Source: Polyangiaceae bacterium (GTDB taxonomy: Bacteria > Myxococcota_A > Polyangia > Polyangiales > Polyangiaceae). Taken from it: 64,000 nucleotides of DNA. This document shows positions 1-64,000 of this stretch, piece by piece. Each line of letters begins with the position of its first letter. Position 1 is the first letter of the stretch. A program made the position numbers and the translations under genes. The notes below the pieces were generated by a model. That model was not told where the DNA came from, did not search any database, and saw only the letters and a list, made by a program, of their open reading frames with translations. The stretch spans positions 320,001-384,000 of the forward strand of contig CBDCTZ010000016.1 of assembly GCA_965222375.1 (NCBI GenBank). The letters run 5' to 3'.

Positions 1-24
1 CGCTGCTTCCAACTGAGCTTCGCG

Positions 25-987
25 TTGGCTCTCGTGCTTGGGGCGGCGGACTGCAAGCCGCGCCCCGACGGTGACGGTGGCGGCGCCCAAGCCAGCGCGA
101 ATGCACCGGCGCGCAGCTCTTCAGCGCCCAGCGCGTCAGCAAGCGCGCCCAGCGCGACCTGCGACCCGCCCTGCAACGGCATCGAGAAGTGCGCTTCCGG
201 AAAGTGCGCGCCCGCCTGTCCGGAAAACGAAGTGTACATCCCCGCCACGGGTCCCAAGGGCTTCGCCATGGGTCGCGGCAAACCTGGCGAAGATGACCAG
301 ACCCACACGGTCATTTTGACCAAGCCGTTTTGCATGGATGCGACCGAGGTCACCGTGAAGGCGTACCGCGAGTGCGTAAAGGACGGCACCTGCACCGAAC
401 CGCAGCTGCGCGATCAGAACAGCAACTATCGCAAGAAGTACCAGCGCCACACCCATCCGCTGAATATGGTCAACTGGAAGCAGTCGACGGAGTACTGCGC
501 GTTCCGAGGCCAAGCACTGCCCACTGAAGCTCAATGGGAATGGGCCGCGGGTCACGGCGACGGGCGCAAGTACCCCTGGGGCAACGAGCCCGAGCCCACC
601 TGTGAAAACGGCTTGGCGGACTTCACCCCCGGCGGCTCACCCCAAACGGATCCGGCGGGTAACGTCGGTTGCCACGGTGGTGGCACGAGCAAAGTCACGG
701 CGCACCCCAAGGGCAAGAGCAGCTGGCCCGATGGTGATCTGTACGACATGGCCGGCAACGTCTGGGAATGGACCGCCGACTGCTACCTGCCGTATCCGAG
801 GGGCACGGTGACGGATCCAAACCCCAAGTCACACCCGAACCTGGACGGCGATTGCTACGTGCGCGCCCTGCGAGGTGGCGGATGGAATCGAAGCACCTAC
901 GCGCTGCGCGTCTTTCAGCGTGCGGGCTCCAAGCGCACCTACCGGGTCCCGGGCCTCGGTTTTCGCTGCGTTCGCAATCCAAAGTGA
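25..987 (+). CDS. SUMF1/formylglycine-generating enzyme family (FGE-sulfatase) lipoprotein; the true start may lie upstream of the window
   Basis: Motifs F.MG, TEVT, LPTEAQWEWAA, YPWG, LYDMAGNVWEW, RGGGW, GFRC. Confidence 0.9.
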   Translation: MALVLGAADCKPRPDGDGGGAQASANAPARSSSAPSASASAPSATCDPPCNGIEKCASGKCAPACPENEVYIPATGPKGFAMGRGKPGEDDQTHTVILTKPFCMDATEVTVKAYRECVKDGTCTEPQLRDQNSNYRKKYQRHTHPLNMVNWKQSTEYCAFRGQALPTEAQWEWAAGHGDGRKYPWGNEPEPTCENGLADFTPGGSPQTDPAGNVGCHGGGTSKVTAHPKGKSSWPDGDLYDMAGNVWEWTADCYLPYPRGTVTDPNPKSHPNLDGDCYVRALRGGGWNRSTYALRVFQRAGSKRTYRVPGLGFRCVRNPK

Positions 988-1014
988 CGCACCCCTCGCA
1001 ATCCAAAGTGACGC
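972..1014. repeat. 19-nt direct duplication of the gene 3' end (TCGCAATCCAAAGTGACGC x2)
   Basis: Copies at 972-990 and 996-1014. Confidence 0.85.
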
Positions 1015-1066
1015 TCCGCCGACACTAGTGACGCCTGGGCCGCTGACTCGATAGAGTCCCCGCGCG

Positions 1067-3547
1067 ATGTCCGCCCAGCCTGTACCCGAGCCACGCCGTC
1101 TGCGGCTCTTGGCCGCGCTGGCTCTGCTCATCGCCACGATCGTTGGACTGGTGCTCGCGTTGACGCTCGTCGTATTGCCGGACTCTGCGCCCGCAGACAC
1201 GGCGCCCGCGTCCCCCGCGTCCCCCGCGACCAAGCCCCTCACCAAGCGCCTGCTCTTCGTCGTGGTTGATGGCTTGCGCTTCGACGTCGCAACCGACGAC
1301 GAGCGCATGCCTAACTTTGCCCGTGCCATGCGAGAGCACGCCCATGCCGAAGTGTGGGCGGGGCAGGTCACCATGACCACCAGCGCCATCTTGAGCTACG
1401 GCACCGGGCGCCCAGGACGCTTCGAACAGATCTTGCGCAACCTCGACCCGGGACCACCGCCTCACAACAACTGGCTCGACAACGCCAACAAGAGCGGGCT
1501 GACGTTGATGTCCGTGGGTGACCGAGCCTGGATCCAGATGTACGGAGCGCACCTGACGGAGCATCGCGAGGATCCCAAGGGCGCGAGCATTGACGTCGAC
1601 TTCAACCACCTGACCTTCCGCGACACCCGCGACTTGCTGCGAAAAACGCCCGACTTCATGGTGGCGCATTTCGTCACGCCTGATCATCAGGGCCACGCCT
1701 ACGGCATCTTGAGTAGACGCTACGCGGATCATATACGCGGGTACGACGCCAAGCTGTTCGAACTGCTCGAAGAGCTGCCCGACGACATGACGGTGGTGGT
1801 GACCAGTGATCATGGCGCGGTGGACAGTGGAACTCACGGTTCCGATACACCCGTGCAGCGGCGCTGCCCGGCTTTCGCGTACGGGCCGGGCATCGTAAAG
1901 GGCGCTGCGCCGGAGAAACCCGCGCCCCAGACTGACCTCGCCTCCACCTTGGCCGTCCTGATGGGCGTCGCGACCCCGGCACATGGTCAGGGCGTGCCTA
2001 TCGTCGAGTGGCTCGACGTGTCCGCGGAGATGCGCGCCGAAATGACGTGCGCAGAGGCCCGCCGTACCTTCGAGCTCGCCAACAAACACACCGCCTCGAG
2101 CGACCTGGCCGCTGCGCGAAAGCTGCTCACCACCTGCAACAGCAAGGCACCGCCCACGGAACGCATCTTCGCCGGACGCGGTGTTAGCCGTCAGGTCGCG
2201 GACGCCATCGCGGTTTCCACTGGGATCGCGTCTCCCAAAGCGTGGCTCGTGGGAAGCATCGCGGTGCTGCTGCTCGCCCTGTGCGTACTTCTCGTGATCG
2301 GTCGCCCCGCCCTGGCGCCACTGCCTTTAGCGCTCGTGCTCGCAGCTCTGGGCACCTGGGCCGTGTTCGATGTCGAGCGCTTGCCCGGGTTGTGGCCCGG
2401 ACGCGTGCGCGGCGTGATGTTCATCGTGCTGATCGGTCCCGCGCTGGCGCTCGTGTTCATGCCCGGCAGGCTGGCCGAGTTGGCGAAAGATCGCCCGCTA
2501 TGGATCGCGGCGTATCTGCCCGGCCTGTTGGCGGTGGGTTACCCCTCCAATGTGCAACCCTTGGCTTGGGTGGCGGTCTTCGTGCTGGGCGCGCTCTTGG
2601 TGCGCTTGCCGCAGCTCGCGCCTTCCGGACCGGGTTTGCTGCGCGGCTCGGGCGCCTTGGTGTCAATCGTTCTGCTGCTCGCCTTCTTCTTGGTGCTGCT
2701 GCGTGTGGGGACCAAGGCGTCCGGCATGATGCCGTCTTGGTACGCCGGAAACGCCGTCTACGTGTGGTCCGGCGTCATCGCGGCCGTCGCCATCTGGATG
2801 ACCCTGCGCACCACTCGCCACTTGGGCGAGTCTCTCCCCTACAGGCAAGCGCTTGGCGGCGCGGTGTTGCTCCTCACATGCTTCGTCCTGCGCAGCTATT
2901 TGCCGGCATGGTTCGCACGAGGCACCATCGTCGCGCTGTTCGCCGCTGGCTTGTACAACCTGCGCGCCGGGCGCCGGAGCTGGGCGTTGACCTTGGGCAT
3001 GTGCAGCTACGCCCTACTGGCGCGCCTGTGGGAAGTGCCCTGGGTGCTGTCCACCGTGGCTGCTGCTGGCGTCGTCGGTGCAGCCCTCACCAAGCAGCCT
3101 TCCTTGGCACCAAGCGCCTTTCGGCACATCGTGCTGCTCACTTTTCTATTCTGTCTCACGCTCGTGCAGCGGCTCGCCATTCAGGGCACGCAAGACTTCG
3201 GCGGTATGGACCTTGGCGCTGGCGGCTTCGGCGATGTGAATGTCCCGGCCCCCTTGGTCGGGGTATTCCTTGGCTACAAATACGCGTTGCCGTCAGCGCT
3301 CCTCCTGCTCGCAGCGCTTTCGCCCCTGCCCCGCGCGACCACCAGGCTCACCTTGCGCTGGTTGTTCGCACTGTTTCTACTGCGCACATCTGCGCTGCTC
3401 GGAATGCTCTTCATCGCTGGCGGCAGCTACTGGACAGGCTTTCGCGTGCTGGGCGAGCTACCCTTCATGCTGCTCTTCGCCGTCGTTTGCCTCGCCTGCC
3501 TGGCGGGGCTGGCTTTTTTGCGAAGCACCGCGCTCACGACGCGGTAG
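1067..3547 (+). CDS. Alkaline-phosphatase-superfamily domain plus multi-TM C-terminus, resembling GPI ethanolamine-phosphate transferases (PIG-O/PIG-G-like)
   Basis: N-terminal TM; VVVDGLRFD, TMT, HFVTPDHQGH, VVTSDHG, HG, QTDLASTLA.L.G...P motifs; many hydrophobic segments. Confidence 0.75.
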   Translation: MSAQPVPEPRRLRLLAALALLIATIVGLVLALTLVVLPDSAPADTAPASPASPATKPLTKRLLFVVVDGLRFDVATDDERMPNFARAMREHAHAEVWAGQVTMTTSAILSYGTGRPGRFEQILRNLDPGPPPHNNWLDNANKSGLTLMSVGDRAWIQMYGAHLTEHREDPKGASIDVDFNHLTFRDTRDLLRKTPDFMVAHFVTPDHQGHAYGILSRRYADHIRGYDAKLFELLEELPDDMTVVVTSDHGAVDSGTHGSDTPVQRRCPAFAYGPGIVKGAAPEKPAPQTDLASTLAVLMGVATPAHGQGVPIVEWLDVSAEMRAEMTCAEARRTFELANKHTASSDLAAARKLLTTCNSKAPPTERIFAGRGVSRQVADAIAVSTGIASPKAWLVGSIAVLLLALCVLLVIGRPALAPLPLALVLAALGTWAVFDVERLPGLWPGRVRGVMFIVLIGPALALVFMPGRLAELAKDRPLWIAAYLPGLLAVGYPSNVQPLAWVAVFVLGALLVRLPQLAPSGPGLLRGSGALVSIVLLLAFFLVLLRVGTKASGMMPSWYAGNAVYVWSGVIAAVAIWMTLRTTRHLGESLPYRQALGGAVLLLTCFVLRSYLPAWFARGTIVALFAAGLYNLRAGRRSWALTLGMCSYALLARLWEVPWVLSTVAAAGVVGAALTKQPSLAPSAFRHIVLLTFLFCLTLVQRLAIQGTQDFGGMDLGAGGFGDVNVPAPLVGVFLGYKYALPSALLLLAALSPLPRATTRLTLRWLFALFLLRTSALLGMLFIAGGSYWTGFRVLGELPFMLLFAVVCLACLAGLAFLRSTALTTR

Positions 3548-3664
3548 ACCGCTAGTCTGAATCTGGCATGCGCTCAGCGAACGGTGATGGGCAGCGCGCC
3601 CATCAGCCCCGCCACTTTGACATCGAGGGGGTCCTAGCCACTCGTCGTCGCCGAACTCGCTCGA

Positions 3665-4228
3665 CTATTCCTGAGACGAAACGTCTTCGGTGTCTTCTTC
3701 GGCGTCATCCTCGAGTTGGTCCAAGATCTCTTCCGCCCGCTCCGGGCGGATCCCGAACCAATCCGCGACCTGATTGATCAGGGCGTTCTCTTCTTCGGCG
3801 ATGTTGTCGTCGGCCAGAGCCACCGCCGCGGCGAGAGCAAACGCACCCTCGGCCTCGCTGGGTTCGTCGCTGATCTCCTCGGCAATCTCATGCAGCCGCT
3901 GATCGCGCCCCTGCTCCTTCGCGCGCTTGGCGTAGTTTTCCACCATCACGTTGATGGTGCCGCTGCGCAGAATGTTGTCCGAAAGCCCGCGAATCGCCCC
4001 GCGCACCGCAACGCGCTCGACCTCGCTGATCTCGCCGTCGGCGCTCATCATCAAGTACATGGTCTCGCCCAAGGGGTCGACGCGATTGAGCGCCGCCATC
4101 TCCTCGGTGCTGAGCAGGCCCTCGCGGGTCAAGGTCTCGTAGGCCGGGGACAGCACCACACTCGGACGCCGCCCACTTTGCAGTAGGGCGTCACGCAAGC
4201 GAAAGATGGTCTTCGTCTTGAGCTGCAT
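3665..4228 (-). CDS. TerB-family protein
   Basis: Duplicated ADGEISEVE / ADDNIAEEE motifs. Confidence 0.8.
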   Translation of the reverse strand: MQLKTKTIFRLRDALLQSGRRPSVVLSPAYETLTREGLLSTEEMAALNRVDPLGETMYLMMSADGEISEVERVAVRGAIRGLSDNILRSGTINVMVENYAKRAKEQGRDQRLHEIAEEISDEPSEAEGAFALAAAVALADDNIAEEENALINQVADWFGIRPERAEEILDQLEDDAEEDTEDVSSQE

Positions 4229-4238
4229 ACAACGAAAG

Positions 4239-5420
4239 CTACACGGCTTTGGTCCGTGGATCTACGGGCGCATACACCAGCGTGCCCGCGCCCAGGCGCA
4301 CCTTGTGGCCGCGCCACAGCACGTGGCGCTTCAGGGGCGCTCGCAGCCAGACCCAGAGCATGCACAGCTCACGCAGCGGCGCGAGCAGCAGCGGAACCCA
4401 CGCGCGCGAAAAGCCGCGCAAGGCGACCCAGCCACCTACATCTCTCAGCATCCACAGCACGAACAGCCACGTGATAGCCGCGGGTCCCATCAGCATCCAG
4501 GCGAAGGGCAACATGGCCAGCGGGCTGGTCACGATTTCCGCGATCTGAGCCGCGGGACGCAGCCGCGCGCGCAGCATGCCCCAGCGCAGTTGGCGACGCA
4601 GGAAGGTCCGCACCGTGGTGCCCTGGGTCACGTTCTCCAGCACCGTCGGCGCGATACGCACGCGCAGCTTGGCGTGTTGGAACATCTTGCCCATCACGAA
4701 GTCCTCGGCCAGCACGTTCTTCACCCGCTCGAAACCGCCCAACTTCGTGAAGGCGCTGTGGGAAAACAGCATCGACTTGCCCACGACCAGGGCGTCCCCG
4801 AGCAGAGTCGGTAGCGAGGCGCCGGCGGCACAAAAGCCATTGAGCTGGGAGTTTTCCAAGGCTGAGCCCAGGCCGTCTTCCCCGGAACCCGCGAACAAGC
4901 TGGTGACCAAACCCGTGCGAGGCTTCTCGTAAAAGGTCGCGACCATTTCCGCGACGTAGCCGCTGGGCGCCCGCACGTTGCTGTCGCTGATCATGACCAG
5001 ATCGTGAGTCGCGAAGGGCAGCATGCCGAGCAAGTTGCTGACCTTTGGGTTTACGCAATCCGCGCCGGCGTGCACCACCAGAGTCGCTTTCACGTCCGGG
5101 TGGCGATCGATGGCGGCCCGCACGACTTCGATCGCCGGGTCGTCGTCGCGCTCCACCCCGAAGACGAGCTCGAAGTCGTCGTACTCCTGGGTGAAGAAGG
5201 TCTCGAGGTTCTCGGCTAGCGCCGGGTCCGCGCCGCACAAGGGCTTGAGCACACTCACGCCGGGCGGGCTTTCCGGCAATAGGCTCGGGCGCTTGCCCCC
5301 GGCTTCCGGGGCTGCCTTGAGCCGCGCGCGCCGCGAGTCCGCCGTGACCCGCAACACCGCAATGATGCCCAGGATGATCCAACTCGTGCATAGGCCAACT
5401 AGGACGAATGCAAATGCCAT
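4239..5420 (-). CDS. Ceramide glucosyltransferase / HpnI-like glycosyltransferase (GT21/GT2)
   Basis: VSVLKPLCG, NPKVSNL, ISDSNV, LAEDF, RQLRW, WRG motifs; start coupled to the GtrA stop. Confidence 0.85.
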   Translation of the reverse strand: MAFAFVLVGLCTSWIILGIIAVLRVTADSRRARLKAAPEAGGKRPSLLPESPPGVSVLKPLCGADPALAENLETFFTQEYDDFELVFGVERDDDPAIEVVRAAIDRHPDVKATLVVHAGADCVNPKVSNLLGMLPFATHDLVMISDSNVRAPSGYVAEMVATFYEKPRTGLVTSLFAGSGEDGLGSALENSQLNGFCAAGASLPTLLGDALVVGKSMLFSHSAFTKLGGFERVKNVLAEDFVMGKMFQHAKLRVRIAPTVLENVTQGTTVRTFLRRQLRWGMLRARLRPAAQIAEIVTSPLAMLPFAWMLMGPAAITWLFVLWMLRDVGGWVALRGFSRAWVPLLLAPLRELCMLWVWLRAPLKRHVLWRGHKVRLGAGTLVYAPVDPRTKAV

Positions 5421-5857
5421 CACGCTTCCTCCAGCTCGGGTTTGAAAATGCGCGACCACAGCGGCAAACAAACGCCGAAGTACACCAACGAGGTGGTGAC
5501 GAGTCGCACGGGCAGATAAGGCAAGCTCGTATTGGCGACGATCAGATCGAAGAGAAGAATGTTGGCTCCGAAGCCGATGGCTTCCACGCTCATGAACTGC
5601 ACCCCCTGACGCAGCCACGCTTTGGACTTGTCCCCGAAGGCGAACAACTTGTTGCCCACGAATTGGATCCCGATGCCGAAGCACAGCGCCGGAACGCTTG
5701 CGACCCGCACGTCGACGCCAAGCCCAGACACCAGCAGTGCCAACGCCGCGAGGTCGGCCCCCGTGGCCAGCAGCCCCACCGCGCTACTGCGAAGCACAAT
5801 CCAGAGACCCGCCAGGAAACTTGGATTCACCATCGCCTCCTCAAGAGCGAGCTCCAT
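5420..5857 (-). CDS. GtrA-family membrane protein (start uncertain)
   Basis: Four TM helices; G..AT.AD and F.GNK.FAF motifs. Confidence 0.75.
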   Translation of the reverse strand: MELALEEAMVNPSFLAGLWIVLRSSAVGLLATGADLAALALLVSGLGVDVRVASVPALCFGIGIQFVGNKLFAFGDKSKAWLRQGVQFMSVEAIGFGANILLFDLIVANTSLPYLPVRLVTTSLVYFGVCLPLWSRIFKPELEEA

Positions 5858-5952
5858 GCCAAGATCAAAGATCAATAAATCCAGGTATTTACGCTCCAGG
5901 CGCGAAGCGAAAACCGCGTAGCCCACCTCCCAATTGGTTAAACCAGTTCGCG

Positions 5953-6081
5953 GCTAGCTCCCACCCGGGTTGATTCAGCCCGCTCCCCCACCCGGGTTGC
6001 GTTCTCCGCAGCTAGCTCCCACCCGGGTTGGTTCAGCCCGCTCCCCCACCCCCCGCTCCCCCACCCGGGTTGCGTTCTCCG
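5953..6081. repeat. Imperfect tandem repeat built on CTCCC(C)ACCCGGGTTG (4 cores, ~58-nt higher-order unit)
   Basis: Direct inspection. Confidence 0.8.
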
Positions 6082-6120
6082 GGGGCCGCGAAGGTTTTAG
6101 AATCTAGGTTCCAAAACGTT

Positions 6121-6167
6121 TTGAATTTGGGGTCGGGTCGCTGGTGCACCTTAGGCCACTACTCTCG
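6121..6167 (-). repeat. GTAG/REP-like dispersed repeat, copy 1
   Basis: Reverse complement reads CGAGAGTAGTGGCC...CAGCGACCCGACCCCAAA; matches copies at 10804, 19010 and 30041. Confidence 0.7.
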
Positions 6168-6223
6168 AGCTAGGCCCCGCGTGACGTTTCGCAGAGCCGA
6201 CCGAACCCACACGTCGCGACTTT

Positions 6224-6510
6224 GGGCCGTAGTCGGACTCGTGCAGGTCGTTGAAGGGGCTTCTTCGTCCACATGTGCATGCGGCGCTGAGTCTTCTGGG
6301 CGTCTCGCTCCAGGTTGACGAGCTGCCTCAGGTGCCGCGCCCACACTTCTGGCGGAGTCTGCGGAATCATCCCGAAGAGGTTGTCGTCGATGGCTTCTTC
6401 TTCTGCCTGGTAGTTTTCCGCCCAGTCGGTTCCCTTTTTGACGATGTCGTCATCCTTGACGTCAGCCAGCGCGGTCACTAAGGCGTCCGGCAGCTCGAAG
6501 ATAGTAACCT
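6224..6510 (-). pseudogene. Diverged, frameshifted duplicate of the 3' half of gene 9435-10073
   Basis: DDDIVKKGTDWAENYQAEE..IDD.LFGMIPQT.PEVWARHLRQLV is shared; +1 frameshift after MWTK. Confidence 0.85.
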
Positions 6511-6888
6511 AACCCAGGATCGGACAATTGGGTCGGCACCACCGGATAGTCAATTGTTCGCGTGTTCTCCAATGTCGGTTGGTGTCCATCCGTGTCCCAC
6601 AGGAACCGTCGGTTTGTTTGAGGGGCAGTTTGCCGCGCGTGCAGCAAAACCGCGCAGCAAGAACTTCTTGCTCGACGCTCGGCTCGCGGACGCGATGCTG
6701 AGCCTGGCACTGCACGGGATGGCGTGGCGGGCGGCACTGGAGCTACGGGATGGGGTGGCGTCGTGAAATGCGCCGTGGACATCGCCGCCCCGCAGGCGAG
6801 AATGACCGTCACAAACAAGGAGTGCAAAGTCGCAATCTGAAGCTGTTCGTGCAACACACCGAACGCAACAAGAACAATTCCTTCGTCG

Positions 6889-7779
6889 ATGCAATACGTT
6901 CGAAATCCGCGCATATACAGCTCGAGTTCCCGGGTGCCATCTGGCAACACCGGTGAACCGCTTCTCCGAGAGGGGTTTGTGAAGGATGGCTTCGTCCTGT
7001 TTCCACAGCTTCTCGACCGAGACCTTGTGGTTCGGCTGCAGCACGTCGCCGACGAGTTGCTCTCGGCCATATCGGATGAGCATCGAGAGGAGTTTCGCTA
7101 TCAGGGGACCATGCTTCCTGTTCCTCACTGGAGAGATGCACTCGTTGACCTCATCGGAGGCAGTGCAATACGCCATGTGGCTGCCACGTTGAGATTTGCT
7201 GACCTACGTTGGGTTTCTGGGTACCTCATCAGCAAGCCACCCAAGAGCCCTTCGCTCTGGTGGCACCAGGACTGGTGGGCATGGGAAGAACCTGTGAGCG
7301 CGTCACCCGTCGCACCCTACGTATTCGTCGCGGTTTACCTTTGCGACACGACGTTCCGCAACGGTTGTCTGCGCGTCATCCCTGGTTCGCACCGCAAGAG
7401 ACACAAGCTGCACGCTCTCCCCCCCGCACACAGTTCCTCGATCAAAGACTGTGCTCGTGCGCACACCAGCGATCCATCGGAGCGGAGCGTCGCCGCGTAC
7501 GCCGGAGACATCGTTGTCGCCGACGCGCGACTACTTCATGCAACTCACGCCAACACCTCCGACAGCGCGCGCACCTGCCTGATCCTCTGGTATGCACCTG
7601 ACTACAATGCATTGCCGCGTGTTCTGCGCAACAAGATGGCTGTGCAACATTCGGCACATGCTGGACTGAACGGCGCACACGAACTCGACCTGCGCCTGAG
7701 CGAACTTCGCCCGTCTGACGTCGACCCCAGGCAAACGGTGCTCCCCTACGACCCCGTGCCCGGACGCTACCTCAGCTAG
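6889..7779 (+). CDS. Phytanoyl-CoA dioxygenase family (Fe/2OG) protein; start uncertain
   Basis: DGFV, WHQD, NGCLRVIPGSH, GD...D..LLH...N.S..R motifs. Confidence 0.88.
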   Translation: MQYVRNPRIYSSSSRVPSGNTGEPLLREGFVKDGFVLFPQLLDRDLVVRLQHVADELLSAISDEHREEFRYQGTMLPVPHWRDALVDLIGGSAIRHVAATLRFADLRWVSGYLISKPPKSPSLWWHQDWWAWEEPVSASPVAPYVFVAVYLCDTTFRNGCLRVIPGSHRKRHKLHALPPAHSSSIKDCARAHTSDPSERSVAAYAGDIVVADARLLHATHANTSDSARTCLILWYAPDYNALPRVLRNKMAVQHSAHAGLNGAHELDLRLSELRPSDVDPRQTVLPYDPVPGRYLS

Positions 7780-7989
7780 CGCCCGAGCGGCGGCCACGAC
7801 AGCGGAGGTCTGGGATGGCGCGGCCCGGCTCGCCAGCGAGCTGGACGTTGAGCTGAAGGCCAGGGTGGGCGTCGTGGACCGGGCATACCGTTGCGGTCAG
7901 CGCGCGCCTGTATCGGTGTGTTTCGGGACTACACGAATGCCGTGAGGGCGCGGGTTGGGGTCGCCGCCTATGGCGGCGCCGGGGCACTG

Positions 7990-8592
7990 CTACCGCGAGA
8001 GCCCACGCGTCGCGCCAACCTCAGGGCGGCGTTGTTGCTGCATGCACCCTGCCTTTTCGGAGACGCGAAGGCGCGCGCGCAAGTAGTGGTCAACAACGGG
8101 TTGCGGGTGCCGGTGCGCGCTGATGGTGTAGCAAGGGTCGACACGGGCGGCCTGTTCGAACTCCTGCTCGGCGCTAGCGCGCAGGTTCATGGCCAAAAGC
8201 GCCTCCGCGAGCCATATGTGAAGCTCCGCTCGTGGAATTCTCTTGGACCTTTCCGGTTGTCGCGGCGTTGCACCGTCGAGCAGTCTGCGAAAATAGCGGC
8301 GGGAAGCCACGTAGTTCCCACGGACGTGGTCGTTCATCGCCCGAGCGAAAGCGTCGCTATCCACACTGAGCAGCGGGGGTGGCTCAGGACAACCACATGC
8401 CGTCGTAGGTGTCGGTCGCGTCGTTTCCGCCGGCTGACCTGGGTTCGGCGCCGTCGGGGGGTCGACGGGGAGGGCTGAGGGTGTGGCCGCAGGTGGTCCC
8501 GCCGTACAGGCCATGAGCATCACCGCCACGAGCGCGCAGTCGAGCTGGCAGGCGTTGTGGTTTCGTCGTCGCACTCCCACGCATGGTCGCAC
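7990..8592 (-). CDS. Hypothetical lipoprotein with Pro-rich linker and TPR-like helices
   Basis: LMAC lipobox-like motif; helical repeat pattern. Confidence 0.35.
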   Translation of the reverse strand: MRPCVGVRRRNHNACQLDCALVAVMLMACTAGPPAATPSALPVDPPTAPNPGQPAETTRPTPTTACGCPEPPPLLSVDSDAFARAMNDHVRGNYVASRRYFRRLLDGATPRQPERSKRIPRAELHIWLAEALLAMNLRASAEQEFEQAARVDPCYTISAHRHPQPVVDHYLRARLRVSEKAGCMQQQRRPEVGATRGLSR

Positions 8593-8679
8593 GGTTCAGC
8601 CAGGTGTTGGAAACTGTGAGGGCAGCAAGCCCGCGCCAGATCGAAACTAGCGAAACCAGCCGGCAACTGTGCCCGCCAC

Positions 8680-9126
8680 GTTCTGGAACAAGACTTCATC
8701 GACGAGTCGGCTCCTGAGCGTTGGGCCGTCATCAACGCCGTCTGGCGCTACGAGTCCCTCGCACTCTTACTTTGGGCGCTTGGGCGCCTCTCTGAACCTA
8801 CCACTTCCCAAAGGCGTGTGTGACGTTTCAGCCCTCGCCCGGGACCCGCGCTCGTTCTGGAAGCGGAGCTCACAAGGCGTCCACGTCCGAAGGTGGCGCG
8901 TCGTTGTCGACGATAGGGGGCGATGACGGAACGACCCGCCGCCGAGATCCTCGACGCGCTGGACTTGCACTTCCGCCTGCACTGGGCGGCGCGCCAAGCA
9001 AGCGTGGAGCAGAAGTCGCCACCCACGGATCTCGAGCCGGGAGTCGTTGTCGAACGGCGCCACGCCTTGAACTGGCTGGTTTGCTTTCAAGACGCCGATT
9101 GGGACGGCGTGGACACTCCGACGTGA
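8680..9126 (+). pseudogene. DUF4272-like gene fragment, frameshifted
   Basis: WRYESLALLLWALG in one frame; EILDALDLHFRLHWA...VVVERRHALNWL...WD.V.TPT in another. Confidence 0.7.
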
Positions 9127-9434
9127 AGTATTCGAGTGCATACGTCGGATTCAGCTCGCCGAACTGCAACAGAAGTTCGAGGCGCTGGCGAGCGAGCTGT
9201 GCGCGTGCAGCGACGAGGGATGCAGGAAACGAGTGTTCAAGCCGGTGCGCGCCGCGGACGCTCAGCGCAGTTTCAAAGATCTCACATACCACGGTGGTTT
9301 TTGCCGCACCAAAGACAAGATGGAAGTGTTTCGGCCAGGTCACCTTCGAGTGAAGGGCGTACCGCGACGCAGATTGCGGACGGAAACGAGGCGACGACGC
9401 GGCGAGTGCTCGAAACGCAATTGGGTGCTCGACG

Positions 9435-10073
9435 TCAGTTCGGGCCGTAGTCGGGCTCTGGGAAGTCGTCGAAGGAACTCTTTGCCCACATGTACATGCG
9501 GCGCTGAGTCTCTCGGGCGTCGCGCGCCATGTCCACCAGTTGCCTCAGGTGGCGCGCCCACACTTCTGGCCGCGTCTGCGGAATCATCCCGAAGAGGTCG
9601 TCATCGATGGCCGCCTCTTCCGCCTGGTAGTTTTCCGCCCAGTCGGTTCCCTTTTTGACGATGTCGTCGTCTTTGACTTTAGCCAGCGCGGTCACGAAGG
9701 CGTCCGACAGTTCGAAGATGGTGACCTCGTCGTGTACGGGGCCGATGACTTCTCTGCCTAGCGTCTCGTCCCCGGCGACCTCCGGGGACCAGCCGACCAA
9801 AACTTCCGCCAAGTTGATCAAGCTCGTTGGATCGGCGCCCTCGAGGCGGATGCGTTGGAGTCGGTCCAAATCCGGTTCCACCACAGCGTCCGGATCTGCC
9901 GTGGGCTGCTCGGGGTTGGAGCGGGAAAAGATGGTGACCTTCTCCTTTGAGTACGGATCCGTGACCTCGATCGCCCTGGGCTCGTCGAGCAGCGGCGGAG
10001 CACGCTTCCATCCCATGAGCACATCGCCAAACTCCGCATCAGATGCCAAAAAGAAGTCCGTGAGAACACTCAT
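9435..10073 (-). CDS. Hypothetical acidic protein
   Basis: 212-aa ORF with GAGG RBS; partial paralogue at 6224-6510. Confidence 0.7.
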   Translation of the reverse strand: MSVLTDFFLASDAEFGDVLMGWKRAPPLLDEPRAIEVTDPYSKEKVTIFSRSNPEQPTADPDAVVEPDLDRLQRIRLEGADPTSLINLAEVLVGWSPEVAGDETLGREVIGPVHDEVTIFELSDAFVTALAKVKDDDIVKKGTDWAENYQAEEAAIDDDLFGMIPQTRPEVWARHLRQLVDMARDARETQRRMYMWAKSSFDDFPEPDYGPN

Positions 10074-10256
10074 GGGGCCTCAAAGTCCTCGTATCTCATG
10101 GTCGGAATCCCGCACTCCTTCGCGTCTTGCGCGCTGTTCGGCCACCGCCGCCTCCCGAGTAAGTGGTCCCCGCAAGCGGCCGGCGTCAAGACCGTTGCTA
10201 GGAACCAAGCTCCGCGCACCGGTTCGACGAGGCGTTTGAGCCGTTGGGGCCAGCGC

Positions 10257-10634
10257 TCACCAATCGTCGACGCCGAGGAACTCGGCGGCAACCCGGTCCG
10301 AGGTGCGCTCGTGCTTGCTCAGCCAGGCCGTCAGCGTCTCCGCGAGGGCGCTGAGCAGCTCTTTCTGAAACGACTTGCACTGAGCTCGCAGCGCGCGAAC
10401 TCGCATCAAGAACGCCGCGTGCTCCTTCTTATGCCCCTCTGCCGCGGGGAAGTCACCCACTCGCATGAGCTCTTCTTCACGCTGGAAGTGCCTCTCCAGC
10501 TCCGCGATCACGCCGTCCATGGCGATGGCTAGCTGCTGCCAGCTCGCGCCAGCCTCGAGATCACGCTGGAACTGGGAAATGCCTTCGGATAGCTTGGCGT
10601 GCTGTGCGGCCAAGCCATCGGGTACGGTACTCAT
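10257..10634 (-). CDS. Bacteriohemerythrin
   Basis: QH..L, HFQREEELM, HKKEH..F, WL..H...D motifs. Confidence 0.9.
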   Translation of the reverse strand: MSTVPDGLAAQHAKLSEGISQFQRDLEAGASWQQLAIAMDGVIAELERHFQREEELMRVGDFPAAEGHKKEHAAFLMRVRALRAQCKSFQKELLSALAETLTAWLSKHERTSDRVAAEFLGVDDW

Positions 10635-10803
10635 TATGGAACGCGGCCTGTCCACGAACCGACGAGCCTGACTCAACTGTTGGGCGCGCGTCAACAATGC
10701 CTTCGTTGGCACGGTCTCGTAGCCCCTGCCGCGCCTCGACGCGCTGCAGCGGACGCACACTCTTCTCAGGTCAGCTAGCTGCGCATCAGCTCCGGCGGCC
10801 CTT

Positions 10804-10852
10804 GGCGGGAGTAGTGGCCCAGAATGGCCCAGGGATGCGACCCCAACCCAAA
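10804..10852 (+). repeat. GTAG/REP-like dispersed repeat, copy 2 (empty)
   Basis: GGCGGGAGTAGTGGCCC...CAGGGATGCGACCCCAACCCAAA. Confidence 0.7.
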
Positions 10853-11462
10853 CGACTCCACTGGCCTGGAAGGTGACCGTGCCAGGTATGATTCGCTGAT
10901 GTGGTGGTTGCCGTGTCGGATTGGGTCGCCGGTTCCGCAGGATCCGACGGAACTGGTCGACGCCGAGATTGTCGATGCGCACGGCAAGGCTTGGCGGTTT
11001 CGGGATAAGCTGGCCGTCTTTCGTGAAGGGCGCAAAGGTCGCGGGGCGGGCGACGACGGTATTCGCTGCGTGCTCACTCGCTTGGGTCGCGTAGACGGGC
11101 GGGTCGCCTATTGGGTGTCGACGGCCAGCCCCGACGATGTGGCGTCCCTCGATGGCGACGAAACCGATTTCGTCGTTTTCGAAGTGCGGTATTCGTCGCA
11201 CCCCCAAGACCACGAGGCAAAGCTGGCGACGATCCCTCGGGCGACTGGCATGATCGATATCGACGTGCTGCAACACACCATCGCCCTCGCCCTGGGCGTG
11301 CTGCCACCAGACGCCCAATTCAACGATGCGAAGCCCTTCTACTGGTCCGTCGGCGACGACGTCGGCGACTTCACGCTCCAGATTGTGACGCGCCTTGTAT
11401 GTCGCGGGGAACTGATCGAAGACCCCGACGATCCGACGCTGCTGAGCTGGTCGCGTCGCTGA
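10824..11462 (+). CDS. Hypothetical protein (true start probably downstream of 10824)
   Basis: ORF with normal amino-acid composition. Confidence 0.45.
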   Translation: MAQGCDPNPNDSTGLEGDRARYDSLMWWLPCRIGSPVPQDPTELVDAEIVDAHGKAWRFRDKLAVFREGRKGRGAGDDGIRCVLTRLGRVDGRVAYWVSTASPDDVASLDGDETDFVVFEVRYSSHPQDHEAKLATIPRATGMIDIDVLQHTIALALGVLPPDAQFNDAKPFYWSVGDDVGDFTLQIVTRLVCRGELIEDPDDPTLLSWSRR

Positions 11463-11761
11463 GGGGTCTCGGCGCGTGGTTTCAGTCGGGCTTCCCGCGG
11501 ACAGCGCGAATCACCCAAGCGAGCTGCCACGGGTGCGCAGACCCCGGGTGTAGGGTACTGCCTCTAGGGGAAAGTCGGATTTTCGGGCCTTGTCGGCGGG
11601 CAGATAGGCCAGCCGATTCTCGGGAAGCTGCGCATCCGCAGCCCTGCAGCCCGACGTTGAGAGCGGGTCTTGCGTGCGAATCGCCTTGTTGGTGCCAGTC
11701 CCACGGGCGAATCCCTTCGAGAGTGGTACACCCATTGCTAGGTGTATCCGCTATGGTGGCG

Positions 11762-13060
11762 ATGAAACATCGATACTGTTTGAGCCTGGTCCTGGCGATT
11801 GGCTGTGCAAGTTGCAGTTCCGAGCGAGCAGACGACCTAGGCAACGGCAGTGCTGGCGGTGGAGGGAGCGCAGGCGCAGCGGGGACAGTAGGCGTTGGCG
11901 GCGGCGGTACCGCGGGTGCTGGCGGCGGTGCTGGAAGCGGGGCCAGCAGCGGGGCGGGTGGTGACGCCGGCGCGTCCGGAAGTGGTGGTAGCGCCGGGAG
12001 TGGCGGGAGCGGAGGCAGCCCACCCGGCGGCGGGAAGCTGACGTGGTCCGGTGATTTCGACAACCACGACTTCTCCAACTTCCACAGCTCCACCGACCCC
12101 AAGAAGATCTTCTTCTGGCTGGTTTCGGACTACGGCCGCCCGCCGCAATACGGCGGCCAGGTCAACGGGCACAGCGGCAATGGGGACCTGCTGGACTTGG
12201 TGTCGTCTCCAACGCGGGGAGGTAAGTATGCCGCGCGCTTCACGGTGAAGAACTCCGCAAACGGCTCCGAGCCGGCGGACTGCGACCCGGCTCTCGATTG
12301 CAAGACGCGCCGCACAGGGCTCCAGATGACGACGACCCTCCTCAAGTATTACAACGCCATGCCCTACGGCGCGGAGCGCTGGCTCTCCTTCAGCATTTAC
12401 CTGCCCACGGACTTCGACCCGTCGGGGTCGGGCTTTGGACCCTCTATTTGGGGAAGTAAGGGATCCCTGCAGCAGTGGCCGGGTTGGGCGGGGCTCTTCA
12501 TACGACCGGAGGGTTGGGTCTTCGCGCATCGCTACTTCTCCAAGGCCATGCACGATGTCGGCGTCAACCCCAACCAGGAATGGTGGCTGACCACAGAGTA
12601 CAGCGCCACCTATCCCAGCTCGAGTTCGTGGGCGCAGGGTTTAGTGGACTATCCCAATGCGGCCGCATCAAAGGCGGCCCTCGGCAACTTGAACAAGGGG
12701 GGCTGGACGGACTTCGTGCTTCACTTCCGCACCGACGTGGATGACTTCAAAAACAACACGGGATTTCTGGATGTTTACATGCGCGCTGGCTCCCAGCCCT
12801 GGGTCCACGTGCTCGACATCGATCCCTTGAAGGGCGTTGCGAAGGAGTCTTCCTGGGTCACCTCCAAGCCCGAACGAGTCTACGACCGGGGCATCGGTCA
12901 GTACGGCCCCGGAGGCTACACCACACAGATCGGTCTCTACATGGCCAAGGGACGCGTCTGGAATGACAAGCATGACATGACGATGTACGTCGACAACTAC
13001 AAGATCGGCGACGAGAACATGCTCTTTACCCAGATGTCCCATGACGGTTCGTCTCCCTGA
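11762..13060 (+). CDS. Lipoprotein with Gly/Ser linker and polysaccharide lyase-like (heparin lyase I / PL20-like beta-jelly-roll) domain
   Basis: Lipobox; PTRGGKYAARFTV...R..L, W.SFSIYLP.D, GGWTDFV...GFLDVY, ...Y.DNYKIG pattern. Confidence 0.65.
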   Translation: MKHRYCLSLVLAIGCASCSSERADDLGNGSAGGGGSAGAAGTVGVGGGGTAGAGGGAGSGASSGAGGDAGASGSGGSAGSGGSGGSPPGGGKLTWSGDFDNHDFSNFHSSTDPKKIFFWLVSDYGRPPQYGGQVNGHSGNGDLLDLVSSPTRGGKYAARFTVKNSANGSEPADCDPALDCKTRRTGLQMTTTLLKYYNAMPYGAERWLSFSIYLPTDFDPSGSGFGPSIWGSKGSLQQWPGWAGLFIRPEGWVFAHRYFSKAMHDVGVNPNQEWWLTTEYSATYPSSSSWAQGLVDYPNAAASKAALGNLNKGGWTDFVLHFRTDVDDFKNNTGFLDVYMRAGSQPWVHVLDIDPLKGVAKESSWVTSKPERVYDRGIGQYGPGGYTTQIGLYMAKGRVWNDKHDMTMYVDNYKIGDENMLFTQMSHDGSSP

Positions 13061-13138
13061 AGTCGAGCCAACTTCGCGGAAATATCGCGGGATGGAAGTA
13101 CGCCGTCGCGGCGCCGCTGATTGCGAAGGGTCGCACCA

Positions 13139-14446
13139 ATGAAAACAACGAGAGAGTGGCTTTTCATCTTGGTTGCGCTTGGAGCATGCAGCGTGAGCTG
13201 CGGTTCCGAGTCGGCGAGCGATCCACGCCCGGGAGGTGGAGGCAGGTCGGGTAGCGGCGGTATCGCTGGAAGTGCGGGTGCCACCTCAGGAGGTACGAGC
13301 GGATCTGGTGCAAGCAGTAGCGGTGGCAGCAGCACGGGGGGTGGTGGCGCCGGTGGTGCGAGCGGCGGCCCGACAGGAGGTTCCGGGGGTGGGGCCGGCA
13401 CAGGACCGAACATCGTCTGGGAGGCGCACTACGAGAACCCGATCTACCCCTACCTGGATTGGCACAGCAAGACCGAGACCCATCCGCAGTTCGCGCAGAT
13501 CCCCGCGTACGGGCGGCCGGTTGAACCCAACCCCAACAACACTAGTGCCCAGTCCAGCTACTTCGGTGACGGCAGCTTGTCGGAGATCGTCACCAGTCCG
13601 GTCCGCTGCGGGAAGCACGCCCACAAGCTCACCGTCAAGAACTCTGCGAACGGTAGCGAACCCGCCGATTGCGACAACGGGCTGTGTACGCGAAGAAGAA
13701 CGGAGCTGCAGCACCATCTCGTGCTCTTTCCGAACGACGGTCATATGGCTTATCTCCAGGAGTACTGGATGGCCGTCAGCGTTTACGTGCCCGCCGATTG
13801 GGATTCGGGGGGCACGGGTTGGGGACCGCTCCTCTTTCAGATCAAGTCACCCAAGACGAACGCCATCAGCCCCACGTTCGGCATCGCCCTCACCAACGGG
13901 GCTTGGCGCGTTGGCCACATCTGGTCCCACGTGGACAACCCCAACAGTTCCGGTGTGATTCCCTGGCAGTACCAGATGTATTATCACGGCGACGACCCGG
14001 GCACTGGTGGCGGCCCTTATCCCAACTCGAGCACGTGGTCGGATGGGTTGGCTCACTTTCCCAACGTTGCCGCGTCCCATGCAGCGCTCGCGAACCCCAA
14101 CAAGGGTGGCTGGACGGATTGGGTCATCAACGTGAAGTGGGACGGGCGCGGTTCCGACCAGGGCGGGACCGGCTTCTTGAAGGTGTGGAAGCGCGTAGGC
14201 TCGGGTTCTTGGGTGCACGTGCTAAATATCCTCCCCGGGAAAACAACCCGCGGTGGGATGACGTTCGATCATGGCATTGGCTACAAGGTGCCGGGTAGCG
14301 GCTTCGGGCCCGGTGCAGGCATGTACATGCAAAAGTCGCAGGTTTGGGGCTTGCCCAAAAGCCGCGTCGTCTACAACGACTGCATCAGGATCGGCAGCGC
14401 CAAGGCGACCTTCGCAGAGATGTCCCCGGACGGATCGACGCCGTGA
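13139..14446 (+). CDS. Tandem paralogue: lipoprotein with polysaccharide lyase-like domain
   Basis: Shares TVKNSANGSEPADCD, NKGGWTD and the C-terminal MS.DGS.P with the previous gene; RRTEL and FQ.K lyase-like motifs. Confidence 0.65.
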   Translation: MKTTREWLFILVALGACSVSCGSESASDPRPGGGGRSGSGGIAGSAGATSGGTSGSGASSSGGSSTGGGGAGGASGGPTGGSGGGAGTGPNIVWEAHYENPIYPYLDWHSKTETHPQFAQIPAYGRPVEPNPNNTSAQSSYFGDGSLSEIVTSPVRCGKHAHKLTVKNSANGSEPADCDNGLCTRRRTELQHHLVLFPNDGHMAYLQEYWMAVSVYVPADWDSGGTGWGPLLFQIKSPKTNAISPTFGIALTNGAWRVGHIWSHVDNPNSSGVIPWQYQMYYHGDDPGTGGGPYPNSSTWSDGLAHFPNVAASHAALANPNKGGWTDWVINVKWDGRGSDQGGTGFLKVWKRVGSGSWVHVLNILPGKTTRGGMTFDHGIGYKVPGSGFGPGAGMYMQKSQVWGLPKSRVVYNDCIRIGSAKATFAEMSPDGSTP

Positions 14447-14471
14447 GTCGCCTCGCAGGCGCACCAGCGCC

Positions 14472-15158
14472 TCAGGGCTTCTTGGATTGGCAGGATTGGA
14501 CGTCGCCGGTGACGCAGGCGCGGCGGCGGGCGGCGGAGGCTTCGCCGTGGTGGCCTTGCGCTGCGGCGAACTCGGCGAAGACGGAGCAAGAGAACGAGCC
14601 CAGATCGCGACAACTGTCCGTCGCCAACGTCATGGCCGCAGCTTTGTCTTGGGCCACGCCTTGGCCTCGGTGCAGGGCAAGGGCTTGCATTCCGCAGGCG
14701 AAGGGCTCGCCCGCGGCGCAAGTGCGCTCGAAGATCTGATACGCACAGTCGTGATCGCTCTTATCGCCGCTGAGTCGCGCCAATCCGGCGGCGTAGTTGG
14801 TGCACGCATTGTGGTTTTGCATACGGCATGCCCGCGCGAAGGCGGCGTCCCGGCCCGGATCTTTTGCAGCCTCGAGGGCGTAGGCCACCTCCACGCATGC
14901 CGCGGAGTCATTGGCTTTGCACAGCCGCACGCACTCGGCGCTCGATGCTTTGCGACAGGGCGAGCGCTCCGAATTCAGATCGTAGGTTTTCAGTCGAAGC
15001 TCTTCCGCAAGACACTTGGGGCCGTCGGGCTCCTTGTCGGGAGCGGCCGTCGCTGTGGGGCCCGCATGCCCCCGAGCATCGCTGGGCTCGCGAGCCTGCT
15101 TGCCCCCGCACGAAGTTGGGAGCACCAGCGCGAAGAGAAGTGTGAGGGTTCGAGTCAT
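14472..15158 (-). CDS. SEL1-like repeat, Cys-rich lipoprotein
   Basis: Lipobox TSC; repeated A.AC / AC..G...C and G.GVAQD..AA motifs. Confidence 0.75.
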   Translation of the reverse strand: MTRTLTLLFALVLPTSCGGKQAREPSDARGHAGPTATAAPDKEPDGPKCLAEELRLKTYDLNSERSPCRKASSAECVRLCKANDSAACVEVAYALEAAKDPGRDAAFARACRMQNHNACTNYAAGLARLSGDKSDHDCAYQIFERTCAAGEPFACGMQALALHRGQGVAQDKAAAMTLATDSCRDLGSFSCSVFAEFAAAQGHHGEASAARRRACVTGDVQSCQSKKP

Positions 15159-15486
15159 GGCGTCCGCGGTGGTCGACTCTAGACCACTCGCGGCGAGTTC
15201 GAAGCCTTTCGTCTGCGGCCGCTAGACGACCGGGAAATCTGTCGGCCGTGAAAGGCGAACTGCGGCGCCTGCCCTGCGCACCCAGCGCCCCGCGGGGTGC
15301 TGGGCGGACTCGGGCGCCTGCCCGGCGCGCCGCGGGGCCCAGGGAGATGTGATGGGGTGGCTCGTGACCTGGTAGGTAGCCGCCGAGGCGTCTTTCGGAT
15401 GCGGAGGGCTGCCATGGTGGCCGTTCTGCATACGGTGTTCGCTTGGGCGCCGGACGCGCGAGCGATGGCTTTGCGCGAGGCGACAG

Positions 15487-15574
15487 TGGCTGTCTCCTCA
15501 TTAACGAGGTCACCGGAAACCGGGCCTCAATCAACAGACGCGCTCAAAGGCGCAGTGATTAGAGGAGACAGCCA
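15487..15574 (+). promoter_or_regulatory. 13-bp perfect inverted repeat able to sequester the transposase RBS
   Basis: TGGCTGTCTCCTC (15487-99) is complementary to GAGGAGACAGCCA (15562-74), which contains the RBS and the A of ATG. Confidence 0.6.
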
Positions 15575-16158
15575 TGGAGCATATTGGAGTCGATCTGGGT
15601 GGAAAACAATCGCAGGTGTGTGTGCGGGCCGCGGACGAAGGAATTCTGCTGGAGAAGAGGATCGCGACCAGCAGTTTGATGTGCTTCTTTCAGCACCAGC
15701 CCAAGAGCCGAATTGTACTGGAAACGTGTTCGGAAGCATTCCGAGTCGCCGACTGGGCTCTGGAATGTGGACACGAGGTGCGTGTGGTCCCAGCAACGTT
15801 GGTGCGCAGTTTGGGGGTCGGGGCTCGAGGCATCAAGACCGACCGGCGCGATGCGCAGGTCCTCAGCGAAGTCTCGTGCCGTATCGACTTGCCATCGGTG
15901 CACATCCCGGCGGAGCAGGCTCGCGACAGACGCACGATGTGCGCAATGCGCGAGCAACTGCTTGGTGCACGCACGGCATTGGCAAATGCAGTGCAAGGCT
16001 GGAGGCGTACGCAACTGTTGAAAATGTGCTCCGGCGAGCCCACGACCTTGCCCACACGCCTCCGCGCTGCAGCCCTCGCTCATCCCGATGGATTGCCGCA
16101 GCGTAACCGTTCAGGGGTTGGGTTGAGGGCCCGGCTCGGGACGTGAGATTCGTGGCGC

Positions 16159-16572
16159 ATGGCGAAGACGACGAGTAACAGCGAGGGATTGTCGGAGCGG
16201 ATCGAGCAGCTGGTTCGGGAGCACATCGCGGAAAGCCGGCGGAGCGCGCAGGAGGCGGTCGAGCGAGGCTTCGCGGTGGCGGAGACGCGGGCTGCCAGGG
16301 CGCGGAAGTCATCGACAGGGTCGAGAGGTCGCACGGGACGTCGCCGTCCACCCGAGGAAGTTACGGCGATTGGGCAGCGGCTCTACGCGGCCATCTGTGC
16401 GAGCCCCGGCAAGGGCATGGCGGCGCTGGCAGAGGAAGTCGGCATTTCGGTGCGCGAGCTGCACCGACCGATGACGCGTTTGAGGAGTGCGGGGCAGATC
16501 CGGAGCGTCGGTTCCAAGCATCTGACGCGGTACTTCCCGATGGCGGTGGACGCCGCGGCCGATACTGAGTGA
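16159..16572 (+). CDS. Passenger winged-HTH-like protein within IS66
   Basis: AI..SPG...AALAEEVG......L..PM..L...G.I...G....TRYF pattern; identical in both IS copies. Confidence 0.65.
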   Translation: MAKTTSNSEGLSERIEQLVREHIAESRRSAQEAVERGFAVAETRAARARKSSTGSRGRTGRRRPPEEVTAIGQRLYAAICASPGKGMAALAEEVGISVRELHRPMTRLRSAGQIRSVGSKHLTRYFPMAVDAAADTE

Positions 16573-16573
16573 C

Positions 16574-18028
16574 TCAAGCTGCTGCGGTCTTGAACAAGGA
16601 GGGCCAGTTTGTCCCCTCCATGCGAGCTTGGCAGGACTCGGCGAGGAAAGTCAGCACGTTCTTGTTCTGCTTGCGCGCCGTGTGCGCGATGGTCATCACG
16701 CGCTCAGCGAAGACGTTGCCACGCTTGCTCTGGCTTCCGAACGAGCCCTTGCGCCAGAGCACGAAAGCGCGCAGTTCCCTTTCGGCATGGTTGTTTGTCG
16801 GCTCCACGTCATCGCGCTCGATGAAGGTCCAAAGCGCCTCCTTGTATTTCAGAATGTTGGCGCACGACCCCGACAAGTCCTTGATGTCGAGGAGGACAGC
16901 CTTCTCGAACATGGCCTCCATCTGCTGCCGCAGCGGAGCCATCCACGCCAGAAATCGCTCCCGGGTCATTTTCCCCGCCCGGTAGTCGCGCCAATAATCG
17001 AACAAGATGCCGGTGTAGCCGAGCAAGTCTCGGCCAAGCGCGCCGGCGGGACCATCGCGCTCCGAGAACGACACAAACTTACGTAGCAAATGCGCCCAAC
17101 AGATCTGCCGGCGCTCCGCCGCCCAGAAAGTAAGTGCTGTGGCGCGATCACTTACCAAGATCCCATTCAGGTCGCCGAACAACGGCCGGAGTGTGTCTTT
17201 GGCGCCATCGGCGAGGATCCGGAACACCGTCACCGCCGCGGTGGCGATGGTCCAAAGGGACATCGTCGTGCCTGCCTGAAACCAGGTTGTTCCATCGGTG
17301 TGTTTCACATCGGCCTGGACCGCATGGTCCCAGGCTTCATTGACCGCGGGCGCGAGCGCGTCGCTGACGCGCTCTTCGACCGCACTGATCGCGCCGAGTG
17401 AAACCGAGACGCCCAGCACATCGGCAAGTAGCCCTTGCGCCTTGCGCCGGCTGAGATGATACACGCCCGTAAAGAGAGCCACTAACGCCATCAGGCGAGG
17501 TCCAAATGAGGACGTTGGGATCAGAGATTCGTCGTAGCGCGCGCAAGTGACATGGGCGCAGCCTGCGCAGGCTACCGCGTGGCGACGATACTCGGTCGTG
17601 TGCGGGCGGATGGGTGGGACCTCGGTCACCTGGTGACGATGGGCGTGCGGGTCGCGGACTTCCGGCAGCGGTTTCCAGCAATTTTCGCACTCGCGTGGGA
17701 AGTGGTCGACGAACTTGTCCACCTGATCTTCCGGCACCAAGTTTCGGTGGCTGCCCGGGTGCCCCTTCTGCCCACCTCGCTTGCGCTTCTTCTGCTTGGC
17801 CCGCGATCGACGCTCCTTCCGATTGCCCGGGGGATCGCTGGACGGTGGCTTGTGCGAATTCGACGAGTTTTGATTCAGCTTCTCCAGCAAGCTAGCAACC
17901 TGCTGCTCAAGCTCCGCGATGCGGGCATCCTGCTCCGCGATGCGCGCATCCTGCTCCGCGATGCGGGCATCTTTGGCTGCAACTTCAGCCTCGAGCTGCC
18001 GGGTACGGTCGGCCTGCGGATCGCTCAC
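16574..18028 (-). CDS. IS66 transposase (TnpC-like)
   Basis: Coiled coil, NSS.SHKPPSSD, GGQKGHPG, zinc-ribbon cysteines, HTDGT, LVSDR, QICWAHLLR, EPTNNHAERELR. Confidence 0.95.
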   Translation of the reverse strand: MSDPQADRTRQLEAEVAAKDARIAEQDARIAEQDARIAELEQQVASLLEKLNQNSSNSHKPPSSDPPGNRKERRSRAKQKKRKRGGQKGHPGSHRNLVPEDQVDKFVDHFPRECENCWKPLPEVRDPHAHRHQVTEVPPIRPHTTEYRRHAVACAGCAHVTCARYDESLIPTSSFGPRLMALVALFTGVYHLSRRKAQGLLADVLGVSVSLGAISAVEERVSDALAPAVNEAWDHAVQADVKHTDGTTWFQAGTTMSLWTIATAAVTVFRILADGAKDTLRPLFGDLNGILVSDRATALTFWAAERRQICWAHLLRKFVSFSERDGPAGALGRDLLGYTGILFDYWRDYRAGKMTRERFLAWMAPLRQQMEAMFEKAVLLDIKDLSGSCANILKYKEALWTFIERDDVEPTNNHAERELRAFVLWRKGSFGSQSKRGNVFAERVMTIAHTARKQNKNVLTFLAESCQARMEGTNWPSLFKTAAA

Positions 18029-18650
18029 CAGCGTCCCAATCGCCCATTTTTGCGAAGATGGAAAGCCGATTGAAATAATGGAGCAATCTCGATCGCTTGC
18101 GCGAGACCGCGGTGTCCAGGCGCCCTACCCCTGAACGGTTACGCCGCAGCACGTCGAGCGTCTTTTGCAGGCCATCGAAGCTCTCAACGTGCAGATCAAG
18201 GAAGCCAACGAGGAGCTCAGGGCCCTGGCGAAGAAGGACCCAGTCTGTCAGCGTCTCATGACGGTGCCCGGTATCGGTCCGGCAACCAGCATGCGCTTTG
18301 TGGCAGCACTCGACGACAGGACACGTTTTCCGAGCGCTCACTCTGTCGAAGCCTTTCTTGGGCTGACTCCGGGCGAGAAATCCAGCGGCGATCGTCAGCA
18401 ACGGCTCGGGATCACCAAGGCCGGACCGGCGATGGTGCGCACCAACTTGGTGCAGGCGGCGTGGACCTTTCGGCGTACACGGCCCAACGACCCAATGTCC
18501 AAGTGGGCAGAGCAAATCGAGCAACGCCGTGGCAAATTCATCGCTACCGTGGCGTTGGCCCGCAAACTAGCTGGCGTGCTCTTCGCGTTGTGGCGCGACG
18601 GCTCTGTATACGAGCTCAACCATCGAAAGGCAGCGCAAACCGTGGCGTAG

Positions 18651-19009
18651 AAAACCTCCAGACTCCGGCAGCCCACAAGGTTGACCTGAGAAAGCCAATC
18701 AACGGCTGTCCAGAGGCGGTGAGCGCGTTACTCTCGCTCCAGGCGTCCAGCGAAAGCTGGCCACGACCTTGTCACGGCGATTGCGCCCCGCCAACGGACC
18801 TCCACCTATGCGCCATTGCGAGCGCGAATAGTCGATTCAGACAGCCCGTTCTTGGTTTCCTCGTCTTCCGACAAGCCACGACCGCGAATAGTCGATTCAG
18901 ACAGCCTGAGCTGGACTTTCTCCCCAACCAACGCGCTGCCGACGAAGAACTCCCCTCTACCTCAGGGCGACGGACCACTTTGTTCTGGACGGACAGGCCA
19001 CCCCATAGT
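18651..19009 (+). ncRNA. Putative bridge/seek RNA in the IS110 right non-coding end
   Basis: GAGGCG (18713-18) and TACTCTCGC (18729-37) match the two strands of the reconstructed target; ATAGTCGA (18828-35, 18888-95) matches the element end 19005-12. Confidence 0.65.
18823..18906. repeat. 24-nt direct repeat CGCGAATAGTCGATTCAGACAGCC x2 with a 36-nt spacer
   Basis: Copies at 18823-46 and 18883-906. Confidence 0.9.
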
Positions 19010-19057
19010 CGAGAGTAGTGGCCCGGATCCGTCAAGGGACCCGACCCCCAAAACCAA
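19010..19057 (+). repeat. GTAG/REP-like dispersed repeat, copy 3 (IS110-occupied; left flank at 15469-15483)
   Basis: CGAGAGTAGTGGCCC...GGGACCCGACCCCCAAAACCAA. Confidence 0.75.
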
Positions 19058-19081
19058 TTCACCCACGCTGGCTCTACGGCG

Positions 19082-19813
19082 TCAGCACAGGAAGCAGTAG
19101 GGATAGTCCCAGAGCCCGCCGCAGTCGTTGACGCATTCGCTGTGGGTGAGCAGTTGGCCGCGGCAGAAGTGATAGGGCCCGCAGGTGCCTGGGCCCACGC
19201 TGCCCGTGCCGCTGCCGCTTTGGGGACTCGACATGCCTTCGGGCGCGTCTCCGCAGGGGCTGTAGACGCAGTCCGTGGGCGAGAGCTTTCGGCACACTCG
19301 CTCGAAGTTGTCTGCGGAGTTTTCCGCAAAGTTCTTGCTGCTTGCAGACATCGAACCCCAGTTGCGGTGGTCGTCCGCCAGGATGTGGTGCAACTCGTGG
19401 GCGAGGTTTTGGTCGATCTCAGTGCCCGATGCGGTGCTGCGCATCGCGATGATGCTCTGGCCGCCCGCGCCCACGCAGGCGAAGGAGTAGCGATCCGGTG
19501 CGCGCCCCGGCGGGAAGAAGTACACGTCGTTCTGGGCGACGAAGTCTTTGACCTCTTTGCACAGAGCCGTGGAGCGGAAGCGGATCCCGTTCTGAGTCGT
19601 GCTGTCCGGCTTGTAGATCCAGGACGGGCAATTGGCCTGCGCACCCCGAGTCCCGCGGCCTCCACCCACGATGTTCTCGTCGTAGACGCCGCGGGTCAGG
19701 CCGCTGGCCGTGGTGGCGACCGCTTCGCCGGGCTCTTCGTCGGTGTGGGCGGCGCAGCTCGAGGCGGTGATGGTGACCAGGCTTAGCAGGAACGCTGTTC
19801 GAAAAGTCTTCAT
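19082..19813 (-). CDS. Cys-rich lipoprotein with an HExxH motif
   Basis: Lipobox SSC; LAHELHH; Cys-rich tail. Confidence 0.6.
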   Translation of the reverse strand: MKTFRTAFLLSLVTITASSCAAHTDEEPGEAVATTASGLTRGVYDENIVGGGRGTRGAQANCPSWIYKPDSTTQNGIRFRSTALCKEVKDFVAQNDVYFFPPGRAPDRYSFACVGAGGQSIIAMRSTASGTEIDQNLAHELHHILADDHRNWGSMSASSKNFAENSADNFERVCRKLSPTDCVYSPCGDAPEGMSSPQSGSGTGSVGPGTCGPYHFCRGQLLTHSECVNDCGGLWDYPYCFLC

Positions 19814-20127
19814 GCCGCGTGCTACAGCAATTCATGGGCCAAGTTCAGTTCGTGGCGATCAAAAGCAGCGTCGTTGTTGGCCGTCGTGACGAGTCGTCCC
19901 CACGCGCACAATTAGGTCCGCGGGGGCCAGCGTCTGGATATCTTGGCTAATGGCGCTTCGACGAGGTGGTGCAAGACACGCCAGCAGCGGTGCACACAGC
20001 GTCGGCCTCGTCGCCGGTCACCATTGAATCGCATCTGACGCCCAAGTTGTTCGTGTAGCTGATTCGATTCGACGCGACGCTTCCGCGATGCCAAACGGGA
20101 GCTGAAGCCGCATTTCTTCGCTTTCCC

Positions 20128-21768
20128 TCACTTCAACGTTGGGACCGTGCCGTTCACGTATTCCTCGATGTTCGTGTAGCCGTCGCCGTCATCGTCGCTC
20201 GAGGCATCCGTCGCGTTGGCTGGGTCGAGGCCGTAGCGGGTTTCGAACTCGTCGGGCATGCCGTCGCCGTCTTGGTCGGCGCAGGGCGACCCCTTTGCCA
20301 ACGAGGGCACGCCTCCGAAGTCACTGGGGTCGTCGTGGTCCGTGTCCGCGCCACTGCCAGTTCCCTTCGTGGTGCGCTCGATGATCAGGGCATCCAGGAC
20401 ATCTCGGTTTGCGACCCAGTCGCCCGCGCAGGACACCCGCGCCGATGCGCCCGCTTCGGCGAGCACCGTTTGGTAGGCGTCGCTAGCGCTCTGCACGTTG
20501 ACCGCAACCGTCGGTGAAGCGGACGGACTGTTGCGAAACACCGACGCCGGCAGCTGCCCGTAGTCGGGTGCGCCATCGGTCTTGGTGCCGTCGTATCGGA
20601 ACAGCGAGTGCTGATCGCCAGTGCCCTTCGGCATGAGATGCGTGTGCACGTTGCCCGACGCGAACAGCACGTTGCTGCGCAGGGAGGCGCCTTGTAGATG
20701 GTGCAGGACGGGCTTGTCCTTTCGACTCCAGGGCCCGGTCTTCCAGTAGTTACCCACGAAGTCCACGCTTGGCATCTGCTCGGTGGTTTCGGCAGGTTGG
20801 CCTTTGTAGTTGTAGGTGACGTTGTTGATCACCTGCACCCGCTCGGAGGCGCCGCCAACCAGCGGATTGCGATGACTCTGCTCGGCCCACAGATTGTGGT
20901 GCACGCTCAGCTCGCTGAGATCGTAGTTCTCGGTGCCGCCGAGGAGCGAGCCGGTGCTGTGAGGAACGAGCCCCGCGGCGATGATGCTGTGCTGCAGCGT
21001 GACCTGTTTGATGTTGCTGGCGTTGCTGGCTTCCACGGTGCGGATCGTGAACACCTCGTCGTTGCCGAATTGCGCCGAGGTGTGGTCGAAGATGATCCGC
21101 TCACCGCCGTAGATGTTGACGACGTCGGAAGTGCCGCCCACGCCCTTGGACGAGCGAAAACGCAGGTAGCGCACGGCGACGTCTTTCGGGCCCGTGCGGT
21201 CGACGAGGAAGGCTGCACCTCCGGCATGCAGCTGCACGCCGCCTCCCGGCGCCGTCTGGCCGGCGATGTAGAGGCAGCCCTGGTTTGCCTTCACCTTGAC
21301 CGAACTCTTGATGGTGCCCGCGACAGCGAAGGTGACGATGGTGAGTCGCGCGGGATCAGCCTTCGCGATGGCGTCAGCGAGAGTTCCCGATCCAGACGAC
21401 GACAGACTGGTGACCTTGAGCACCTGCACATTGCTGCGATCGCACTTCGTCAGCGCCAGCGCGCCGTAGCCCTCTGCTTCCGGGAACGCGCGAAACGCGT
21501 TCAGCCCAGTTCCGCCCGCGGCGCCCGCGCTGCCACCTCCGCTTCCCGCGCTTCCCGCGGCTCCGCTGGTTCCGCCCGAACCCCCCGCTCCGCCCGTGGC
21601 GCTGCCCCCCGCGCCCGCGGCTCCCGCGAAGCCCGCTTGCCCGCCTCCCGCTCCCGAGCCCGCCGCCGCAATGTTGCCACCCGACCCCGCTAGCCCTCCC
21701 GAGTCGTCGCCGCACGCGACGGCGCCGAGTGCGAGTACCATGAGGACCGAGTGTCGATACGTGTTCAT
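20128..21768 (-). CDS. Pectate lyase (PL1-like) lipoprotein with C-terminal DxDGDG Ca-binding repeats
   Basis: AFPEAEGYG, VTSL..SG.GTL, IAGQTAPG.G, RYLRFR, IIFDH.S, HHNLWA...RNP, DGDGMPD.FE, DGDGYTNIEEY.NG. Confidence 0.88.
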   Translation of the reverse strand: MNTYRHSVLMVLALGAVACGDDSGGLAGSGGNIAAAGSGAGGGQAGFAGAAGAGGSATGGAGGSGGTSGAAGSAGSGGGSAGAAGGTGLNAFRAFPEAEGYGALALTKCDRSNVQVLKVTSLSSSGSGTLADAIAKADPARLTIVTFAVAGTIKSSVKVKANQGCLYIAGQTAPGGGVQLHAGGAAFLVDRTGPKDVAVRYLRFRSSKGVGGTSDVVNIYGGERIIFDHTSAQFGNDEVFTIRTVEASNASNIKQVTLQHSIIAAGLVPHSTGSLLGGTENYDLSELSVHHNLWAEQSHRNPLVGGASERVQVINNVTYNYKGQPAETTEQMPSVDFVGNYWKTGPWSRKDKPVLHHLQGASLRSNVLFASGNVHTHLMPKGTGDQHSLFRYDGTKTDGAPDYGQLPASVFRNSPSASPTVAVNVQSASDAYQTVLAEAGASARVSCAGDWVANRDVLDALIIERTTKGTGSGADTDHDDPSDFGGVPSLAKGSPCADQDGDGMPDEFETRYGLDPANATDASSDDDGDGYTNIEEYVNGTVPTLK

Positions 21769-22076
21769 TGCGTGCTCCGTTTTCTTCGTTGCGAGTTCAT
21801 GTCACCGGCCTTGTGCTTCGCCGGGTTGGTGTGGTGACGAGTTGATGCCGTGTGGCGGCGTTGGACCCAACGAGTTCACTCTCACTGCAAGGCACATGCC
21901 CCCGTCGTTTCCCCGCTGGTCGGCGTCCTTTCCGAAGCGGCCTGGTGCGGATAGTGCCCCCAGGGCCAATTAGGACCTGAGCGCACGGCTGCGTTCCGTA
22001 CGGGACGACTCGGCATTTGGGGAACGGCGTAAGGCAGCGAAAGCGTCGAGTTCGCCGGGTCTGCTAGGCTCGCTCA

Positions 22077-23045
22077 GTGCGCTCGCTCGCTGCAGCTTTC
22101 GTAGTGTGCCTTCTGTTCGCCGGGTGCCTGACCCAGCGGGACCGGGACCAATACGTCAGCGGAAACACCGGTGGCGCCGGCGTCGCTGGCGCGGCCGGAA
22201 GCGCGACGGGTGGTGATGCCGGCAGCGTGGCGGGCGCGGGCGGCACGGGCGCGGGCGGCACGGGCGCGACGGGAGGAACCCCGGCGGACAGCGGCACAGG
22301 TGGCACGGGCGGGACGGGCGGACAGGCCGGCGCGAGTGGTAGCGGCGGTTGGACCTATCGGGATCAGGTGCTCGTCGTCGACCAAGCGGTCTTCTATCTA
22401 CCCTTCGACGATGCGCCGGGAGGCAAACTCACTGTCTTTGGCAGCCAGGCATCGAGTGTCGGTCCCATCGATCTCGGCGGCGTGGTGTTGGAGACCGATA
22501 GCGCCATCGCCGATGGATCCCCGATCACTTCCGGACGCTTCGACGGCACGGATCAGCTCAGCGCGGGCACCAACTTCAACTACCAAGCGCAGCTGAATTT
22601 CAGCCTCGAAGCCTGGATCAAGCTCGACGACTACTCGCCGCCCCTGCAGCGCATTTTCCTGAAGAAGAACACCGACAACAACGGCTACGAGCTGCGCGCC
22701 TGGCAAAATGGCGGCGGCATCGACATTCACTTCTTCCGCCAGTGGGCTTGCGACGGCGGGCCGTGTCCCGACAACGTGAAGCTCGACGCGAGCCAATTCC
22801 CCGCCAAGAAGTGGCACCATGTCGTGGCCACCCATGGCAGTAGCGGCGTGTGCCTCTACGTGCGCGCCGTCGATGCGGCCGCGCCCGTCTTCGACTGCAA
22901 CAAAGCCAACGGCAGCTTGCCATCGGTGACGGAGCCCATGCTGTTCGGTTCGAAACTCACCGGGCTCCTCGACGAACTCGCCATCTACGACAAAGAGCTG
23001 TCGCAGGCGCAAATCACCGCGCACTTCAACGCGAAAACGAAGTAG
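22077..23045 (+). CDS. LamG / concanavalin A-like domain lipoprotein with Gly-rich linker
   Basis: FAGC lipobox; FSLEAWIK, WHHVVAT, G.LDELAIYDKELS. Confidence 0.85.
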   Translation: MRSLAAAFVVCLLFAGCLTQRDRDQYVSGNTGGAGVAGAAGSATGGDAGSVAGAGGTGAGGTGATGGTPADSGTGGTGGTGGQAGASGSGGWTYRDQVLVVDQAVFYLPFDDAPGGKLTVFGSQASSVGPIDLGGVVLETDSAIADGSPITSGRFDGTDQLSAGTNFNYQAQLNFSLEAWIKLDDYSPPLQRIFLKKNTDNNGYELRAWQNGGGIDIHFFRQWACDGGPCPDNVKLDASQFPAKKWHHVVATHGSSGVCLYVRAVDAAAPVFDCNKANGSLPSVTEPMLFGSKLTGLLDELAIYDKELSQAQITAHFNAKTK

Positions 23046-23054
23046 CTCCGCCCC

Positions 23055-23888
23055 TCAGAAACGCAGTCGCAATCGCGCGCTGGTCGGCCCAATACCCACC
23101 GCGACCTCTTCCGAGGGGCTCTGCAGAAAGTAGACGCCTACGGCGCTAGCGACGCCCGCAAGTCCAATGCCGAGCGCGATGTCGCCAATCAGGTACTTGG
23201 TGCCGAGGCTATCCACGTCCGCTTGGTCGCAGCGCGGCTTGCACTCATCCAGATCTTTTTCGTCCTGCGCCACGACGAGCGCCATTGCGCCAAAGCCGAT
23301 GAAGCCAGCGATCCCCACGCCGCCCAGCACGTAGGAAGCCGTCGGGATGCTGCGCCCGGGCGCCGCGTCCGCAGCCGGGTCCTTTCCGCCACCACCCGCG
23401 CTCGCTGCCACGGGCGTCTCCGTGAACGACACGCTGACCATGCGCGAGCGCTCTCCCTCCCGGACTTCGATCTGGCGCGTGATCTTCGGCTGGTCCTCGA
23501 TCTCCGCCACCACCATGTGCGCGCCGGGATCCAGCGAGATCTCCTTGCCGGGATCTTGCGCTTTGCCGTCCACGCTCACTCGCGCATCCGATAGCTCGCG
23601 ACCCGCCCGACGCACCGTGACGATGATGGTGGGCACGGACTTCTCCAGCTCGGCTTGCCACTGCCGGCACTCCTTGCGTACCGGCGCTGGACAAACCGGC
23701 ACCGCGCAGCTGCGGCTCAGCGAAAGCGCCTCGACCAATTTCTTCTCGACGGACTTCTGCTGCGCCTGCTCATGCGCCAGCACGCACTCCTCGATCTTGT
23801 CAGCATGCGCCGCAGCGGGCGTCAGCGATACCACTACCGCCGCGACCCGTCCCAGCCGCACAGCCCGACTCACTTGCGCAGACACCAC
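23055..23888 (-). CDS. PEGA-like domain exported protein
   Basis: Signal peptide; VSVDG, LDPG.H.V, C-terminal glycine-rich TM segments. Confidence 0.7.
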   Translation of the reverse strand: MVSAQVSRAVRLGRVAAVVVSLTPAAAHADKIEECVLAHEQAQQKSVEKKLVEALSLSRSCAVPVCPAPVRKECRQWQAELEKSVPTIIVTVRRAGRELSDARVSVDGKAQDPGKEISLDPGAHMVVAEIEDQPKITRQIEVREGERSRMVSVSFTETPVAASAGGGGKDPAADAAPGRSIPTASYVLGGVGIAGFIGFGAMALVVAQDEKDLDECKPRCDQADVDSLGTKYLIGDIALGIGLAGVASAVGVYFLQSPSEEVAVGIGPTSARLRLRF

Positions 23889-25318
23889 ACCTTATACTTC
23901 TTGACCCCCGTCTTCTTGTCGATCGAATACGGAGGATTGCACGGGTCCGGTTTGACCGTGGGCCTCCGGATTGGTTTTTTGGGACTGTCCGGCTTTGTAG
24001 CTCCCTGTAATGGCGCTGGCTCCGGAGCCGCAGTGGCCTGAGGTGTCGGCACGCTTCGAAAACCAGGATTGCGCGCAAGCGGAGTTCGCTGATGCCCGAG
24101 GCTTGGCTCAGCAGCCACACGCAGCCCAAGTACGACGAGCGTGGCCGTGACGGCGAGCAATGCTGCGGCGACGAGTGCCCAACGAAGCGGCGCAGAGCCG
24201 CGACGTTTGGGCGTCTCGCTGGAAACCGATAGCTGCGTGGGCTGCTCTGCCGCCATCGCCACGGGCGTGGGCGCATCGGGCTCTTCGGCGGGCAGGCGCA
24301 CCAGTTCGTTCAAGCGCGCAAGCTCTTGGCCTGCCACCGCGTCGGTCCACACCGCGAGTTGTTCCTGCGAAATTGGCGCGCACGCTGCACACAGCGCGCG
24401 CTCGAGCTCCGCTGCAGTCGCGTATCGCTGCTGCGGGTTGCGATCGAGACCCCGCATGATTGTCGCGTCCAGCTCGGGCGAGATCCCCGGTGCGAAGGCG
24501 CTCGGCGGATCGACGACTTTCGAGATCACCTCCGCGAACACTCCGGGGCCGCCACCACTGCGACTGAATAGCCGGCGTCCAGCGAGCAACTCCCAGAGCA
24601 CCACGGCGGAAGCGTAGACATCCACTTGTCGCGTGGCGGCTCCGCCCTGCAACACTTCCGGCGCCATGTAGCCCAGCTTGCCTTTGAGCTCCCCCGTGTT
24701 CGTGTTTTGACTGCGGTCCACGGCCTTGGCGATCCCGAAGTCGAGCACGCGAGCGACACCGTCGACGCCTAGCAAGATGTTCTGAGGCGATATGTCACGG
24801 TGAATCACCCCCAAGGCCGCGCCGGAATCGTCTTTCAGTTCGTGGGCCACATGCAAGCCGCGCAGCGCGCCGGTCATGATGGTGATGGCGTGGGCCGCGG
24901 GCAGCGGCGCCTTCAAGGAGCGCCTCAACTTGCTCAGGCTGACGCCATGAATGTACTCCATTACGATTGCAAGCTGTCCCGGCTCCGGCGTCAGCACATC
25001 GAGGGTCGAGACCACGTTTGGGTGTTGGATGTTCGCCGCCAGGCGCGCTTCGTCCGCGAGCATCGCCAGAAACTCTGGCTCGTGCGCGAAGTGGGGATGG
25101 AGCATTTTGAGGGCGACCCGCTTCGAAAACCCCCCTGGCCCCGTCAGCCGCGCCAGATAGACCGTCGCCATCCCGCCGCGCGCGATCTCGCCGACTACGC
25201 GGTAGCGACCCACGAGGGTGGGCAGCGTGCGGCTGCCCACATCGCCGGTACCGGCGCTCCCTGACGGCGATCCAGAAAGCGAAGACGAAGAAGACACGAG
25301 GCCCAAATCATAGCGCAC
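23870..25318 (-). CDS. Hanks-type Ser/Thr protein kinase with TM segment (start uncertain)
   Basis: RGGMATVY, VALK, HRDISPQN, DFG, YMAPE. Confidence 0.95.
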   Translation of the reverse strand: MRYDLGLVSSSSSLSGSPSGSAGTGDVGSRTLPTLVGRYRVVGEIARGGMATVYLARLTGPGGFSKRVALKMLHPHFAHEPEFLAMLADEARLAANIQHPNVVSTLDVLTPEPGQLAIVMEYIHGVSLSKLRRSLKAPLPAAHAITIMTGALRGLHVAHELKDDSGAALGVIHRDISPQNILLGVDGVARVLDFGIAKAVDRSQNTNTGELKGKLGYMAPEVLQGGAATRQVDVYASAVVLWELLAGRRLFSRSGGGPGVFAEVISKVVDPPSAFAPGISPELDATIMRGLDRNPQQRYATAAELERALCAACAPISQEQLAVWTDAVAGQELARLNELVRLPAEEPDAPTPVAMAAEQPTQLSVSSETPKRRGSAPLRWALVAAALLAVTATLVVLGLRVAAEPSLGHQRTPLARNPGFRSVPTPQATAAPEPAPLQGATKPDSPKKPIRRPTVKPDPCNPPYSIDKKTGVKKYKVWCLRK

Positions 25319-25424
25319 CGCGTGCGAACCGGGCGACTTGGCGGCGTCTTTGGCGGCGCGGCGAAGCGTTCGCGCGTGGGCGCCACGCTGGCTGACGGAG
25401 CAGCCGCGTGCTGGCGCCGAATTG

Positions 25425-26846
25425 TCAGCGCTTCCGAGGCCGGGGGATCCCGTACATGTCCATGCGTTTCATCAAGACCTTGCGCGTGATGCCGAGTTCC
25501 TTGGCTGCGCGGGTTTGGTTGCCTGCAGCAGCATCGAGGGCGGCTACGATCCGTGCCTTTTCGACATCACCCAGGGTCTGAGTCGGGCCCAGGGTCTGAG
25601 TTGAACCGGCGCTCTCGTGCGGCGGCGGTGGCCGCAGCGTCGCGCCGCCGAGGTCGGGAGCGGGGGTTGGCGGCAGTGGCCGTAGCGTCGTGCCGCCGAG
25701 GCTGGGCGCGGGGGTCGGCATGCCGGCAGCGCGAAAATCCTCCACGCTGATCTCCGGACCGGGCTGCAAGATCAACGCGCGCTCGACGATGTTTCGCAGC
25801 TCCCGGGCATTGCCGGGCCAGGGCAGCTGCTGCAGAGACCGTATTGCCTCTGGGGCGATGCGCGGAACGTTGCGGCAGTGAGATGCTGCGATCTGTTTGG
25901 CAAACGCGTTCAGCAACGCCGGTACGTCCTCTGGGCGATCCCGAAGCGGCGGAACCACTATGGGAAAGACGTTGATTCGGTAAAACAGATCTTGGCGAAA
26001 GCGGCCGGCGGCGATCTCTGCTTCCAGGTTCCGATGCGTGGCGGCAATGACTCGCACGTCGATGGGTGTCGGCTCTCGGGAACCCAGTCGGAGCACCGAA
26101 CGGGACTCGAGTACTCGCAGTAGCTTGGCCTGTAGGCCCACGGGTAGATCTCCGATCTCGTCCAGGAATACGGTTCCACCGTTCGCGGCTTCGAACAGGC
26201 CCTCGCGCCTCTTGTCAGCACCGGTGAAAGCGCCGCGCTCGTGGCCAAAGAGCTCACCCTCCAGCAGGTTCTCGGGCAGTGCGGCGCAGTTGAGGGGCAA
26301 GAAGGTCTTGGCAGCTCGTGGCGACCAAGCGTGTATGGCGCGCGCGAGTACATCCTTGCCAACGCCGGTTTCGCCGAGCAGCAGCGTCGTTGTATCGGAT
26401 TGGGCGACACGCTGCGCCACTGACAGCACCTGGACCATTGCTTTGCTCTCAGCGACGGGTGCGTCGTTGGAGCCGCGCTCGACGCTATCTTCATCAGCGG
26501 GAAGGACTACCAAGAACACGGAGCCCAGGCGAAACACCGCTCGCTCCGAAAGCCTCTCTGTGTTGCCGCGCTCCAGACGTCGGTCGCTGTCCAGCTTGTG
26601 CGTGGCGTCTTGGGTAGACGGGTCCGCGACGTCGCGGACGAATGTGCCGTTGGCGCTACCGAGATCTTCCAGCAGGACCTCGTGGTCCAGGCTGAGCCGC
26701 GCGTGGCGCCTGGAGACCGAGGGGTCCTCGAGCACGATATCGCATTCCGGCGCCCGCCCGAGGACAACGCTGCCCGCCCTAGGCAACGCCACATCGCGTG
26801 CTTGGTCGACAGTCAGAATTCGAAGCCGAAGGGCGCCTCGGGACAT
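25425..26846 (-). CDS. FHA-domain sigma-54 enhancer-binding protein with Fis HTH
   Basis: GR..CDI...SVSRRH...[44 protein letters not shown]. Confidence 0.95.
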
Positions 26847-26917
26847 CGAGGATCGATATCACATCCGGCTTTAGCGAGCGCCTCCACCTCCGTCGCCCTC
26901 GCGGAAAGGCAAAGCTG

Positions 26918-27225
26918 GGGAAAGGCGGAAAGACAAAGACGGGCAACCCGACGGCGTGAATGGCGAAAAGACGAGGCGGGGAACGCGCGCGCGTGAATGG
27001 CGAAAAGACGAAGCGGGGAACCCGAGGGCGTGAATGGCGAAAAGACGAGGCGGGTAGCTGGACGGCGTGGATGGCGGAAAGACGAGGCGGGTAGCCGGAC
27101 GGCGTGAACGGCGGAAAGACGAGGCGGGTAACCCGAGGGCGTGAATGGCGAAAAGACGAAGCGGGGAACGCGCGCGCGTGAATGGCGAAAAGACCAAGGC
27201 GGGTAGCCCGACGGCGTGAATGGCG
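26918..27225. repeat. 37-nt tandem repeat, ~8 units
   Basis: GCGTGAATGGCGAAAAGACGAGGCGGG plus a variable 10 nt; units start at 26954, 26991, 27028, 27065, 27102, 27139, 27176, 27214. Confidence 0.92.
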
Positions 27226-27280
27226 CCGAGAAAGTGGGAAGCGGTTGCCAGCAGCCCTAGGGGCGAGGTCACGGGTTCGA

Positions 27281-27652
27281 CTAGACGTGTTGGTCGACGA
27301 GGATGGGGTTTCCGTCCGGGTCCACCGCGATGAAGCTTGCGGGTCCGGTGGTGGTCTCGTCGGCTTCGCTGACGAGAGTGACGCCGGCTGCCTTGAGTTG
27401 CTTCTGCAGCTCACGCACGTCAGTGAACTCCTCGACGTTTTCGGCGTTCTGGTTCCATCCAGGATTGAAGGTCAGGGTGTTCTTCTCGAACATGCCCTGG
27501 AACAGACCGATGACGCGGTCGCCGTTCTTCATGATCAGCCAGTTCTGGGAGGCGTCGCCACCCATCACGCTGAAGCCGAGCTTTTCGTAGAACGCCTTCG
27601 AGGCTGCGATGTCTTTGACGGCCAAGCTGATTGAAAACGCTCCGAGATCCAT
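27281..27652 (-). CDS. VOC/glyoxalase family protein
   Basis: [38 protein letters not shown]. Confidence 0.9.
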
Positions 27653-27768
27653 GGCAGTGTCTCCTTTGCGGCGCGCAGAGTGTCAGCACTCGCGCTTCAG
27701 CTCAAGTGGGGGCGACTAATATGCGCGGCTGTGTCAGGCTCGGGCCGCTCGTCGAGGGTGCAAGTGAC

Positions 27769-28281
27769 GTGAGACCGAAGAAGGGTGACGTTCTCTCCGA
27801 GGAAACGGAGGCGAAGATCAAGGCGCTGGCCGACAGCGCCGTGGCGGCGATGGACCGACAGGACTTCGTGCGGGCCAAGGGCGACGCGACGGCGGCGCTG
27901 GAGCTGTTTCCAGATCCCCTCGAGGGTTGGACGTCGTCCTTCTTGCTCAGCCTGATTGCCTTCGAGGCCGAAATGGGTCTGGGCAACCACCAGGTTGCAC
28001 GGGTGCTGGTGGAGCAAACTGCAGGTTGCACCGGCGCGGACCGGGCGACGGTGGCCGTGATGCGGGGCCGGGTGAAGCTCGAGCTAGGCGACGAACAAGG
28101 CGCCGCTGCCGAGTTTTTGCAAGGGCTTCTAAAGGGCGGCGCCGTCGAGTTCGAAGGCGTCGACCCCAAGTACTTCGCCTTTGCCGAAGAGCACCTCAAG
28201 CCTCCCGAGGGCTGCAAGAGTTGGAAGGACTTCGATCCGAAAACTGGAGCAGCGAAGAAGAAGTGGTGGCGGTTTTGGTAG
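27769..28281 (+). CDS. Hypothetical TPR-like protein (start uncertain)
   Basis: Helical repeats, F...DPKY motif, C-terminal KKKWWRFW. Confidence 0.6.
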   Translation: MRPKKGDVLSEETEAKIKALADSAVAAMDRQDFVRAKGDATAALELFPDPLEGWTSSFLLSLIAFEAEMGLGNHQVARVLVEQTAGCTGADRATVAVMRGRVKLELGDEQGAAAEFLQGLLKGGAVEFEGVDPKYFAFAEEHLKPPEGCKSWKDFDPKTGAAKKKWWRFW

Positions 28282-28447
28282 CTGAAGTTGCTATTCGCGG
28301 CACGGTCGCTGAACCCCTGTGAGCGGAGATGCGAGGACGTGTTGGTGGCGGTTTCATGACTGGGGGCGCCGCGGTGATGTCGCGGGCGTCAGCGAACCTG
28401 TCCCTGGGGCCGCCGTGCGGAGGCGCGCACGCGTTGCAGCCCGCCGT

Positions 28448-29188
28448 CTACAGTGAGATCTCGAAGCCATCGTGGGCGGCCTCGAGATCGAGATCGCCCA
28501 GTCGAGACAGCATGTCTTGGCTCATATGCGTGACCACGATGCGCTTGCAGTCGAACTGGGAGCGGTGCTGCATCAGCGTCGAATAGTCGAGGTGGAAGGG
28601 GACGCGCTTTTCGTAGAAGTAGGCCTCGCAAATGAAGAGATCGCACCCCGCGGCAGCCGTCAGCAGGCGATCCGTCCACTCTGTATCACCCGAGTAGGTG
28701 ACCACATGACCACTCGCCTCGACGCGTAGGGCGTAGGGCGGCGCACCACAGGCGTGTACGACCTCGTAAGGGGTCACGCCTAGCTCGCCAACCCTGGCGG
28801 TGACACCGTCGGCAAGCTCCTGGAACTCGACGGCGAACTTACGTTGCGCGCTGGACGAGCCGGGAAAGAAGACTTCCATCGCCTCGGTGACGCGAGCTTC
28901 GATGCCCGGGGGGCCAGCGATCTGAAGCGGCTTGTCGCGGCCTGAAAACTGGGCATCGACAATGACAAAGGGCAGGCCACCGAAATGGTCGCCGTGCAGA
29001 TGGCTGATCAGCACGGTGTCGATAGCGTTGGGATCTACTCCGGCTGCCTTGAGCGCAATCAGCGAAGAGGCTCCGCAGTCGATCAGGCACGAGCTGGAGT
29101 TGGCCTCGATCAAGATGCAGGTTTGAAAGCGCCCGCCGCTGCCGAAAGCGTCGCCGCTGCCCAAGAATCGAACCCGAACCTGTCCCAT
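28448..29188 (-). CDS. MBL-fold metallo-hydrolase (RNase Z-like)
   Basis: FLGSG, IDCG, SHLHGDHFGG, YSGDT, THM. Confidence 0.9.
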   Translation of the reverse strand: MGQVRVRFLGSGDAFGSGGRFQTCILIEANSSSCLIDCGASSLIALKAAGVDPNAIDTVLISHLHGDHFGGLPFVIVDAQFSGRDKPLQIAGPPGIEARVTEAMEVFFPGSSSAQRKFAVEFQELADGVTARVGELGVTPYEVVHACGAPPYALRVEASGHVVTYSGDTEWTDRLLTAAAGCDLFICEAYFYEKRVPFHLDYSTLMQHRSQFDCKRIVVTHMSQDMLSRLGDLDLEAAHDGFEISL

Positions 29189-29302
29189 CTTTCCAACGCT
29201 TTGGACTTCAGCGGCGCGTGACCGCCGACGGCCGGCGCCATGCTAGCACCAATCCAAGTCGGGATGCGTGCCCGTCGCTATAGTGCGTGGTAATCCCAGG
29301 GC

Positions 29303-29947
29303 ATGAACGGCTTCCCCAGCGCGGCTCGCGCGTGTTTCTTCTGCGTGGTGTTGGGCACAGCTGCGGGCTGCGGCGGTAAGAGCGAGAGTGTCGACCCGCC
29401 GGTCGATGCGGGAACGTCGGATGGGTCCGTCAAAGACGCGGCGCCTAGCGGTGACTGCGTGATTGCCGTGCGCACGGACGACTGCTGCACGGCGGCCGAA
29501 GCCGTGTCCGCTTCCGAGGTGGCCAAGGACCCGTGTTGGGAGCCCTACCGGCCGGAAAAGCTCGAACCCCAGTGCCTCGCGGCGCAGCCCAAGATGTGCG
29601 AACTGGTGGACTGCGACTACACGCCGCCAAAGAGCCGCGCGGTGCGACGCAACGCTGCGGGGCAGTGCGTGTTTGTCGACGAGTGCGCGACGGACCCCGA
29701 CTGCACCTTCGCTTTCGACTACGGTCGGTGCTGCGTCAACTGCACGGGCGAGATCTTGTCCAAGTCGCTGGTGGATCAAGACCCGTGTCTGTCCACGGAG
29801 CTACTGCCGGGTGCTGCACCCGCTGACTGCAAGACGCCGGATTGCTCGGACGTGGACTGCGCATCCTGCTTGCCGGAAAAGCCGGATCCGCGCTGCGTGT
29901 CGGATCCGGATCCGGGTTCGCTCAAGGTGTGCGTGCAGGGAACGTAA
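29303..29947 (+). CDS. Cys-rich lipoprotein
   Basis: AGC lipobox; two internal Cys-rich repeats (DC......CC...DPC). Confidence 0.7.
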   Translation: MNGFPSAARACFFCVVLGTAAGCGGKSESVDPPVDAGTSDGSVKDAAPSGDCVIAVRTDDCCTAAEAVSASEVAKDPCWEPYRPEKLEPQCLAAQPKMCELVDCDYTPPKSRAVRRNAAGQCVFVDECATDPDCTFAFDYGRCCVNCTGEILSKSLVDQDPCLSTELLPGAAPADCKTPDCSDVDCASCLPEKPDPRCVSDPDPGSLKVCVQGT

Positions 29948-30028
29948 TGGCTGGTAGCGGAAAGCGACGCCCGAAGATTGAGGCCTAGGTCGACGGCAGC
30001 TTGGTCGCGCGCGGAACCCAGCCGGACT

Positions 30029-30088
30029 CTTTGGCGCAAGGCGAGAGTAGTGGCCCTGGGTGGACCAGAGATGCGACCCCCAAACCAA
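30029..30088 (+). repeat. GTAG/REP-like dispersed repeat, copy 4 (empty IS110 target-like site)
   Basis: CTTTGGCGCAAGGCGAGAGTAGTGGCCC...CAGAGATGCGACCCCCAAACCAA. Confidence 0.75.
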
Positions 30089-30143
30089 GCAACTCACCAG
30101 AATGTTCGGAGAGGGGGCCTGCGAAGTGTCGCGGTCGACGGAT

Positions 30144-30431
30144 TTACTTCGACCTCAGTTCGTAGATCCGGATGCTCTTGATGAAGGGGTTGCTCTCCGC
30201 GAGCTTGGCGGCGGCTTCGAGACTCTCGGCTTCGATGACGTTGTAGCCGGTAATGGCGTCCGCATCCCAGCCTAGCTCTCGCGTTCCAGTCTTGGAGATC
30301 TCTTTGCCGCCGGCGAAGCCACCCTGATCGACTTGCACGTCGGCAATGGAAGCGAACCAGGCTTTCCACTTCTCCATGATTTCCGGAGTGGGTTTCTCGA
30401 AGCCGAAATGTAAGAACATGAACCTTTTCAC
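30144..30431 (-). CDS. YciI-family protein
   Basis: W.AWF, ITGY.VIEAESLEAA..LA...P, I.IYE; AGGAGG RBS. Confidence 0.8.
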   Translation of the reverse strand: MKRFMFLHFGFEKPTPEIMEKWKAWFASIADVQVDQGGFAGGKEISKTGTRELGWDADAITGYNVIEAESLEAAAKLAESNPFIKSIRIYELRSK

Positions 30432-30555
30432 AGCGATCTCCTCCTGGGGCCACCAGCCGCGGTGGGTCTTGACGTGTAGTGCTTCGTGCGCCGAGGCGTA
30501 AGCCCCAAGTTGGCGCAAGTGTGCCCCGGGGCTCCGTGCTAATGTTCCGTGCAGT

Positions 30556-32832
30556 ATGCGTAGAAAAAGCTTGGCTTGGTTGTGGGGCATTGCCCTCACG
30601 TCGTTGGTGTTTGCGAGTTCCTGCTCCGGAGAAAAGGAGCCACGACGCGGCCAAGTCATCGTCGCCTTTCAGACCGATCTTTCGATTCCCAAGGACATCA
30701 AGCTCATCGTCGTCAGCATCTACGCGGGCGGGACGAAGCGCTTTCACCAGACTTATCCGCTCAACCCCGATGGCACCTTCAGCTTGCCGGCGACGCTGGC
30801 CATCGTCGAAGGTGAGCAGAAAAACCAGCCCATCACGATCCGTGCGGTGGGTCTGGATTCCGCGGGTGAGCCGCATGTGATTCGGCAGGCGGTGACGACG
30901 GTGCCGAAAGAACGCATCGCGCTGCTGCACATGCCGCTTCAGTTTCTCTGCTACCAAAAGGTGGACGAGGGTGTCGATATCGACGGCACCGAGAACTACG
31001 ACGACGCCTGCACCAAGCAGGATCAAACTTGCATCTCCGGTGAGTGCGTGCCCGACGAGATCGACGTGAACACGCTCGCTGACTACGCTGGGGAACTCGT
31101 CTTCGGTGGGGTGGGCGCGCCAGGTTTGGCGGGTGGGCAGTGTCTCGATGTGCTCGGCTGCTTCGCGAAGGGCACGACGGTGGCGCCGGACGCCAACTGC
31201 ACGGTGGCGCTTCCCGGTGGCAGTGAGGAAAACGTCAACGTGGGCCTCGTCATGCCCCTGAATGGGCAAGGGATCTGCGGCACGGAAGCTTGCATCGTGG
31301 CCTTGGAGCGGGATGACCTGTTGGGTTGGAAGTTCGAAAATGGCCGAGCCCAATTGCCGAAGGCGGTTTGCGATCGACTAGGCAAAGACATCAATGCGTT
31401 AGCGGTCACGGGGGCGTGCGTGACCAAGACCACGTCGGTGCCGACCTGTGGTCCGTGGTCGAGCATCGACGGTGACTTCACCTTTGACGCGGGCGCACCC
31501 GCAGAGGGTGGCGAAGGTGGCGGGGAAGACCCCTGCGCTAACGCGGAAGATGGCACCTATTGCGAGTGGGAGCCGGTGATTGGCGGCGGTGGGGAAACCC
31601 TTCGCGAATGCGCCGGGCGCACGACGGTGAGCATGACGGACTGCACGGCCAGTGGTCAGGTTTGCGTCGACGGTGCATCCGAGCCGGCGTTCTGTGCGCC
31701 AGCATCGGATGGCGGACTCGATGGCGGTGACGGCGGCGACGCCGGGTTGGTGACGTTTTGTACGGGCAAGTCCGACGGCTACTACTGCAGTGGCAGCGAT
31801 CTGTATCGCTGCCTGGCGGGACTCGTGGATAGCCAGACCACGTGCACCTCGGGCTGCAGCAACGTCGGGCTCACGTCGTTCTGCACACCGCCACCGGATC
31901 CGACGGCGCAGTTTCTCGGGAACTTCTGCGTCAATGACTCGGAGTGCGGCGGGCTCAAGTGTTTGACCTCGACGGGGCTCAGCGACGGCAGTGGGCCCGC
32001 CTACGGCATGTGCACCTGGCCCTGCGAACCTGGCCAAGGCGTTTGCAACGCGGTGTCGGCGGGGTCGGGTTGCCACACCTTCGGCACGGCGCAGAGCTTC
32101 TGTCTGCAACCTTGCAGCCTGTCTGCGTCGGGAAGCACCAAGTGCCATGGGCGCGTCGAGCAGGCCTGCGCGGATCTGGTCGACATGGGCGCGGGCGGGA
32201 AGAAGACAATGTGCTTGCCCGCCTGCATTCAGGACACCGATTGCATTCCTCCGCCACCGCTGACTGACGCGGGCGCAGGCGATGCGAGTGCGCCGGATGG
32301 CGGCCCGCCCGATGCAAGCAGCGGGTTTGGTCACTGCTCCATCGCCAGCGGGCTATGTCAGCCGGTGTCGCCGGGTTCATCCAGCATTGGCAAAGACTGC
32401 TCGAGTTCGACCTGCAGCGACTCGGTGTGTACGCCCTTCAACTGGACCGCTCCACCGGATGCCGGCGTGGAAGCCGGACCCGGGTCGTCGATGGTCTGCT
32501 CCGGAGGCTGCTCCCTCGGCAATCTATGCGGTTGGGACACCCAGGCGACGTTGGAGCCCCCCGCGGCGTGTCTGCTGCCTACGGATCCCCTCAACATTCA
32601 GCTGGGCAACCTGGGGCAGTGCGTGCAGCTCTGCGGCTGCGGCAGCTCCTACTCGCCGGTATGCCCAACCGGTATGCAGTGCAACCGTTTCGACGCGAAG
32701 TGGCTCAAGGGCACTCCGGTGGAAGCCGCGATCATCTCGCTCGGCCTGACCAACTTCGGCGCCGATGGCTACTGCGGTCCGCCGATTGACCCGTCGGGCA
32801 AGCTGATCACGAGTGTGATGCAGGATTGCTGA
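30556..32832 (+). CDS. Large Cys-rich surface lipoprotein
   Basis: SSC lipobox, many Cys-rich modules, DAG/DGG linkers. Confidence 0.8.
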   Translation: MRRKSLAWLWGIALTSLVFASSCSGEKEPRRGQVIVAFQTDLSIPKDIKLIVVSIYAGGTKRFHQTYPLNPDGTFSLPATLAIVEGEQKNQPITIRAVGLDSAGEPHVIRQAVTTVPKERIALLHMPLQFLCYQKVDEGVDIDGTENYDDACTKQDQTCISGECVPDEIDVNTLADYAGELVFGGVGAPGLAGGQCLDVLGCFAKGTTVAPDANCTVALPGGSEENVNVGLVMPLNGQGICGTEACIVALERDDLLGWKFENGRAQLPKAVCDRLGKDINALAVTGACVTKTTSVPTCGPWSSIDGDFTFDAGAPAEGGEGGGEDPCANAEDGTYCEWEPVIGGGGETLRECAGRTTVSMTDCTASGQVCVDGASEPAFCAPASDGGLDGGDGGDAGLVTFCTGKSDGYYCSGSDLYRCLAGLVDSQTTCTSGCSNVGLTSFCTPPPDPTAQFLGNFCVNDSECGGLKCLTSTGLSDGSGPAYGMCTWPCEPGQGVCNAVSAGSGCHTFGTAQSFCLQPCSLSASGSTKCHGRVEQACADLVDMGAGGKKTMCLPACIQDTDCIPPPPLTDAGAGDASAPDGGPPDASSGFGHCSIASGLCQPVSPGSSSIGKDCSSSTCSDSVCTPFNWTAPPDAGVEAGPGSSMVCSGGCSLGNLCGWDTQATLEPPAACLLPTDPLNIQLGNLGQCVQLCGCGSSYSPVCPTGMQCNRFDAKWLKGTPVEAAIISLGLTNFGADGYCGPPIDPSGKLITSVMQDC

Positions 32833-32959
32833 GCGGACCGCAACTCCGTACAGCCAGATCATGAGCACGGCGTCGTGTTGTTGATTTGAAACAGCAATCG
32901 GTGATCAGCACGCTCATAGCTTCGTCGAACCCGTGTGGCGCGACGGAGCGGGGCGGCGG

Positions 32960-33979
32960 TCAGCTGCGGGCGAACATCGCTTGCATCCAGTAGGGGTAGA
33001 TGTTTGGCGGTGCGGTGAGCTTGGCGAGCTCGGCGAGCTCCTCCTCGGTCCACTCGACTTCGACGGCGACGAGGTTGTCCTCGAGCTGATCCATCCGCTT
33101 GGCCCCGATGATGACCGACGTGATGGCGGGCTGGCGGACCACCCAGGACAGAGCGAGGCGGGGAATGGTCGAGTCTTTCGCCTTGGCGAGGGCTTCGAGC
33201 TTGTCAACGACGTCGTAGCCTTTCTCCTTGTCGATGGGCGGAAAATCGAAGGTCGTGCGCCGCGATCCCTCCGGACTCTCTTGACCGCGCCGGTACTTGC
33301 CGGTGATGAATCCGCCGGCGAGCGGCGACCAAACCATGATGCCGAGGCCCTGGTCTTTGCACATCGGGATCAGATCCAGCTCGAGCTCGCGACCGAGCAG
33401 GGAGTAGTACGCCTGAAGCGAGACGAAGTGGGCGCCGGAGCCCGCGAGGCCGTTGGCTTTGGTGATCTGCCAGCCCGTGAGGTTGGAGCAGCCCACGTAT
33501 CGGACCTTGCCTTGGCGCACCAGATCCTCGAGGGCGCGCATGGTCTCCTCGAGGGGCGTTTTGGTGTCGGGCCCGTGGACTTGGTAGAGGTCTATGTGAT
33601 CCGTGCCGAGGCGCTGCAGGCTCGCCTCGCAGCCAGCGACGATGTGCTTGCGTGACAGACCGATGTTGTTCACGTCGCCGGTCCCGTCGCCGGCGGCCTC
33701 GCTCATGGGGCCGCGAACCTTCGTGGCGATGACGACCGAGTTCCGATCGACCCCGAGCTTCTTCAACGCACCACCGAGGAGCGACTCGGACTGCCCCATG
33801 CTGTAGATGTCGGCGGTGTCGAAGAAGTTGATGCCCCCATCGAGGGCACGCTTCACGAGCCCCGTGGCCCCGTCCTGCTCAACCTCGCCGATCCCGTAAA
33901 AGCCTTGCCCAAAAGTCATGCACCCAAGGCAGAGCTCGGAGACGCGAAGACCCGTGTTGCCCAGAAATCGATACTCCAT
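32960..33979 (-). CDS. Aldo/keto reductase
   Basis: LG.TGLRVSELCLG.MTFG, FFDTADIY, IATK, DHIDLYQVH, GKVRYVGCSN, WSPLAGG. Confidence 0.95.
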   Translation of the reverse strand: MEYRFLGNTGLRVSELCLGCMTFGQGFYGIGEVEQDGATGLVKRALDGGINFFDTADIYSMGQSESLLGGALKKLGVDRNSVVIATKVRGPMSEAAGDGTGDVNNIGLSRKHIVAGCEASLQRLGTDHIDLYQVHGPDTKTPLEETMRALEDLVRQGKVRYVGCSNLTGWQITKANGLAGSGAHFVSLQAYYSLLGRELELDLIPMCKDQGLGIMVWSPLAGGFITGKYRRGQESPEGSRRTTFDFPPIDKEKGYDVVDKLEALAKAKDSTIPRLALSWVVRQPAITSVIIGAKRMDQLEDNLVAVEVEWTEEELAELAKLTAPPNIYPYWMQAMFARS

Positions 33980-34131
33980 ATTGCCCTCCTGTTGGTGATG
34001 CGGGCGCGAAGCGTAAGGCAGAGGGGGACGCACCGCCATCCCCTGAGATCGGTCTTTGATGAGGCGATCTGGGCGGGCTGTGCTTGCGGTGATGTCGTCG
34101 CTGTGACGGTCTTGCTAGGACGGTCTTTACA

Positions 34132-34153
34132 AATGTACATCTAGATGTACATT
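34132..34153. promoter_or_regulatory. Perfect 22-bp palindrome with two TGTACA boxes; probable Phd/YefM operator
   Basis: AATGTACATCTAGATGTACATT directly upstream of the antitoxin start. Confidence 0.75.
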
Positions 34154-34159
34154 GGGAGC

Positions 34160-34438
34160 ATGGCAAAGAGTTACACGGTGGCCAGCGCTAGGGCGAAGTT
34201 GGCCAAGATCGTCGACGAAGTGGAGTCGGGGAAGGAAGTTGAGCTGACGCGGCGCGGGAAGAAGGTGGCTGTGGTGATGTCGGCCGCCAGGTACGCCCGT
34301 CTGCGCGGCGATCATGTGGCCTTCATGACAGCGTACGAGACCTTTTGCGAGGAGACCGACCTGAGCGAGGTGGGCGTTGAACCGGGGTGGGCGCGTGGTC
34401 TTCGCAGTCGCGACGCGGGGCGGACCGTCAAGCTGTGA
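34160..34438 (+). CDS. Phd/YefM-family antitoxin
   Basis: ARAKLAKIVDEVESG.EVELTRRGKKVAVV. Confidence 0.88.
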   Translation: MAKSYTVASARAKLAKIVDEVESGKEVELTRRGKKVAVVMSAARYARLRGDHVAFMTAYETFCEETDLSEVGVEPGWARGLRSRDAGRTVKL

Positions 34439-34857
34439 CCCGATTTCTTTTGGATACCAGCACGGTTTCTGCGGCTGTCTGGAAAACCCCGGACCGGGGC
34501 GTGCTCGAGCGGTTGACCGAGCACGGAGGCGAGTGCGCGACGTGTTCGCCGGTCTGGCATGAGCTGCAGTTTGGCGCGCGGCGACTTTCACGCGGGAAAC
34601 GTCGGGCTGCATTGGAGGCGTTTCTGGAGGAAGTCGTGCGTGCGACTCTGCCGATTCTGCCTTACGACGAGCGCGCAGCAGAGTGGCACGGCGCAGAGCG
34701 CGCGAGACTCGAACGCTCCGGCAAAAGGCCGCCATTCGTGGACGGCCAGATCGCCGCGATTGCTGTGACCTCGGGGATTCCGCTGATCACCGCGAATCCG
34801 GCAGACTTCAAATCCTTCAAGGGGCTCGTCGTTCAGAACTGGGTGGCCGGGCGATGA
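34435..34857 (+). CDS. vapC: VapC (PIN domain) toxin
   Basis: FLLDTS, EL..G, D.QIAAIA, LIT.N..DF; GTGA overlap with the antitoxin. Confidence 0.88.
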   Translation: MTRFLLDTSTVSAAVWKTPDRGVLERLTEHGGECATCSPVWHELQFGARRLSRGKRRAALEAFLEEVVRATLPILPYDERAAEWHGAERARLERSGKRPPFVDGQIAAIAVTSGIPLITANPADFKSFKGLVVQNWVAGR

Positions 34858-34913
34858 CGGGCGACCGCTGAACGGTACGACTTCTTCCGCGGGACGTCTG
34901 CCGTATCCCCCGG

Positions 34914-35339
34914 TTACGCGGAGGCGTCGCCGAGCGGCTTGTCTGCGAACCACTTCACGAGCCGAGGCATCATGGTCTCGAAACCCGCGGGTATGTTGAT
35001 GCTGATGAATCGGCAGTTTTCCGCAGCAAAGTTCTGGAAGTCGTGGGATGTGCCGCCGGGGATCAAGGCATAGCTTCCGCGGGGAGCATCCGTTCGCTGG
35101 CCCTCGATGAACAGGCTGAGGGTGCCCTCCAGCACGTAGAAGATGTGGTCATCCGGATGCGAGTGAGCGCCCGGGCCCTCCGTTTGAGCGTCCAGCGACC
35201 ACTCGGAGATCGAGTACCGATTGTCAGTCTCATCGCCGTCCGCGAAAAACACGGCCCGCATGCGCCCCATGTCGTACTCGCGCCCTTCGTCCGGCCTGAC
35301 GACTAGCGGCTTCCGATCACTATCTCCTGAACTGGTCAC
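34914..35339 (-). CDS. Cupin domain protein
   Basis: G.HSH, FYVLEG, IPGG..H.F.N. Confidence 0.85.
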   Translation of the reverse strand: MTSSGDSDRKPLVVRPDEGREYDMGRMRAVFFADGDETDNRYSISEWSLDAQTEGPGAHSHPDDHIFYVLEGTLSLFIEGQRTDAPRGSYALIPGGTSHDFQNFAAENCRFISINIPAGFETMMPRLVKWFADKPLGDASA

Positions 35340-35932
35340 GCACGTTTCCCTTCATCGGACACTACACGAGCTAGGATCTGTTCGACCACCTCAGACTTCG
35401 CGTCGGCGTAGTTCTGCACGTGCTTCCAGCGCTGGGCTGCGAGCTCGCGCTTGGTTCGTTCGTAGAGCTCGCGGTCCTCGGTGTGGGTTCGCAGCCAGTC
35501 GCGAAACCCGATCATGCGGTCGATCTCGATGCACCCCGCGGAGAAGACGTGGAGGTTCACGTCTGTGTCCGACCCCTTGAATACGCGGTGCTCGTACCAC
35601 TCAGGTTCCCGGATCCGGAGGGTGTACCCCGCGGACTGCAGCGCCGGCACGTACCTCGGCTCGTTAGACGAGTCCTCGACAACCAAGAGAATGTCGATGC
35701 GCGGCTTTGCCGCAAGCCCGGGCACTGCAGTCGACCCGACGTGTTCCAGACACACGACGCTTTCGCCCAGCACATGCCGGATGCGCTCCGCTTCGCGAGC
35801 GAACAAGTCTGACCATGACGGATCATGGTCCACGATCAGAATGGACTCGTTGTGTGGCTCGAGCTCGCCAACCGTGTACGCGGCGATCTCTGCGTCGGTC
35901 GTGGGCTTGCGGCTGGGGGCGGAGGAGGACAT
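35336..35932 (-). CDS. GrpB-family nucleotidyltransferase-fold protein
   Basis: EHVGSTAVPGLAAKP.IDI, FRDWLR, Y...KR.LA, YADAK. Confidence 0.9.
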   Translation of the reverse strand: MSSSAPSRKPTTDAEIAAYTVGELEPHNESILIVDHDPSWSDLFAREAERIRHVLGESVVCLEHVGSTAVPGLAAKPRIDILLVVEDSSNEPRYVPALQSAGYTLRIREPEWYEHRVFKGSDTDVNLHVFSAGCIEIDRMIGFRDWLRTHTEDRELYERTKRELAAQRWKHVQNYADAKSEVVEQILARVVSDEGKRA

Positions 35933-36143
35933 GTTCCTTCATGAGATCCGGTTGACGTCCTGACGGCAAGACGCGCCACACGTTCGGCCGGTACCGCTCG
36001 ATCTCGGCAACCCGTCCTTGTACGATACTTGGAGGTCACTGAGAAGGAGAACACGACGGCCATGCCAGCACACAGTCCAGACGGGTATTTCGGTGGCTCC
36101 TTGCGGAGTCGGACACGCTAGTGGCCATTCCGGGGTGGCCACC

Positions 36144-36600
36144 GTGAACGAGGTCGACGACGGCACCGCCCCGAGAGGTTCGCACCGTTTGAGCGTTTTC
36201 TTCGAAACGTGCCAACCAGCCTTCGCTGGTGCTTTGCACGCCGTCGAGGGAATCGCGCGCGCCACTCGTCAAGACCTTGAAGCAGGCCGCGTTGATCACG
36301 AATTGCTCAGGCGTCTATACGGGGACTATGAACCGCTGAACAATCTCGACGCTTTCATCAAGGCCGCGGAGCAGCTGTTCCCCGTGGGAAACTGCGGGAT
36401 CGCGTCGCTTCTGTTGCGAGAGAGATTGGGCCGAGGGCGGGTTCACACGGGAAGCTATGATGGTCACTGCACACGTTCCTCGTGCTCGCAGCGAAGATCG
36501 CGGTTGACATCACCGCCGATCAGTTCGGCGGGCCCCAAGTGTACGTTGGGCCTGTTCGTTTGCCATGGACCCACGAGCCGCCGAAAAATTCGTCGCACTT
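36144..36600 (+). pseudogene. Frameshifted gene remnant with a possible Cys-His-Asp (transglutaminase-like) triad
   Basis: NCGIAS and GH in one frame; VDITADQF in another. Confidence 0.4.
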
Positions 36601-36634
36601 GGCAACAGGCAATGGGCCGACAAGGCCGCCAGTG

Positions 36635-36730
36635 CCTGCGCAAGGCCGAAGGGAACCCCTGAAAGGGGCAGGGCGGAACGGACACCAGGATGGAAAGCCG
36701 GTCGTCGCCTGCAGCAACGTCCTGTTAGGT
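36635..36730 (-). other. Degenerate attC remnant (R''/L'' half, long class)
   Basis: GAAGGGAACCCCTGAAAGGGGCAGGGCGGAACGGAC...CAACGTCCTGTTAGGT. Confidence 0.8.
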
Positions 36731-36792
36731 GGTTCCCAGTGGCACTGCACGCAGGTCCACGTGTCGCCCGGTGTCAGGCGCAATCCGGACGT

Positions 36793-36843
36793 GCGGTATT
36801 CACTCGAGACGTGCACGGCGCGGTATTCACTCGAGACGTGCAC
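36793..36843. repeat. 27-nt-period tandem duplication (GCGGTATTCACTCGAGACGTGCAC x2)
   Basis: Direct inspection. Confidence 0.85.
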
Positions 36844-36916
36844 CGCGGGGTCCGCGCGGAGTAGGCTTTCGCCATGTTTCACCCGGGAGCCTGATCGCTC
36901 AGCGCCTCGGTCGACG

Positions 36917-37201
36917 TTAGAGCAGTGACTCGAGTTCGCGTCGCACCTCAGACCAGGGGCGTGCGGTATCAGGGTTCGCCTTGTGGGCGTGGAGGCGTCG
37001 GCGAACCAGGGCACGCTGGGCATCAGTGACTTCGAGTTCACCGGAATCGATCCTGTCAGCCAGGACACTAGATGCCAGTGTGCAAGCGAGCCGCACCGCT
37101 TCGTCTTGTGAGTCTCCGTAGACGACTACTCCAGGCAGTTCGGAGATCTCAGCCAACCAGCGCCCGTCCGCCTCCTGCTCGAGTGCGACAGTGAGTTTCA
37201 T
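36917..37201 (-). CDS. HicB-like N-terminus fused to an addiction-module-antitoxin-like tail
   Basis: E.DGRWLAEI.ELPGV..YG.S.DEA followed by AQR....RRL.....P....PWSEVR.EL. Confidence 0.6.
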   Translation of the reverse strand: MKLTVALEQEADGRWLAEISELPGVVVYGDSQDEAVRLACTLASSVLADRIDSGELEVTDAQRALVRRRLHAHKANPDTARPWSEVRRELESLL

Positions 37202-37434
37202 CGTTTCAGGCCGACTAGGCTTGCACGGGCTTGTTCAAGGGCCTGCTCGGTAGAGATCGTGTGAGCCGTGCCATTGCGAAGTCGCTCAATTCGTCGTGCG
37301 ACCTCGTGTGCCCAGGCGTCTTCTGAGTTGTTCTTCGCGTCTTCGAGAGTCTGCGCAAGGCGAAGCGCGAGACGGGCACGCTCGTCCTCAGGAAGCCCAT
37401 GCGCTTCGGGGAGAAAGGAGTCTGACGAACGCAT
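37198..37434 (-). CDS. Addiction-module antitoxin-like protein
   Basis: LP.DERA.LA..L...L, AW..EV.RRI.....G. Confidence 0.7.
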   Translation of the reverse strand: MRSSDSFLPEAHGLPEDERARLALRLAQTLEDAKNNSEDAWAHEVARRIERLRNGTAHTISTEQALEQARASLVGLKR

Positions 37435-37459
37435 GTCGAGGTTGTAACACCACGGCTAT

Positions 37460-37598
37460 GCAAACGCACGAGTGCTCGGTTTTCCGACGGCGGCGTGATG
37501 TCGCTCTGGAAGAGGTCGACCGACAGGGCGGCGTGACCGATCCGTCCGGCAACATCTGGTGGATCTCGACGCGGGTGGTCCAAGAGCCGTACGACTGA
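37460..37598 (+). pseudogene. VOC/PhnB-family 3' fragment
   Basis: DRQGGVTDPSGNIWWIST. Confidence 0.55.
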
Positions 37599-37642
37599 GG
37601 TGAGTGCGAGGCGCTCGACCAGGTTGCTCGGAGAGCCTCGGA

Positions 37643-38333
37643 CTAGCTCGAGCACCGGTCATCTGGACGGGAGGGAACCAAATGGCATCGCCGTCCGGAC
37701 CGGTAATACCCCAGCTTCTCCGCGACTCGGAGAGACGCCCAGTTGTCCTCCGCACAACTCCAAACAGCTGTCTTTCCGCGCTCGAACACACGCCGGAGAA
37801 CCACTCGCGCTGCGGCCTCAGCAAAACCCCGATTCCGGTACTCCTCCTTGGTAGTGTCAGCGGGCATCCGAAAGGGCGTCTAAGCGGGCGGCATGGCGAA
37901 GGTGCCCAGATTTGCGCGTGAGTGATGCCCAGATTTGCGCCTTCGGATGAGCGCGTGAAATTGGGCCTGGTGGGAACGACGCAAGTTCGAGGTAAACGTC
38001 ACCGATTACCCTTGGCTCCGAACCAAGCGCGCAGCGCACGTGATCCGCAACGTCCGCGGCTGCCTCCTCCGGAACGTTGAGACAACCCCACCCCGGAGCC
38101 ACCTGGGCAAGGGACCAGATTGTGTCGGCAGTGCCGAATGCGAACGGCTCGTCCGGGTACGGTCCGGGCCGGATGAAGCAGCCCAAGAGCTCCCCGCTCC
38201 CCCCGCGCACCGTCCAGGCCTCACAGATTCCACGCTGTAACAGGTGGACCGCCGCAGCCGTCCACGGCGACTCACCCAGTTCGGCAGCCAATGCCGTAAA
38301 CGCTGCTCGCGGCAACTTTGTCGGCCTAGCCAT
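37643..38333 (-). pseudogene. Disrupted GNAT acetyltransferase
   Basis: C-part T.EEYRNRGFA...WSC..DN.ASLRVAEKLGY is out of frame with the N-part; 15-nt duplication TGCCCAGATTTGCGC at 37903 and 37926. Confidence 0.65.
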
Positions 38334-38364
38334 GGCGACGCTGTCTCAGAAACGTGCGAGACCC

Positions 38365-38419
38365 ACCTGACGCGCTGCCGCTCATCTGCGGATCCGTCAC
38401 CTGCAGCGGCTTGTTTGGC
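38365..38419 (-). other. Degenerate short (55 bp) attC of a different family
   Basis: Minus strand reads GCCAAACAAGCCGCTGCAGGTGACGGATCCGCAGATGAGCGGCAGCGCGTCAGGT; attC-like symmetry with a mutated GTT core. Confidence 0.55.
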
Positions 38420-38474
38420 CGACACTTCGCCACCAACTCAACTACTCCCGTCCCAACCCCTCGCCTCCGAAACA

Positions 38475-39083
38475 CTACAAGTTCCTTGTCATGCGCACGA
38501 ACACCGTCGGCAGCAACTTGGACGCCGGCCAGCGCGAGGACTCGACCATCCCGCGACGCGCGTACAGCTTGCGCGCACCCTTGTTCTTCGCCGCGACATC
38601 CAGACAGAGCCGGGCTGATCCGGTGGCCCTGGCGCGTTCTTCCGCGTCGGCCATCAGAAGCGAGCCAATCCCGGCCCCACGCAAATTCGGCTCCACAGCC
38701 ATTCCCTGGATATAGAAATCTCCCTCGGCAAAAGTGTTCAAGATGCGCCAGAGCGGCCCCAGAAGTGTCCGCACGCACCCCATGCGGAACGCGCTGCGGC
38801 CGGCGGCACGCCTCAGGGGCTCCTCGCTGAAGCTGCGGTGCTGTGCGCCAGTGAACGCGGAGTTCATGCCGACAACCACACCATCGCGCTCGGCAAACAG
38901 CACGTGCTCGAACGAAAGCGAATGTCCGGGCTCGGAGAAGGCACTGGCGATGATCCGTTCCGCGTTTCGGCCGAGCATGAAGCCGAAGAAACTCTCGGCC
39001 GCCTGATCCATGTAGCGAGCGAAGAGCAGCCCTTCATCATGGTCCGGTGTCGCGGGACGTATCAGCACGGAGGCACTTCGCAT
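38475..39083 (-). CDS. GNAT acetyltransferase
   Basis: IRPAT, YI..MAV.P..RG.GIGS.L, N..A..LY...G. Confidence 0.9.
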   Translation of the reverse strand: MRSASVLIRPATPDHDEGLLFARYMDQAAESFFGFMLGRNAERIIASAFSEPGHSLSFEHVLFAERDGVVVGMNSAFTGAQHRSFSEEPLRRAAGRSAFRMGCVRTLLGPLWRILNTFAEGDFYIQGMAVEPNLRGAGIGSLLMADAEERARATGSARLCLDVAAKNKGARKLYARRGMVESSRWPASKLLPTVFVRMTRNL

Positions 39084-39160
39084 CTCTGTCCGCTCCTACC
39101 CTGATACACAGGTGCTCGGAAGCCCGCACCCGGTCATCAGCTGATAGAGCTTGTTCGTCC

Positions 39161-39240
39161 GCCTAACAATTGAGGCGTTCAGCAGCGAACGCCGAACAAC
39201 ATACGCAGACTCTATCACGCTGCAGGCGCAGAATTGCGCC
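39161..39240 (-). other. attC fragment (L'/R' half only)
   Basis: GCCTAACAATTGAGGCGTTCAGCAGCGAACGCC...CACGCTGCAGGCGCAG, then homology ends. Confidence 0.85.
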
Positions 39241-39278
39241 GCGGTGGCGGTGTGCAAGGAAAATCCGCCGCCGTTCGT

Positions 39279-39730
39279 TCATCGCGCGTTCCTGATCGGG
39301 AGGCGGTCCCAAACGATGCGCGGCGCCAGGCTCCCATCCGGCACGGCCCGCACGGGCACGATGGCGCCCACTGGAAGCGTATCCGGCCATCCGCCACGCG
39401 GCGTGACCCGTATTTTCGAGATGTTGGGTTCGCAACCCGGGATCTCGACACGCAGCTCGAGCTCGACACTGACGTTCTTGTCACGGGACATCGCATCGGT
39501 ACAGTCGATGATTGAGAGGATCGTTGCCTGGCCCGGTACCGCCAACGCTTCGAAGCGGCGGTCGAGGAACCGGTTGGAGATGAGAAAGAGAACGACGGTG
39601 GGCACCATCAATGCGATGAACGCAACCGCGCCGCTGCCGCCGCCGTACACAGATTCGACGACCCCGCTTGCCACACAGCTCGCCAGCGCCGCGGCCAAGA
39701 CGACCTAGTCCAAAGCTCCACGGTCCGAGC
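39279..39730 (-). pseudogene. Hypothetical membrane protein, probably with an in-frame TAG at 39705-07
   Basis: GALD*VVLAAALA..., TM segments, then a beta-rich domain. Confidence 0.35.
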
Positions 39731-40092
39731 TGATGGCACGTCTGCGGGGTCGGAGGTGTCGACCTTGCGTGCCGCCTGCCAATCGCGGCGCGGATCCACC
39801 GGCAAGAGGCGAACAGCCGCGTGGCGCCAGTGCAACGAAGGTCCGACAGCGCCCAGGCCCTCCACTGGCAGCGTAGCCGCGCGTTGTCGGGCTTCCTGAC
39901 AAGCTACGAGGACCTGAGCACCGCGGCCGGCGGACGGTTTCCACGTCATTGCCACAACCGACGTCGCGGAGCGTCTCGTCACGTCGCGGTAGGCCGCGTG
40001 GTCCTCGCCCGCAGGCACCGCCCGGTCTCACGCAAGCAATTGGTTTGACCGAACTAGCGGTTGATGCTCGGTTGCTTGCGGCGGTTCACTTT

Positions 40093-40150
40093 GCGGAGGA
40101 GCAGGGATTCGACCCCTGGGTGCCCTTTCGGGCGCGCGGTTTTCGAAACC
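40093..40150 (-). pseudogene. tRNA-Ser(CGA) 3' fragment (anticodon arm to discriminator), att-like remnant
   Basis: GGT-TTCGAAA-ACC, long variable arm GCCC-GAAA-GGGC, T-arm CAGGG-GTCGAAT-CCCTG, CTCCTCC-G; 5' half absent. Confidence 0.75.
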
Positions 40151-40316
40151 CAAAATTCTACCACGCTGCAGGCGCAGGGTTGCGCCGACCGCAGCGAAGG
40201 CTGCTCGGCGCAAGAACCCTGCGCGAGACCGAAGGGAACCCCTGGAAGGGGCAGGGCGGGACGGCCGCTATCCACTCAGAAAGCCGGCGGTCGTCTGCTG
40301 CAACGTCCTGTTAGGC
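40147..40316 (-). other. attC fragment (R''/L'' plus central part, long class) lacking L'/R'
   Basis: Homologous to the other attC sites, truncated at the tRNA fragment. Confidence 0.85.
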
Positions 40317-40844
40317 CGCCTTCGTGTCGATCCAGTATCGTCGTTTTGGTGTTTCGAGGTCGGGAGCGACGACGACGTTTTCGAGAACGCCGCCGTTCTT
40401 TTCGATAGCTCGGATGGACCCGATATTGTCGTCATCACACGTCACCAGCACGCGTTCGATACCAAGGTGATCGCGGGCGATGTCCATGGACAACCGGAGA
40501 ATTGTGGTCGCGTAACCTTGCCGACGAAACTCCGGCACGACGACGAAGCCAATGTGGCCCCCTACGCGAAGCAGAATCTCATTCAGTGAATGTCGGATCG
40601 ACGTACGGCCGACGATTCTTGCTCCGGCGAAAGCGAAGAGGAACGTCGATGGAACGTGATTCTGCGATGGTAGTCCGACGCCTCGCGCCCGCTCCGCGAG
40701 AATTTGGAGGTACCTCCGGAAAGGCACGCCCGGTTCATGGTAGTGCAAGAACTCCGGGAAGGTGGGCGATGTCGCCTTGTGAGCTCTGATGAACTCGTCC
40801 TCCTCGTCTTCCGTGGGATGTCTGAGCGTCAGCTCGCGCCGCAT
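40311..40844 (-). CDS. Cassette 19: GNAT acetyltransferase
   Basis: VGR.SIRH.LN..L...GGHIGF.V.P..RR.GYA, VLVTCD..NIGS...IEKNGG; stop in attC R''. Confidence 0.9.
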   Translation of the reverse strand: MRRELTLRHPTEDEEDEFIRAHKATSPTFPEFLHYHEPGVPFRRYLQILAERARGVGLPSQNHVPSTFLFAFAGARIVGRTSIRHSLNEILLRVGGHIGFVVVPEFRRQGYATTILRLSMDIARDHLGIERVLVTCDDDNIGSIRAIEKNGGVLENVVVAPDLETPKRRYWIDTKAA

Positions 40845-40870
40845 TCTCACCTGAGCTTGGAGAGTTGTAG

Positions 40871-41078
40871 ACCTAGCAATTGAGGCGTTCAGGAACGCCG
40901 CGAACAGCCTCACCCAAGACTACCACGCTGCAGGCGCAGGGTTGCGCCGCACGTGTCGAAGGGTGCTCGGCGCAAGAACCCTGCGCGAGACCGAAGGGAA
41001 CCCCTGGAAGGGGCAGGGCGGAACGAACGCCATCCAGTCAGAAAGCCGGCGATCGTCTGCTGCAACGTCGTGTTAGAC
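40871..41078 (-). other. attC (long class, damaged: R' reads GCTAGGT, L' deletion)
   Basis: Homology to the attC family. Confidence 0.85.
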
Positions 41079-41088
41079 AGCTCTGTTG

Positions 41089-41463
41089 TCAGGGTGCGAG
41101 CTTGAATTCGACGTTTTCTCGAGTGACGTGGCACTCGTCGCTATCGTCAACAACGACGGTCTTCTTGGCGGTCTGGTATCCAGGCGCGGATACAGTAACC
41201 TCGTACGTTCCAAGTCGCTCACCGACGCCGAAGCAAGTGCAGTCGGTAGCGGCGGAGCACTGGAGAGCCTCCTGGAACTGCCCGTCCTGCGCGACGACGG
41301 ATGCGTTGCAAATCCGCTCTCCGGTTGCCTCGTCGCGAACGGTGACGTTGATGGAGTAGTGGAGACTAGCGTCGCAGGACTTACTGCTGCTGCAGTTTGG
41401 AAGGACGGCTAGCAGGGTCGGGCCGAGTAGTAACCACAAGAATCGACTGGAGGAAGCACGCAT
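41089..41463 (-). CDS. Cassette 18: small lipoprotein with a carboxypeptidase-regulatory-like domain
   Basis: Lipobox; VTVRD..TG..I.NA.V, G.YEVTVSAPGY. Confidence 0.75.
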   Translation of the reverse strand: MRASSSRFLWLLLGPTLLAVLPNCSSSKSCDASLHYSINVTVRDEATGERICNASVVAQDGQFQEALQCSAATDCTCFGVGERLGTYEVTVSAPGYQTAKKTVVVDDSDECHVTRENVEFKLAP

Positions 41464-41467
41464 GTCT

Positions 41468-41680
41468 GTCTAACGATTGAGGCGTTCAGCAGCGAACGCC
41501 AGCAACAGCATACACAAAAACCCACCACGCTGCAGGCGCAGGGTTGCGCCGAAGGCAGCGAAGGCTGCTCGGCGCAAGAACCCGGCGCGAGACCGAAGGG
41601 AACCCCTGGAAGGGGCAGGGCGGAACGGACGCCATCCAGTCAGCAAGCCTGCGGTCGTCTGCTGCAACGTCTTGTTAGGC
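41468..41680 (-). other. attC (213 bp)
   Basis: RYYTAAC...GTTAGRY cores, L boxes. Confidence 0.92.
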
Positions 41681-41706
41681 GGCATGCGCTGGGCTACGCT
41701 TAGTTC

Positions 41707-41931
41707 GTGGACCTACAGCTGACAGCGGTTTTCAAGAAGGTACCGCAAGGGTACATTGCGTTCGTGGAAGAACTTCCTGGTGCGAACACCCAGGGCGCCA
41801 CGCTTGACGAGGCGCGAGAAAACTTGCGGGAAGCCGTCGAATTGGTGCTTGTTGCCAACCGCGAGTTCGCGCGTGAGGACGCCGGTGACGACGAAGTAAT
41901 CCGCGAGCAACTCAGGATCGCTAGCGGGTGA
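41707..41931 (+). CDS. hicB: Cassette 17: HicB-family antitoxin (inverted relative to the array)
   Basis: GYIAFVEELPGANTQG.TLDEARENLREA. Confidence 0.88.
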   Translation: MDLQLTAVFKKVPQGYIAFVEELPGANTQGATLDEARENLREAVELVLVANREFAREDAGDDEVIREQLRIASG

Positions 41932-42113
41932 AGCGTCGCGATCTGATCCGGCATCTTGAGAAGAACGGTTGCCGGCTCCTGCGCGAGGGTGGAAGTCACT
42001 CGGTGTACGTCAATCCAGCGGCGAAGAAGGCATCAACTGTGCCTCGCCACTCCGAGGTCAACGACCATCTCGCGCGCAAGATCTGCAAGGATCTCGATGT
42101 GCCTCGCCCTTAG
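41928..42113 (+). CDS. hicA: Cassette 17: HicA-family toxin
   Basis: LIRHLE.NG....REGGSH..Y, TVPRH.E, I.KDL. Confidence 0.9.
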   Translation: MKRRDLIRHLEKNGCRLLREGGSHSVYVNPAAKKASTVPRHSEVNDHLARKICKDLDVPRP

Positions 42114-42158
42114 CGGAGTGCGCTCCAACGGCCAGCCTGCGCGATGAGTCTGTGGTCC

Positions 42159-42369
42159 GCCTAACAATTGAGGCGTTCAGCAGCGAACGCCAGAAACAAC
42201 ACCACCCAAGACTACCACGCTACAGGCGCAGGGTTGCGCCGAACGCAGCGAAGGCTGCTCGGCGCAAGACCCCTGCGCGAGACCGAAGGGAACCCCTGGA
42301 AGGGGCACGGCGGAGCGAACGCCAACCAGTCAGAAAGCCGGCGGTCGTCCGCTGCAACGTCCTGTAGGC
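42159..42369 (-). other. attC (long class, 1-nt deletion in R'')
   Basis: Ends CCTGTAGGC instead of CCTGTTAGGC. Confidence 0.88.
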
Positions 42370-42621
42370 GGGGTTCACCGTGACGTAGAACGCCGCTGGC
42401 GGGGGCAGCTCGGTGGCGGCGCTGGCGAAAGCATGCGCGGCAGCAATGGACTTAGTGTGAATGGAAACAACGTCGCCCTCGAACACGCAGCGATCCACGT
42501 ATGCCTTTGCGTCGACAAGAGAGAGCCCAAGGTGAGTGCAGAGCAGTCGGATTACTTCGACGGTCCCGACGCTAGCGGGACCACAGAAACGCGGGTCGAT
42601 CCGGAGTTGTACAGTGGGCAT
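42220..42621 (-). CDS. Cassette 16, ORF2: hypothetical (L7/L12 CTD-like motif); reads through into attC because the stop was lost
   Basis: V.VIR.L....GLSL.DAK.YVD; ancestral stop expected at ~42365. Confidence 0.5.
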   Translation of the reverse strand: MPTVQLRIDPRFCGPASVGTVEVIRLLCTHLGLSLVDAKAYVDRCVFEGDVVSIHTKSIAAAHAFASAATELPPPAAFYVTVNPAYRTLQRTTAGFLTGWRSLRRAPSRGSLRSRAGVLRRAAFAAFGATLRL

Positions 42622-43010
42622 CAGTGATCACTTCGCGTCGGCGGCTGTAGGCGTGCCCTGATGTATCCGCGAGCCTCGAGATTGAGTCCCCACTCGTCGG
42701 TCCCGCGCGAAATGCCCAAGAAGTAAAGGTTCCGATCAAGTTGTTCAAAGTGCACATCGCAGTCGGACGCGCGCAACGACACCAGCGTTGATTCGTCGTC
42801 GACCTCTACCGTCACCCATGCGGGTTGGTCATCCCAGGGATGGACCTGAATTCGGTTTTTCTGGGTCGTCCAGACGTCGATAACCGTGCTTGTTGAACCC
42901 CCGACCCGAAGGACGTAGCGCGCAGCACCAGTTCGGACGATCTCAATCAAGACGTCGTCGGCAGCAAAGTCATCGACGTCGCCGCTGGGCTGGACCTCGA
43001 GGCGCATCAC
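42621..43010 (-). CDS. Cassette 16, ORF1: hypothetical protein
   Basis: GGAGGAG RBS directly after the attC R'. Confidence 0.6.
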   Translation of the reverse strand: MMRLEVQPSGDVDDFAADDVLIEIVRTGAARYVLRVGGSTSTVIDVWTTQKNRIQVHPWDDQPAWVTVEVDDESTLVSLRASDCDVHFEQLDRNLYFLGISRGTDEWGLNLEARGYIRARLQPPTRSDH

Positions 43011-43016
43011 TCCTCC

Positions 43017-43203
43017 GCCTAACGATTGAGGCGTTCAGCAGCGAACGCCAGCAACAGCATAACCAAAAAACCACCACGCTGCAGGCGCAGGGTTGCACCG
43101 AACGCATCGAAGGATGCTCGGTGCAAGAACCCTGCGCGCAGGGCGGAACGGACGGTACCCGGTCAGAAAGGCCGCGATCGTCTGCTGCAACGTCCTGTTA
43201 GAC
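43017..43203 (-). other. attC (187 bp)
   Basis: Cores and L boxes. Confidence 0.92.
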
Positions 43204-43497
43204 CGCCCGGTCACGCCAGTAGCCTGGTCGGCGCTTGCAGTGTGCGATGGCCACAACCAGCACCACTTCTCCACGCACGCAGTACACGACTTCGTAGGGG
43301 AACCGCTGCAGAAGGAACCGTCGCGTTCCCTCAAGATGTGCTGGCCAGGCGCCGGGCGCTGCCACGATTTCGCGAAAGGCGCGACGAACCTCGAGTTCAA
43401 AGGCGGTCGCGGCTACGGGGTTGCGCTCGGCGTACCACTCTGCCGCCGCGCGAGCCTCGTCTGCAGCCTCGGCGAGTACATCAAGTACGACCGCCAC
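43198..43497 (-). CDS. Cassette 15: RelE/ParE-family toxin
   Basis: A.DE...AA.WY, F...V......I...P, RR..L.RFPY.VVY, VVAIAH..RRPGYW. Confidence 0.9.
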   Translation of the reverse strand: MAVVLDVLAEAADEARAAAEWYAERNPVAATAFELEVRRAFREIVAAPGAWPAHLEGTRRFLLQRFPYEVVYCVRGEVVLVVAIAHCKRRPGYWRDRAV

Positions 43498-43720
43498 TCG
43501 CGATTGCTTTCAGGTCGTCCAACAGTTGTTCACCGGAAACAACGCGCGCCTTTCCGGCGTCGTAGGCCTGAACACGCTTTTGGATTTCGACCGCCCACGC
43601 GACGTCGCGGTCGGCGTCCGGTGGGGATTCATCCAGACTGTGAATTAGCTCGCCCAGGAGTTTCGCGCGGGCCTCAACTGGCAGACGGAGCGCTTCCTGC
43701 AGCAGTTGGTCGATATCCAT
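43481..43720 (-). CDS. Cassette 15: addiction-module antitoxin
   Basis: ALRLP.E.RA.L...LI.SLD, AW..EI..R. Confidence 0.85.
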   Translation of the reverse strand: MDIDQLLQEALRLPVEARAKLLGELIHSLDESPPDADRDVAWAVEIQKRVQAYDAGKARVVSGEQLLDDLKAIASGGRT

Positions 43721-43769
43721 GAACCCAGTGTACCAGAGCAAGCGGCCACGGCCAGATACGGCGTTGTCG

Positions 43770-43955
43770 GTTTAACAATTGAGGCGTTCAGCAGCGAACG
43801 CCAGGAACATCATACCAAAAAACCAAAAGGCTTCAGGCGCAGGGTTGCGCCGAACGCAGCGAAGGCTGCTCGGTGCAAGACCCCTGCGCGCAGGGCGGAA
43901 CGGACGCTACCCAGTCAGAAAGCCGGCGATCGTCTGCTGCAACGTCCTGTTAGGC
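43770..43955 (-). other. attC (186 bp)
   Basis: Cores and L boxes. Confidence 0.92.
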
Positions 43956-43961
43956 CGCCCG

Positions 43962-44321
43962 CTAACCCATAGACCTCGCAGCCGGGCCGTGCGGCTCTGG
44001 CCAGACGAACTTCACGAAGTAGATGGCCGCAGCCACGAAGCTGCCAACGAAGAGGAAGATGGCCCAAAGCACGCGAGCGTTCTGATCGAGTGCGGCGTTC
44101 TTGAAGACGTGTGCGACGTAGAAGACGAGGAGCGCAAGGACCTCAAGCATAGTGAGGACATGGAGAGCGAGCAGTGTTGGTATCGCAGAGGCGACCGCGG
44201 GCGGGTCCTGGCCAATGGTTGTGATCGTGGTGAGAAACGCTGCAAAGAAGAGCAGCATGTAGAGTGGAGGCCAGCATGTAGCGACGCCGACAAAGATCTT
44301 GGTGCGCTTGCTCAGTTGCAC
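43962..44321 (-). CDS. Cassette 14: small 3-TM membrane protein
   Basis: Hydrophobic segments; fills the cassette. Confidence 0.7.
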   Translation of the reverse strand: MQLSKRTKIFVGVATCWPPLYMLLFFAAFLTTITTIGQDPPAVASAIPTLLALHVLTMLEVLALLVFYVAHVFKNAALDQNARVLWAIFLFVGSFVAAAIYFVKFVWPEPHGPAARSMG

Positions 44322-44346
44322 AGAAACCTACGGGCAAAGCCAGTCG

Positions 44347-44559
44347 GCCTAACGATTGAGGCGTTCAGCAGCGAACGCCAGCAACAGCATACCCAAAAAA
44401 CCAAAACGCTGCAGGCGCAGGGTTGCGCCGAACGCAGCGAATGCTGCTCGGCGCAAGAGCCCTGCGCGAGACCGAAGGGAACCCTTGGAAGGGGCAGGGC
44501 GGAACGAAGGCCATCCAGTCAGAAAGCCGGCGGTCGTCTGCTGCAACGTCCTGTTAGGA
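44347..44559 (-). other. attC (213 bp)
   Basis: Cores and L boxes. Confidence 0.92.
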
Positions 44560-44612
44560 GGCTGAGGGTGTCAGGTGCTGGAACAACGGACGCCAGGTGG
44601 TGTCATTAGATC

Positions 44613-45077
44613 GTGTGGGCAAGGGCGGCATTGACTCTCGTGCTGGCAATCGGATGTGAGCAACCGCCACCGGTAGAACTTGCGCGGGCGGGTGGGGCCG
44701 CTGGTGCCATCGAGAGAGCGCGCCAGAGTGTCATGGAGAATCACGCTTACGAGCGCCTCGCCTCGGCCAATGCACGGCTTGTGGTAGGCCACACCTGTTA
44801 CTACGGTGCGAAGCGCCCGCAAGGTTGGGCGGAGCTGAACGTGCTTGTGCGTGCACGTCGTGACGACCTGCTGTGGCGGTTGCAGCGAGCGCCAACGCCG
44901 GAAGCGCGCTTGTACGGCGCGATCGGCTTGCGGGAAACGGAAGCGGTTGGCCCGAAGTGGTTCAAAGTGCTGGTGGCGGCGGTCCGGGAGCCCGTGGCGA
45001 CGTGCAGAGGGTGCCTGCTTTCATCGGGTTCGGCGGTGGAAGCAGTTGCCGCGTACGATGACTGGGAGTCGGCCTAA
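44613..45077 (+). CDS. Cassette 13: putative lipoprotein, inverted relative to the array
   Basis: AIGC lipobox; TAA stop lies within the neighbouring attC core. Confidence 0.6.
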   Translation: MWARAALTLVLAIGCEQPPPVELARAGGAAGAIERARQSVMENHAYERLASANARLVVGHTCYYGAKRPQGWAELNVLVRARRDDLLWRLQRAPTPEARLYGAIGLRETEAVGPKWFKVLVAAVREPVATCRGCLLSSGSAVEAVAAYDDWESA

Positions 45078-45257
45078 CAATTGAGGCGTTCAGCAGCGAA
45101 CGCCAGAAACAACACCAACCAACAATATCACGCTACAGGCGCAGGGTTGCGCCGACCGCAGCGAAGGCTGCTCGGTGCAAGACCCCTGCGCGCAGGGCGG
45201 AACGGACGCCATCCAGTCAGAAGGCCGGCGTTCGACTGCTGCAACGTCCTGTTAGGC
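45072..45257 (-). other. attC (186 bp)
   Basis: Same as attC 53455-53640. Confidence 0.92.
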
Positions 45258-45259
45258 CG

Positions 45260-45700
45260 CTACGCTACTCCGACGCCTTCCGCGCCTGCACTTCCGGGTC
45301 CGGAAGGAGGCGGTATGTCGGCAACCAGCGCCTCGATGCGCGGCAAGCGAGGAGTGACAGCAGATCGGACCGTTTCAATGGATTGAGGTGCCGAAAAACG
45401 AAGGAGCAACACGTAGATCCCGCCAAAGGATCTGAGATAGGCATCGCCGGAGCGGCGTTTCGCGAAGCGATCAAGGCGGCCGCCGCGACGGAGCGGGGGA
45501 TCGAGACTGGCGAGTTCGTCCAAAACGATCTGCGCAGCGGGAGAGCGGCCGTCGTCCTTCACGTGTTCGCTGGAACACCAGAGCGTACCGCGACTGTCGA
45601 GCACGTAGGCGTAGATGGCGCGGGCATCGGCAGCCAAATTGGTCAGCACGCGCCGCAGCTCGGACGAGGCCGGCGTTTCAGGACCCATGCGCATTCCCAC
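45260..45700 (-). CDS. Cassette 12: gene B, copy 2 (roadblock/LC7-like hypothetical)
   Basis: Identical translation to 53643-54083. Confidence 0.7.
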   Translation of the reverse strand: MGMRMGPETPASSELRRVLTNLAADARAIYAYVLDSRGTLWCSSEHVKDDGRSPAAQIVLDELASLDPPLRRGGRLDRFAKRRSGDAYLRSFGGIYVLLLRFSAPQSIETVRSAVTPRLPRIEALVADIPPPSGPGSAGAEGVGVA

Positions 45701-45717
45701 CCACTGTCTCGACGTCG

Positions 45718-45904
45718 GCCTAACAATTGAGGCGTTCAGCAGCGAACGCCAGAAACAACATACCCAAACTCTACCACGCAGTCAGGCGCAGGGTTGCGCC
45801 GAACGCAGCGAAGGCTGCTCGGTGCAAGAACCCTGCGCGCAGGGCGGAACGGACGCTGACGAGTCAGAAAGCCGGCGGTCGTCTGCTGCAACGTCCTGTT
45901 AGGC
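45718..45904 (-). other. attC (187 bp) of cassette A
   Basis: Same as the attC sites at 50403, 52244 and 54101. Confidence 0.92.
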
Positions 45905-45908
45905 AACG

Positions 45909-46274
45909 CTACGAGGACTTGCGGGTCAACCGTGACGCCACCTCGACCAACCCGTTGGTGATGACTTCCGGAAGCGGCGCCGCCAACTTCGTTCGGAGGA
46001 GCGCAGCGATGTCCATTGTGAACAGCACTTCTCCGCCAGCGAAGAGTGAGACGGTTTCGTCCTCCTGGTGCAACCCATCTGGCCACCACTTCCGCTGCCA
46101 CTCGATCCTCAGGGGCTGGTCCTGGATCGAAGCGCAACGGAGGACGACACTGGCGGGGTTGTATGCCGTTTCTGATTCCTGAATTTGAACAACCTCGAGA
46201 CCAAGTTCCTCGAGTCTTGCGCGGAGGTTGGAGACCGCCGCGGTGTCAGACAGGAAAAGGAAGGGCTGAGCCAC
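45909..46274 (-). CDS. Cassette 11: gene A, copy 4 (hypothetical, 121 aa)
   Basis: Identical translation in four cassettes. Confidence 0.75.
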   Translation of the reverse strand: MAQPFLFLSDTAAVSNLRARLEELGLEVVQIQESETAYNPASVVLRCASIQDQPLRIEWQRKWWPDGLHQEDETVSLFAGGEVLFTMDIAALLRTKLAAPLPEVITNGLVEVASRLTRKSS

Positions 46275-46284
46275 CTGCGCGATT

Positions 46285-46471
46285 GCCTAACAATTGAGGC
46301 GTTCAGCAGCGAACGCCAGGAACAACATACCCAGACATTATCACGCAGTCGGGCGCAGGGTTGCGCCGACCGCAGCGAGGGCTGCTCGGCGCAAGAACCC
46401 TGCGCGCAGGGCGGAACGGACGCCATCCAGTCGAAAAGCCGGCGGTCGTCTGCTGCAACGTCCTGTTAGGA
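46285..46471 (-). other. attC (187 bp) of cassette D
   Basis: Same as attC 50970-51156. Confidence 0.92.
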
Positions 46472-46493
46472 GGCGTCGTTCTTTAGCAGTCGA

Positions 46494-46883
46494 CTATTCC
46501 GTACGGCCAAGAGGCACCGCTTGGGACCAGCGAGCGCCCTCCTGACATTCGAGCATGGCGCCCTGGTTGTGTGCAACGAGACGGAGGGGCCGCGAGGTGA
46601 CGCACCGAAGGAAGGCATTCAGATCGCTCGCCATTGCGGTCATGAGCTCGTGGCGGGGCGTGTCATCGTACCCGTCGTAATCGCACCAGTCGGTGACCTC
46701 CAGTCCGGAGGAGTGCTTCGCGTCGACGAACCACTCGAGAACGTTGATGGCAGCGTGGACTGTCACGGAAAGCTCGTCCCGTGTGAGGACAATCTCAACA
46801 TACTCCGCGTGCCGCTGGACAACCACGCCCGGCGTTCCGGCGAAGGCCTCCACCGCAGCGACGTGGGGACGGAGAGCTTTCAC
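46494..46883 (-). CDS. Cassette 10: gene D, copy 2 (hypothetical, 129 aa)
   Basis: Identical to 51179-51568. Confidence 0.7.
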   Translation of the reverse strand: MKALRPHVAAVEAFAGTPGVVVQRHAEYVEIVLTRDELSVTVHAAINVLEWFVDAKHSSGLEVTDWCDYDGYDDTPRHELMTAMASDLNAFLRCVTSRPLRLVAHNQGAMLECQEGARWSQAVPLGRTE

Positions 46884-46888
46884 CGTCC

Positions 46889-47075
46889 GCCTAACGATTG
46901 AGGCGTTCAGCAGCGAACGCCAGCCACAGCATACCCAAAAAACTACAACGCTGCAGGCGCAGGGTTGCGCCGAACGCAGCGAAGGCTGCTCGGCGCAAGA
47001 ACCCTGCGCGTGGGGCGGAACGGACGCCATCCAGTCAGAAAGCCGGCGGTCGTCTGCTGCAACGTCCTGTTAGGC
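46889..47075 (-). other. attC (187 bp)
   Basis: Cores and L boxes. Confidence 0.92.
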
Positions 47076-47524
47076 GGGCCCCGCCGTCTCTTGGACGTTG
47101 GCTTGCAGCCAGTGAACCAACGCCTCCAGGGTGAGCCGCCCCGAGGCGACGGACATTACGACGCTTTCCTGTTCGTCGTCCGTAGCGATGATTTCGAAAC
47201 CGTTCAGTACGAGGAAGACTTCCATCGCGGCGTGACCGATTCGCTTGTTTCCGTCGATAAAGGGATGACCTTGTATGAGCGCGAAACCAAGCGCGGCGGC
47301 TTTCTCAACAAGGGTTGGGTGCAGCTCGACACCATCGAACGTGGCGAGAGGTTGTGCGAGTGCGGATTGAACTCGCCCGAGGTCGCGCACACCGGCGGCA
47401 CCGCCGGAAGGTAACCGTTCAGGGGTAGGGCGCCTGGACACCGCGGTCTCGCGCAAGCGATCGAGATTGCTCCATTATTTCAATCGGCTTTCCATCTTCG
47501 CAAAAATGGGCGATTGGGACGCTG

Positions 47525-48979
47525 GTGAGCGATCCGCAGGCCGACCGTACCCGGCAGCTCGAGGCTGAAGTTGCAGCCAAAGATGCCCGCATCGCGGAGC
47601 AGGATGCGCGCATCGCGGAGCAGGATGCCCGCATCGCGGAGCTTGAGCAGCAGGTTGCTAGCTTGCTGGAGAAGCTGAATCAAAACTCGTCGAATTCGCA
47701 CAAGCCACCGTCCAGCGATCCCCCGGGCAATCGGAAGGAGCGTCGATCGCGGGCCAAGCAGAAGAAGCGCAAGCGAGGTGGGCAGAAGGGGCACCCGGGC
47801 AGCCACCGAAACTTGGTGCCGGAAGATCAGGTGGACAAGTTCGTCGACCACTTCCCACGCGAGTGCGAAAATTGCTGGAAACCGCTGCCGGAAGTCCGCG
47901 ACCCGCACGCCCATCGTCACCAGGTGACCGAGGTCCCACCCATCCGCCCGCACACGACCGAGTATCGTCGCCACGCGGTAGCCTGCGCAGGCTGCGCCCA
48001 TGTCACTTGCGCGCGCTACGACGAATCTCTGATCCCAACGTCCTCATTTGGACCTCGCCTGATGGCGTTAGTGGCTCTCTTTACGGGCGTGTATCATCTC
48101 AGCCGGCGCAAGGCGCAAGGGCTACTTGCCGATGTGCTGGGCGTCTCGGTTTCACTCGGCGCGATCAGTGCGGTCGAAGAGCGCGTCAGCGACGCGCTCG
48201 CGCCCGCGGTCAATGAAGCCTGGGACCATGCGGTCCAGGCCGATGTGAAACACACCGATGGAACAACCTGGTTTCAGGCAGGCACGACGATGTCCCTTTG
48301 GACCATCGCCACCGCGGCGGTGACGGTGTTCCGGATCCTCGCCGATGGCGCCAAAGACACACTCCGGCCGTTGTTCGGCGACCTGAATGGGATCTTGGTA
48401 AGTGATCGCGCCACAGCACTTACTTTCTGGGCGGCGGAGCGCCGGCAGATCTGTTGGGCGCATTTGCTACGTAAGTTTGTGTCGTTCTCGGAGCGCGATG
48501 GTCCCGCCGGCGCGCTTGGCCGAGACTTGCTCGGCTACACCGGCATCTTGTTCGATTATTGGCGCGACTACCGGGCGGGGAAAATGACCCGGGAGCGATT
48601 TCTGGCGTGGATGGCTCCGCTGCGGCAGCAGATGGAGGCTATGTTCGAGAAGGCTGTCCTCCTCGACATCAAGGACTTGTCGGGGTCGTGCGCCAACATT
48701 CTGAAATACAAGGAGGCGCTTTGGACCTTCATCGAGCGCGATGACGTGGAGCCGACAAACAACCATGCCGAAAGGGAACTGCGCGCTTTCGTGCTCTGGC
48801 GCAAGGGCTCGTTCGGAAGCCAGAGCAAGCGTGGCAACGTCTTCGCTGAGCGCGTGATGACCATCGCGCACACGGCGCGCAAGCAGAACAAGAACGTGCT
48901 GACTTTCCTCGCCGAGTCCTGCCAAGCTCGCATGGAGGGGACAAACTGGCCCTCCTTGTTCAAGACCGCAGCAGCTTGA
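47525..48979 (+). CDS. IS66 transposase (TnpC-like)
   Basis: Identical protein to 16574-18028. Confidence 0.95.
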   Translation: MSDPQADRTRQLEAEVAAKDARIAEQDARIAEQDARIAELEQQVASLLEKLNQNSSNSHKPPSSDPPGNRKERRSRAKQKKRKRGGQKGHPGSHRNLVPEDQVDKFVDHFPRECENCWKPLPEVRDPHAHRHQVTEVPPIRPHTTEYRRHAVACAGCAHVTCARYDESLIPTSSFGPRLMALVALFTGVYHLSRRKAQGLLADVLGVSVSLGAISAVEERVSDALAPAVNEAWDHAVQADVKHTDGTTWFQAGTTMSLWTIATAAVTVFRILADGAKDTLRPLFGDLNGILVSDRATALTFWAAERRQICWAHLLRKFVSFSERDGPAGALGRDLLGYTGILFDYWRDYRAGKMTRERFLAWMAPLRQQMEAMFEKAVLLDIKDLSGSCANILKYKEALWTFIERDDVEPTNNHAERELRAFVLWRKGSFGSQSKRGNVFAERVMTIAHTARKQNKNVLTFLAESCQARMEGTNWPSLFKTAAA

Positions 48980-48980
48980 G

Positions 48981-49394
48981 TCACTCAGTATCGGCCGCGG
49001 CGTCCACCGCCATCGGGAAGTACCGCGTCAGATGCTTGGAACCGACGCTCCGGATCTGCCCCGCACTCCTCAAACGCGTCATCGGTCGGTGCAGCTCGCG
49101 CACCGAAATGCCGACTTCCTCTGCCAGCGCCGCCATGCCCTTGCCGGGGCTCGCACAGATGGCCGCGTAGAGCCGCTGCCCAATCGCCGTAACTTCCTCG
49201 GGTGGACGGCGACGTCCCGTGCGACCTCTCGACCCTGTCGATGACTTCCGCGCCCTGGCAGCCCGCGTCTCCGCCACCGCGAAGCCTCGCTCGACCGCCT
49301 CCTGCGCGCTCCGCCGGCTTTCCGCGATGTGCTCCCGAACCAGCTGCTCGATCCGCTCCGACAATCCCTCGCTGTTACTCGTCGTCTTCGCCAT
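48981..49394 (-). CDS. Passenger winged-HTH-like protein within IS66
   Basis: Identical to 16159-16572. Confidence 0.65.
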   Translation of the reverse strand: MAKTTSNSEGLSERIEQLVREHIAESRRSAQEAVERGFAVAETRAARARKSSTGSRGRTGRRRPPEEVTAIGQRLYAAICASPGKGMAALAEEVGISVRELHRPMTRLRSAGQIRSVGSKHLTRYFPMAVDAAADTE

Positions 49395-49509
49395 GCGCCA
49401 CGAATCTCACGTCCCGAGCCGGGCCCTCAACCCAACCCCTGAACGGTTACGCCGGAAGAGGCTACCAGGGCAGCGTGAAGCCTGAGCACCTCGCCGAGTG
49501 TCAGGAACC

Positions 49510-49707
49510 TCATCGAGCAAGCCGACGATACAACTCCGCGTTTTTCGACAGGACGCGGTTCGCGGCATTCTCGAAGTCGTCCGCCGGTTGACCTAGGAGG
49601 TCAGCGATTAGGGCGGAGGCCAACTGCTCTGCGGAGATGCCCAGTGACTTCGCCCTCTCGCGAAGGGCTTCGATCTGGGTTTCCGTCAGTTCGACCGGCA
49701 TTTGCAT
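49510..49707 (-). CDS. Cassette 9: antitoxin partner of Doc (RHH-like)
   Basis: L...A..LGIS.E.L; F..A..RVL.KNAELYRRLA; ATGA overlap with doc. Confidence 0.8.
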   Translation of the reverse strand: MQMPVELTETQIEALRERAKSLGISAEQLASALIADLLGQPADDFENAANRVLSKNAELYRRLAR

Positions 49708-49791
49708 GCGAGAAGTGTAGCCGATTTTCTGACGACGGAAACCGGGGCCAACGAAGGCGCCACTCACCAACGCCGCAGCGCGAGATGCTCC

Positions 49792-50004
49792 GCCTAACAA
49801 TTGAGGCGTTCAGCAGCGAACGCCAGGAACAGCATACCCAAAAACCCACAACGCTGCAGGCGCAGGGTTGCGCCGAACGCAGCGAAGGCTGCTCGGCGCA
49901 AGAACCCTGCGCGAGACCGAAGGGAACCCCTGGAAGGGGCAGGGCGGAACGAACGCAGTCCAGTCAGAGCGCCTGCGGTCGTCTGTTGCAACGTCCTGTT
50001 AGGA
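49792..50004 (-). other. attC (213 bp)
   Basis: Cores and L boxes. Confidence 0.92.
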
Positions 50005-50397
50005 GGCTCCGTGGCGGATGGGGGCAAACTCGTTCGGACGCTCGTAAAAAACGCGTTCAAACCGTTCGGTGAGGAAGCTGTCGCTCGGGACCAGTTCGGC
50101 GTAGCGCTCGTTTGCGACGTGCTCAGTTTCGTCCGTCCACTGAGAGAGGACGGGATCCGTCGCCGCCCCGTTGAGGAAGGCGGCCACGTCCTGCAGACCG
50201 AAGTAGGAGAACCCGTCTGCAGCAGCAGCGAGTTCGACCGCTGTGAGGACATCGATGACATGGTGAACGCCGCCGTTCATCGCGATTCCGTGTGCTCGCA
50301 ACAGAGCCGCGAGGGCGGTGTCACCGGAGTGTGGTGTCAGACCGCCAGACTCCAAGGCTGCGCGGTTCCAAACCTGATCCGCGGTGGAAAGAGTCAT
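49999..50397 (-). CDS. Cassette 8: hypothetical (DMP19/DUF4375-like NGG motif)
   Basis: Acidic 132-aa ORF; MNGG..H; stop in attC R''. Confidence 0.65.
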   Translation of the reverse strand: MTLSTADQVWNRAALESGGLTPHSGDTALAALLRAHGIAMNGGVHHVIDVLTAVELAAAADGFSYFGLQDVAAFLNGAATDPVLSQWTDETEHVANERYAELVPSDSFLTERFERVFYERPNEFAPIRHGAS

Positions 50398-50402
50398 CGT
50401 CC

Positions 50403-50589
50403 GCCTAACAATTGAGGCGTTCAGCAGCGAACGCCAGAAACAACATACCCAAACTCTACCACGCAGTCAGGCGCAGGGTTGCGCCGAACGCAGCGAAGGC
50501 TGCTCGGTGCAAGAACCCTGCGCGCAGGGCGGAACGGACGCTGACGAGTCAGAAAGCCGGCGGTCGTCTGCTGCAACGTCCTGTTAGGC
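50403..50589 (-). other. attC (187 bp) of cassette A
   Basis: Cores and L boxes. Confidence 0.92.
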
Positions 50590-50593
50590 AACG

Positions 50594-50959
50594 CTACGAG
50601 GACTTGCGGGTCAACCGTGACGCCACCTCGACCAACCCGTTGGTGATGACTTCCGGAAGCGGCGCCGCCAACTTCGTTCGGAGGAGCGCAGCGATGTCCA
50701 TTGTGAACAGCACTTCTCCGCCAGCGAAGAGTGAGACGGTTTCGTCCTCCTGGTGCAACCCATCTGGCCACCACTTCCGCTGCCACTCGATCCTCAGGGG
50801 CTGGTCCTGGATCGAAGCGCAACGGAGGACGACACTGGCGGGGTTGTATGCCGTTTCTGATTCCTGAATTTGAACAACCTCGAGACCAAGTTCCTCGAGT
50901 CTTGCGCGGAGGTTGGAGACCGCCGCGGTGTCAGACAGGAAAAGGAAGGGCTGAGCCAC
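50594..50959 (-). CDS. Cassette 7: gene A, copy 3
   Basis: Identical translation. Confidence 0.75.
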   Translation of the reverse strand: MAQPFLFLSDTAAVSNLRARLEELGLEVVQIQESETAYNPASVVLRCASIQDQPLRIEWQRKWWPDGLHQEDETVSLFAGGEVLFTMDIAALLRTKLAAPLPEVITNGLVEVASRLTRKSS

Positions 50960-50969
50960 CTGCGCGATT

Positions 50970-51156
50970 GCCTAACAATTGAGGCGTTCAGCAGCGAACG
51001 CCAGGAACAACATACCCAGACATTATCACGCAGTCGGGCGCAGGGTTGCGCCGACCGCAGCGAGGGCTGCTCGGCGCAAGAACCCTGCGCGCAGGGCGGA
51101 ACGGACGCCATCCAGTCGAAAAGCCGGCGGTCGTCTGCTGCAACGTCCTGTTAGGA
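50970..51156 (-). other. attC (187 bp) of cassette D
   Basis: Cores and L boxes. Confidence 0.92.
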
Positions 51157-51178
51157 GGCGTCGTTCTTTAGCAGTCGA

Positions 51179-51568
51179 CTATTCCGTACGGCCAAGAGGC
51201 ACCGCTTGGGACCAGCGAGCGCCCTCCTGACATTCGAGCATGGCGCCCTGGTTGTGTGCAACGAGACGGAGGGGCCGCGAGGTGACGCACCGAAGGAAGG
51301 CATTCAGATCGCTCGCCATTGCGGTCATGAGCTCGTGGCGGGGCGTGTCATCGTACCCGTCGTAATCGCACCAGTCGGTGACCTCCAGTCCGGAGGAGTG
51401 CTTCGCGTCGACGAACCACTCGAGAACGTTGATGGCAGCGTGGACTGTCACGGAAAGCTCGTCCCGTGTGAGGACAATCTCAACATACTCCGCGTGCCGC
51501 TGGACAACCACGCCCGGCGTTCCGGCGAAGGCCTCCACCGCAGCGACGTGGGGACGGAGAGCTTTCAC
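51179..51568 (-). CDS. Cassette 6: gene D, copy 1
   Basis: GTG start just after the attC R'. Confidence 0.7.
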   Translation of the reverse strand: MKALRPHVAAVEAFAGTPGVVVQRHAEYVEIVLTRDELSVTVHAAINVLEWFVDAKHSSGLEVTDWCDYDGYDDTPRHELMTAMASDLNAFLRCVTSRPLRLVAHNQGAMLECQEGARWSQAVPLGRTE

Positions 51569-51573
51569 CGTCC

Positions 51574-51760
51574 GCCTAACAATTGAGGCGTTCAGCAGCG
51601 AACGCCAGAAACAGCATACCCAAAAAACCTCAACGCTGCAGGCGCAGGGTTGCGCCGAACGCAGCGAATGCTGCTCGGTGCAAGAACCCTGCGCGCAGGG
51701 CGGAACGGACGCCATCCAGTCAGAAAGCCGGCGGTCGTCTGCTGCAACGTCCTGTTAGGC
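51574..51760 (-). other. attC (187 bp)
   Basis: Cores and L boxes. Confidence 0.92.
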
Positions 51761-51795
51761 AGCTGGCGGCCCGCGCGTCGAAGCACGTGCCGTCG

Positions 51796-52239
51796 TCAGC
51801 GTGGCTTTGTCGCAACTCCGCGCAAGATGTCGATGCGATTCGGGGGAGCGTTCGGAGACATGAAGTCGGGAATGGTTTCCGCCGTTCGTCGAGGCCTGCT
51901 CAGGAACTCCACAGGCCACTCCGTCACGCGGCGCTGCTTGACGTGGACGTACCGGCCGTCTTCGTGCTCATCAATGAATTCTTGTTGGACGATGAGCGCC
52001 AAGGGCTCTTGAGCGCCGCTGGTCTGCCTCGAAAACTCGAACGCTTCGTCACAAGACGCGAAAGCGTAGAAGTAGTCGCTCCCGTTGTCCTCGTCGTCAG
52101 CTCCTTCAGACGGACAGCACCAGACGCGATACTCGAGAACGCCGTCCCAGACATACCCCCCACCAGCGTGTGCTTCTGCAGGATAGGTGCCGACGAGCGC
52201 GGGATCCACGACGGGCGGATATGTGTCGTCTGCTCTCAT
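51796..52239 (-). CDS. Cassette 5: hypothetical protein (GGGYVWD.VLEYRVW motif)
   Basis: 147-aa ORF filling the cassette. Confidence 0.75.
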   Translation of the reverse strand: MRADDTYPPVVDPALVGTYPAEAHAGGGYVWDGVLEYRVWCCPSEGADDEDNGSDYFYAFASCDEAFEFSRQTSGAQEPLALIVQQEFIDEHEDGRYVHVKQRRVTEWPVEFLSRPRRTAETIPDFMSPNAPPNRIDILRGVATKPR

Positions 52240-52243
52240 GCCT

Positions 52244-52430
52244 GCCTAACAATTGAGGCGTTCAGCAGCGAACGCCAGAAACAACATACCCAAACTCTAC
52301 CACGCAGTCAGGCGCAGGGTTGCGCCGAACGCAGCGAAGGCTGCTCGGTGCAAGAACCCTGCGCGCAGGGCGGAACGGACGCTGACGAGTCAGAAAGCCG
52401 GCGGTCGTCTGCTGCAACGTCCTGTTAGGC
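52244..52430 (-). other. attC (187 bp) of cassette A
   Basis: Cores and L boxes. Confidence 0.92.
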
Positions 52431-52434
52431 AACG

Positions 52435-52800
52435 CTACGAGGACTTGCGGGTCAACCGTGACGCCACCTCGACCAACCCGTTGGTGATGACTTCCGGAAG
52501 CGGCGCCGCCAACTTCGTTCGGAGGAGCGCAGCGATGTCCATTGTGAACAGCACTTCTCCGCCAGCGAAGAGTGAGACGGTTTCGTCCTCCTGGTGCAAC
52601 CCATCTGGCCACCACTTCCGCTGCCACTCGATCCTCAGGGGCTGGTCCTGGATCGAAGCGCAACGGAGGACGACACTGGCGGGGTTGTATGCCGTTTCTG
52701 ATTCCTGAATTTGAACAACCTCGAGACCAAGTTCCTCGAGTCTTGCGCGGAGGTTGGAGACCGCCGCGGTGTCAGACAGGAAAAGGAAGGGCTGAGCCAC
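52435..52800 (-). CDS. Cassette 4: gene A, copy 2
   Basis: Identical translation. Confidence 0.75.
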   Translation of the reverse strand: MAQPFLFLSDTAAVSNLRARLEELGLEVVQIQESETAYNPASVVLRCASIQDQPLRIEWQRKWWPDGLHQEDETVSLFAGGEVLFTMDIAALLRTKLAAPLPEVITNGLVEVASRLTRKSS

Positions 52801-52810
52801 CTGCGCGATT

Positions 52811-52996
52811 GCCTAACAATTGAGGCGTTCAGCAGCGAACGCCAGAAACAACATCAACCAACCCTACCACGCTGCAGGCGCAGGGTTGCGCCGAACGCAG
52901 CGAAGGCTGCTCGGCGCAAGAACCCTGCGCGCAGGGCGGAACGGACCTCACCCAGCCAGAAAGCCGGCGGTCGTCTGCTGCAACGTCCTGTTAGGA
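52811..52996 (-). other. attC (186 bp)
   Basis: Cores and L boxes. Confidence 0.92.
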
Positions 52997-53024
52997 GGCG
53001 CGGTTCAGTTGGCGGAATGTACGT

Positions 53025-53438
53025 CTACGAATTCGCCGCCCGCTCGAGTGCTTCGCTGATGTCGGTGGCCCAGGACTTCGCGTCACGAAACGGACGTAAG
53101 AAGACGTGATCGTGTCCTGCGAACGCGAGCTCCATGTGCATCGCGGGGGCCCGCATGGCGTTCGAACTGTGCACAACGACAGGGTACCGGTGAGGCTGGC
53201 CGGCGAGGAAGGAAGACACGTCCTGTCCAGACCCCGGGTTTTCGCCCCGCAACGCGGGTGCGTCCAAGTCGCAATCAAGCGAAAGAACGTGGGCGCGTCC
53301 AGGGTGCAAGCGCAACCATGACAGCATTTCGTGCGCAGACTCGAAGAGCAGGAGCTCGCAGTCCACCAGCAACTTGAGGGCACGTCGCATCTCGGCAATG
53401 CGCCACACGTCATCCTCAAGCACAGCGATCAGCGTCAT
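53025..53438 (-). CDS. Cassette 3: cyclic-phosphate-processing receiver-like domain protein
   Basis: LEDD..R, SLD.DL, G.G.DV..FL, VHSSN motifs. Confidence 0.75.
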   Translation of the reverse strand: MTLIAVLEDDVWRIAEMRRALKLLVDCELLLFESAHEMLSWLRLHPGRAHVLSLDCDLDAPALRGENPGSGQDVSSFLAGQPHRYPVVVHSSNAMRAPAMHMELAFAGHDHVFLRPFRDAKSWATDISEALERAANS

Positions 53439-53454
53439 GAAGAGGTGGTCGTCC

Positions 53455-53640
53455 GCCTAACAATTGAGGCGTTCAGCAGCGAACGCCAGAAACAACACCA
53501 ACCAACAATATCACGCTACAGGCGCAGGGTTGCGCCGACCGCAGCGAAGGCTGCTCGGTGCAAGACCCCTGCGCGCAGGGCGGAACGGACGCCATCCAGT
53601 CAGAAGGCCGGCGTTCGACTGCTGCAACGTCCTGTTAGGC
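53455..53640 (-). other. attC (186 bp) of cassette B
   Basis: Cores and L boxes. Confidence 0.92.
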
Positions 53641-53642
53641 CG

Positions 53643-54083
53643 CTACGCTACTCCGACGCCTTCCGCGCCTGCACTTCCGGGTCCGGAAGGAGGCGGTATG
53701 TCGGCAACCAGCGCCTCGATGCGCGGCAAGCGAGGAGTGACAGCAGATCGGACCGTTTCAATGGATTGAGGTGCCGAAAAACGAAGGAGCAACACGTAGA
53801 TCCCGCCAAAGGATCTGAGATAGGCATCGCCGGAGCGGCGTTTCGCGAAGCGATCAAGGCGGCCGCCGCGACGGAGCGGGGGATCGAGACTGGCGAGTTC
53901 GTCCAAAACGATCTGCGCAGCGGGAGAGCGGCCGTCGTCCTTCACGTGTTCGCTGGAACACCAGAGCGTACCGCGACTGTCGAGCACGTAGGCGTAGATG
54001 GCGCGGGCATCGGCAGCCAAATTGGTCAGCACGCGCCGCAGCTCGGACGAGGCCGGCGTTTCAGGACCCATGCGCATTCCCAC
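53643..54083 (-). CDS. Cassette 2: gene B, copy 1 (roadblock/LC7-like hypothetical)
   Basis: L..VL..L.....A..AYVLD..G.L; YVLLL.F pattern. Confidence 0.7.
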   Translation of the reverse strand: MGMRMGPETPASSELRRVLTNLAADARAIYAYVLDSRGTLWCSSEHVKDDGRSPAAQIVLDELASLDPPLRRGGRLDRFAKRRSGDAYLRSFGGIYVLLLRFSAPQSIETVRSAVTPRLPRIEALVADIPPPSGPGSAGAEGVGVA

Positions 54084-54100
54084 CCACTGTCTCGACGTCG

Positions 54101-54287
54101 GCCTAACAATTGAGGCGTTCAGCAGCGAACGCCAGAAACAACATACCCAAACTCTACCACGCAGTCAGGCGCAGGGTTGCGCCGAACGCAGCGAAGGCTG
54201 CTCGGTGCAAGAACCCTGCGCGCAGGGCGGAACGGACGCTGACGAGTCAGAAAGCCGGCGGTCGTCTGCTGCAACGTCCTGTTAGGC
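54101..54287 (-). other. attC (187 bp) of cassette A
   Basis: Cores and L boxes. Confidence 0.92.
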
Positions 54288-54291
54288 AACG

Positions 54292-54657
54292 CTACGAGGA
54301 CTTGCGGGTCAACCGTGACGCCACCTCGACCAACCCGTTGGTGATGACTTCCGGAAGCGGCGCCGCCAACTTCGTTCGGAGGAGCGCAGCGATGTCCATT
54401 GTGAACAGCACTTCTCCGCCAGCGAAGAGTGAGACGGTTTCGTCCTCCTGGTGCAACCCATCTGGCCACCACTTCCGCTGCCACTCGATCCTCAGGGGCT
54501 GGTCCTGGATCGAAGCGCAACGGAGGACGACACTGGCGGGGTTGTATGCCGTTTCTGATTCCTGAATTTGAACAACCTCGAGACCAAGTTCCTCGAGTCT
54601 TGCGCGGAGGTTGGAGACCGCCGCGGTGTCAGACAGGAAAAGGAAGGGCTGAGCCAC
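54292..54657 (-). CDS. Cassette 1: gene A, copy 1 (attI-proximal)
   Basis: Identical translation. Confidence 0.75.
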   Translation of the reverse strand: MAQPFLFLSDTAAVSNLRARLEELGLEVVQIQESETAYNPASVVLRCASIQDQPLRIEWQRKWWPDGLHQEDETVSLFAGGEVLFTMDIAALLRTKLAAPLPEVITNGLVEVASRLTRKSS

Positions 54658-54667
54658 CTGCGCGATT

Positions 54668-54685
54668 GCCTAACAGTAATTAGAC
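54668..54685 (-). other. attI: attI simple site
   Basis: Minus strand GTCTAAT-TACT-GTTAGGC; identity with the other cassette-A junctions stops 1 nt beyond the core. Confidence 0.85.
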
Positions 54686-55034
54686 CGCGATGGCGGTCTA
54701 AGGTGGCTGTCAGTCTAACAGAGCGGTGGGGCCCCGATAAATCGGGAAAGGGGGTGCGTGGTGCACGTTAGGTGGGTCCACCTAACGTGCGAAGACGAGG
54801 TCCATCTAACAGAGGGGACTGGGCGGACCGTTTGGCCTCCGAGCCGGCGTTCAGCCGTGCGGGCGAGTTGGATGGCCGGCGCGGCGTTGGTTGGGGGTGG
54901 GCAGTGCTCGCAAGGGAGTGGCGTTCGCCATGGCGTCGATCTGGTGTCGCCACTGCGCGGAGCGGAGTGGCGACCGGCTTTCTGAGGAGAAGGGGGCGCC
55001 CGGGGGGCGGCATGGATGTTGATGAGGCTGGGGC

Positions 55035-56009
55035 ATGGGTTTGGAGCGTCGGACTCAGTTGTTGGAGCAAATGCGTCAGGCGCTGCAGGTGAGGCACTAC
55101 AGTCCGCGGACTGAAGAGGCGTATGTGGCGTGGGTCGAGCGGTTCGTGCACCATCATGATTTGCGGCATCCGGCGGAAATGGGGGCGGAGGATGTTCGGG
55201 TGTTCTTGGAGCACCTGGCGTCTGCGGACCGGGTGGCTGCTGCGACGCAGAATCAGGCGCTGGCGGCGCTCTTGTTCTTGTACGCGAATGTGCTGGGCAT
55301 GCCGTTCGAGGAGGTTGGGAGCTTTGTGCGTGCGAAGCGGCCGAAGCGCTTGCCCGTCGTGCTTGGCGCCGGGGAGGTGGCCGCCTTGCTGGAGCAGCTG
55401 GATGGGGTGCCGCTCTTGATGGCGCAGATGCTCTACGGCTCGGGGTTGCGGTTGCTCGAGTGCGCTCGCTTGCGCGCGAAGGATCTGTGCTTCGAGCGGG
55501 GTGAAGTCTTGGTTCGGAGCGGCAAGGGAGGCAAGGACCGGGTGGCGCCCTTCCCGCGCACGTTGGAGAGGCAGATGCGGATGCATCTCGTGAAGGTGAA
55601 GCGCCAGCACGACATGGATCTGTCTCGCGGGGCGGGGTGGGTGTTCGTTCCACCTTCGCTGGCGCGCAAGTACCCGAATGTGGGTCGCGATTGGCCCTGG
55701 CAATGGGTGTTCCCCGCGACGCGGCAGTACTTTCACACTGCGACGGGGCAGACGCGTCGGCATCACTATCACCAATCCGCCTTGCAGCGCGCCGTGCGCG
55801 TGGCGGGTCGCGCAGCGGGGTTGAACAAGCGCGCGACCTGCCACGCGCTTCGCCATTCCTTCGCGACTCACCTGCTCGAACAGGGCTACGACATCCGCAC
55901 CATTCAGGAGTTGCTCGGCCATCGCTCAGTGGCGACCACGATGGTCTACACCCATGTGCTCAACCGCGGTGGCTTGGGAGTTCGCAGCCCGCTCGACGGG
56001 CTCTGCTGA
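55035..56009 (+). CDS. intI: Integron integrase
   Basis: [39 protein letters not shown]2 insert LARKYP...[30 protein letters not shown]. Confidence 0.98.
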
Positions 56010-56116
56010 GCGGATGAAGTCAAAGGCGCAGCCCGCTCGACGGGCTCTGCGGAGCGGATGAACCCAAAGGCCTAGCCCGGCCGACGGGCTCTGCTGAGCC
56101 AATGAATCGAAGCCCG
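55985..56116. repeat. 44-nt tandem repeat x3 with an AGCCCG-N5-CGGGCT hairpin, overlapping the intI stop
   Basis: Units start at 55985, 56029 and 56073. Confidence 0.85.
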
Positions 56117-56183
56117 CCTGAAGTGCTCCGTCACCATCCACGAGGGTCGTTCGCGTGCCTCCGGCATGTATGAAAAACTGCGG

Positions 56184-56765
56184 TCAGCCCTCGCTTGCGC
56201 GAGGCGGAAACAACCGTGAGAGCTCCAGCTCGATGTCGGCGAAGGGCTCGATGCTCGACGTGTCGCCATCACCGTAGCTGCCGACTTCGACCCAGCTTTG
56301 GCCGTCGAGGCGAAGCGCCTCCAGCGTTCGGGCTTCGGGGTCGACGATCCAATAGTGGGCAACTCCGTGTTCGGCGTAGAGGCGACGTTTGGTCACGCGG
56401 TCGTGCGCGGCATTTCCAGGTGAGAGCACTTCGCAAACCCAGTCGGGGACGACGTCGATCGGTCGCGCATCCCAGGGATCGATTAGGCGCGAGCGTCGCC
56501 AGCCGGAGATATCCGGTCGTACGGCGTCGTGCTCCGCGAGGCGAACGTCGACCTCCAATAGGATCCACCACCCCCCAGGGCCGCCCCGACCATCATCGTC
56601 GTCGTAGGGTCCACCGACGAAGCGACCGAGGGTTCGTTGAACCCTCGAGTGTTTGGGTAGCGGTGAGGGAGTAACAGATATCTCGCCGCCCACGATTTCT
56701 GCGCGCGCGTCCGTTGGACCCTTCAATAGATCCTCGTAGGTTGCGCGCTTCTTCGCGGGCTGCAT
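56184..56765 (-). CDS. Uma2-family putative endonuclease
   Basis: EIV.GE....P.P...H, PDISGW, PDWVCEVLSP, KRRLYA..GV.HYWIVDP. Confidence 0.92.
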   Translation of the reverse strand: MQPAKKRATYEDLLKGPTDARAEIVGGEISVTPSPLPKHSRVQRTLGRFVGGPYDDDDGRGGPGGWWILLEVDVRLAEHDAVRPDISGWRRSRLIDPWDARPIDVVPDWVCEVLSPGNAAHDRVTKRRLYAEHGVAHYWIVDPEARTLEALRLDGQSWVEVGSYGDGDTSSIEPFADIELELSRLFPPRASEG

Positions 56766-56974
56766 TGCTCCAACTATAGCCCCTCGGCGTCGATCCTCCC
56801 ATTACAGGCCGAGGCGAAAGAAGTGCCGTTGTAATTGCGAGAAGGAGGGCCAATGCGGGGTGGCTGGGCGCGCTGCTCAGCCTACGCGCCTGGGAACTGA
56901 AGCCAGAACATCAGCGCCCGTTCGCTCCAGCTCCGTGTGTCCGCGGTTAGCTATGGGGCGATACAGGATGCCAG

Positions 56975-57928
56975 CTACCTCCCCGCGCGCTCCTCATGGC
57001 AGGCGTAGCTGAACACCGTGCGTTGTTTGACCGCGCCGTTCTTGTCCAGGTGATGAAGCTCGAGCAGGTTGCCATGGGCGTCGAACTTGCAGTCGTGCCG
57101 GGAGGTGGCGCTGCAGTGTTTCCGCGTGGTGGCTTCACCGAGCTTCTTCCTGGACGGAGTCCCTCGGCTCAGGTCCGTGAAGATCCCACCGGCGACGTCG
57201 AGTTCGACTAGCGGCCTTCCAGAATTGCCCTCTTCAATGCCGCGTGGCGTTGCGGTAAGCAAGCGCCGACGCCTCGTGGGTTTGGCTTTCTTGTATGTGC
57301 GCGTCGAAACCATCTCGACCCGCTCGCCACAGGCGATGCAGCTGGCGGCTCCGGGCCTCTTGTTGATTGGCGCGCCGACATCGAGCAAGCAGATGATGCG
57401 CTCTCCAACGAAGCACAGGCTCTGGTCGTTGGTCGGGCACAGGCAGAGCAGGGGTTTGTCCGTACGAGGCGTCAATCCGACGGGCTTCGCGGGTCCCCTC
57501 GCGGCCACCCACGCGTCATCTTTGCGATCCTTGAACGAGTAGGTCGCCTCGTAGCTCCCGTTCTTGCGCTTGACCGACTCGGTCACTCGCCCGTCCGCAT
57601 GGCGCTGAAAGTTGCGCGTCTCTTGCTTCCAACGTTTGGGTCCGGAGCGGGCGACATGCGCAACGGAGCTGACGAAGCCCTTGCTGTCGTAGGAGTAACT
57701 GCTGCTCGCGCCGATCACGTCGGGTGCGGCAAAGTCGCGCCAGCAGGGGCCGGTCCAACGTTGGCTGGTTGGACCTACGTGTCGCCGCAGTGGCTTTCCG
57801 AGGGGGTCTGGAAGTTTCGGACCCGCCCTCTTTGGCGTGATGTCGCATGCCAGCGACACGGTTGCCGCGAGCCACAGGATGTATCGCCAAGACACCCTGC
57901 TGCGCTTTGAGCCTTCACACCCCTTCAT
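56975..57928 (-). CDS. Hypothetical lipoprotein with YD-like segments
   Basis: SLAC lipobox; YSYDSKG and FDAHGNL motifs. Confidence 0.5.
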   Translation of the reverse strand: MKGCEGSKRSRVSWRYILWLAATVSLACDITPKRAGPKLPDPLGKPLRRHVGPTSQRWTGPCWRDFAAPDVIGASSSYSYDSKGFVSSVAHVARSGPKRWKQETRNFQRHADGRVTESVKRKNGSYEATYSFKDRKDDAWVAARGPAKPVGLTPRTDKPLLCLCPTNDQSLCFVGERIICLLDVGAPINKRPGAASCIACGERVEMVSTRTYKKAKPTRRRRLLTATPRGIEEGNSGRPLVELDVAGGIFTDLSRGTPSRKKLGEATTRKHCSATSRHDCKFDAHGNLLELHHLDKNGAVKQRTVFSYACHEERAGR

Positions 57929-57980
57929 CGCTACTTTCGCTTTGCCTGGCCCGCCTGCTAGCGGAAACGCGCTGCGCCAG

Positions 57981-59288
57981 CTAGCGGGTTGGCGTTTGCG
58001 GTGGCTTGCTGACCCAAGCTAGGCCAAAAGCGCCCGGGAGGCAGCTGCTGTCTCCGATTGCGACTTCGCGCTTCTTCAGGTGGGTGCGCTGGATCTTCGG
58101 GATCTTGAGTCCGCAGATCTCGACTCGGCGCAGCGTAACGATGGACAGCAGTGGGTCGAGATCACGGACCTTGGTTTCAGCGACATCCAAGAACTGCAGA
58201 CGCTGGTGTTGCCATAGCGGCATCAGATCTGAGATGCGCGTACGGTTCACGTAGAGGTTTTCGAGCGCGCCGAGTTTCGCGACCAGTTTGAGGTCGCTGA
58301 AGTTCGTTTCGTCGAGCACCAACCACTCCAGCTTGGACAGTGCCGCGAGTGCGGAGAAGTTCGTCGCGGGCACTTTGCGTAGGCCGAGCATTTCGAGCGC
58401 GGTCAGGCCGCGCAGCGGAGTGAGATCGCTGACGCGGGTTTTGGCGAGGTTGAGACTCACCAGCCGCGACAGGCCGGCGAGGGGACCAATGTCGGAAACC
58501 TGTGTTTCGGAAAGATCCAGTTCCCGGAGTTGTGGCAGCCGCTTCAACGGGGCCAAGTCGCGCACGCCCGTGTCGTATAGGCCCAAGGACGTGAGCTGGC
58601 GCAAACCACTCAGGGGGCGGATGTCGTTGACGAAAGTGTCGCCGAGCTGAAGCCAGCGAAGCTTCTCGAGGCCGGCAAGAGGCTTCAGATCGCTGACGGG
58701 GCAGCCGTGCAGATCCAGCCACTCGAGCTTGTTCAGGGACTCCAGCGGCGAAAGCCCTTTGATTGCGACTGAACGCAGGTTGAGCCCGCGCAGCTGGGTC
58801 AGCTTGGATACAGGCGAAAGATCGATCTCCCGCGAGCCGCCGCTGTGGTGCAGCTTCAGGATCCGTAGGCTCTTGATGTGCCGCAGCGGCGCGACGTCGA
58901 GGCCCATGTTGCGGATCTCCAGGTATTCGAGCTGCGGCAGTCGCCTCAGCGGCGACAGATCGATTTCGCCGAGGCTGTCGAGGATCAGCTTCTTGAGACC
59001 CATCAAGCCGCTGAGGCGCTCGAGATCTAGATCCTTGGGCAGGTCGTCGCCCAAGTACCGAGCGCACTCCAGTTCGACTTCGGTTCCCTTCAAGACCCGA
59101 TTGCAGAACTCGACTGGGTAGCTCTGTCGCGATTGCTCGGCGGGCGGAGGTGCCGGGGCAGAGGTCACCGGCGCTGCGACCTCACCCCCGGTTGCCTTGG
59201 TCGCTGGCGCGCTAGCGGCGGGATGCGGCGGTGGCGCGCAGGCGATCGCCATGCAGCACGCGGCGACGAAAACCCAGGACGACTTCAC
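57981..59288 (-). CDS. Internalin-like leucine-rich repeat lipoprotein
   Basis: AIAC lipobox; 22-aa repeats DL.PL..L..L..L.L..T.V. Confidence 0.92.
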   Translation of the reverse strand: MKSSWVFVAACCMAIACAPPPHPAASAPATKATGGEVAAPVTSAPAPPPAEQSRQSYPVEFCNRVLKGTEVELECARYLGDDLPKDLDLERLSGLMGLKKLILDSLGEIDLSPLRRLPQLEYLEIRNMGLDVAPLRHIKSLRILKLHHSGGSREIDLSPVSKLTQLRGLNLRSVAIKGLSPLESLNKLEWLDLHGCPVSDLKPLAGLEKLRWLQLGDTFVNDIRPLSGLRQLTSLGLYDTGVRDLAPLKRLPQLRELDLSETQVSDIGPLAGLSRLVSLNLAKTRVSDLTPLRGLTALEMLGLRKVPATNFSALAALSKLEWLVLDETNFSDLKLVAKLGALENLYVNRTRISDLMPLWQHQRLQFLDVAETKVRDLDPLLSIVTLRRVEICGLKIPKIQRTHLKKREVAIGDSSCLPGAFGLAWVSKPPQTPTR

Positions 59289-59754
59289 GGAGCGAGCCTA
59301 GCAAGACTTGCTCGCGGCTGCGGGGCTGGCGCGCGCTGAGCTTGGATTCTCGACGTCTGGGCGATGCTGGCTGGGCGAAAAAGACGAGCTTCAACTCGAA
59401 CCGGTGCGGGTGGACTGGGTGTGCCTATCGGGTAGACGCATTGCGGGCCCACGCCCTGCGAGCCCCAACAAGCTTCCGCCCGCGCCAAACTGCGAGCCCA
59501 AGCTCGCGCCCCTGCCCTCCGCGTCCGCCTCACCCCTTCAGAGTGCTGGGAGTAAGAAGCCCAGAGACGACGAAGAAGACAGCACGCCAATTTGGACCTT
59601 CCCACTCGTTGGCGCGGTTCTGGTGGCCATCGTGCTGGTGGTCGTCAAAAGTCGTGAGTATGCCAACTGGTTCTGCGCCGGGGTGGGCCACTCGCTCCAA
59701 CGCGGCCAACCGGCGTGGATTGGCATGACAGATCCGGGAGGCGGGTAGCCGTGC

Positions 59755-60759
59755 CTAGTCGTAGTAGGGGTCGAGGCGTAGCGCGCCCTTGCCCAAGGCC
59801 TGCACCCCCTCGCGGAGCTTCTCGTGTTGTCGCTTGCGCCACGCTTCGGCAGCGAGGCCGAAGACGGTTGGATCATCCAGGTCCACGTTCCAAGGCACCT
59901 GGCACAGCTGCTTCGCGCCCTCGACTTCGACCAAGCGAAGCGTGCCTCGAACCCGCCCCGGGCTGTACGTCTTGTCGGCTCGTTCCACTGGGCCGACACG
60001 CTCTTGCTCGTCGATCACGATGACGTGCTTAGGAAGCTCTCGGAGCTCGCAGGGCCCAAAAATCCGAGAGGGGGTCAAACATGCTGAGAACGGTGGGGAG
60101 CTCTTCAGTCCAGCCGGTTTCTTGCCGTCGAGCAATCTCCGGTCGAGTAGCGAGACTAAGTCTGAGGAGCGGGCCAAGGGCGGGCACTGCTTCTCGAGCT
60201 CAGTCCGAAGCGCGCGGCGCACGCGCTCGATCAGATCTCGCGCCACCCCCTCTCGCCTTGCTGCGGCTTCACGCTTGCCTTCATGCGCATCGAGCTCGCA
60301 ATCGGCAAGTTCGAAGGCGGTTCCCATGTAGCGCCACCCCGCACTGTCCTTCGCCATACACACCGGAGTGGCATGACCGCCGCCAAGCCAAGCGTTGTCC
60401 ACGTGATTCGTGCGCACGGCACCCGTGAGGCGGTAGACGGTCGCGGTCACTTTCGTGAGCTTCGCCTTGGCGCAATCCACCGCGAGATCACCCCTGCTGA
60501 GCCGAGCATGCTCGTAGACGGCGCAGACGTCTGCGGTGGCCTCTGGAGGAGATCGTCGGAGTTGATCCAGCTTGGCGCTGAGTTCCGACAGTCGCGAGTC
60601 CTTGCGCTCGTGAGTCTTGTTGACTGCGAGCAGCCCGAGACTACCGATGAGCAGCGTCATCAGCACTAGCCCGACTGCCAGCCACATCAGGCGACGGCGC
60701 CAGGGTGAAGGCTGCGAGTGAGCCGCGTTACCGGCACTGTTGGGCGTCAGGCTCGTCAT
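59755..60759 (-). CDS. Hypothetical single-TM protein
   Basis: N-terminal TM; GAGG RBS. Confidence 0.55.
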   Translation of the reverse strand: MTSLTPNSAGNAAHSQPSPWRRRLMWLAVGLVLMTLLIGSLGLLAVNKTHERKDSRLSELSAKLDQLRRSPPEATADVCAVYEHARLSRGDLAVDCAKAKLTKVTATVYRLTGAVRTNHVDNAWLGGGHATPVCMAKDSAGWRYMGTAFELADCELDAHEGKREAAARREGVARDLIERVRRALRTELEKQCPPLARSSDLVSLLDRRLLDGKKPAGLKSSPPFSACLTPSRIFGPCELRELPKHVIVIDEQERVGPVERADKTYSPGRVRGTLRLVEVEGAKQLCQVPWNVDLDDPTVFGLAAEAWRKRQHEKLREGVQALGKGALRLDPYYD

Positions 60760-60922
60760 TGGGATCGCCTCCCTCGCTGGCTGGGTTGCGGGTTCGTCAT
60801 CGGACTCGTTGCCATCGCCCGTTGGGGTGTCAGGCTCGTCATCGCCCTCGCCGCACGGGTAGTGGGCTTGTCATGAACCTGTTTCCCCCGGTTTCCGGGC
60901 GGACGCCTGCTCGTGAGAATGC

Positions 60923-61315
60923 TCAATAGCTCTCGCTTTGCGGCAGGCCATCGTTGATGTCGTAGTAGTCACCCTTGTCGCCCACGAAAGTGTGCTTGGA
61001 GAGGCGAACGCCGGTGGGACAGTCGAACAGGCCCATGGCGACGGCGGTGAACTCGTAGCCCTCCCGGTTTGGCTTCCAGAACAGGGGCGAGCCGCAGGTA
61101 CCGCAGAAACCGCGCCGGACCTGCTCCGAGGATTGAAACCACGTCACGTTGTCCCCACCGTGAATCGTCAGGGCACCGCGCCGCACGTTCGCGGCGGCGA
61201 AGAAATGACTGGACGACTTTCGACACTGCGTACAGTGGCAGGCCTCCGGTTGATGCTCGAGCGCTCCCGCTACTTCGATGCGCACTGCGCCGCATAGGCA
61301 CTTTCCCTTCAACAT
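60923..61315 (-). CDS. GFA/CENP-V family protein
   Basis: G.CLCGAV, CHC..CRK, RGFC..CGSPL. Confidence 0.92.
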   Translation of the reverse strand: MLKGKCLCGAVRIEVAGALEHQPEACHCTQCRKSSSHFFAAANVRRGALTIHGGDNVTWFQSSEQVRRGFCGTCGSPLFWKPNREGYEFTAVAMGLFDCPTGVRLSKHTFVGDKGDYYDINDGLPQSESY

Positions 61316-61545
61316 CTCGAGCCCTCCTCCGCATGCGTCTCGAGTCAACTAGCCGAAGGCGCTCCAGGGTGCCAGTTACCACCGATTACTTGGCTGAGCG
61401 CGGTTCAACGCCAGGGTTGTCGGGGACTTGGGGGGTCGCGGAACAGGTGCGGCCCTGCTTTCCGTTCAGGTTGCCACGACCCCTAGCCGAGGGCACAATA
61501 TGGTTAGTGTAGAGTGATTGGTGTCCCTTGCCCAAAGGTCAAAGA

Positions 61546-63075
61546 ATGACGTCGTGTTCTAGTCTGCGGTTCCCTACAGTTCTTGTCTTGGGCCTCTGCG
61601 CGGCCTCTGCTTGCGGCGAAGGTGATGACGGCGGAGCCTCTGGCACCGGAGGTGTCGGCAACACGGCGGGCACGGGTGGAACTCAAGCCACTGGGGGTAG
61701 TGGTGTGGGTGGGAGCGGCGCGACCGGAGGAAATGCGGCCAGTAGCGGTGCGGGTGGGAGCGGCGCGACCGGAGGAAATGCGGCCAGTAGCGGTGCGGGT
61801 GGCAGCAACGTCGACGGCGGCGGTGGGCTCCCTTCGGACGCAGGAGATGGAGGCCCGAGCAAGGACATCGCCGCTATATCCGGTTCGGGAAAACCATCGT
61901 TGGGGCCGCTCGATGCCGGGGCATACAAGGAGGAACACGATCTTGCCTACGTCTTCACCAGCGGATCGAATTTTTATATTCGTGCTGGCTGCAAAGCGTG
62001 GAGCTCGCCAATCGTCGGCGGCGCACTGCTCTTCGATGGCGCGGGCAGCTACAAGAAGATGATCCACACCTGCCGCGCCCACAACATGCTCGGCATCAAA
62101 ACCCCCGGGCAGAATTTCAGTCCCAATTGGCACAATCAGTATCACATCGCCGTTTTCCCTGGGCCTGGGGGAATCATCACCAACCACACCAGGTTCAAGT
62201 GGGACAACGAGAACCACGCCGTGCCTGCCGTCAAGAACCCTGCTGGGTCGGGCGGTGTCGAGATGACACGCGTGTTCTACGACTACCAGGGCAAGCCTCG
62301 AAGCGCGCAGAGCTACTCTTGGGATGCCGCTGGCGGGATGTTCCCTCTCTGGAACGACGAAAAGGCGGCCCAGACGGTCTTCATCGATGCTCGTCGGGGC
62401 ACTCTCGGTCCGATGGACCTCCGGCTAGACACGAGCGATGTCGAGCTTTGGACCGCAACTGCCTCGAAGGTGAGCAAGCACTCCCTCAAGGCTTTCGTAG
62501 CTCAGTATCAAGCTCTCAGCATTTCAGGCATACCTGCACTTTGCGTTGGCGGTCGAGATCTCATCTTGGGACCGCGATTTAACGCAACGGATGTGCATTG
62601 GGCTCGCTGGGACTCCACAACCAGCTCGCTTTCTGCGCTGAAGAAGCTGCCCCTTGCCTCGAAAGCCAGGATCGACAGCTGCCACGGGGACGAGAATGGC
62701 ATCTTTGTCGTCTGGCGTGACGAGCTCGACAAACGTCGGCTGCACTATTGGCGTTCGGCCACCAGCGGACTTTCCGTCGAGCCTATCAAACACTTCGATC
62801 CCAGCACGTTACCAGCGATGACAGCCTTTCAGAAACCGCTCATCTATTCCAAGGTCACGCCATCGGGTCATTTCTTCGTCGTGGGTGACCGCATCTGGAT
62901 CGACTTGCAACAGCCTCAGCAACACACAGCGCTCAAGGTGGAGCCCGCGGTCAAGCTTCTCGACTCCCTGGCCCCCTATAAGCCTTTGGCCATTTCAAAC
63001 CAACTCGGGATGCTGGGGATCTACAAGACCCTCAAAGGCCCTGAGGTTCGTTACCACACGATCACATTGAACTAA
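61546..63075 (+). CDS. Hypothetical lipoprotein with Gly/Ser linker
   Basis: ASAC lipobox; linker with an internal 45-nt duplication. Confidence 0.75.
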   Translation: MTSCSSLRFPTVLVLGLCAASACGEGDDGGASGTGGVGNTAGTGGTQATGGSGVGGSGATGGNAASSGAGGSGATGGNAASSGAGGSNVDGGGGLPSDAGDGGPSKDIAAISGSGKPSLGPLDAGAYKEEHDLAYVFTSGSNFYIRAGCKAWSSPIVGGALLFDGAGSYKKMIHTCRAHNMLGIKTPGQNFSPNWHNQYHIAVFPGPGGIITNHTRFKWDNENHAVPAVKNPAGSGGVEMTRVFYDYQGKPRSAQSYSWDAAGGMFPLWNDEKAAQTVFIDARRGTLGPMDLRLDTSDVELWTATASKVSKHSLKAFVAQYQALSISGIPALCVGGRDLILGPRFNATDVHWARWDSTTSSLSALKKLPLASKARIDSCHGDENGIFVVWRDELDKRRLHYWRSATSGLSVEPIKHFDPSTLPAMTAFQKPLIYSKVTPSGHFFVVGDRIWIDLQQPQQHTALKVEPAVKLLDSLAPYKPLAISNQLGMLGIYKTLKGPEVRYHTITLN

Positions 63076-63092
63076 CGGATGAGGATCTTTGG

Positions 63093-64000
63093 ATGAACTC
63101 TCGAGTTTGCTGCCTGCTCTTGACGGTTGTAGCTCTGTCATGCGGATCCGACGAGGACCCAGAAGGTGCTCCTGCTGGCGGGGCAGGCGGAACGGCGGGG
63201 GGCTCCGCAGGAGCGGCGGCCGGTGGCTCGGCGGGCGCAGCAGCCGGTGGCTCGGGGGGCGCAAGCGGAGGCGGGAGTTCGGGAGCCAGCGGAAGCGCTG
63301 GCTCGACGAGCGGTGGCTCAGCTGGTGCAAGCGGCTCGGCGGGCGCGAGCGGTAGTGCCGGCGCGGGAACAGGCGGCTCCTCTGCCTTCGACTATTTGAG
63401 CGATCTCAATTGGACCAAGACTCAGGGCATCAAGTCCGGCTTGGGTCCGCTGAAGGACGTCTCGGGTTACAACCCTCACATTCCACCTCCCAACATTGGC
63501 TTCGCTCCCATCTCGATAGATGGCGTGGTCTACCCAAAGGGCGTTGTGTGGTTTTCGAGTTGGGGCTCTTCGTTTGTCGAATGGTCCCTAGATGGCAAGT
63601 ACAAGAGCCTCACCATGAAGGTTCGAATCGACGACTATCGGCGGGGTAAGGTCGTCGACTCTGAATGGGCTTGTGCGAACTTTGCAACGGGAGAGTTCCT
63701 CTTCCTCTGCCGGCCTCCAAGCTATAAGACCGCCAAGGAGACGAAGTGTCCGACACCGGGGAGCTGCTCGATTGTCTGCCAGAACAACAACCCCAAGGAG
63801 CCGACCTGCAAGTTTGACAACTTGAAGATCGGTGCGGGTGGCAATGTCGTGATCAGTGGTGATGGCAAGACGTTGCACATGACCAAGGAGTTCTATGCCT
63901 ATGGTTCTGCTGCGGACGTCAACGTCGATGTCACCAACGTCCAAACGTTGCGCGTGCGGTTCAATGCTCGCCACACTGAGCAGCTCAACGCGCCGTATCG
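63093..64000 (+). CDS. Lipoprotein with Gly/Ser linker and NPCBM/NEW2-like carbohydrate-binding domain (runs off the window)
   Basis: Read manually: MNSRVCCLLLTVVALSCG..., YLSDL.W, ISIDGV.Y.KGV, L.GKY..L...V.IDD, VDVTNVQTLR. Confidence 0.75.
   Translation, partial: MNSRVCCLLLTVVALSCGSDEDPEGAPAGGAGGTAGGSAGAAAGGSAGAAAGGSGGASGGGSSGASGSAGSTSGGSAGASGSAGASGSAGAGTGGSSAFDYLSDLNWTKTQGIKSGLGPLKDVSGYNPHIPPPNIGFAPISIDGVVYPKGVVWFSSWGSSFVEWSLDGKYKSLTMKVRIDDYRRGKVVDSEWACANFATGEFLFLCRPPSYKTAKETKCPTPGSCSIVCQNNNPKEPTCKFDNLKIGAGGNVVISGDGKTLHMTKEFYAYGSAADVNVDVTNVQTLRVRFNARHTEQLNAPY

Follow-up and report, generated by a model that had tools for sequence, protein, structure and literature searches.

Does the non-coding region that follows the transposase gene of this IS110-family element (359 nt, 18651-19009, against 229 nt upstream of the gene, 15345-15573) encode an RNA that chooses where the element inserts? 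The region lies in a 64,000-nucleotide stretch of a Polyangiaceae genome, hereafter the window. An earlier note, made from the letters of the window, had read RNA guides in this region after the model of the IS621 bridge RNA and the IS1111 seekRNA. The protein family of the transposase is experimentally RNA-guided. We find that the region is very probably the 3' non-coding end of an IS1111-subgroup element encoding a bridge/seekRNA of about 150 nt, whose guides would read a REP-like target as well as the element's own ends, and with which the RNA-bound transposase would insert 5' of a CG. The earlier reading of an IS110-family right non-coding end with readable RNA guides is supported. It was real and partly misread, with about half of the guide letters correct, and all of its quoted strings are found in place: GAGGCG (18713-18), TACTCTCGC (18729-37), ATAGTCGA (18888-95), TCAG-ACAGC-CTGA (18897-18909), GCTG (18910-13), CCATAGT-CGA-GAGTAG (19003-18) and GCGAGG-CGA-CAGTGG (15475-89).

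The element, its copies and its target

The genome (10.56 Mb in 16 contigs) harbors eight copies of the element, one of which occupies 15345-19009 (+) of the window and measures 1617 bp without a foreign insertion. Seven of the eight copies are intact, identical and 1617 bp long, with 0 mismatches relative to the window copy once the insertion is removed, and therefore the repair or resurrection that had been envisaged for this transposase is not needed. All eight share one orientation and each is found inside a REP-like repeat, GGCCC-N4-CG-AGAGTAG-TGGCCC (Table 1). When the copies were compared together with their flanks, identity on the left began at 15344/15345 and on the right ran up to ...CCCCATAGTCGAGAGTAG, beyond which the copies diverge. 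The frame 15345-19009 was fixed with homologues from other genomes, in which variable sequence comes after CAT(A/G)(G/C)T at every right end and before AGA(T/A/C)... at every left end. The bases at the left junction are AG, and those at the right junction CG, in 8/8 own copies, and AG recurs at every identified left end among the homologues. All eight copies are situated between GGCCC-N4 and CG-AGAGTAG, and no base is duplicated at insertion. An alternative left end at GAGATG was rejected: it leaves the left flank 2 nt short of the unoccupied repeat, a mismatch that is cured by letting the element begin with AG.

Table 1. Features of the element, of its insertion site and of the predicted RNA (window coordinates)
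Feature	Position	Strand	Remarks
Whole element	15345..19009	+	begins with the 7-nt extension AGATGTG and ends with the 3-nt extension AGT
Left half of target repeat, GGCCC + N4 (AGGG)	15336..15344	+	GGCCC-N4 spacing as in unoccupied GGCCC-N4-CG-AGAGTAG
Right half of target repeat, CG-AGAGTAG-TGGCCC	19010..19024	+	identical string in hundreds of unoccupied repeats
Target site around the junction			GGCCCACGG-CG-AGAGTAGTGGCCC
Left subterminal inverted repeat, ATGGGGTGGC	15352..15361	+	reverse complement of 18997-19006; kept in homologues
Right subterminal inverted repeat, GCCACCCCAT (18997-19006), with 3-nt extension AGT	18997..19009	+	
5' UTR hairpin, GGCTGTCTCC (15488-97) / GGAGACAGCC (15564-73)	15488..15573	+	covers the ribosome-binding site immediately upstream of the start codon (ATG, 15574)
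Transposase, N-terminal part, DEDD/RuvC-like domain	15574..16102	+	interrupted by the insertion; PF01548, E 6e-12
IS66-like element, 2040 bp, within the transposase gene	16103..18142	-	PF03050, NF033517; terminal inverted repeats
Transposase, C-terminal part, Transposase_20 domain with GLTPGEKSSG	18151..18650	+	PF02371, E 5e-23
Predicted bridge/seekRNA, ~150 nt	about 18699..18852	+	32-sequence alignment, pair counts, centroid fold, covariance model R1
Outer closing stem P1 (predicted)	18701-10 with 18840-50	+	
Stem P2 (predicted)	18715-19 with 18788-92	+	
Single pair (predicted)	18721 with 18787	+	
Stem P3 (predicted)	18723-26 with 18783-86	+	
Right-flank guide (T), TTACTCTCGC	18728..18737	+	complementary to the top strand of G-CG-AGAGTA
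Inner hairpin (predicted)	18747-60	+	
Left-flank guide (B), TCACGG + CG + ATT	18772..18782	+	TCACGG 18772-77, CG 18778-79
Candidate right-donor guide, CCACCT	18802..18807	+	complementary to AG-A-TG of the left end, one mismatch
Stem P5 (predicted)	18810-13 with 18822-25	+	
Putative left-donor guide, ATAGT + CG + ATT	18828..18837	+	same sense as the right end
Second copy of CGCGAATAGTCGATTCAGACAGCC	18883..18906	+	24-nt duplicate of 18823-46, outside the conserved RNA

These ends bear directly on the earlier reading. The right end, CCATAGT followed by CG, had been set correctly. The left end had been placed at 15484, but the eight copies are identical for about 140 nt further upstream. The string at 15475-89 is consequently internal, about 140 nt from the true left end, and represents neither a junction nor a left flank, so that both the left half of the target reconstructed from it (GCGAGG-CGA), which lies inside the element, and the predicted circle junction CCATAGT-CGA-CAGTGG are wrong. 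The proposed donor pairing between GCTG and CAGT rests on the same misplaced end and is wrong as well. The CGA core suggested for both ends is replaced by AG at the left junction and CG at the right, with no duplication.

As for the target, CGAGAGTAG followed by TGGCCC is present at hundreds of places in the genome without the element, and CG-AGAGTAG therefore belongs to the target, in agreement with the earlier note. A further 311 GAGTAG+NGGCC-like sites were found in the genome, and their consensus, CCGCG-TGGCCC-AGCG-CG-AGAGTAG-TGGCCC, continues in this REP-like family of more than 300 sites as -N7-CCCCA..GATGCGACCCCAAACC (for example at C11:298153, C13:363104 and 19010-19065 of the window). 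The repeats are sometimes arranged in tandem (C15:495945). We also observed a solitary right-end fragment of 59 nt, 95% identical, at C14:932102-932160 (-); it adjoins GAGTAGTGGCCC, has unrelated sequence on its left and is probably the remnant of a deleted copy.

By its anatomy, including the 7-nt left extension, the element belongs to the IS1111 subgroup of the IS110 family. Its subterminal inverted repeats are 10 bp long and carry extensions of 7 nt (AGATGTG) on the left and 3 nt (AGT) on the right; for IS1111 members, the published account, available to us in part, describes subterminal inverted repeats with a required 7 bp left extension (PMC11187229). Section 6 of the same account lists a transposase of 330-350 aa and the motif GL-P----S(T)G as traits of the subgroup. 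The intact transposase (L014:1635-2663, within the copy at L014:1406-3022) has 342 aa with GLTPGEKSSG and scores 245 bits, with a cut-off of 140, against the NCBIfam model NF033542, 'IS110 family RNA-guided transposase', and its C-terminal domain aligns to the IS621 and ISCro4 chains (E 1e-8 and 3e-9, respectively).

The foreign insertion in the window copy is an IS66-like element with the 8-bp duplication GCCGCAGC on either side (16095-16102 and 18143-18150), and one contig of run X3 connects 16094 to 18143. This IS66-like element is present in four copies in the genome with 99.95-100% identity, the second one in the window at 47411-49450 (-). Its only transposase gene encodes 484 aa, and on the opposite strand there is an HTH open reading frame of 137 aa. 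Upstream of the interrupted gene, the arms of the 5' UTR hairpin vary jointly in two homologues, G113 (GGCTGACTCC/GGAGTCAGCC) and G108, as read by eye, and the hairpin is probably a translational brake on read-through transcripts. On the other side, the gene adjoining the element (19082-19813, -) encodes a 243-aa protein with a signal- or lipoprotein-like start and an HELHH motif; the protein gave no Pfam match at E 0.01 and may be a small secreted metalloprotease.

Structure and distribution of the predicted RNA

A homologue search with the single transposase protein returned no relative, and a search with an alignment of four transposases returned 77 loci, mostly in Myxococcota MAGs. Among 82 scanned loci, 46 contain a conserved block after the transposase gene, representing 33 distinct sequences, of which 32 were aligned with MAFFT (L020, with an aberrant 3' part, was excluded). 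The 31 proposed pairs are formed in 84.1% of the cells of this alignment versus 74.0% in shuffles, and 23 of them show changes on both sides versus 13.8 in shuffles; 0/500 shuffles equalled the observed values. In a control with partners slid by 1-3 columns, only 33-43% of the cells were paired. Stems P2 and P3 are 97.8% paired across the 32 sequences and the inner stem P4 only 54%, the MAFFT alignment being unreliable within the variable hairpin. Compensatory changes were detected in P1, P2, P3 and P5, the same four stems that are recovered in the single-sequence centroid fold of the window copy, a fold that is not unusually stable (z -1.5). The RNAalifold consensus differs in one respect, as it pairs GTCC (18708-11) with GGAC (18796-99), an arrangement that excludes P1, which is absent from that consensus. 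We prefer P1 since both partners vary in the outer pairs and in three inner ones, whereas the GTCC/GGAC pairing barely varies (17-116: GC 19, GU 11) and cannot be judged for that reason. GAGGCG, previously taken for the left guide, falls within P2 (it shares positions with 18715-19), and its variants are accompanied by compensating changes at 18788-92. It is therefore a piece of the scaffold, and the left-flank guide is TCACGG(CG) at 18772-79.

A covariance model built from the RNA alignment (R1) has exactly 8 matches in the genome, all within the copies of the element, and detected no RNA copy away from it. Beyond this genome, R1 produced strong matches at seven further loci and only weak, incomplete ones (E 3e-4 to 0.07) beside transposases that are 35-39% identical. 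It found no match in the IS1111-like element of the E. coli plasmid locus L121, and Rfam 15 yielded nothing relevant for 15000-19600, even at E up to 10, with no relevant family reaching its gathering score anywhere in the window. Homology to characterised seekRNAs is accordingly one of architecture and not of sequence. The genome also encodes a second, distant IS110-family transposase (33% identical, C15:436983-437978), and at this second IS110-family locus (L043) R1 gave no match at E up to 1.

The only records from RNA libraries belong to a relative and come from two estuary metatranscriptomes of two studies, in the form of three 151-nt contigs, about 95% identical over 18660-18858 and possibly derived from DNA carry-over. 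The two libraries contain small shares, 0.07 and 0.05, of the sampled words, and one record spans 18698-18848, nearly from P1 to P1. Six differences separate the relative from the window copy, two in the right-flank guide (18731, 18734), two in the left-flank guide (18775, 18776) and the others at 18761 and 18770. This looks like a natural retargeting with the scaffold unchanged, and it is a lead only, since such libraries can contain DNA and the insertion flanks are not known. The circle junction, with abutted ends, was absent from the contigs of runs X3-X6, which are runs of unknown kind represented by contigs only.

Guides for the flanks, candidate guides for the ends, and competing readings

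The right half of the target is matched by the right-flank guide, the reverse complement of which begins G-CG-AGAGTA. The earlier note had named TACTCTCGC as the right guide, rightly so: it is complementary to CG+AGAGTA and its position covaries with the right flank in homologues. The left-flank guide is of the same sense as the left flank and could hence pair with the bottom strand. A comparison of guides and flanks among homologues had been proposed in that note, and we carried it out on both sides of the element. An uninterrupted right-flank match of at least 7 nt from the junction occurs in 21/33 distinct cognate element/flank pairs versus 4/1048 non-cognate pairs, and a left-flank match of at least 5 nt up to the junction in 15/26 cognate pairs (seven of these left flanks were entered by hand) versus 2/644 non-cognate pairs, cognate-pair and covariation counts that overstate significance, as the relatives are not independent. 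Below the threshold are 12/33 pairs on the right, including one-base register shifts (L061, L065, L094 and L120) and apparently non-cognate sites (L053, L056, L080 and L091), and 11/26 pairs on the left.

The left-flank guide can also be compared with sites inside the genome under study. At the eight occupied sites, no more than 3-5 of the 6 letters of TCACGG are matched, on average 3.9, compared to a mean of 1.9 for 96 unoccupied REP-like sites with CGAGAGTA (Mann-Whitney p 2.6e-5). None of 279 unoccupied CGAGAGTA sites exceeds 4/6, and 0/179 permutations of the guide letters separate occupied from unoccupied sites as well as TCACGG does. The predicted guides are arranged as in IS1111, the right-flank (top-strand) guide preceding a hairpin and the left-flank guide following it, and not in the left-then-right order of IS621 that had been assumed; in IS1111-type seekRNAs, as described in the part of the paper available to us, the match to the top strand lies 5' of the one to the bottom strand (Siddiquee et al. 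2024, PMC11187229). In the tail of the left-flank guide, the base after CG-A equals the left-end base in 21/21 distinct elements (T/T 16, A/A 4, C/C 1), an agreement that reflects few independent changes.

Candidate guides for the element's ends were found next to P5. The left-donor 5-mer is identical to the element's own right-end 5-mer in 30/31 distinct elements, following it through four variants (ATAGT 15, ATACT 12, ATGGT 2, ATGCT 1). The bases after its CG showed no covariation by eye with the left end in the homologue rows compared. For the candidate right-donor guide the signal is weak: two neighboring columns covary with positions 4 and 5 of the left end, with 77% complementarity in each case. 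In IS1111 bridge RNAs, the donor-binding nucleotides are placed in the multiloop (Durrant et al. 2024, PMC11208160, seen in part). The donor motif ATAGTCGA of the earlier note is real in that its ATAGTCG equals the right end, but the wrong copy had been chosen, as the conserved one is located at 18828-35 and not at 18888-95. Similarly, the hairpin TCAG-ACAGC-CTGA exists but only in the 24-nt duplicate; in the conserved copy, GACAGCC forms the 3' arm of P1. No second copy of CGCGAATAGTCGATTCAGACAGCC was found at the corresponding place in the other homologue sequences compared. Tandem repeats of the element tail are known from homologues, where they lie downstream of the right ends (L053:3818-3860, L069 and L076), and the repeat of L076 starts at an internal motif equal to the right end. 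The 24-nt duplicate may share its origin with these tail repeats, and the DNA encoding the left-donor guide may act as a pseudo-end.

How far do these observations constrain the role of the region? The reading closest to IS621 holds that GAGGCG is the left guide and is followed by TACTCTCGC, that a CGA core exists at both junctions of an element ending at 15484/19012, and that the donor is bound via ATAGTCGA (18888) and GCTG. It accounts for strings that do exist and for the right guide and right end, which are correct. We regard it as extremely improbable, considering that the eight copies remain identical about 140 nt upstream of 15484, that GAGGCG is kept irrespective of the flank, with compensating changes at 18788-92, that the left junction is AG and not CGA, and that the 18888 copy is absent from the other homologue sequences compared. 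Nor do the complementarities have to reflect a functional RNA, since they could be features of the DNA (a decoy site, or a fragment captured from the target repeat) or arise by chance. The ordinary stability of the single-sequence fold is in keeping with this. Compensatory changes in P1, P2, P3 and P5, on the other hand, are predicted by an RNA structure and not by a DNA site, and the guides covary with unrelated flanks in many genomes, which makes an explanation without RNA very improbable.

The more serious alternative grants the RNA but restricts it to the target: a short seekRNA would consist of P2/P3 and the two flank guides, the protein would read the ends through the subterminal repeats, and ATAGT-CG and CCACCT would belong to the scaffold or echo the right end at the level of the DNA. 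A precedent is the 82-nt seekRNA of ISEc11, which contains only two target matches and sufficed for transposition (section 10 of PMC11187229, a source available to us in part). The weak right-donor covariation points the same way, as do the tail tandem repeats beside the motif in L053, L069 and L076. Moreover, ATAGT-CG is of the same sense as the right end, so that duplication or gene conversion could keep both alike. Set against this are the tracking of four right-end variants by the motif in 30/31 elements and the position of the motif in the junction strands between the covarying P5 and P1, as in the IS1111 bridge RNAs described in the part of PMC11208160 available to us. On balance we consider a target-only RNA unlikely and favor the RNA that reads both the target and the ends of the element.

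Proposed mechanism and comparison with known systems

By analogy with ISEc11, ISPa11 and IS621, an RNA that reads target and ends could operate as follows. P1 would close a three-way junction, with the P2/P3 arm presenting, in an internal loop, the right-flank guide, then the hairpin and the left-flank guide, and the two flank guides would jointly read a REP-like site of the form ..GGCCC-(A)CGG-CG-AGAGTAG... The junction strands beside the small hairpin P5 would provide short guides for the ends of the element, CCACCT for the left and ATAGT-CG for the right. The element is expected to excise as a circle with its ends abutted, ...CCCCATAGT|AGATGTGATGG..., which would create a promoter composed of TGGACG (18986-91), a spacing of 17 nt and T|AGATG. 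In most of the homologues compared, the junction would put TTGAC of the right end 17 nt before T|AGAT. Junction promoters are known for IS1111 elements, according to the part of PMC11187229 available to us. The RNA, presumed to be made and to bind the transposase, would then direct recombination: on the RNA-loaded DEDD/Ser transposase, the flank guides would anneal to both strands of the REP-like site and the donor guides to the junction, and strands would be exchanged immediately 5' of CG, giving insertion in one orientation and with no duplication.

In this clade, both bottom-strand guides read as chimeras, LT + CG + A(T/A/C)T and ATAGT + CG + ATT, and the donor's own first junction bases are AG, for which CCACCT is the candidate reader. 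Together with the tail base that agrees with the left end, this invites speculation about a built-in bottom-strand 'handshake', or about a direction set by an intended mismatch in the first base of the crossover, although we judge either idea to be distinctly unlikely. If true, it would account for the constancy of AG at the left junction and of CG at the right one. Nothing of this kind is described for IS1111-type RNAs in the portions of PMC11187229 and PMC11208160 that we consulted.

RNA-guided target choice by IS1111 elements was published in 2024 (PMC11187229, PMC11208160, both available to us in part), and the clade may already be listed in the supplements of either paper, the second of which predicts a bridge RNA for 93% of IS1111 elements. 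What is added here is a well-resolved Myxococcota clade of RNA-guided IS1111 elements with 32 distinct aligned RNAs and 7 further strongly matching loci, in which the guides have been naturally rewritten for different sites and the scaffold is still alignable. Such a series is useful for the rules of IS1111-type guides, including lengths, register, tolerated mismatches and donor guides in the multiloop, which are less known than those of IS621. It also illustrates the reach of a sequence-only reading, which obtained the right end and two guides, the left end not being settable without a second copy.

Comparison with known systems places the element closest to IS1111. The IS621 bridge RNA (IS110 subgroup; PDB 8wt6) is alike in principle, as target and donor guides are kept apart on a single RNA and each of them reads both strands at the crossover. 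In contrast, the IS621 RNA lies upstream in the left end, with its left guide before the right, and has two simple internal loops, whereas the present RNA lies downstream and has its right-flank guide first. The core of IS621 is an identical CT at both junctions, whereas the present element has AG at its left junction and CG at its right one. ISPpu9 and ISPpu10 of Pseudomonas putida, as far as covered in the accessible part of PMC12288879, are likewise multicopy IS110-family elements inserted in repetitive extragenic palindromes, and ISPpu9 contains internal repeats of end-like boxes. Its downstream small RNA, Ssr9, is dispensable for transposition and moves as its own module, while the present RNA is found only within the element.

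The IS1111 seekRNAs of ISEc11, ISPa11, ISKpn4 and ISPst6 (PMC11187229, in the part available to us) share more with the present system: a DEDD transposase that is 330-350 aa long and carries GL-P----S/TG, a 7-bp left extension outside the subterminal inverted repeats, a long non-coding region downstream of the gene, a top-strand match 5' of the bottom-strand match with both overlapping at the insertion point, no target duplication, and natural redirection by changes of guide letters alone. The present RNA differs in lacking detectable sequence similarity to them (R1 finds nothing in L121), the transposase is less than 35% identical to the plasmid-borne relatives found, and a 229-nt upstream non-coding region also exists in an element that is known here from its sequence. 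Finally, the bridge RNAs predicted for the IS1111 elements ISPa11 and ISPpu10 (Durrant et al. 2024, PMC11208160, seen in part) resemble the RNA proposed here in their location in the right end, in target guides held in an internal loop and in donor nucleotides held in the multiloop.

Follow-up and report, generated by a model that had tools for sequence, protein, structure and literature searches.

An IS1111-type insertion sequence of a Polyangiaceae bacterium probably carries one bridge RNA with a partial duplication rather than a guide array

Positions 18696-18853 of the 64,000-nucleotide stretch of Polyangiaceae bacterium DNA analysed here (hereafter the window) probably encode one bridge RNA, a "long seekRNA", of an IS1111-type insertion sequence rather than an array of guides, a reading in which we have good confidence; the additional guide-like segment that follows it, module 4, is most likely a tolerated relic. 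An initial annotation of the same sequence had instead proposed four ~60-nt guide-like modules, with CG-containing cores near 18717, 18778, 18833 and 18893, as a possible multi-specificity bridge-RNA array. We retain its numbering of the modules.

We identify 15345-19009 as an IS1111-type insertion sequence, ~1.62 kb when uninterrupted, with the flagged stretch (18700-18920) lying within its 3′ non-coding region (Table 1). BLAST of the whole genome returned eight copies of this element, of which seven are intact and one, the window copy, is split by an IS66-family element. An 8-bp duplication at 16095-16102 and 18143-18150, seen as an 8-bp overlap in BLAST against the intact copies, brackets the IS66-family insertion. 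All eight copies are identical over 18640-19018, and sequence divergence among them starts upstream of G15344 and downstream of 19018. The intact transposase gene (L001:415-1443) encodes 342 aa, within the ~330-350 aa expected for an IS1111 DEDD transposase with a PF02371 C-terminal domain, and the flagged stretch lies directly 3′ of its stop codon at 18650. Non-coding sequence amounts to 359 nt (18651-19009) downstream of the gene, compared with 229 nt upstream, as is characteristic of the IS1111 group.

The ends of the element also have the IS1111 form. The published rule is a 7-bp left and a 3-bp right extension past subterminal inverted repeats of usually 11-13 bp (PMC11187229), and repeat lengths of 7-17 are given by Durrant et al. 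(PMC11208160); here 7 bp lie beyond the left repeat and 3 bp beyond the right, with a perfect repeat of 10 bp. The 7/3 rule, the spacing of the REP sequences and four relatives inserted in other targets all place the element at 15345-19009. Two other boundary models were rejected. The first counted GAGAGTAG as IS sequence, which belongs to the REP-like target. The second invoked a GAGA core, for which 0 REP sites have the needed spacing of 3-4 versus 63 with a spacing of 6, and the 7/3-nt rule and the relatives also fix the ends. Contigs from the organism's own sequencing runs, X3 and X4, break at the IS ends; a joint (749->1499) in a single contig of X4 was set aside as it comes from another element, with 7 other letters in 59. 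Neither a circle junction nor an empty site appeared in these runs, an absence that carries no weight in contig data.

The element lies in a REP-like repeat family with the form TGGCCC-N5-GAGAGTAG-TGGCCC, in which GAGAGTAG is at the centre. The right arm is present at 105 of the 245 genomic GAGAGTAG sites, and a C occupies position -1 in 99 of these 105. All eight insertions occur at one position in the repeat and in one orientation, without target duplication, and thus have the site- and orientation-specificity of the IS1111 group, the insertion point being deduced from REP spacing and relatives, as no orthologous empty site was recovered; on the same grounds the IS would have inserted between the G and the C of ...G|CGAGAGTAG. 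The eight occupied left flanks carry 0, 0, 1, 1, 1, 2, 2 and 2 mismatches to CACGG, while none of the 279 other genomic CGAGAGTA sites is perfect for CACGG and 69 have at most two mismatches. The genome has two sites that match CACGG|CGAGAGTA perfectly, and the IS already occupies both. Twelve empty CGAGAGTA sites deviate from CACGG at a single position and are candidate targets for later insertions. The two junctions, LT|AG on the left (15344/15345) and RE|CG on the right (19009/19010), contain no repeated core dinucleotide, and the right flank begins with CG in 30 of the 39 elements compared.

Table 1. Coordinates, in the window, of the insertion sequence, its target and the predicted parts of its guide RNA.
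Feature	Position	Strand	Remarks
IS1111-type insertion sequence	15345-19009	+	8 genomic copies with exactly these ends; fits the IS1111 7-bp/3-bp rule
Left end: 7-nt extension AGATGTG (15345-51) and subterminal inverted repeat ATGGGGTGGC (15352-61)	15345-15361	+	
Transposase, N-terminal part, DEDD/RuvC-like domain	15574-16102	+	PF01548, E 6e-12
IS66-family element inside the transposase gene	16103-18142	-	PF03050 and DUF6444 on a 484-aa ORF
Transposase, C-terminal part	18143-18650	+	PF02371, E 5e-23
P1 5′ strand, core GGCTGTC at 18704-10; can pair with 18840-62 or 18900-22	18688-18710	+	
P3 5′ strand (GGCGG-T-GAGCGCG), closing the putative target-binding loop; position initially given for module 1	18715-18727	+	
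Predicted top-strand target guide TTACTCTCG, reverse complement CGAGAGTAA; target right half CGAGAGTAG	18728-18736	+	Covariation with right flanks
Variable hairpin within the target loop, followed by conserved ACGACC	18738-18768	+	
Predicted bottom-strand target guide (module 2): 18773-77 CACGG = last 5 nt of left flank, 18778-79 CG = first 2 nt of right flank	18769-18781	+	
P3 3′ strand (18782-92) and 3′ strand of GTCC/GGAC helix P2 (18796-99)	18782-18799	+	
Single-stranded CTCCACCTA, candidate left-end guide	18800-18808	+	Columns 124-125
Hairpin P5 (TGCGC/GCGCG); 18809-13 with 18822-26	18809-18826	+	Alignment fold
Predicted donor (right-end) guide AATAGT|CGATT, same sense as IS right end (module 3)	18827-18837	+	Covaries with right-end extension
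P1 3′ strand, canonical copy	18840-18862	+	
Module 4: GCCACGACC, second donor-guide copy (18884-97), second P1 3′ strand (18900-22)	18875-18922	+	
Right end: subterminal inverted repeat GCCACCCCAT (18997-19006) and 3-nt extension AGT	18997-19009	+	
Right half of REP-like target (CGAGAGTAGTGGCCC)	19010-19024	+	Left half at 15334-15344

Relatives of the element came from several searches. The sampled genomes yielded transposases at ≤54% identity, and profile scanning of metagenome contigs turned up 80 loci that are 52-68% identical. When 401 order genomes and 383 family genomes were searched at the DNA level, the non-coding region was recovered from 16 and 22 further genomes, respectively, at 68-91% identity. 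A 15-mer scan of genome contigs returned 118 stretches, nearly all of them chance matches, of which three encode a transposase relative; two others (L062 and L102) consist of the non-coding region only, and three look-alikes (L070, L078 and L103) appear unrelated. None of the 70 candidates from a protein-pattern scan of genome contigs with the transposase was confirmed. The alignment used below (A2) comprises 39 distinct elements in different targets.

This alignment points to one conserved, covariation-supported RNA at about 18696-18853 rather than to four units. Its 27 base pairs are paired in 94.8% of cases, compared with 34-43% when partners are slid, with RNAalifold and the pair count in agreement; compensatory changes are found in 18 pairs, and 0 of 500 shuffles reach any of these measures. 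The closing helix P1 pairs 18698-18706 with 18844-18853 in the alignment and extends up to 18688-18710 with 18840-18862 in single-sequence folds, its complementarity being visible between AACGGCTGTC (18701-10) and GACAGCCCGTT (18840-50). P3, which pairs 18715-18727 with 18782-18792, shows compensatory changes in 9 of its 11 pairs and is paired in 97.9% of cells, while P2 pairs GTCC at 18708-11 with GGAC at 18796-99. For the GTC of the P1 5′ strand, both 18840-42 and 18797-99 are possible partners; the columns are invariant, so covariation leaves this choice undecided. Helix strands across 18708-18727 are nearly invariant in the 39 elements despite their different targets. As in seekRNAs and bridge RNAs, the conserved secondary structure would present the guides in loops. 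TRF found no tandem array in the region, no Rfam family matched 15200-19200 at E up to 1, and a scan of 18500-19100 for promoters and terminators found none.

This fold changes how several of the initially described features are read. The sequences taken for local hairpins after CGATT are instead the 3′ strands of long-range helices, 18782-18792 pairing with 18715-18727 and 18840-18853 with 18698-18710. The proposed match of module 1 to the REP target is real, but it lies at 18728-18736 and not at ~18717, which is conserved scaffold. Similarly, the four guide-like segments are all guide-bearing strands of an IS110-family guide RNA, but they are not four equal ~60-nt units, and only modules 3 and 4 are homologous.

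Both predicted target guides covary with the sites in which the relatives are inserted. The top-strand guide matches the right flanks at 291 of 351 positions across 39 elements, compared with a permutation mean of 152 ± 8 that 0 of 5000 permutations raise to the observed value. For the bottom-strand guide, the number of elements, out of 38, that agree with the left flank at positions -1 to -5 is 36, 32, 29, 33 and 25, and over six positions 160 of 228 match, versus 60 ± 7 in permutations (0 of 5000 reach). Module 2 varies with the target rather than being invariant across homologues, and is therefore a true guide. In the window element the effective bottom-strand guide is CACGG|CG (18773-79), which perfectly matches only two of the eight left flanks. 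It overlaps the top-strand guide (18728-36) on CG, the arrangement of guides in seekRNAs and bridge RNAs, with covariation in 38-39 elements. These covariation data show that modules 1 and 2 are the top- and bottom-strand guides of one target-binding loop, directed at one REP-like target. The initial annotation had held that module 2 matches neither target nor donor and predicts a second insertion site; since it copies the left half of the same REP-like site, with covariation in 38 elements, no second site is predicted. On the left, 5 nt plus CG are programmable across the 39 reprogrammed relatives; on the right, about 9 nt are.

A close relative from an estuary illustrates the same pattern. 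It is represented by contigs of two metatranscriptome runs, X1 and X2, from two studies, and is ~95% like 18660-18858 (L001 1453-1651). It differs at six places. Two of them (18731 and 18734) fall in the top-strand guide, three (18770, 18775 and 18776) fall in the bottom-strand guide, and the sixth is 18761. Both target guides are thereby changed, to TTATTCCCG and TCGTCATCG, while the scaffold is unchanged. These contigs come from RNA libraries in which DNA carry-over is possible, and they give neither RNA ends nor proof of transcription.

Outside P3, every aligned element carries the sequence (A/G)ATA(G/C/A)T|CGA after P5. In 38 of the 39 elements its variable base is also the one in the middle of the 3-nt extension at the right end (AGT in 25, ACT in 12 and AAT in 1), the remaining element having a damaged end. 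Because this base tracks the right-end extension, we read module 3 as a same-sense guide for the IS right end. The earlier observation that modules 3 and 4 match the donor is borne out, ATAGTCGA at 18828-35 and 18888-95 being the IS right end plus its flank. A mutual-information scan of the 39 elements found no clear left-end guide, only two weakly complementary columns: A2 columns 124-125 (18803-18804) are complementary to left-end positions 5 and 4 in only 27 and 25 of 39 elements. Separately, T18781 (A2 column 100, after CGA) equals left-end position 4 (AGA[T/A/G]) in 39/39 elements, with a mutual information of 1.05, and resembles a handshake guide.

These features suggest the following scheme. 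P1 (18698-18710 with 18840-18853) and P3 (18715-18727 with 18782-18792) would frame two guide-bearing regions. In the target loop inside P3, the guide at 18728-18736 would pair with the top strand of CGAGAGTA(G), the right half of the REP-like repeat, and the guide at 18773-18779, in the sense of CACGG|CG, would pair with the bottom strand of the left half together with the first two bases of the right half. The donor part would lie outside P3, where the strand after P5 at 18827-18835 (AATAGT|CGA) is same-sense with the IS right end. To judge from its homologues ISEc11 and IS621, the 342-aa DEDD transposase would bind this RNA and insert the excised IS between the G and the C of ...CACGG|CGAGAGTAG..., with fixed orientation and without target duplication. 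The ends, target family, helices and guide covariation in this scheme are taken from the data, while transcription, protein binding and chemistry are what we infer by analogy.

Module 4 repeats part of this RNA. The repeated frame, the 24-nt exact repeat and the 5′/3′ pairing are present as initially described, their coordinates being confirmed on the sequence. GCCACGACC occurs at 18760-18768 and 18875-18883, followed by the 9-mer TTGTCACGG (18769-77) or GCGAATAGT (18884-92) and then by CGATT (18778-82 and 18893-97). The 24-nt exact repeat, at 18823-18846 and 18883-18906, consists of the donor guide plus GACAGCC of P1, and it sits as a core in a 44-nt repeat of 82% identity with a spacing of 60 nt. 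Beyond the core, 19 of 36 bases still agree between the two 60-nt units, compared with a null of 9.1 ± 2.6 and an equal or higher count at 2 of 1170 window offsets. This similarity exceeds chance, and the extent of divergence outside the core suggests that the duplication of module 4 is old. By eye, a third, decayed unit might begin near 18940. Modules 3 and 4 carry the same guide, and module 4 therefore adds no new specificity.

The second copy is restricted to this lineage in the material sampled. All eight genomic copies carry it, but they are identical and so count as one observation. Among 75 elements the window element alone has a second copy of the module at ≤7 mismatches in 24; the duplication is thus found in 8/8 genomic copies and in 0/74 relatives, rather than being unique to the window copy. 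Comparison of related non-coding ends for module number, a check that the initial annotation had proposed, gave a single donor module in 69 of the 80 metagenome loci and two in none; the other 11 have none, and 6 of these 11 have <140 nt of downstream sequence. No homologue of module 4 was found in the 401 order and 383 family genomes, where all matches end at or before query base 181 (window 18866), a 20-mer of the repeat had 0 matches in viral contigs, and the non-coding region had no match in plasmids. One estuary read passes 18858 into sequence resembling the start of module 4 and ends before the guide. A direct-repeat scan of 84 elements found repeats inside the RNA in the window element and in two others. 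One of these (L233, in genome G386) has a 54-nt unit that starts in the donor guide, has no transposase beside it and has two 3′ strands complementary to its 5′ strand; the other (L232, in G375) has a 22-nt repeat of the P1 5′ strand. Six more loci were scanned, none with a repeat in the RNA, although one of them (L252, in G456) has its right end duplicated.

We consider module 4 most likely to be a tolerated, lineage-specific local duplication of 60 nt, its neutrality and origin being what we infer from this distribution. The simple internal duplication that the initial annotation had offered as its fallback fits module 4. As to origin, one possibility is that the element's own recombinase acted at the guide DNA, which is right-end-like by necessity. 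Tandem non-coding repeat units beside IS110 transposases, the boundaries of which keep left-donor-only matches, are described in a 2026 preprint (10.64898/2026.08.14.744561); the guide DNA here is a left-donor-type match as in those units, and such an origin of the duplication is therefore plausible.

An unlikely reading, which keeps a minority chance, is that selection maintains module 4 as a functional alternative to the first 3′ strand. The RNA would then have two P1 conformers, for example a longer read-through form with the copy 2 donor guide next to P1, that could tune maturation or the balance between excision and insertion. The core is identical at 24/24 positions compared with 19/36 elsewhere, and we estimate the probability of zero mismatches in 24 nt of a 44-nt repeat with 8 mismatches at ~0.01 under uniform divergence. 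Pairing with the P1 5′ strand is also stronger for the tail of module 4 than for copy 1 (-25.8 vs -23.0 kcal/mol), a value attained by 20 of 5000 shuffles and by 2 of the 1676 16-mers in the window, and in the ensemble predicted for 18686-18924 it is copy 2 that closes P1, at pair probabilities of 0.96-0.99 (-85.6 vs -82.4 kcal/mol when each is forced). However, such thermodynamic prediction ignores co-transcriptional folding and protein, and the P5 hairpin, which precedes the guide in all 39 aligned elements, is absent before copy 2. Module 4 is present in all eight transposed copies, so the element has transposed with it, although eight identical copies are one observation. The estuary read that continues into module-4-start-like sequence and the two 3′ strands kept by the transposase-less L233 also speak for this reading; on the other hand, the small duplications that recur in the closest subfamily (L232, L233 and L252) look haphazard, differing in their units and breakpoints, and a second copy in 1 of 75 elements with 0 homologues in 784 genome searches gives no conservation that would show selection.

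We regard as very improbable that the repeated 24-mer is instead a DNA-level pseudo right end, serving as a decoy or as an alternative end for shorter mobile units in the manner of the ISPpu9 A′/B′ boxes. ISPpu9 forms circles from alternative end boxes (PMC12288879); in the window element the guide's own DNA matches the guide over 14 nt, compared with 8 nt for the true end, and GACAAGCCAC before module 4 resembles GACAGGCCAC before the true end. The pseudo-ends nevertheless have no full inverted repeat, whereas all nine genomic ATAGT|CGAGAGTA junctions, eight from elements and one from a solo end, carry the full subterminal repeat. The genome contains exactly 16 occurrences of the 24-mer, which corresponds to eight copies with two each, and no truncated element ending at 18832 or 18892 was found among the nine junctions.

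Least credible of all is the array as first proposed, four equivalent modules with at least two target specificities and module 2 aimed at a second site: although GACC-N9-CGA(T/A)T recurs as a frame at least once and the 9-mer of module 2 differs from that of module 4 and varies between relatives, both frames occur in all 39 aligned elements as the target strand and donor strand of one RNA, the variable bases of module 2 copy the left flank of the site whose right flank pairs with module 1, modules 3 and 4 are the same guide, TRF detects no array, all eight insertions fall in one site class, and the equivalent units with their own guide per target that would define a tandem guide array are not seen.

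The single bridge RNA that we favor resembles the IS1111 seekRNAs of ISEc11, ISPa11, ISKpn4 and ISPst6 (Siddiquee et al. 2024, PMC11187229), in the features that the parts of that paper used here describe. These include a non-coding region 3′ of a ~340-aa DEDD transposase, subterminal inverted repeats with 7-nt and 3-nt extensions, a top-strand match located 5′ of a bottom-strand match with the two overlapping in the target, and natural reprogramming among relatives. The "long seekRNA" form measures 145-170 nt in that account, which leaves its role open, and the RNA here would be about 150 nt. As with ISPa11 at GG*CG (PMC13604230, in a table), insertion here also adjoins CG. Unlike in the seekRNA account, the strand copying the IS right end is conserved here and covaries with that end, and it is present in a second copy.

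The RNA also shares features with the bridge RNA of IS621 and the IS110 group, as presented by Durrant et al. (2024, PMC11208160), namely two opposite-strand target guides and a donor-recognising region in one RNA, together with a base adjoining the guide that tracks the other substrate in a handshake-like manner. The same study predicts that 93% of IS1111 elements carry a bridge RNA with donor-complementary loops in their right end. In contrast with the IS110 group, the RNA here lies 3′ of the gene, the order of the guides is reversed, no core dinucleotide is duplicated at the two junctions and a left-end guide is only weakly indicated. The tandem non-coding units of IS110 elements (10.64898/2026.08.14.744561) are likewise local repeats beside a transposase with a left-donor-type match in each unit, here ATAGT|CG; however, they represent expansion of an IS110 locus, with 0 occurrences of "IS1111" in the available text of that preprint, while the 60-nt repeat here is inside the guide-RNA region. 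ISPpu9 and MITEPpu9 (PMC12288879) are comparable as an IS110-family element in REP sequences with repeated end-like boxes, but those boxes lie on either side of a separate sRNA gene and give rise to alternative circles, whereas no element ends at the 24-mer here. We found no description of a duplicated donor-guide strand inside an IS1111 guide RNA in those portions of the literature that were searched.

The reading of this locus as a natural multi-target guide array is thus removed, and what remains is an IS1111-type bridge RNA that is well resolved and carries a partial duplication specific to this lineage. The 39 relatives form a natural reprogramming series that places both target guides, the right-end guide and the handshake-like base to the nucleotide. 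Were module 4 functional, it would offer a precedent from nature for controlling a bridge RNA through its conformation, and a two-state RNA, if real, could time RNA activity or bias excision versus insertion.

Several further observations concern the surroundings of the element. An ORF of 243 aa at 19082-19813 on the minus strand adjoins the IS; it has a signal-peptide-like start, an HELHH motif and many cysteines, and had no match in Pfam at E up to 0.001. A solo right-end remnant with ~50 nt of the IS lies in a REP-like site elsewhere in the genome (G000 C14:932102-932160, L003), where the upstream sequence is unrelated. The IS66-family element that splits the transposase gene carries a 137-aa HTH ORF besides its 484-aa transposase, and ends matching the same IS66-family element occur elsewhere in the window (about 47411-49452) and twice on contig C5.

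Follow-up and report, generated by a model that had tools for sequence, protein, structure and literature searches.

The window, which is the whole 64,000-nucleotide stretch of Polyangiaceae DNA analysed here, very probably contains a complete integron of the sedentary type that is fixed in the chromosome and in which an attC site of 186–213 nt closes each cassette. The original prediction had recognised the locus as an integron, and the analysis found every component of one (IntI in full length, the attI junction and the attC array), arranged as follows.

55035–56009, + strand: intI, integron integrase of 324 aa (TIGR02249 profile match and alignment to 2A3V)
54668–54815, − strand: attI region (sequence reading; position of the cassette junction)
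36636–54673, − strand: entire array of cassettes, 18 of them complete, with a degenerate distal end (motif extraction and profile search)
47410–49450, + strand: IS66-family insertion sequence in cassette 9 (transposase 47525–48979; Pfam DDE_Tnp_IS66, 2.9e-28)

IntI is an IntI-type tyrosine recombinase with the integron-specific additional domain. It matches TIGR02249 with 423.2 bits (cut-off 265) over profile positions 1–315 of 315, and it aligns end to end with the Vibrio cholerae integrase VchIntIA (PDB 2A3V) at 288.7 bits, with the integron-specific insertion ungapped and the R-K-H-R-H-Y motifs all kept. Judged from its sequence, intI is intact with every catalytic motif in place, and we infer that its product is currently active. 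Because IntI is intact and attI is present, the array belongs to a complete integron and not to a CALIN (in the IntegronFinder definition, a cluster of attC sites without an integrase).

The attI region lies beside intI, and by sequence the first cassette is joined there. The crossover falls between G 54674 and TT 54673 at the junction ATTACTG|TTAGGCAATCGCG (reading ...ATTACTG|TTAGGC...), 361 bp upstream of the divergent intI start, and the start of cassette 1 at attI coincides exactly with that of its internal copies, three in number. The sequence upstream of the crossover contains two inverted repeats and several boxes of the GTTAG type, and an inverted repeat of the region is located at 54701–54680. 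The sequence common to attI and attC is limited to the 8-nt core. No Pc promoter was recognised, the single promoter-like match being located outside attI.

The array and its genomic setting

All 18 cassettes lie on the − strand, each full attC is preceded by a small − strand ORF, and the array leads away from intI in one orientation; the cassettes would be read on the − strand, pointing away from the divergent intI. Motif extraction, and a profile run over the entire window, gave the same eighteen full-length attC sites of 186–213 bp that had been predicted, in a single orientation from 54287 to 40871: four of 186 nt, nine of 187, one of 208, one of 212 and three of 213. The predicted range (40871–54287) holds all 18 full sites but misses the extension of the array to 36636, where three truncated sites lie beyond 40871; the profile search shows no other site in the window. 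In the list below, all sites are on the − strand and pfold is the predicted probability of the recombinogenic fold.

54101–54287, −: attC 1, 187 nt, cassette B (profile 201 bits; pfold 0.86)
53455–53640, −: attC 2, 186 nt, cassette A (motif and profile; pfold 0.87)
52811–52996, −: attC 3, 186 nt (motif and profile; pfold 0.87)
52244–52430, −: attC 4, 187 nt, identical in sequence to attC 1 (cassette B copy)
51574–51760, −: attC 5, 187 nt (motif and profile; pfold 0.86)
50970–51156, −: attC 6, 187 nt, cassette C (motif and profile; pfold 0.87)
50403–50589, −: attC 7, 187 nt, identical in sequence to attC 1 (cassette B copy)
49792–50004, −: attC 8, 213 nt, long class (motif and profile; pfold 0.06)
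46889–47075, −: attC 9, 187 nt, end of the IS-bearing cassette (motif and profile; pfold 0.86)
46285–46471, −: attC 10, 187 nt, identical in sequence to attC 6 (cassette C copy)
45718–45904, −: attC 11, 187 nt, identical in sequence to attC 1 (cassette B copy)
45072–45257, −: attC 12, 186 nt, identical in sequence to attC 2 (cassette A copy)
44347–44559, −: attC 13, 213 nt, long class (motif, profile and fold; pfold 0.85)
43770–43955, −: attC 14, 186 nt, R' = GTTAAAC (motif and profile; pfold 0.03)
43017–43203, −: attC 15, 187 nt (motif and profile; pfold 0.02)
42159–42370, −: attC 16, 212 nt, long class, R'' degenerate (motif and profile; pfold 1e-8)
41468–41680, −: attC 17, 213 nt, long class (motif and profile; pfold 0.07)
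40871–41078, −: attC 18, 208 nt, long class, 4-nt deletion, R' = GCTAGGT (motif and profile; pfold 2e-5)
40149–40316, −: truncated attC keeping R'', L'', insert and central hairpin, without L' and R' (model positions 45–185)
39161–39242, −: truncated attC, L'-R' half only (model positions 1–84)
36636–36733, −: truncated attC, R''-L'' part with long-class insert only, most distal trace of the array (model positions 115–185)

The long and short classes differ by a 26-nt insert, and mean column identity is 85% over the 18 full and three partial sites. Cassettes measure 567–858 bp, apart from cassette 9, whose 2903 bp result from the insertion sequence it holds. Between 54673 and 40877, attC DNA accounts for 3486 of 13797 nt. 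Public runs contain a 2041-nt contig with exactly the ends of the IS66 element, at a depth above that of its flanks. These runs were available as contigs, with break points at attC sites.

The array is located on a contig of 3.48 Mb and is chromosomal. The same attC family, 167–219 nt long across the genus, is present in four of the five other species. A large chromosomal array of similar sites whose family is shared by related species fits the sedentary chromosomal integron of the original prediction. Homogeneity of attC sites is customarily taken to imply that an array makes its own cassettes. The IntI of one sister species (G003) is 73% identical, and no synteny of the flanks with that species was found at the DNA level. 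Another (G002) carries a long array of the same attC family, ~31 kb, with no IntI anywhere in its 99%-complete genome, and in this respect resembles a CALIN.

Sequence and predicted fold of the attC sites

Each box of the predicted shared motif is present in 16–18 of the 18 sites (R'' NYYTAAC 17, AGGAC 16, L'' GTTGCAGC 17, L' GCTGAAC 17, GCCTCAATY 18, R' GTTRRRY 17), and all six occur together in 14. In the genome of 10.56 Mb, a 20-nt L'-R' pattern has 20 matches, all on one strand, with none on the other and none for a reversed control, and the motif is therefore not a chance occurrence. The recombining strand would be the + strand of the window (the attC bottom strand), and its predicted fold is a scaled-up version of VCR, the attC repeat of the V. 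cholerae sedentary chromosomal integron. The crossover, G|TT when read on the top strand, lies in an R stem of 8 bp. Instead of an unpaired central spacer there is a 5-nt bulge on one side only, and in the 19-bp L/extended stem the R''-L'' arm flips out T, C and T (top-strand positions 11, 16 and 23). The terminal structure of 123 nt (149 nt in the long class) is predicted as a three-way junction, with a central hairpin of 53 nt (22 pairs, GAAG loop) between two unpaired linkers of ~35 nt.

Several structural expectations can be compared with this fold. The central hairpin, put at ~57 nt, and its flanking linkers are present at the sizes given above, and the extrahelical C and T were recovered as part of a set of three. 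A 5/9-nt spacer is right by box counting, but in the fold 3–4 of its bases pair, which leaves the one-sided bulge. The branched fold is likewise predicted here; however, such branching of the terminal structure has been described for VCR and is not new. Folding of the bottom strand, suggested as a check, gave z of −4.1 and −4.7, and none of 200 shuffles folded as well. The R/L fold is the minimum-energy structure in both length classes. The ensemble probability of R and L pairing is ~0.86 in seven of the 13 distinct sites, while pfold is 0.07 or lower in the other six, all of them distal.

Covariation was analysed in 37 sequences, comprising the 13 window sites, one orphan site and 23 diverged relatives of 167–219 nt from three sister species and one other genus. 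Two-sided changes occur in nine of the 19 pairs of the long-range L stem (94% of cells paired) and in 13 of the 22 pairs of the central hairpin; in the R stem, 80% of cells are paired. For the whole structure, none of 500 shuffles matches any measure, and sliding of the partners cuts pairing from 90% to 31–38%. At the sequence level, covariation supports both attC stems. Wobble pairs (41 G-T versus 37 A-C in the arms, 36 versus 23 in the hairpin) reveal no clear strand bias, and covariation therefore does not distinguish between the folds of the two strands as the target of selection. Purines are abundant in the bottom strand (0.55–0.59), as published for attC bottom strands (Loot 2017, PMC5371416). 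A local hairpin in the 5' arm was rejected, with a double change in one of its seven pairs and with its pairing broken where the long-range pairing is kept.

The L box pairs as GTT-G-CAGC with GCTGAAC, and the extra L'' base is present in 36 of the 37 sequences. At the first extrahelical position, 34 sequences have C, two have A, none has G and one lacks the base, whereas Bouvier 2009 describes the bottom-strand base of other attC sites as "almost exclusively a G". A C in place of this near-universal G is unusual. It is not disqualifying, because the VCR mutation G16>C lowers recombination only 2.7-fold (Bouvier 2009). The original prediction had passed over the oddity of this base.

Cassette copies, recombination and alternative explanations

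Three cassettes are repeated in copies that are 100% identical: B (567 bp) four times, A (646 bp) twice and C (604 bp) twice, the order from attI being B A 3 B 5 C B 8 9 C B A 13... ORFs of repeated cassettes are always accompanied by their downstream attC and never by the upstream one, and one B-A pair directly abuts attI. Since ORF and downstream attC move together and the B-A pair is found at attI, the crossover would lie in R', and the recombined strand would therefore be the + strand of the window. Identical cassettes with their own downstream attC point to recent site-specific shuffling, and they suggest indirectly that IntI recombines attC as a folded bottom strand with crossover in R'. 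The copies could partly stem from homologous recombination between the 187-nt repeats. The identical copies have their boundaries in the R' core and at attI.

Besides the anatomy, the stem covariation, the crossover position and the identical copies, which are observed here, a mechanism can be proposed in which IntI would follow the solved VchIntIA–VCR complex in binding both the boxes (R and L) and the flipped-out bases; cassettes would be excised by attC x attC recombination and then reinserted at attI. Folding may proceed from single-stranded DNA on the lagging-strand template. GC skew climbs over 3.3 Mb of the array contig, with dnaA on a different contig, and the + strand would therefore be the lagging-strand template, the replication direction being read from the skew of a draft contig. 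According to Loot 2017, sedentary arrays in this orientation stay small (22 cassettes or fewer).

It is unlikely that the array is a fossil, with an inactive integron whose cassettes were duplicated when attC repeats underwent replication slippage or unequal RecA-dependent exchange. The 186–187-nt repeats, 89–100% alike, are ample for homologous recombination, and integrase-independent deletion between similar VCRs is described in Loot 2017; the distal sites are decaying, three being truncated, and the sister species without IntI still retains its long array. However, intI is intact and its catalytic motifs are complete, and the copies are dispersed instead of tandem and all 100% identical, which argues for recent events. 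Homologous exchange cannot explain the B-A pair at attI, because the identity between attI and attC amounts to the 8-nt core only.

Thirteen of the 22 hairpin pairs covary, which is more conservation than would be required of a 'variable' terminal structure. Both length classes and all four sister genomes retain the hairpin, and a T-run is located 13 nt downstream of some copies on the mRNA strand. One might thus regard the hairpin and linkers as a separate element embedded in an ancestral attC and kept for a function of its own, which could be that of a 3'-UTR RNA element, a cassette-transcript terminator or a binding platform for a host protein. We consider this unlikely. Throughout the 10.56-Mb genome the hairpin and the 26-nt insert occur in attC only (20 array copies and one orphan), terminator-like matches number 13 against 14.9 expected and promoter-like matches one against 1.5, a search of Rfam gave no family match, and wobble pairs have no strand bias. 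VCR terminal structures are likewise conserved within species, without a known separate role. That the repeats are not attC at all but a REP/MITE-like intergenic family which chances to adjoin an integrase gene is extremely improbable. Their length and internal hairpin do differ from textbook attC; however, they are restricted to one array next to intI and one orphan, carry RYYYAAC/GTTRRRY cores at both ends (each in 17 of 18 sites) and the bulged L-box base on the correct arm, enclose one ORF per unit, and the first unit is joined to attI at the core.

Within the reading as a functional integron, it is conceivable, though doubtful, that IntI and attC form a private pair, in which the integrase reads C and not G, tolerates or needs the one-sided bulge, and has the three-way junction as a functional add-on. 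The junction might serve as a starting point for folding, or attract a host protein of the single-strand-binding or architectural kind, so that the double-length site would still fold. If true, recombination of the sites should be efficient with their own IntI and poor with IntI1 or VchIntIA, which would make them a natural orthogonal recombination system.

Comparison with described integrons

The window sites resemble VCR in being homogeneous within their array, in a stem that carries R and L boxes and measures ~31–34 nt per arm, and in three flipped-out bases of the R''-L'' arm near the canonical positions (G16, T20 and T24 in VCR; Bouvier 2009). An unpaired spacer and a branched terminal structure are also shared (Bouvier 2009; Loot 2017, PMC5371416), as is an integrase alignable over its full length. 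In contrast, VCR measures 120–129 nt with a terminal structure of 65 nt (window 186–213 and 123–149 nt), its first flipped-out base is G and not C, its spacer is 5+5 nt with three unpaired and two paired (9+5 nt with a one-sided 5-nt bulge here), and its bottom strands are on the leading-strand template, whereas those of the window are on the lagging strand by GC skew.

Lineage-homogeneous chromosomal families are also represented in the taxon-specific attC models of Ghaly 2021, and Treponema succinifaciens and T. brennaborense have chromosomal integrons with lineage-specific, long and highly similar attC (PMC3607928). The window sites are longer than both, the Treponema sites being 115–132 bp and the consensus of the eleven models 60–127 nt (Deltaproteobacteria 87, Vibrionales 127; Ghaly 2021 supplement 4), against 167–219 nt across this genus. 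As the original prediction anticipated, they also lie above the cited range of 57–141 bp (Loot 2017, PMC5371416), and their terminal structure exceeds the described 20–100 nt. In length they are a departure from these published sites.

None of these findings overturns the integron model. Mechanistically, this natural family combines C at the strand-selecting position, a one-sided bulge and a terminal structure of double the VCR size, and it offers a ready-made test of how much latitude the structural rules derived from VCR and attCaadA7 allow. As to dynamics, identical cassettes and a pair at attI provide a readable history of recent insertion in an integron that is neither Vibrio nor clinical.

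Integron censuses combine a covariance model with a size window, and large-genome soil bacteria may be under-counted. The IntegronFinder default for maximum attC size is 200 bp. The warning that the long class could be missed holds for such a limit: five of the 18 sites (208–213 nt) would be lost, cassettes would be merged and the array might be split. A size window of 40–200 bp is given in the methods of one paper (PMC7067208).

The cassette array and its integrase

Eighteen full-length attC repeats, all in a single orientation, occupy positions 54287 to 40871, and repeat search, motif search and a whole-window profile search agree on them, which bears out the original prediction of 18 full-length sites of 186–213 nt in this stretch. 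Four of the repeats are 186 nt long, nine are 187 nt, one is 208 nt, one is 212 nt and three are 213 nt. Each element of the motif described from the sequence recurs in 16 to 18 of the 18 sites, and all elements occur together in 14. The repeats lie on the strand opposite to the integrase gene and read away from it, and each is preceded by a small ORF (99–179 aa) on the same strand. The source genome is a 10.56 Mb draft of 16 contigs with 64% G+C; one of its strands has 20 matches to a 20-nt arm pattern (19 inside the array and one on contig C15), the other strand has none, and a reversed control gave none either. The attC repeats are not a product of chance.

Integrase gene and truncated attC copies (window coordinates)
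55035–56009, plus strand: intI; TIGR02249 (integron integrase) at 423 bits against a cut-off of 265, whole profile covered
40149–40316: truncated attC copy, left of the full array (profile and motif search)
39161–39242: truncated attC copy, left of the full array (profile and motif search)
36636–36733: truncated attC copy, left of the full array (profile and motif search)

Residues 7 to 321 of IntI can be aligned to the V. cholerae integrase VchIntIA (PDB 2A3V), and the alignment takes in the integron-integrase-specific stretch as well as the catalytic R, K, H-x-x-R, H and Y. Among named records, the nearest relative of IntI is a protein of a Polyangiaceae MAG (62% identity). The junction with cassette 1 reads ...ATTACTG/TTAGGC..., with the G at 54674, and several GTTAG-type boxes and two inverted repeats are present upstream of this crossover, giving the intI-proximal DNA the look of a putative attI region. 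With a full-profile IntI, an attI-like junction and one-orientation repeats each behind a small ORF, the earlier reading of the locus as an integron proves right. A perfect 20-nt palindrome, GTTAGGTGGACCCACCTAAC, composed of two inverted core-like boxes, lies between attI and intI at 54766–54788, about 100 nt upstream of the attI crossover, and is a candidate binding site for the integrase or a regulator. On the other side of the gene, three tandem 44-nt units (55983–56114), each with a GC-rich hairpin AGCCCG...CGGGCT, start within the last intI codons and extend into the spacer ahead of a Uma2-family gene (56184–56765, minus strand).

Most of the cassette ORFs have no Pfam family, and the others include a ParE toxin, GNAT acetyltransferases and a receiver-like domain, contents which are typical of chromosomal cassettes. 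Genes of toxin-antitoxin type are frequent in large chromosomal integrons. The ParE-family toxin ORF is located in cassette 15 (43198–43497), and two adjacent 'Unstab_antitox' ORFs are present near the distal array end (36917–37434). Cassette 9 contains an IS66-family element (47410–49450) with one 484-aa DDE_Tnp_IS66 transposase. A 2041-nt contig with exactly these ends is found in public runs at a depth about twice that of the flanks, so the element is probably multi-copy. The distal end of the array is rearranged. About 900 bp (39243–40148) separate a 3'-truncated attC from a 5'-truncated one, and a single insertion splitting one site is ruled out there because the two halves overlap in sequence.

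Fold of the attC sites

The top strand of the sites (minus strand of the window) is laid out as R'' GCCTAAC, AGGAC, L'' GTTGCAGC ... L' GCTGAAC, GCCTCAATT, R' GTTAGGC. The bottom strand (plus strand of the window) was folded with DNA parameters, and its minimum-energy structure has the R and L stems of an attC site; fold z-scores are −4.1 and −4.7, and none of 200 shuffles folds as well. An 8-bp R stem is followed by a one-sided 5-nt bulge, which is how the asymmetric 5/9-nt spacer noticed earlier (9+5 nt) is folded. Beyond the bulge come 19 further pairs with one 1x1 mismatch; on the 3' (R''-L'') arm this stem is broken by three lone unpaired bases, T, C and T, and the expected extrahelical C and T are thus among them. 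This stem opens into a large multiloop, in which two linkers of about 35 nt each, the first A/C-rich, flank a hairpin of 53 nt with 22 pairs and a GAAG loop, in keeping with the branched fold and flanked central hairpin that had been proposed. The paired arms measure 33 and 31 nt and leave a terminal structure of 123 nt. In the long class (208–213 nt), a 26-nt insert at the centre of a short palindrome in the second linker extends the terminal structure to 149 nt.

RNAalifold on the window's own sites favoured local hairpins inside each arm, and both pairing models were therefore tested on diverged relatives. A profile search of fetched relative loci gave 49 rows, of which 23 spanning model position ≤20 to ≥175 (sites of 167–219 nt) were retained; the rows left out were incomplete sites, one duplicate locus and the C15 copy, which was entered on its own. 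In the resulting alignment of 37 sequences (13 distinct window sites, the C15 copy and the 23 relatives), 94% of the cells of the long-range L stem are paired, with changes on both sides in 9 of its 19 pairs, and the central hairpin has such changes in 13 of 22 pairs. None of 500 shuffles reaches any of five covariation measures, a test inflated by the relatedness of the sequences and by a structure derived from one member; sliding the partners by 1–3 columns lowers the pairing from 90% to 31–38%. The local hairpins have one double change in 7 pairs and are broken in the very sequences, two sites of sister species G005, whose long-range pairing persists via G-C to A-T changes. The covariation of the L stem and hairpin, together with the failure of the local model, thus argues for the canonical attC-type fold as the supported one. 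The first extrahelical base in the 37 sites is C in 34, A in two, missing in one and never G.

Within the source genome, the hairpin and the 26-nt insert in the long middle of the sites are both found inside attC sites only, and so do not form a dispersed repeat. An Rfam scan of 36000–57000 (E≤1) gave no match at the attC sites, its one finding being a sub-threshold hammerhead at 38138; terminator- and promoter-like sites are in no excess over the shuffled expectation, and wobble-pair strand asymmetry, used to decide which strand's fold is selected, has no clear bias. Covariation of the hairpin indicates that its structure matters, without telling what for. On a plain reading, the hairpin is simply the lineage's own terminal structure, and we consider it rather improbable that it aids folding of a very long site or binds a host factor.

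Signs of cassette shuffling and the probable recombining strand

Cutting at G/TT delimits cassettes of which three are repeated: there are four copies of B (567 bp) and two each of A (646 bp) and C (604 bp), the copies of each being 100% identical. Read from attI, the cassettes run B A 3 B 5 C B 8 9 C B A 13–18. The B ORF has an identical downstream attC in all four copies while its upstream neighbour varies (attI, the attC of cassette 3 or the attC of C), which points to a mobile unit made of the ORF and its downstream attC, with the crossover in R'. A crossover in R' has been described as the signature of bottom-strand recombination; with top-strand recombination the crossover moves to R'' (Bouvier 2009).

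The repeated cassettes are scattered, with one pair next to attI; attI and attC have only the core in common. The cassette order would be explained simply if excised copies had entered serially at attI (C-B, then 5, B and 3, then B-A), whereas unequal homologous exchange does not explain it. The arrangement is thus indirect evidence suggesting recent activity of IntI on these long attC sites. Predicted R+L pairing probability (pfold) is about 0.86 in 7 of the 13 distinct sites, including all attI-proximal and all duplicated ones, 0.02–0.07 in four, and below 1e-4 in two of the most distal, a gradient that fits an array used at the front and decaying at the back. Most sites distal to 44300 have a pfold of 0.07 or far less, and the 213-nt class clusters in the distal half. 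The public runs listed for the stretch include none of RNA. Four runs of one study carry it as contigs broken at attC sites, with low cover in some bins; the eight joints listed from them, at attC edges with sides of 21–34 nt and depth 2–5, are indistinguishable from mis-placement among repeats.

The window falls in a 3.3-Mb part of the contig over which cumulative GC skew climbs. This points to the plus strand as leading and hence as lagging-strand template, though weakly, as dnaA lies on a different contig and the skew is small around the window. Each fork passage would then expose the attC bottom strands in single-stranded form. The same orientation has been reported in 5 of 30 sedentary integrons, with arrays of at most 22 cassettes (Loot 2017, PMC5371416), as compared to 18 full and three partial sites here.

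Described attC sites and relatives of the family

At 186–213 nt, the sites are indeed longer than the commonly cited range of 57–141 bp, in which the terminal structure goes from 3 nt to 'complex branched' in the V. cholerae repeat, VCR (Loot 2017, PMC5371416). Elsewhere the terminal structure is given as 20–100 nt (Cury 2016), sites of sedentary chromosomal integrons as mostly 120–129 bp (Loot 2017, PMC5371416) and long Treponema sites as 115–132 bp (PMC3607928). Eleven taxon-specific models have consensus lengths of 60–127 nt (Ghaly 2021, supplement 4); that for Deltaproteobacteria is 87, less than half the length of the window sites. The window sites are VCR-like in plan; the arms of VCR2/1 measure 31 and 34 nt, and its terminal structure is branched and 65 nt long (Bouvier 2009). 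However, the window sites reach 1.5 times the length of VCR, and their spacer is 9+5 nt instead of 5+5 and folds as a one-sided bulge. Their first extrahelical base is C, in contrast to G16 among the VCR2/1 extrahelical bases G16, T20 and T24 (Bouvier 2009). Across hundreds of attC sites this base, whose position specifies strand choice, was found to be 'almost exclusively a G'; changing G16 to C in VCR lowers recombination only 2.7-fold (Bouvier 2009). No description of attC sites above 141 bp or of this family was found in the literature searched; longer ones may be listed in supplements to Cury 2016, Loot 2017 and Ghaly 2021 (1, 2, 3 and 5).

These attC sites represent a lineage-specific variant of an element already known: they are double-length and VCR-like and have a C as extrahelical base, and their array shows signs of recent shuffling. 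The finding calls for no new mechanism, and its value lies mostly in detection limits and in a natural test of attC structural rules. The default maximum attC size of IntegronFinder is 200 bp. Limits of 200 and 40 bp are stated in the methods of one paper (PMC7067208), and one study that applied IntegronFinder with a 300-bp maximum to its own myxobacterial genomes reported no cassettes.

In a DNA search of 60 related genomes, the attC family turned up in four of five other species of the genus and weakly in two of 31 other genera of the family, and a JGI metagenome scan with a 22-nt arm motif returned a single contig. In these searches the attC family is restricted to one genus, apart from the traces in two further genera and the metagenome contig. 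In fetched DNA of five other IntI-bearing genera of the same family (G010, G014, G019, G025 and G033), no homogeneous repeat family was found beside intI. A home-made attC finder (core complementarity and arm folding) recovered 13 of the 18 window sites when strict and gave 11 hits in 36 kb of control DNA when relaxed, so its 'long' hits in 60 IntI loci of other phyla are not trusted; six of these loci, examined by repeat search, held no homogeneous array.

Among the sister species, G003 has an IntI 73% identical to that of the window, and downstream of intI no synteny was found between the two loci, intI alone aligning (72%). Species G002 carries at least 15 sites of the family across about 31 kb (G002:C5:629000-660200; L033, L034) and no integron integrase anywhere in its genome (99% complete), making this locus an integrase-less attC cluster. 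Both length classes also occur in G002 and G003, so the 26-nt insert is older than these species.

In G005, a site of the family immediately precedes the gene of a 325-aa tyrosine recombinase (G005:C15:324490-325690; L031:1113-2325). This protein is 38–43% identical to IntI and matches the IntI profile in two pieces (4–180 and 235–315), and thus seems to be without the integron-specific insertion. In the source genome, the solitary full-length attC on C15 (G000:C15:716809-716994; L038:2809-2995) is 187 nt long, 91% identical to attC 1 and far from the integron. The DNA just upstream of it has the 9-mer ATTACTGTT in common with attI and no extended likeness. This orphan may have arisen by insertion of a cassette at a secondary site; a gene for a 402-aa Fic + CAP12/Pycsar-TIR protein lies about 190 nt upstream of it.
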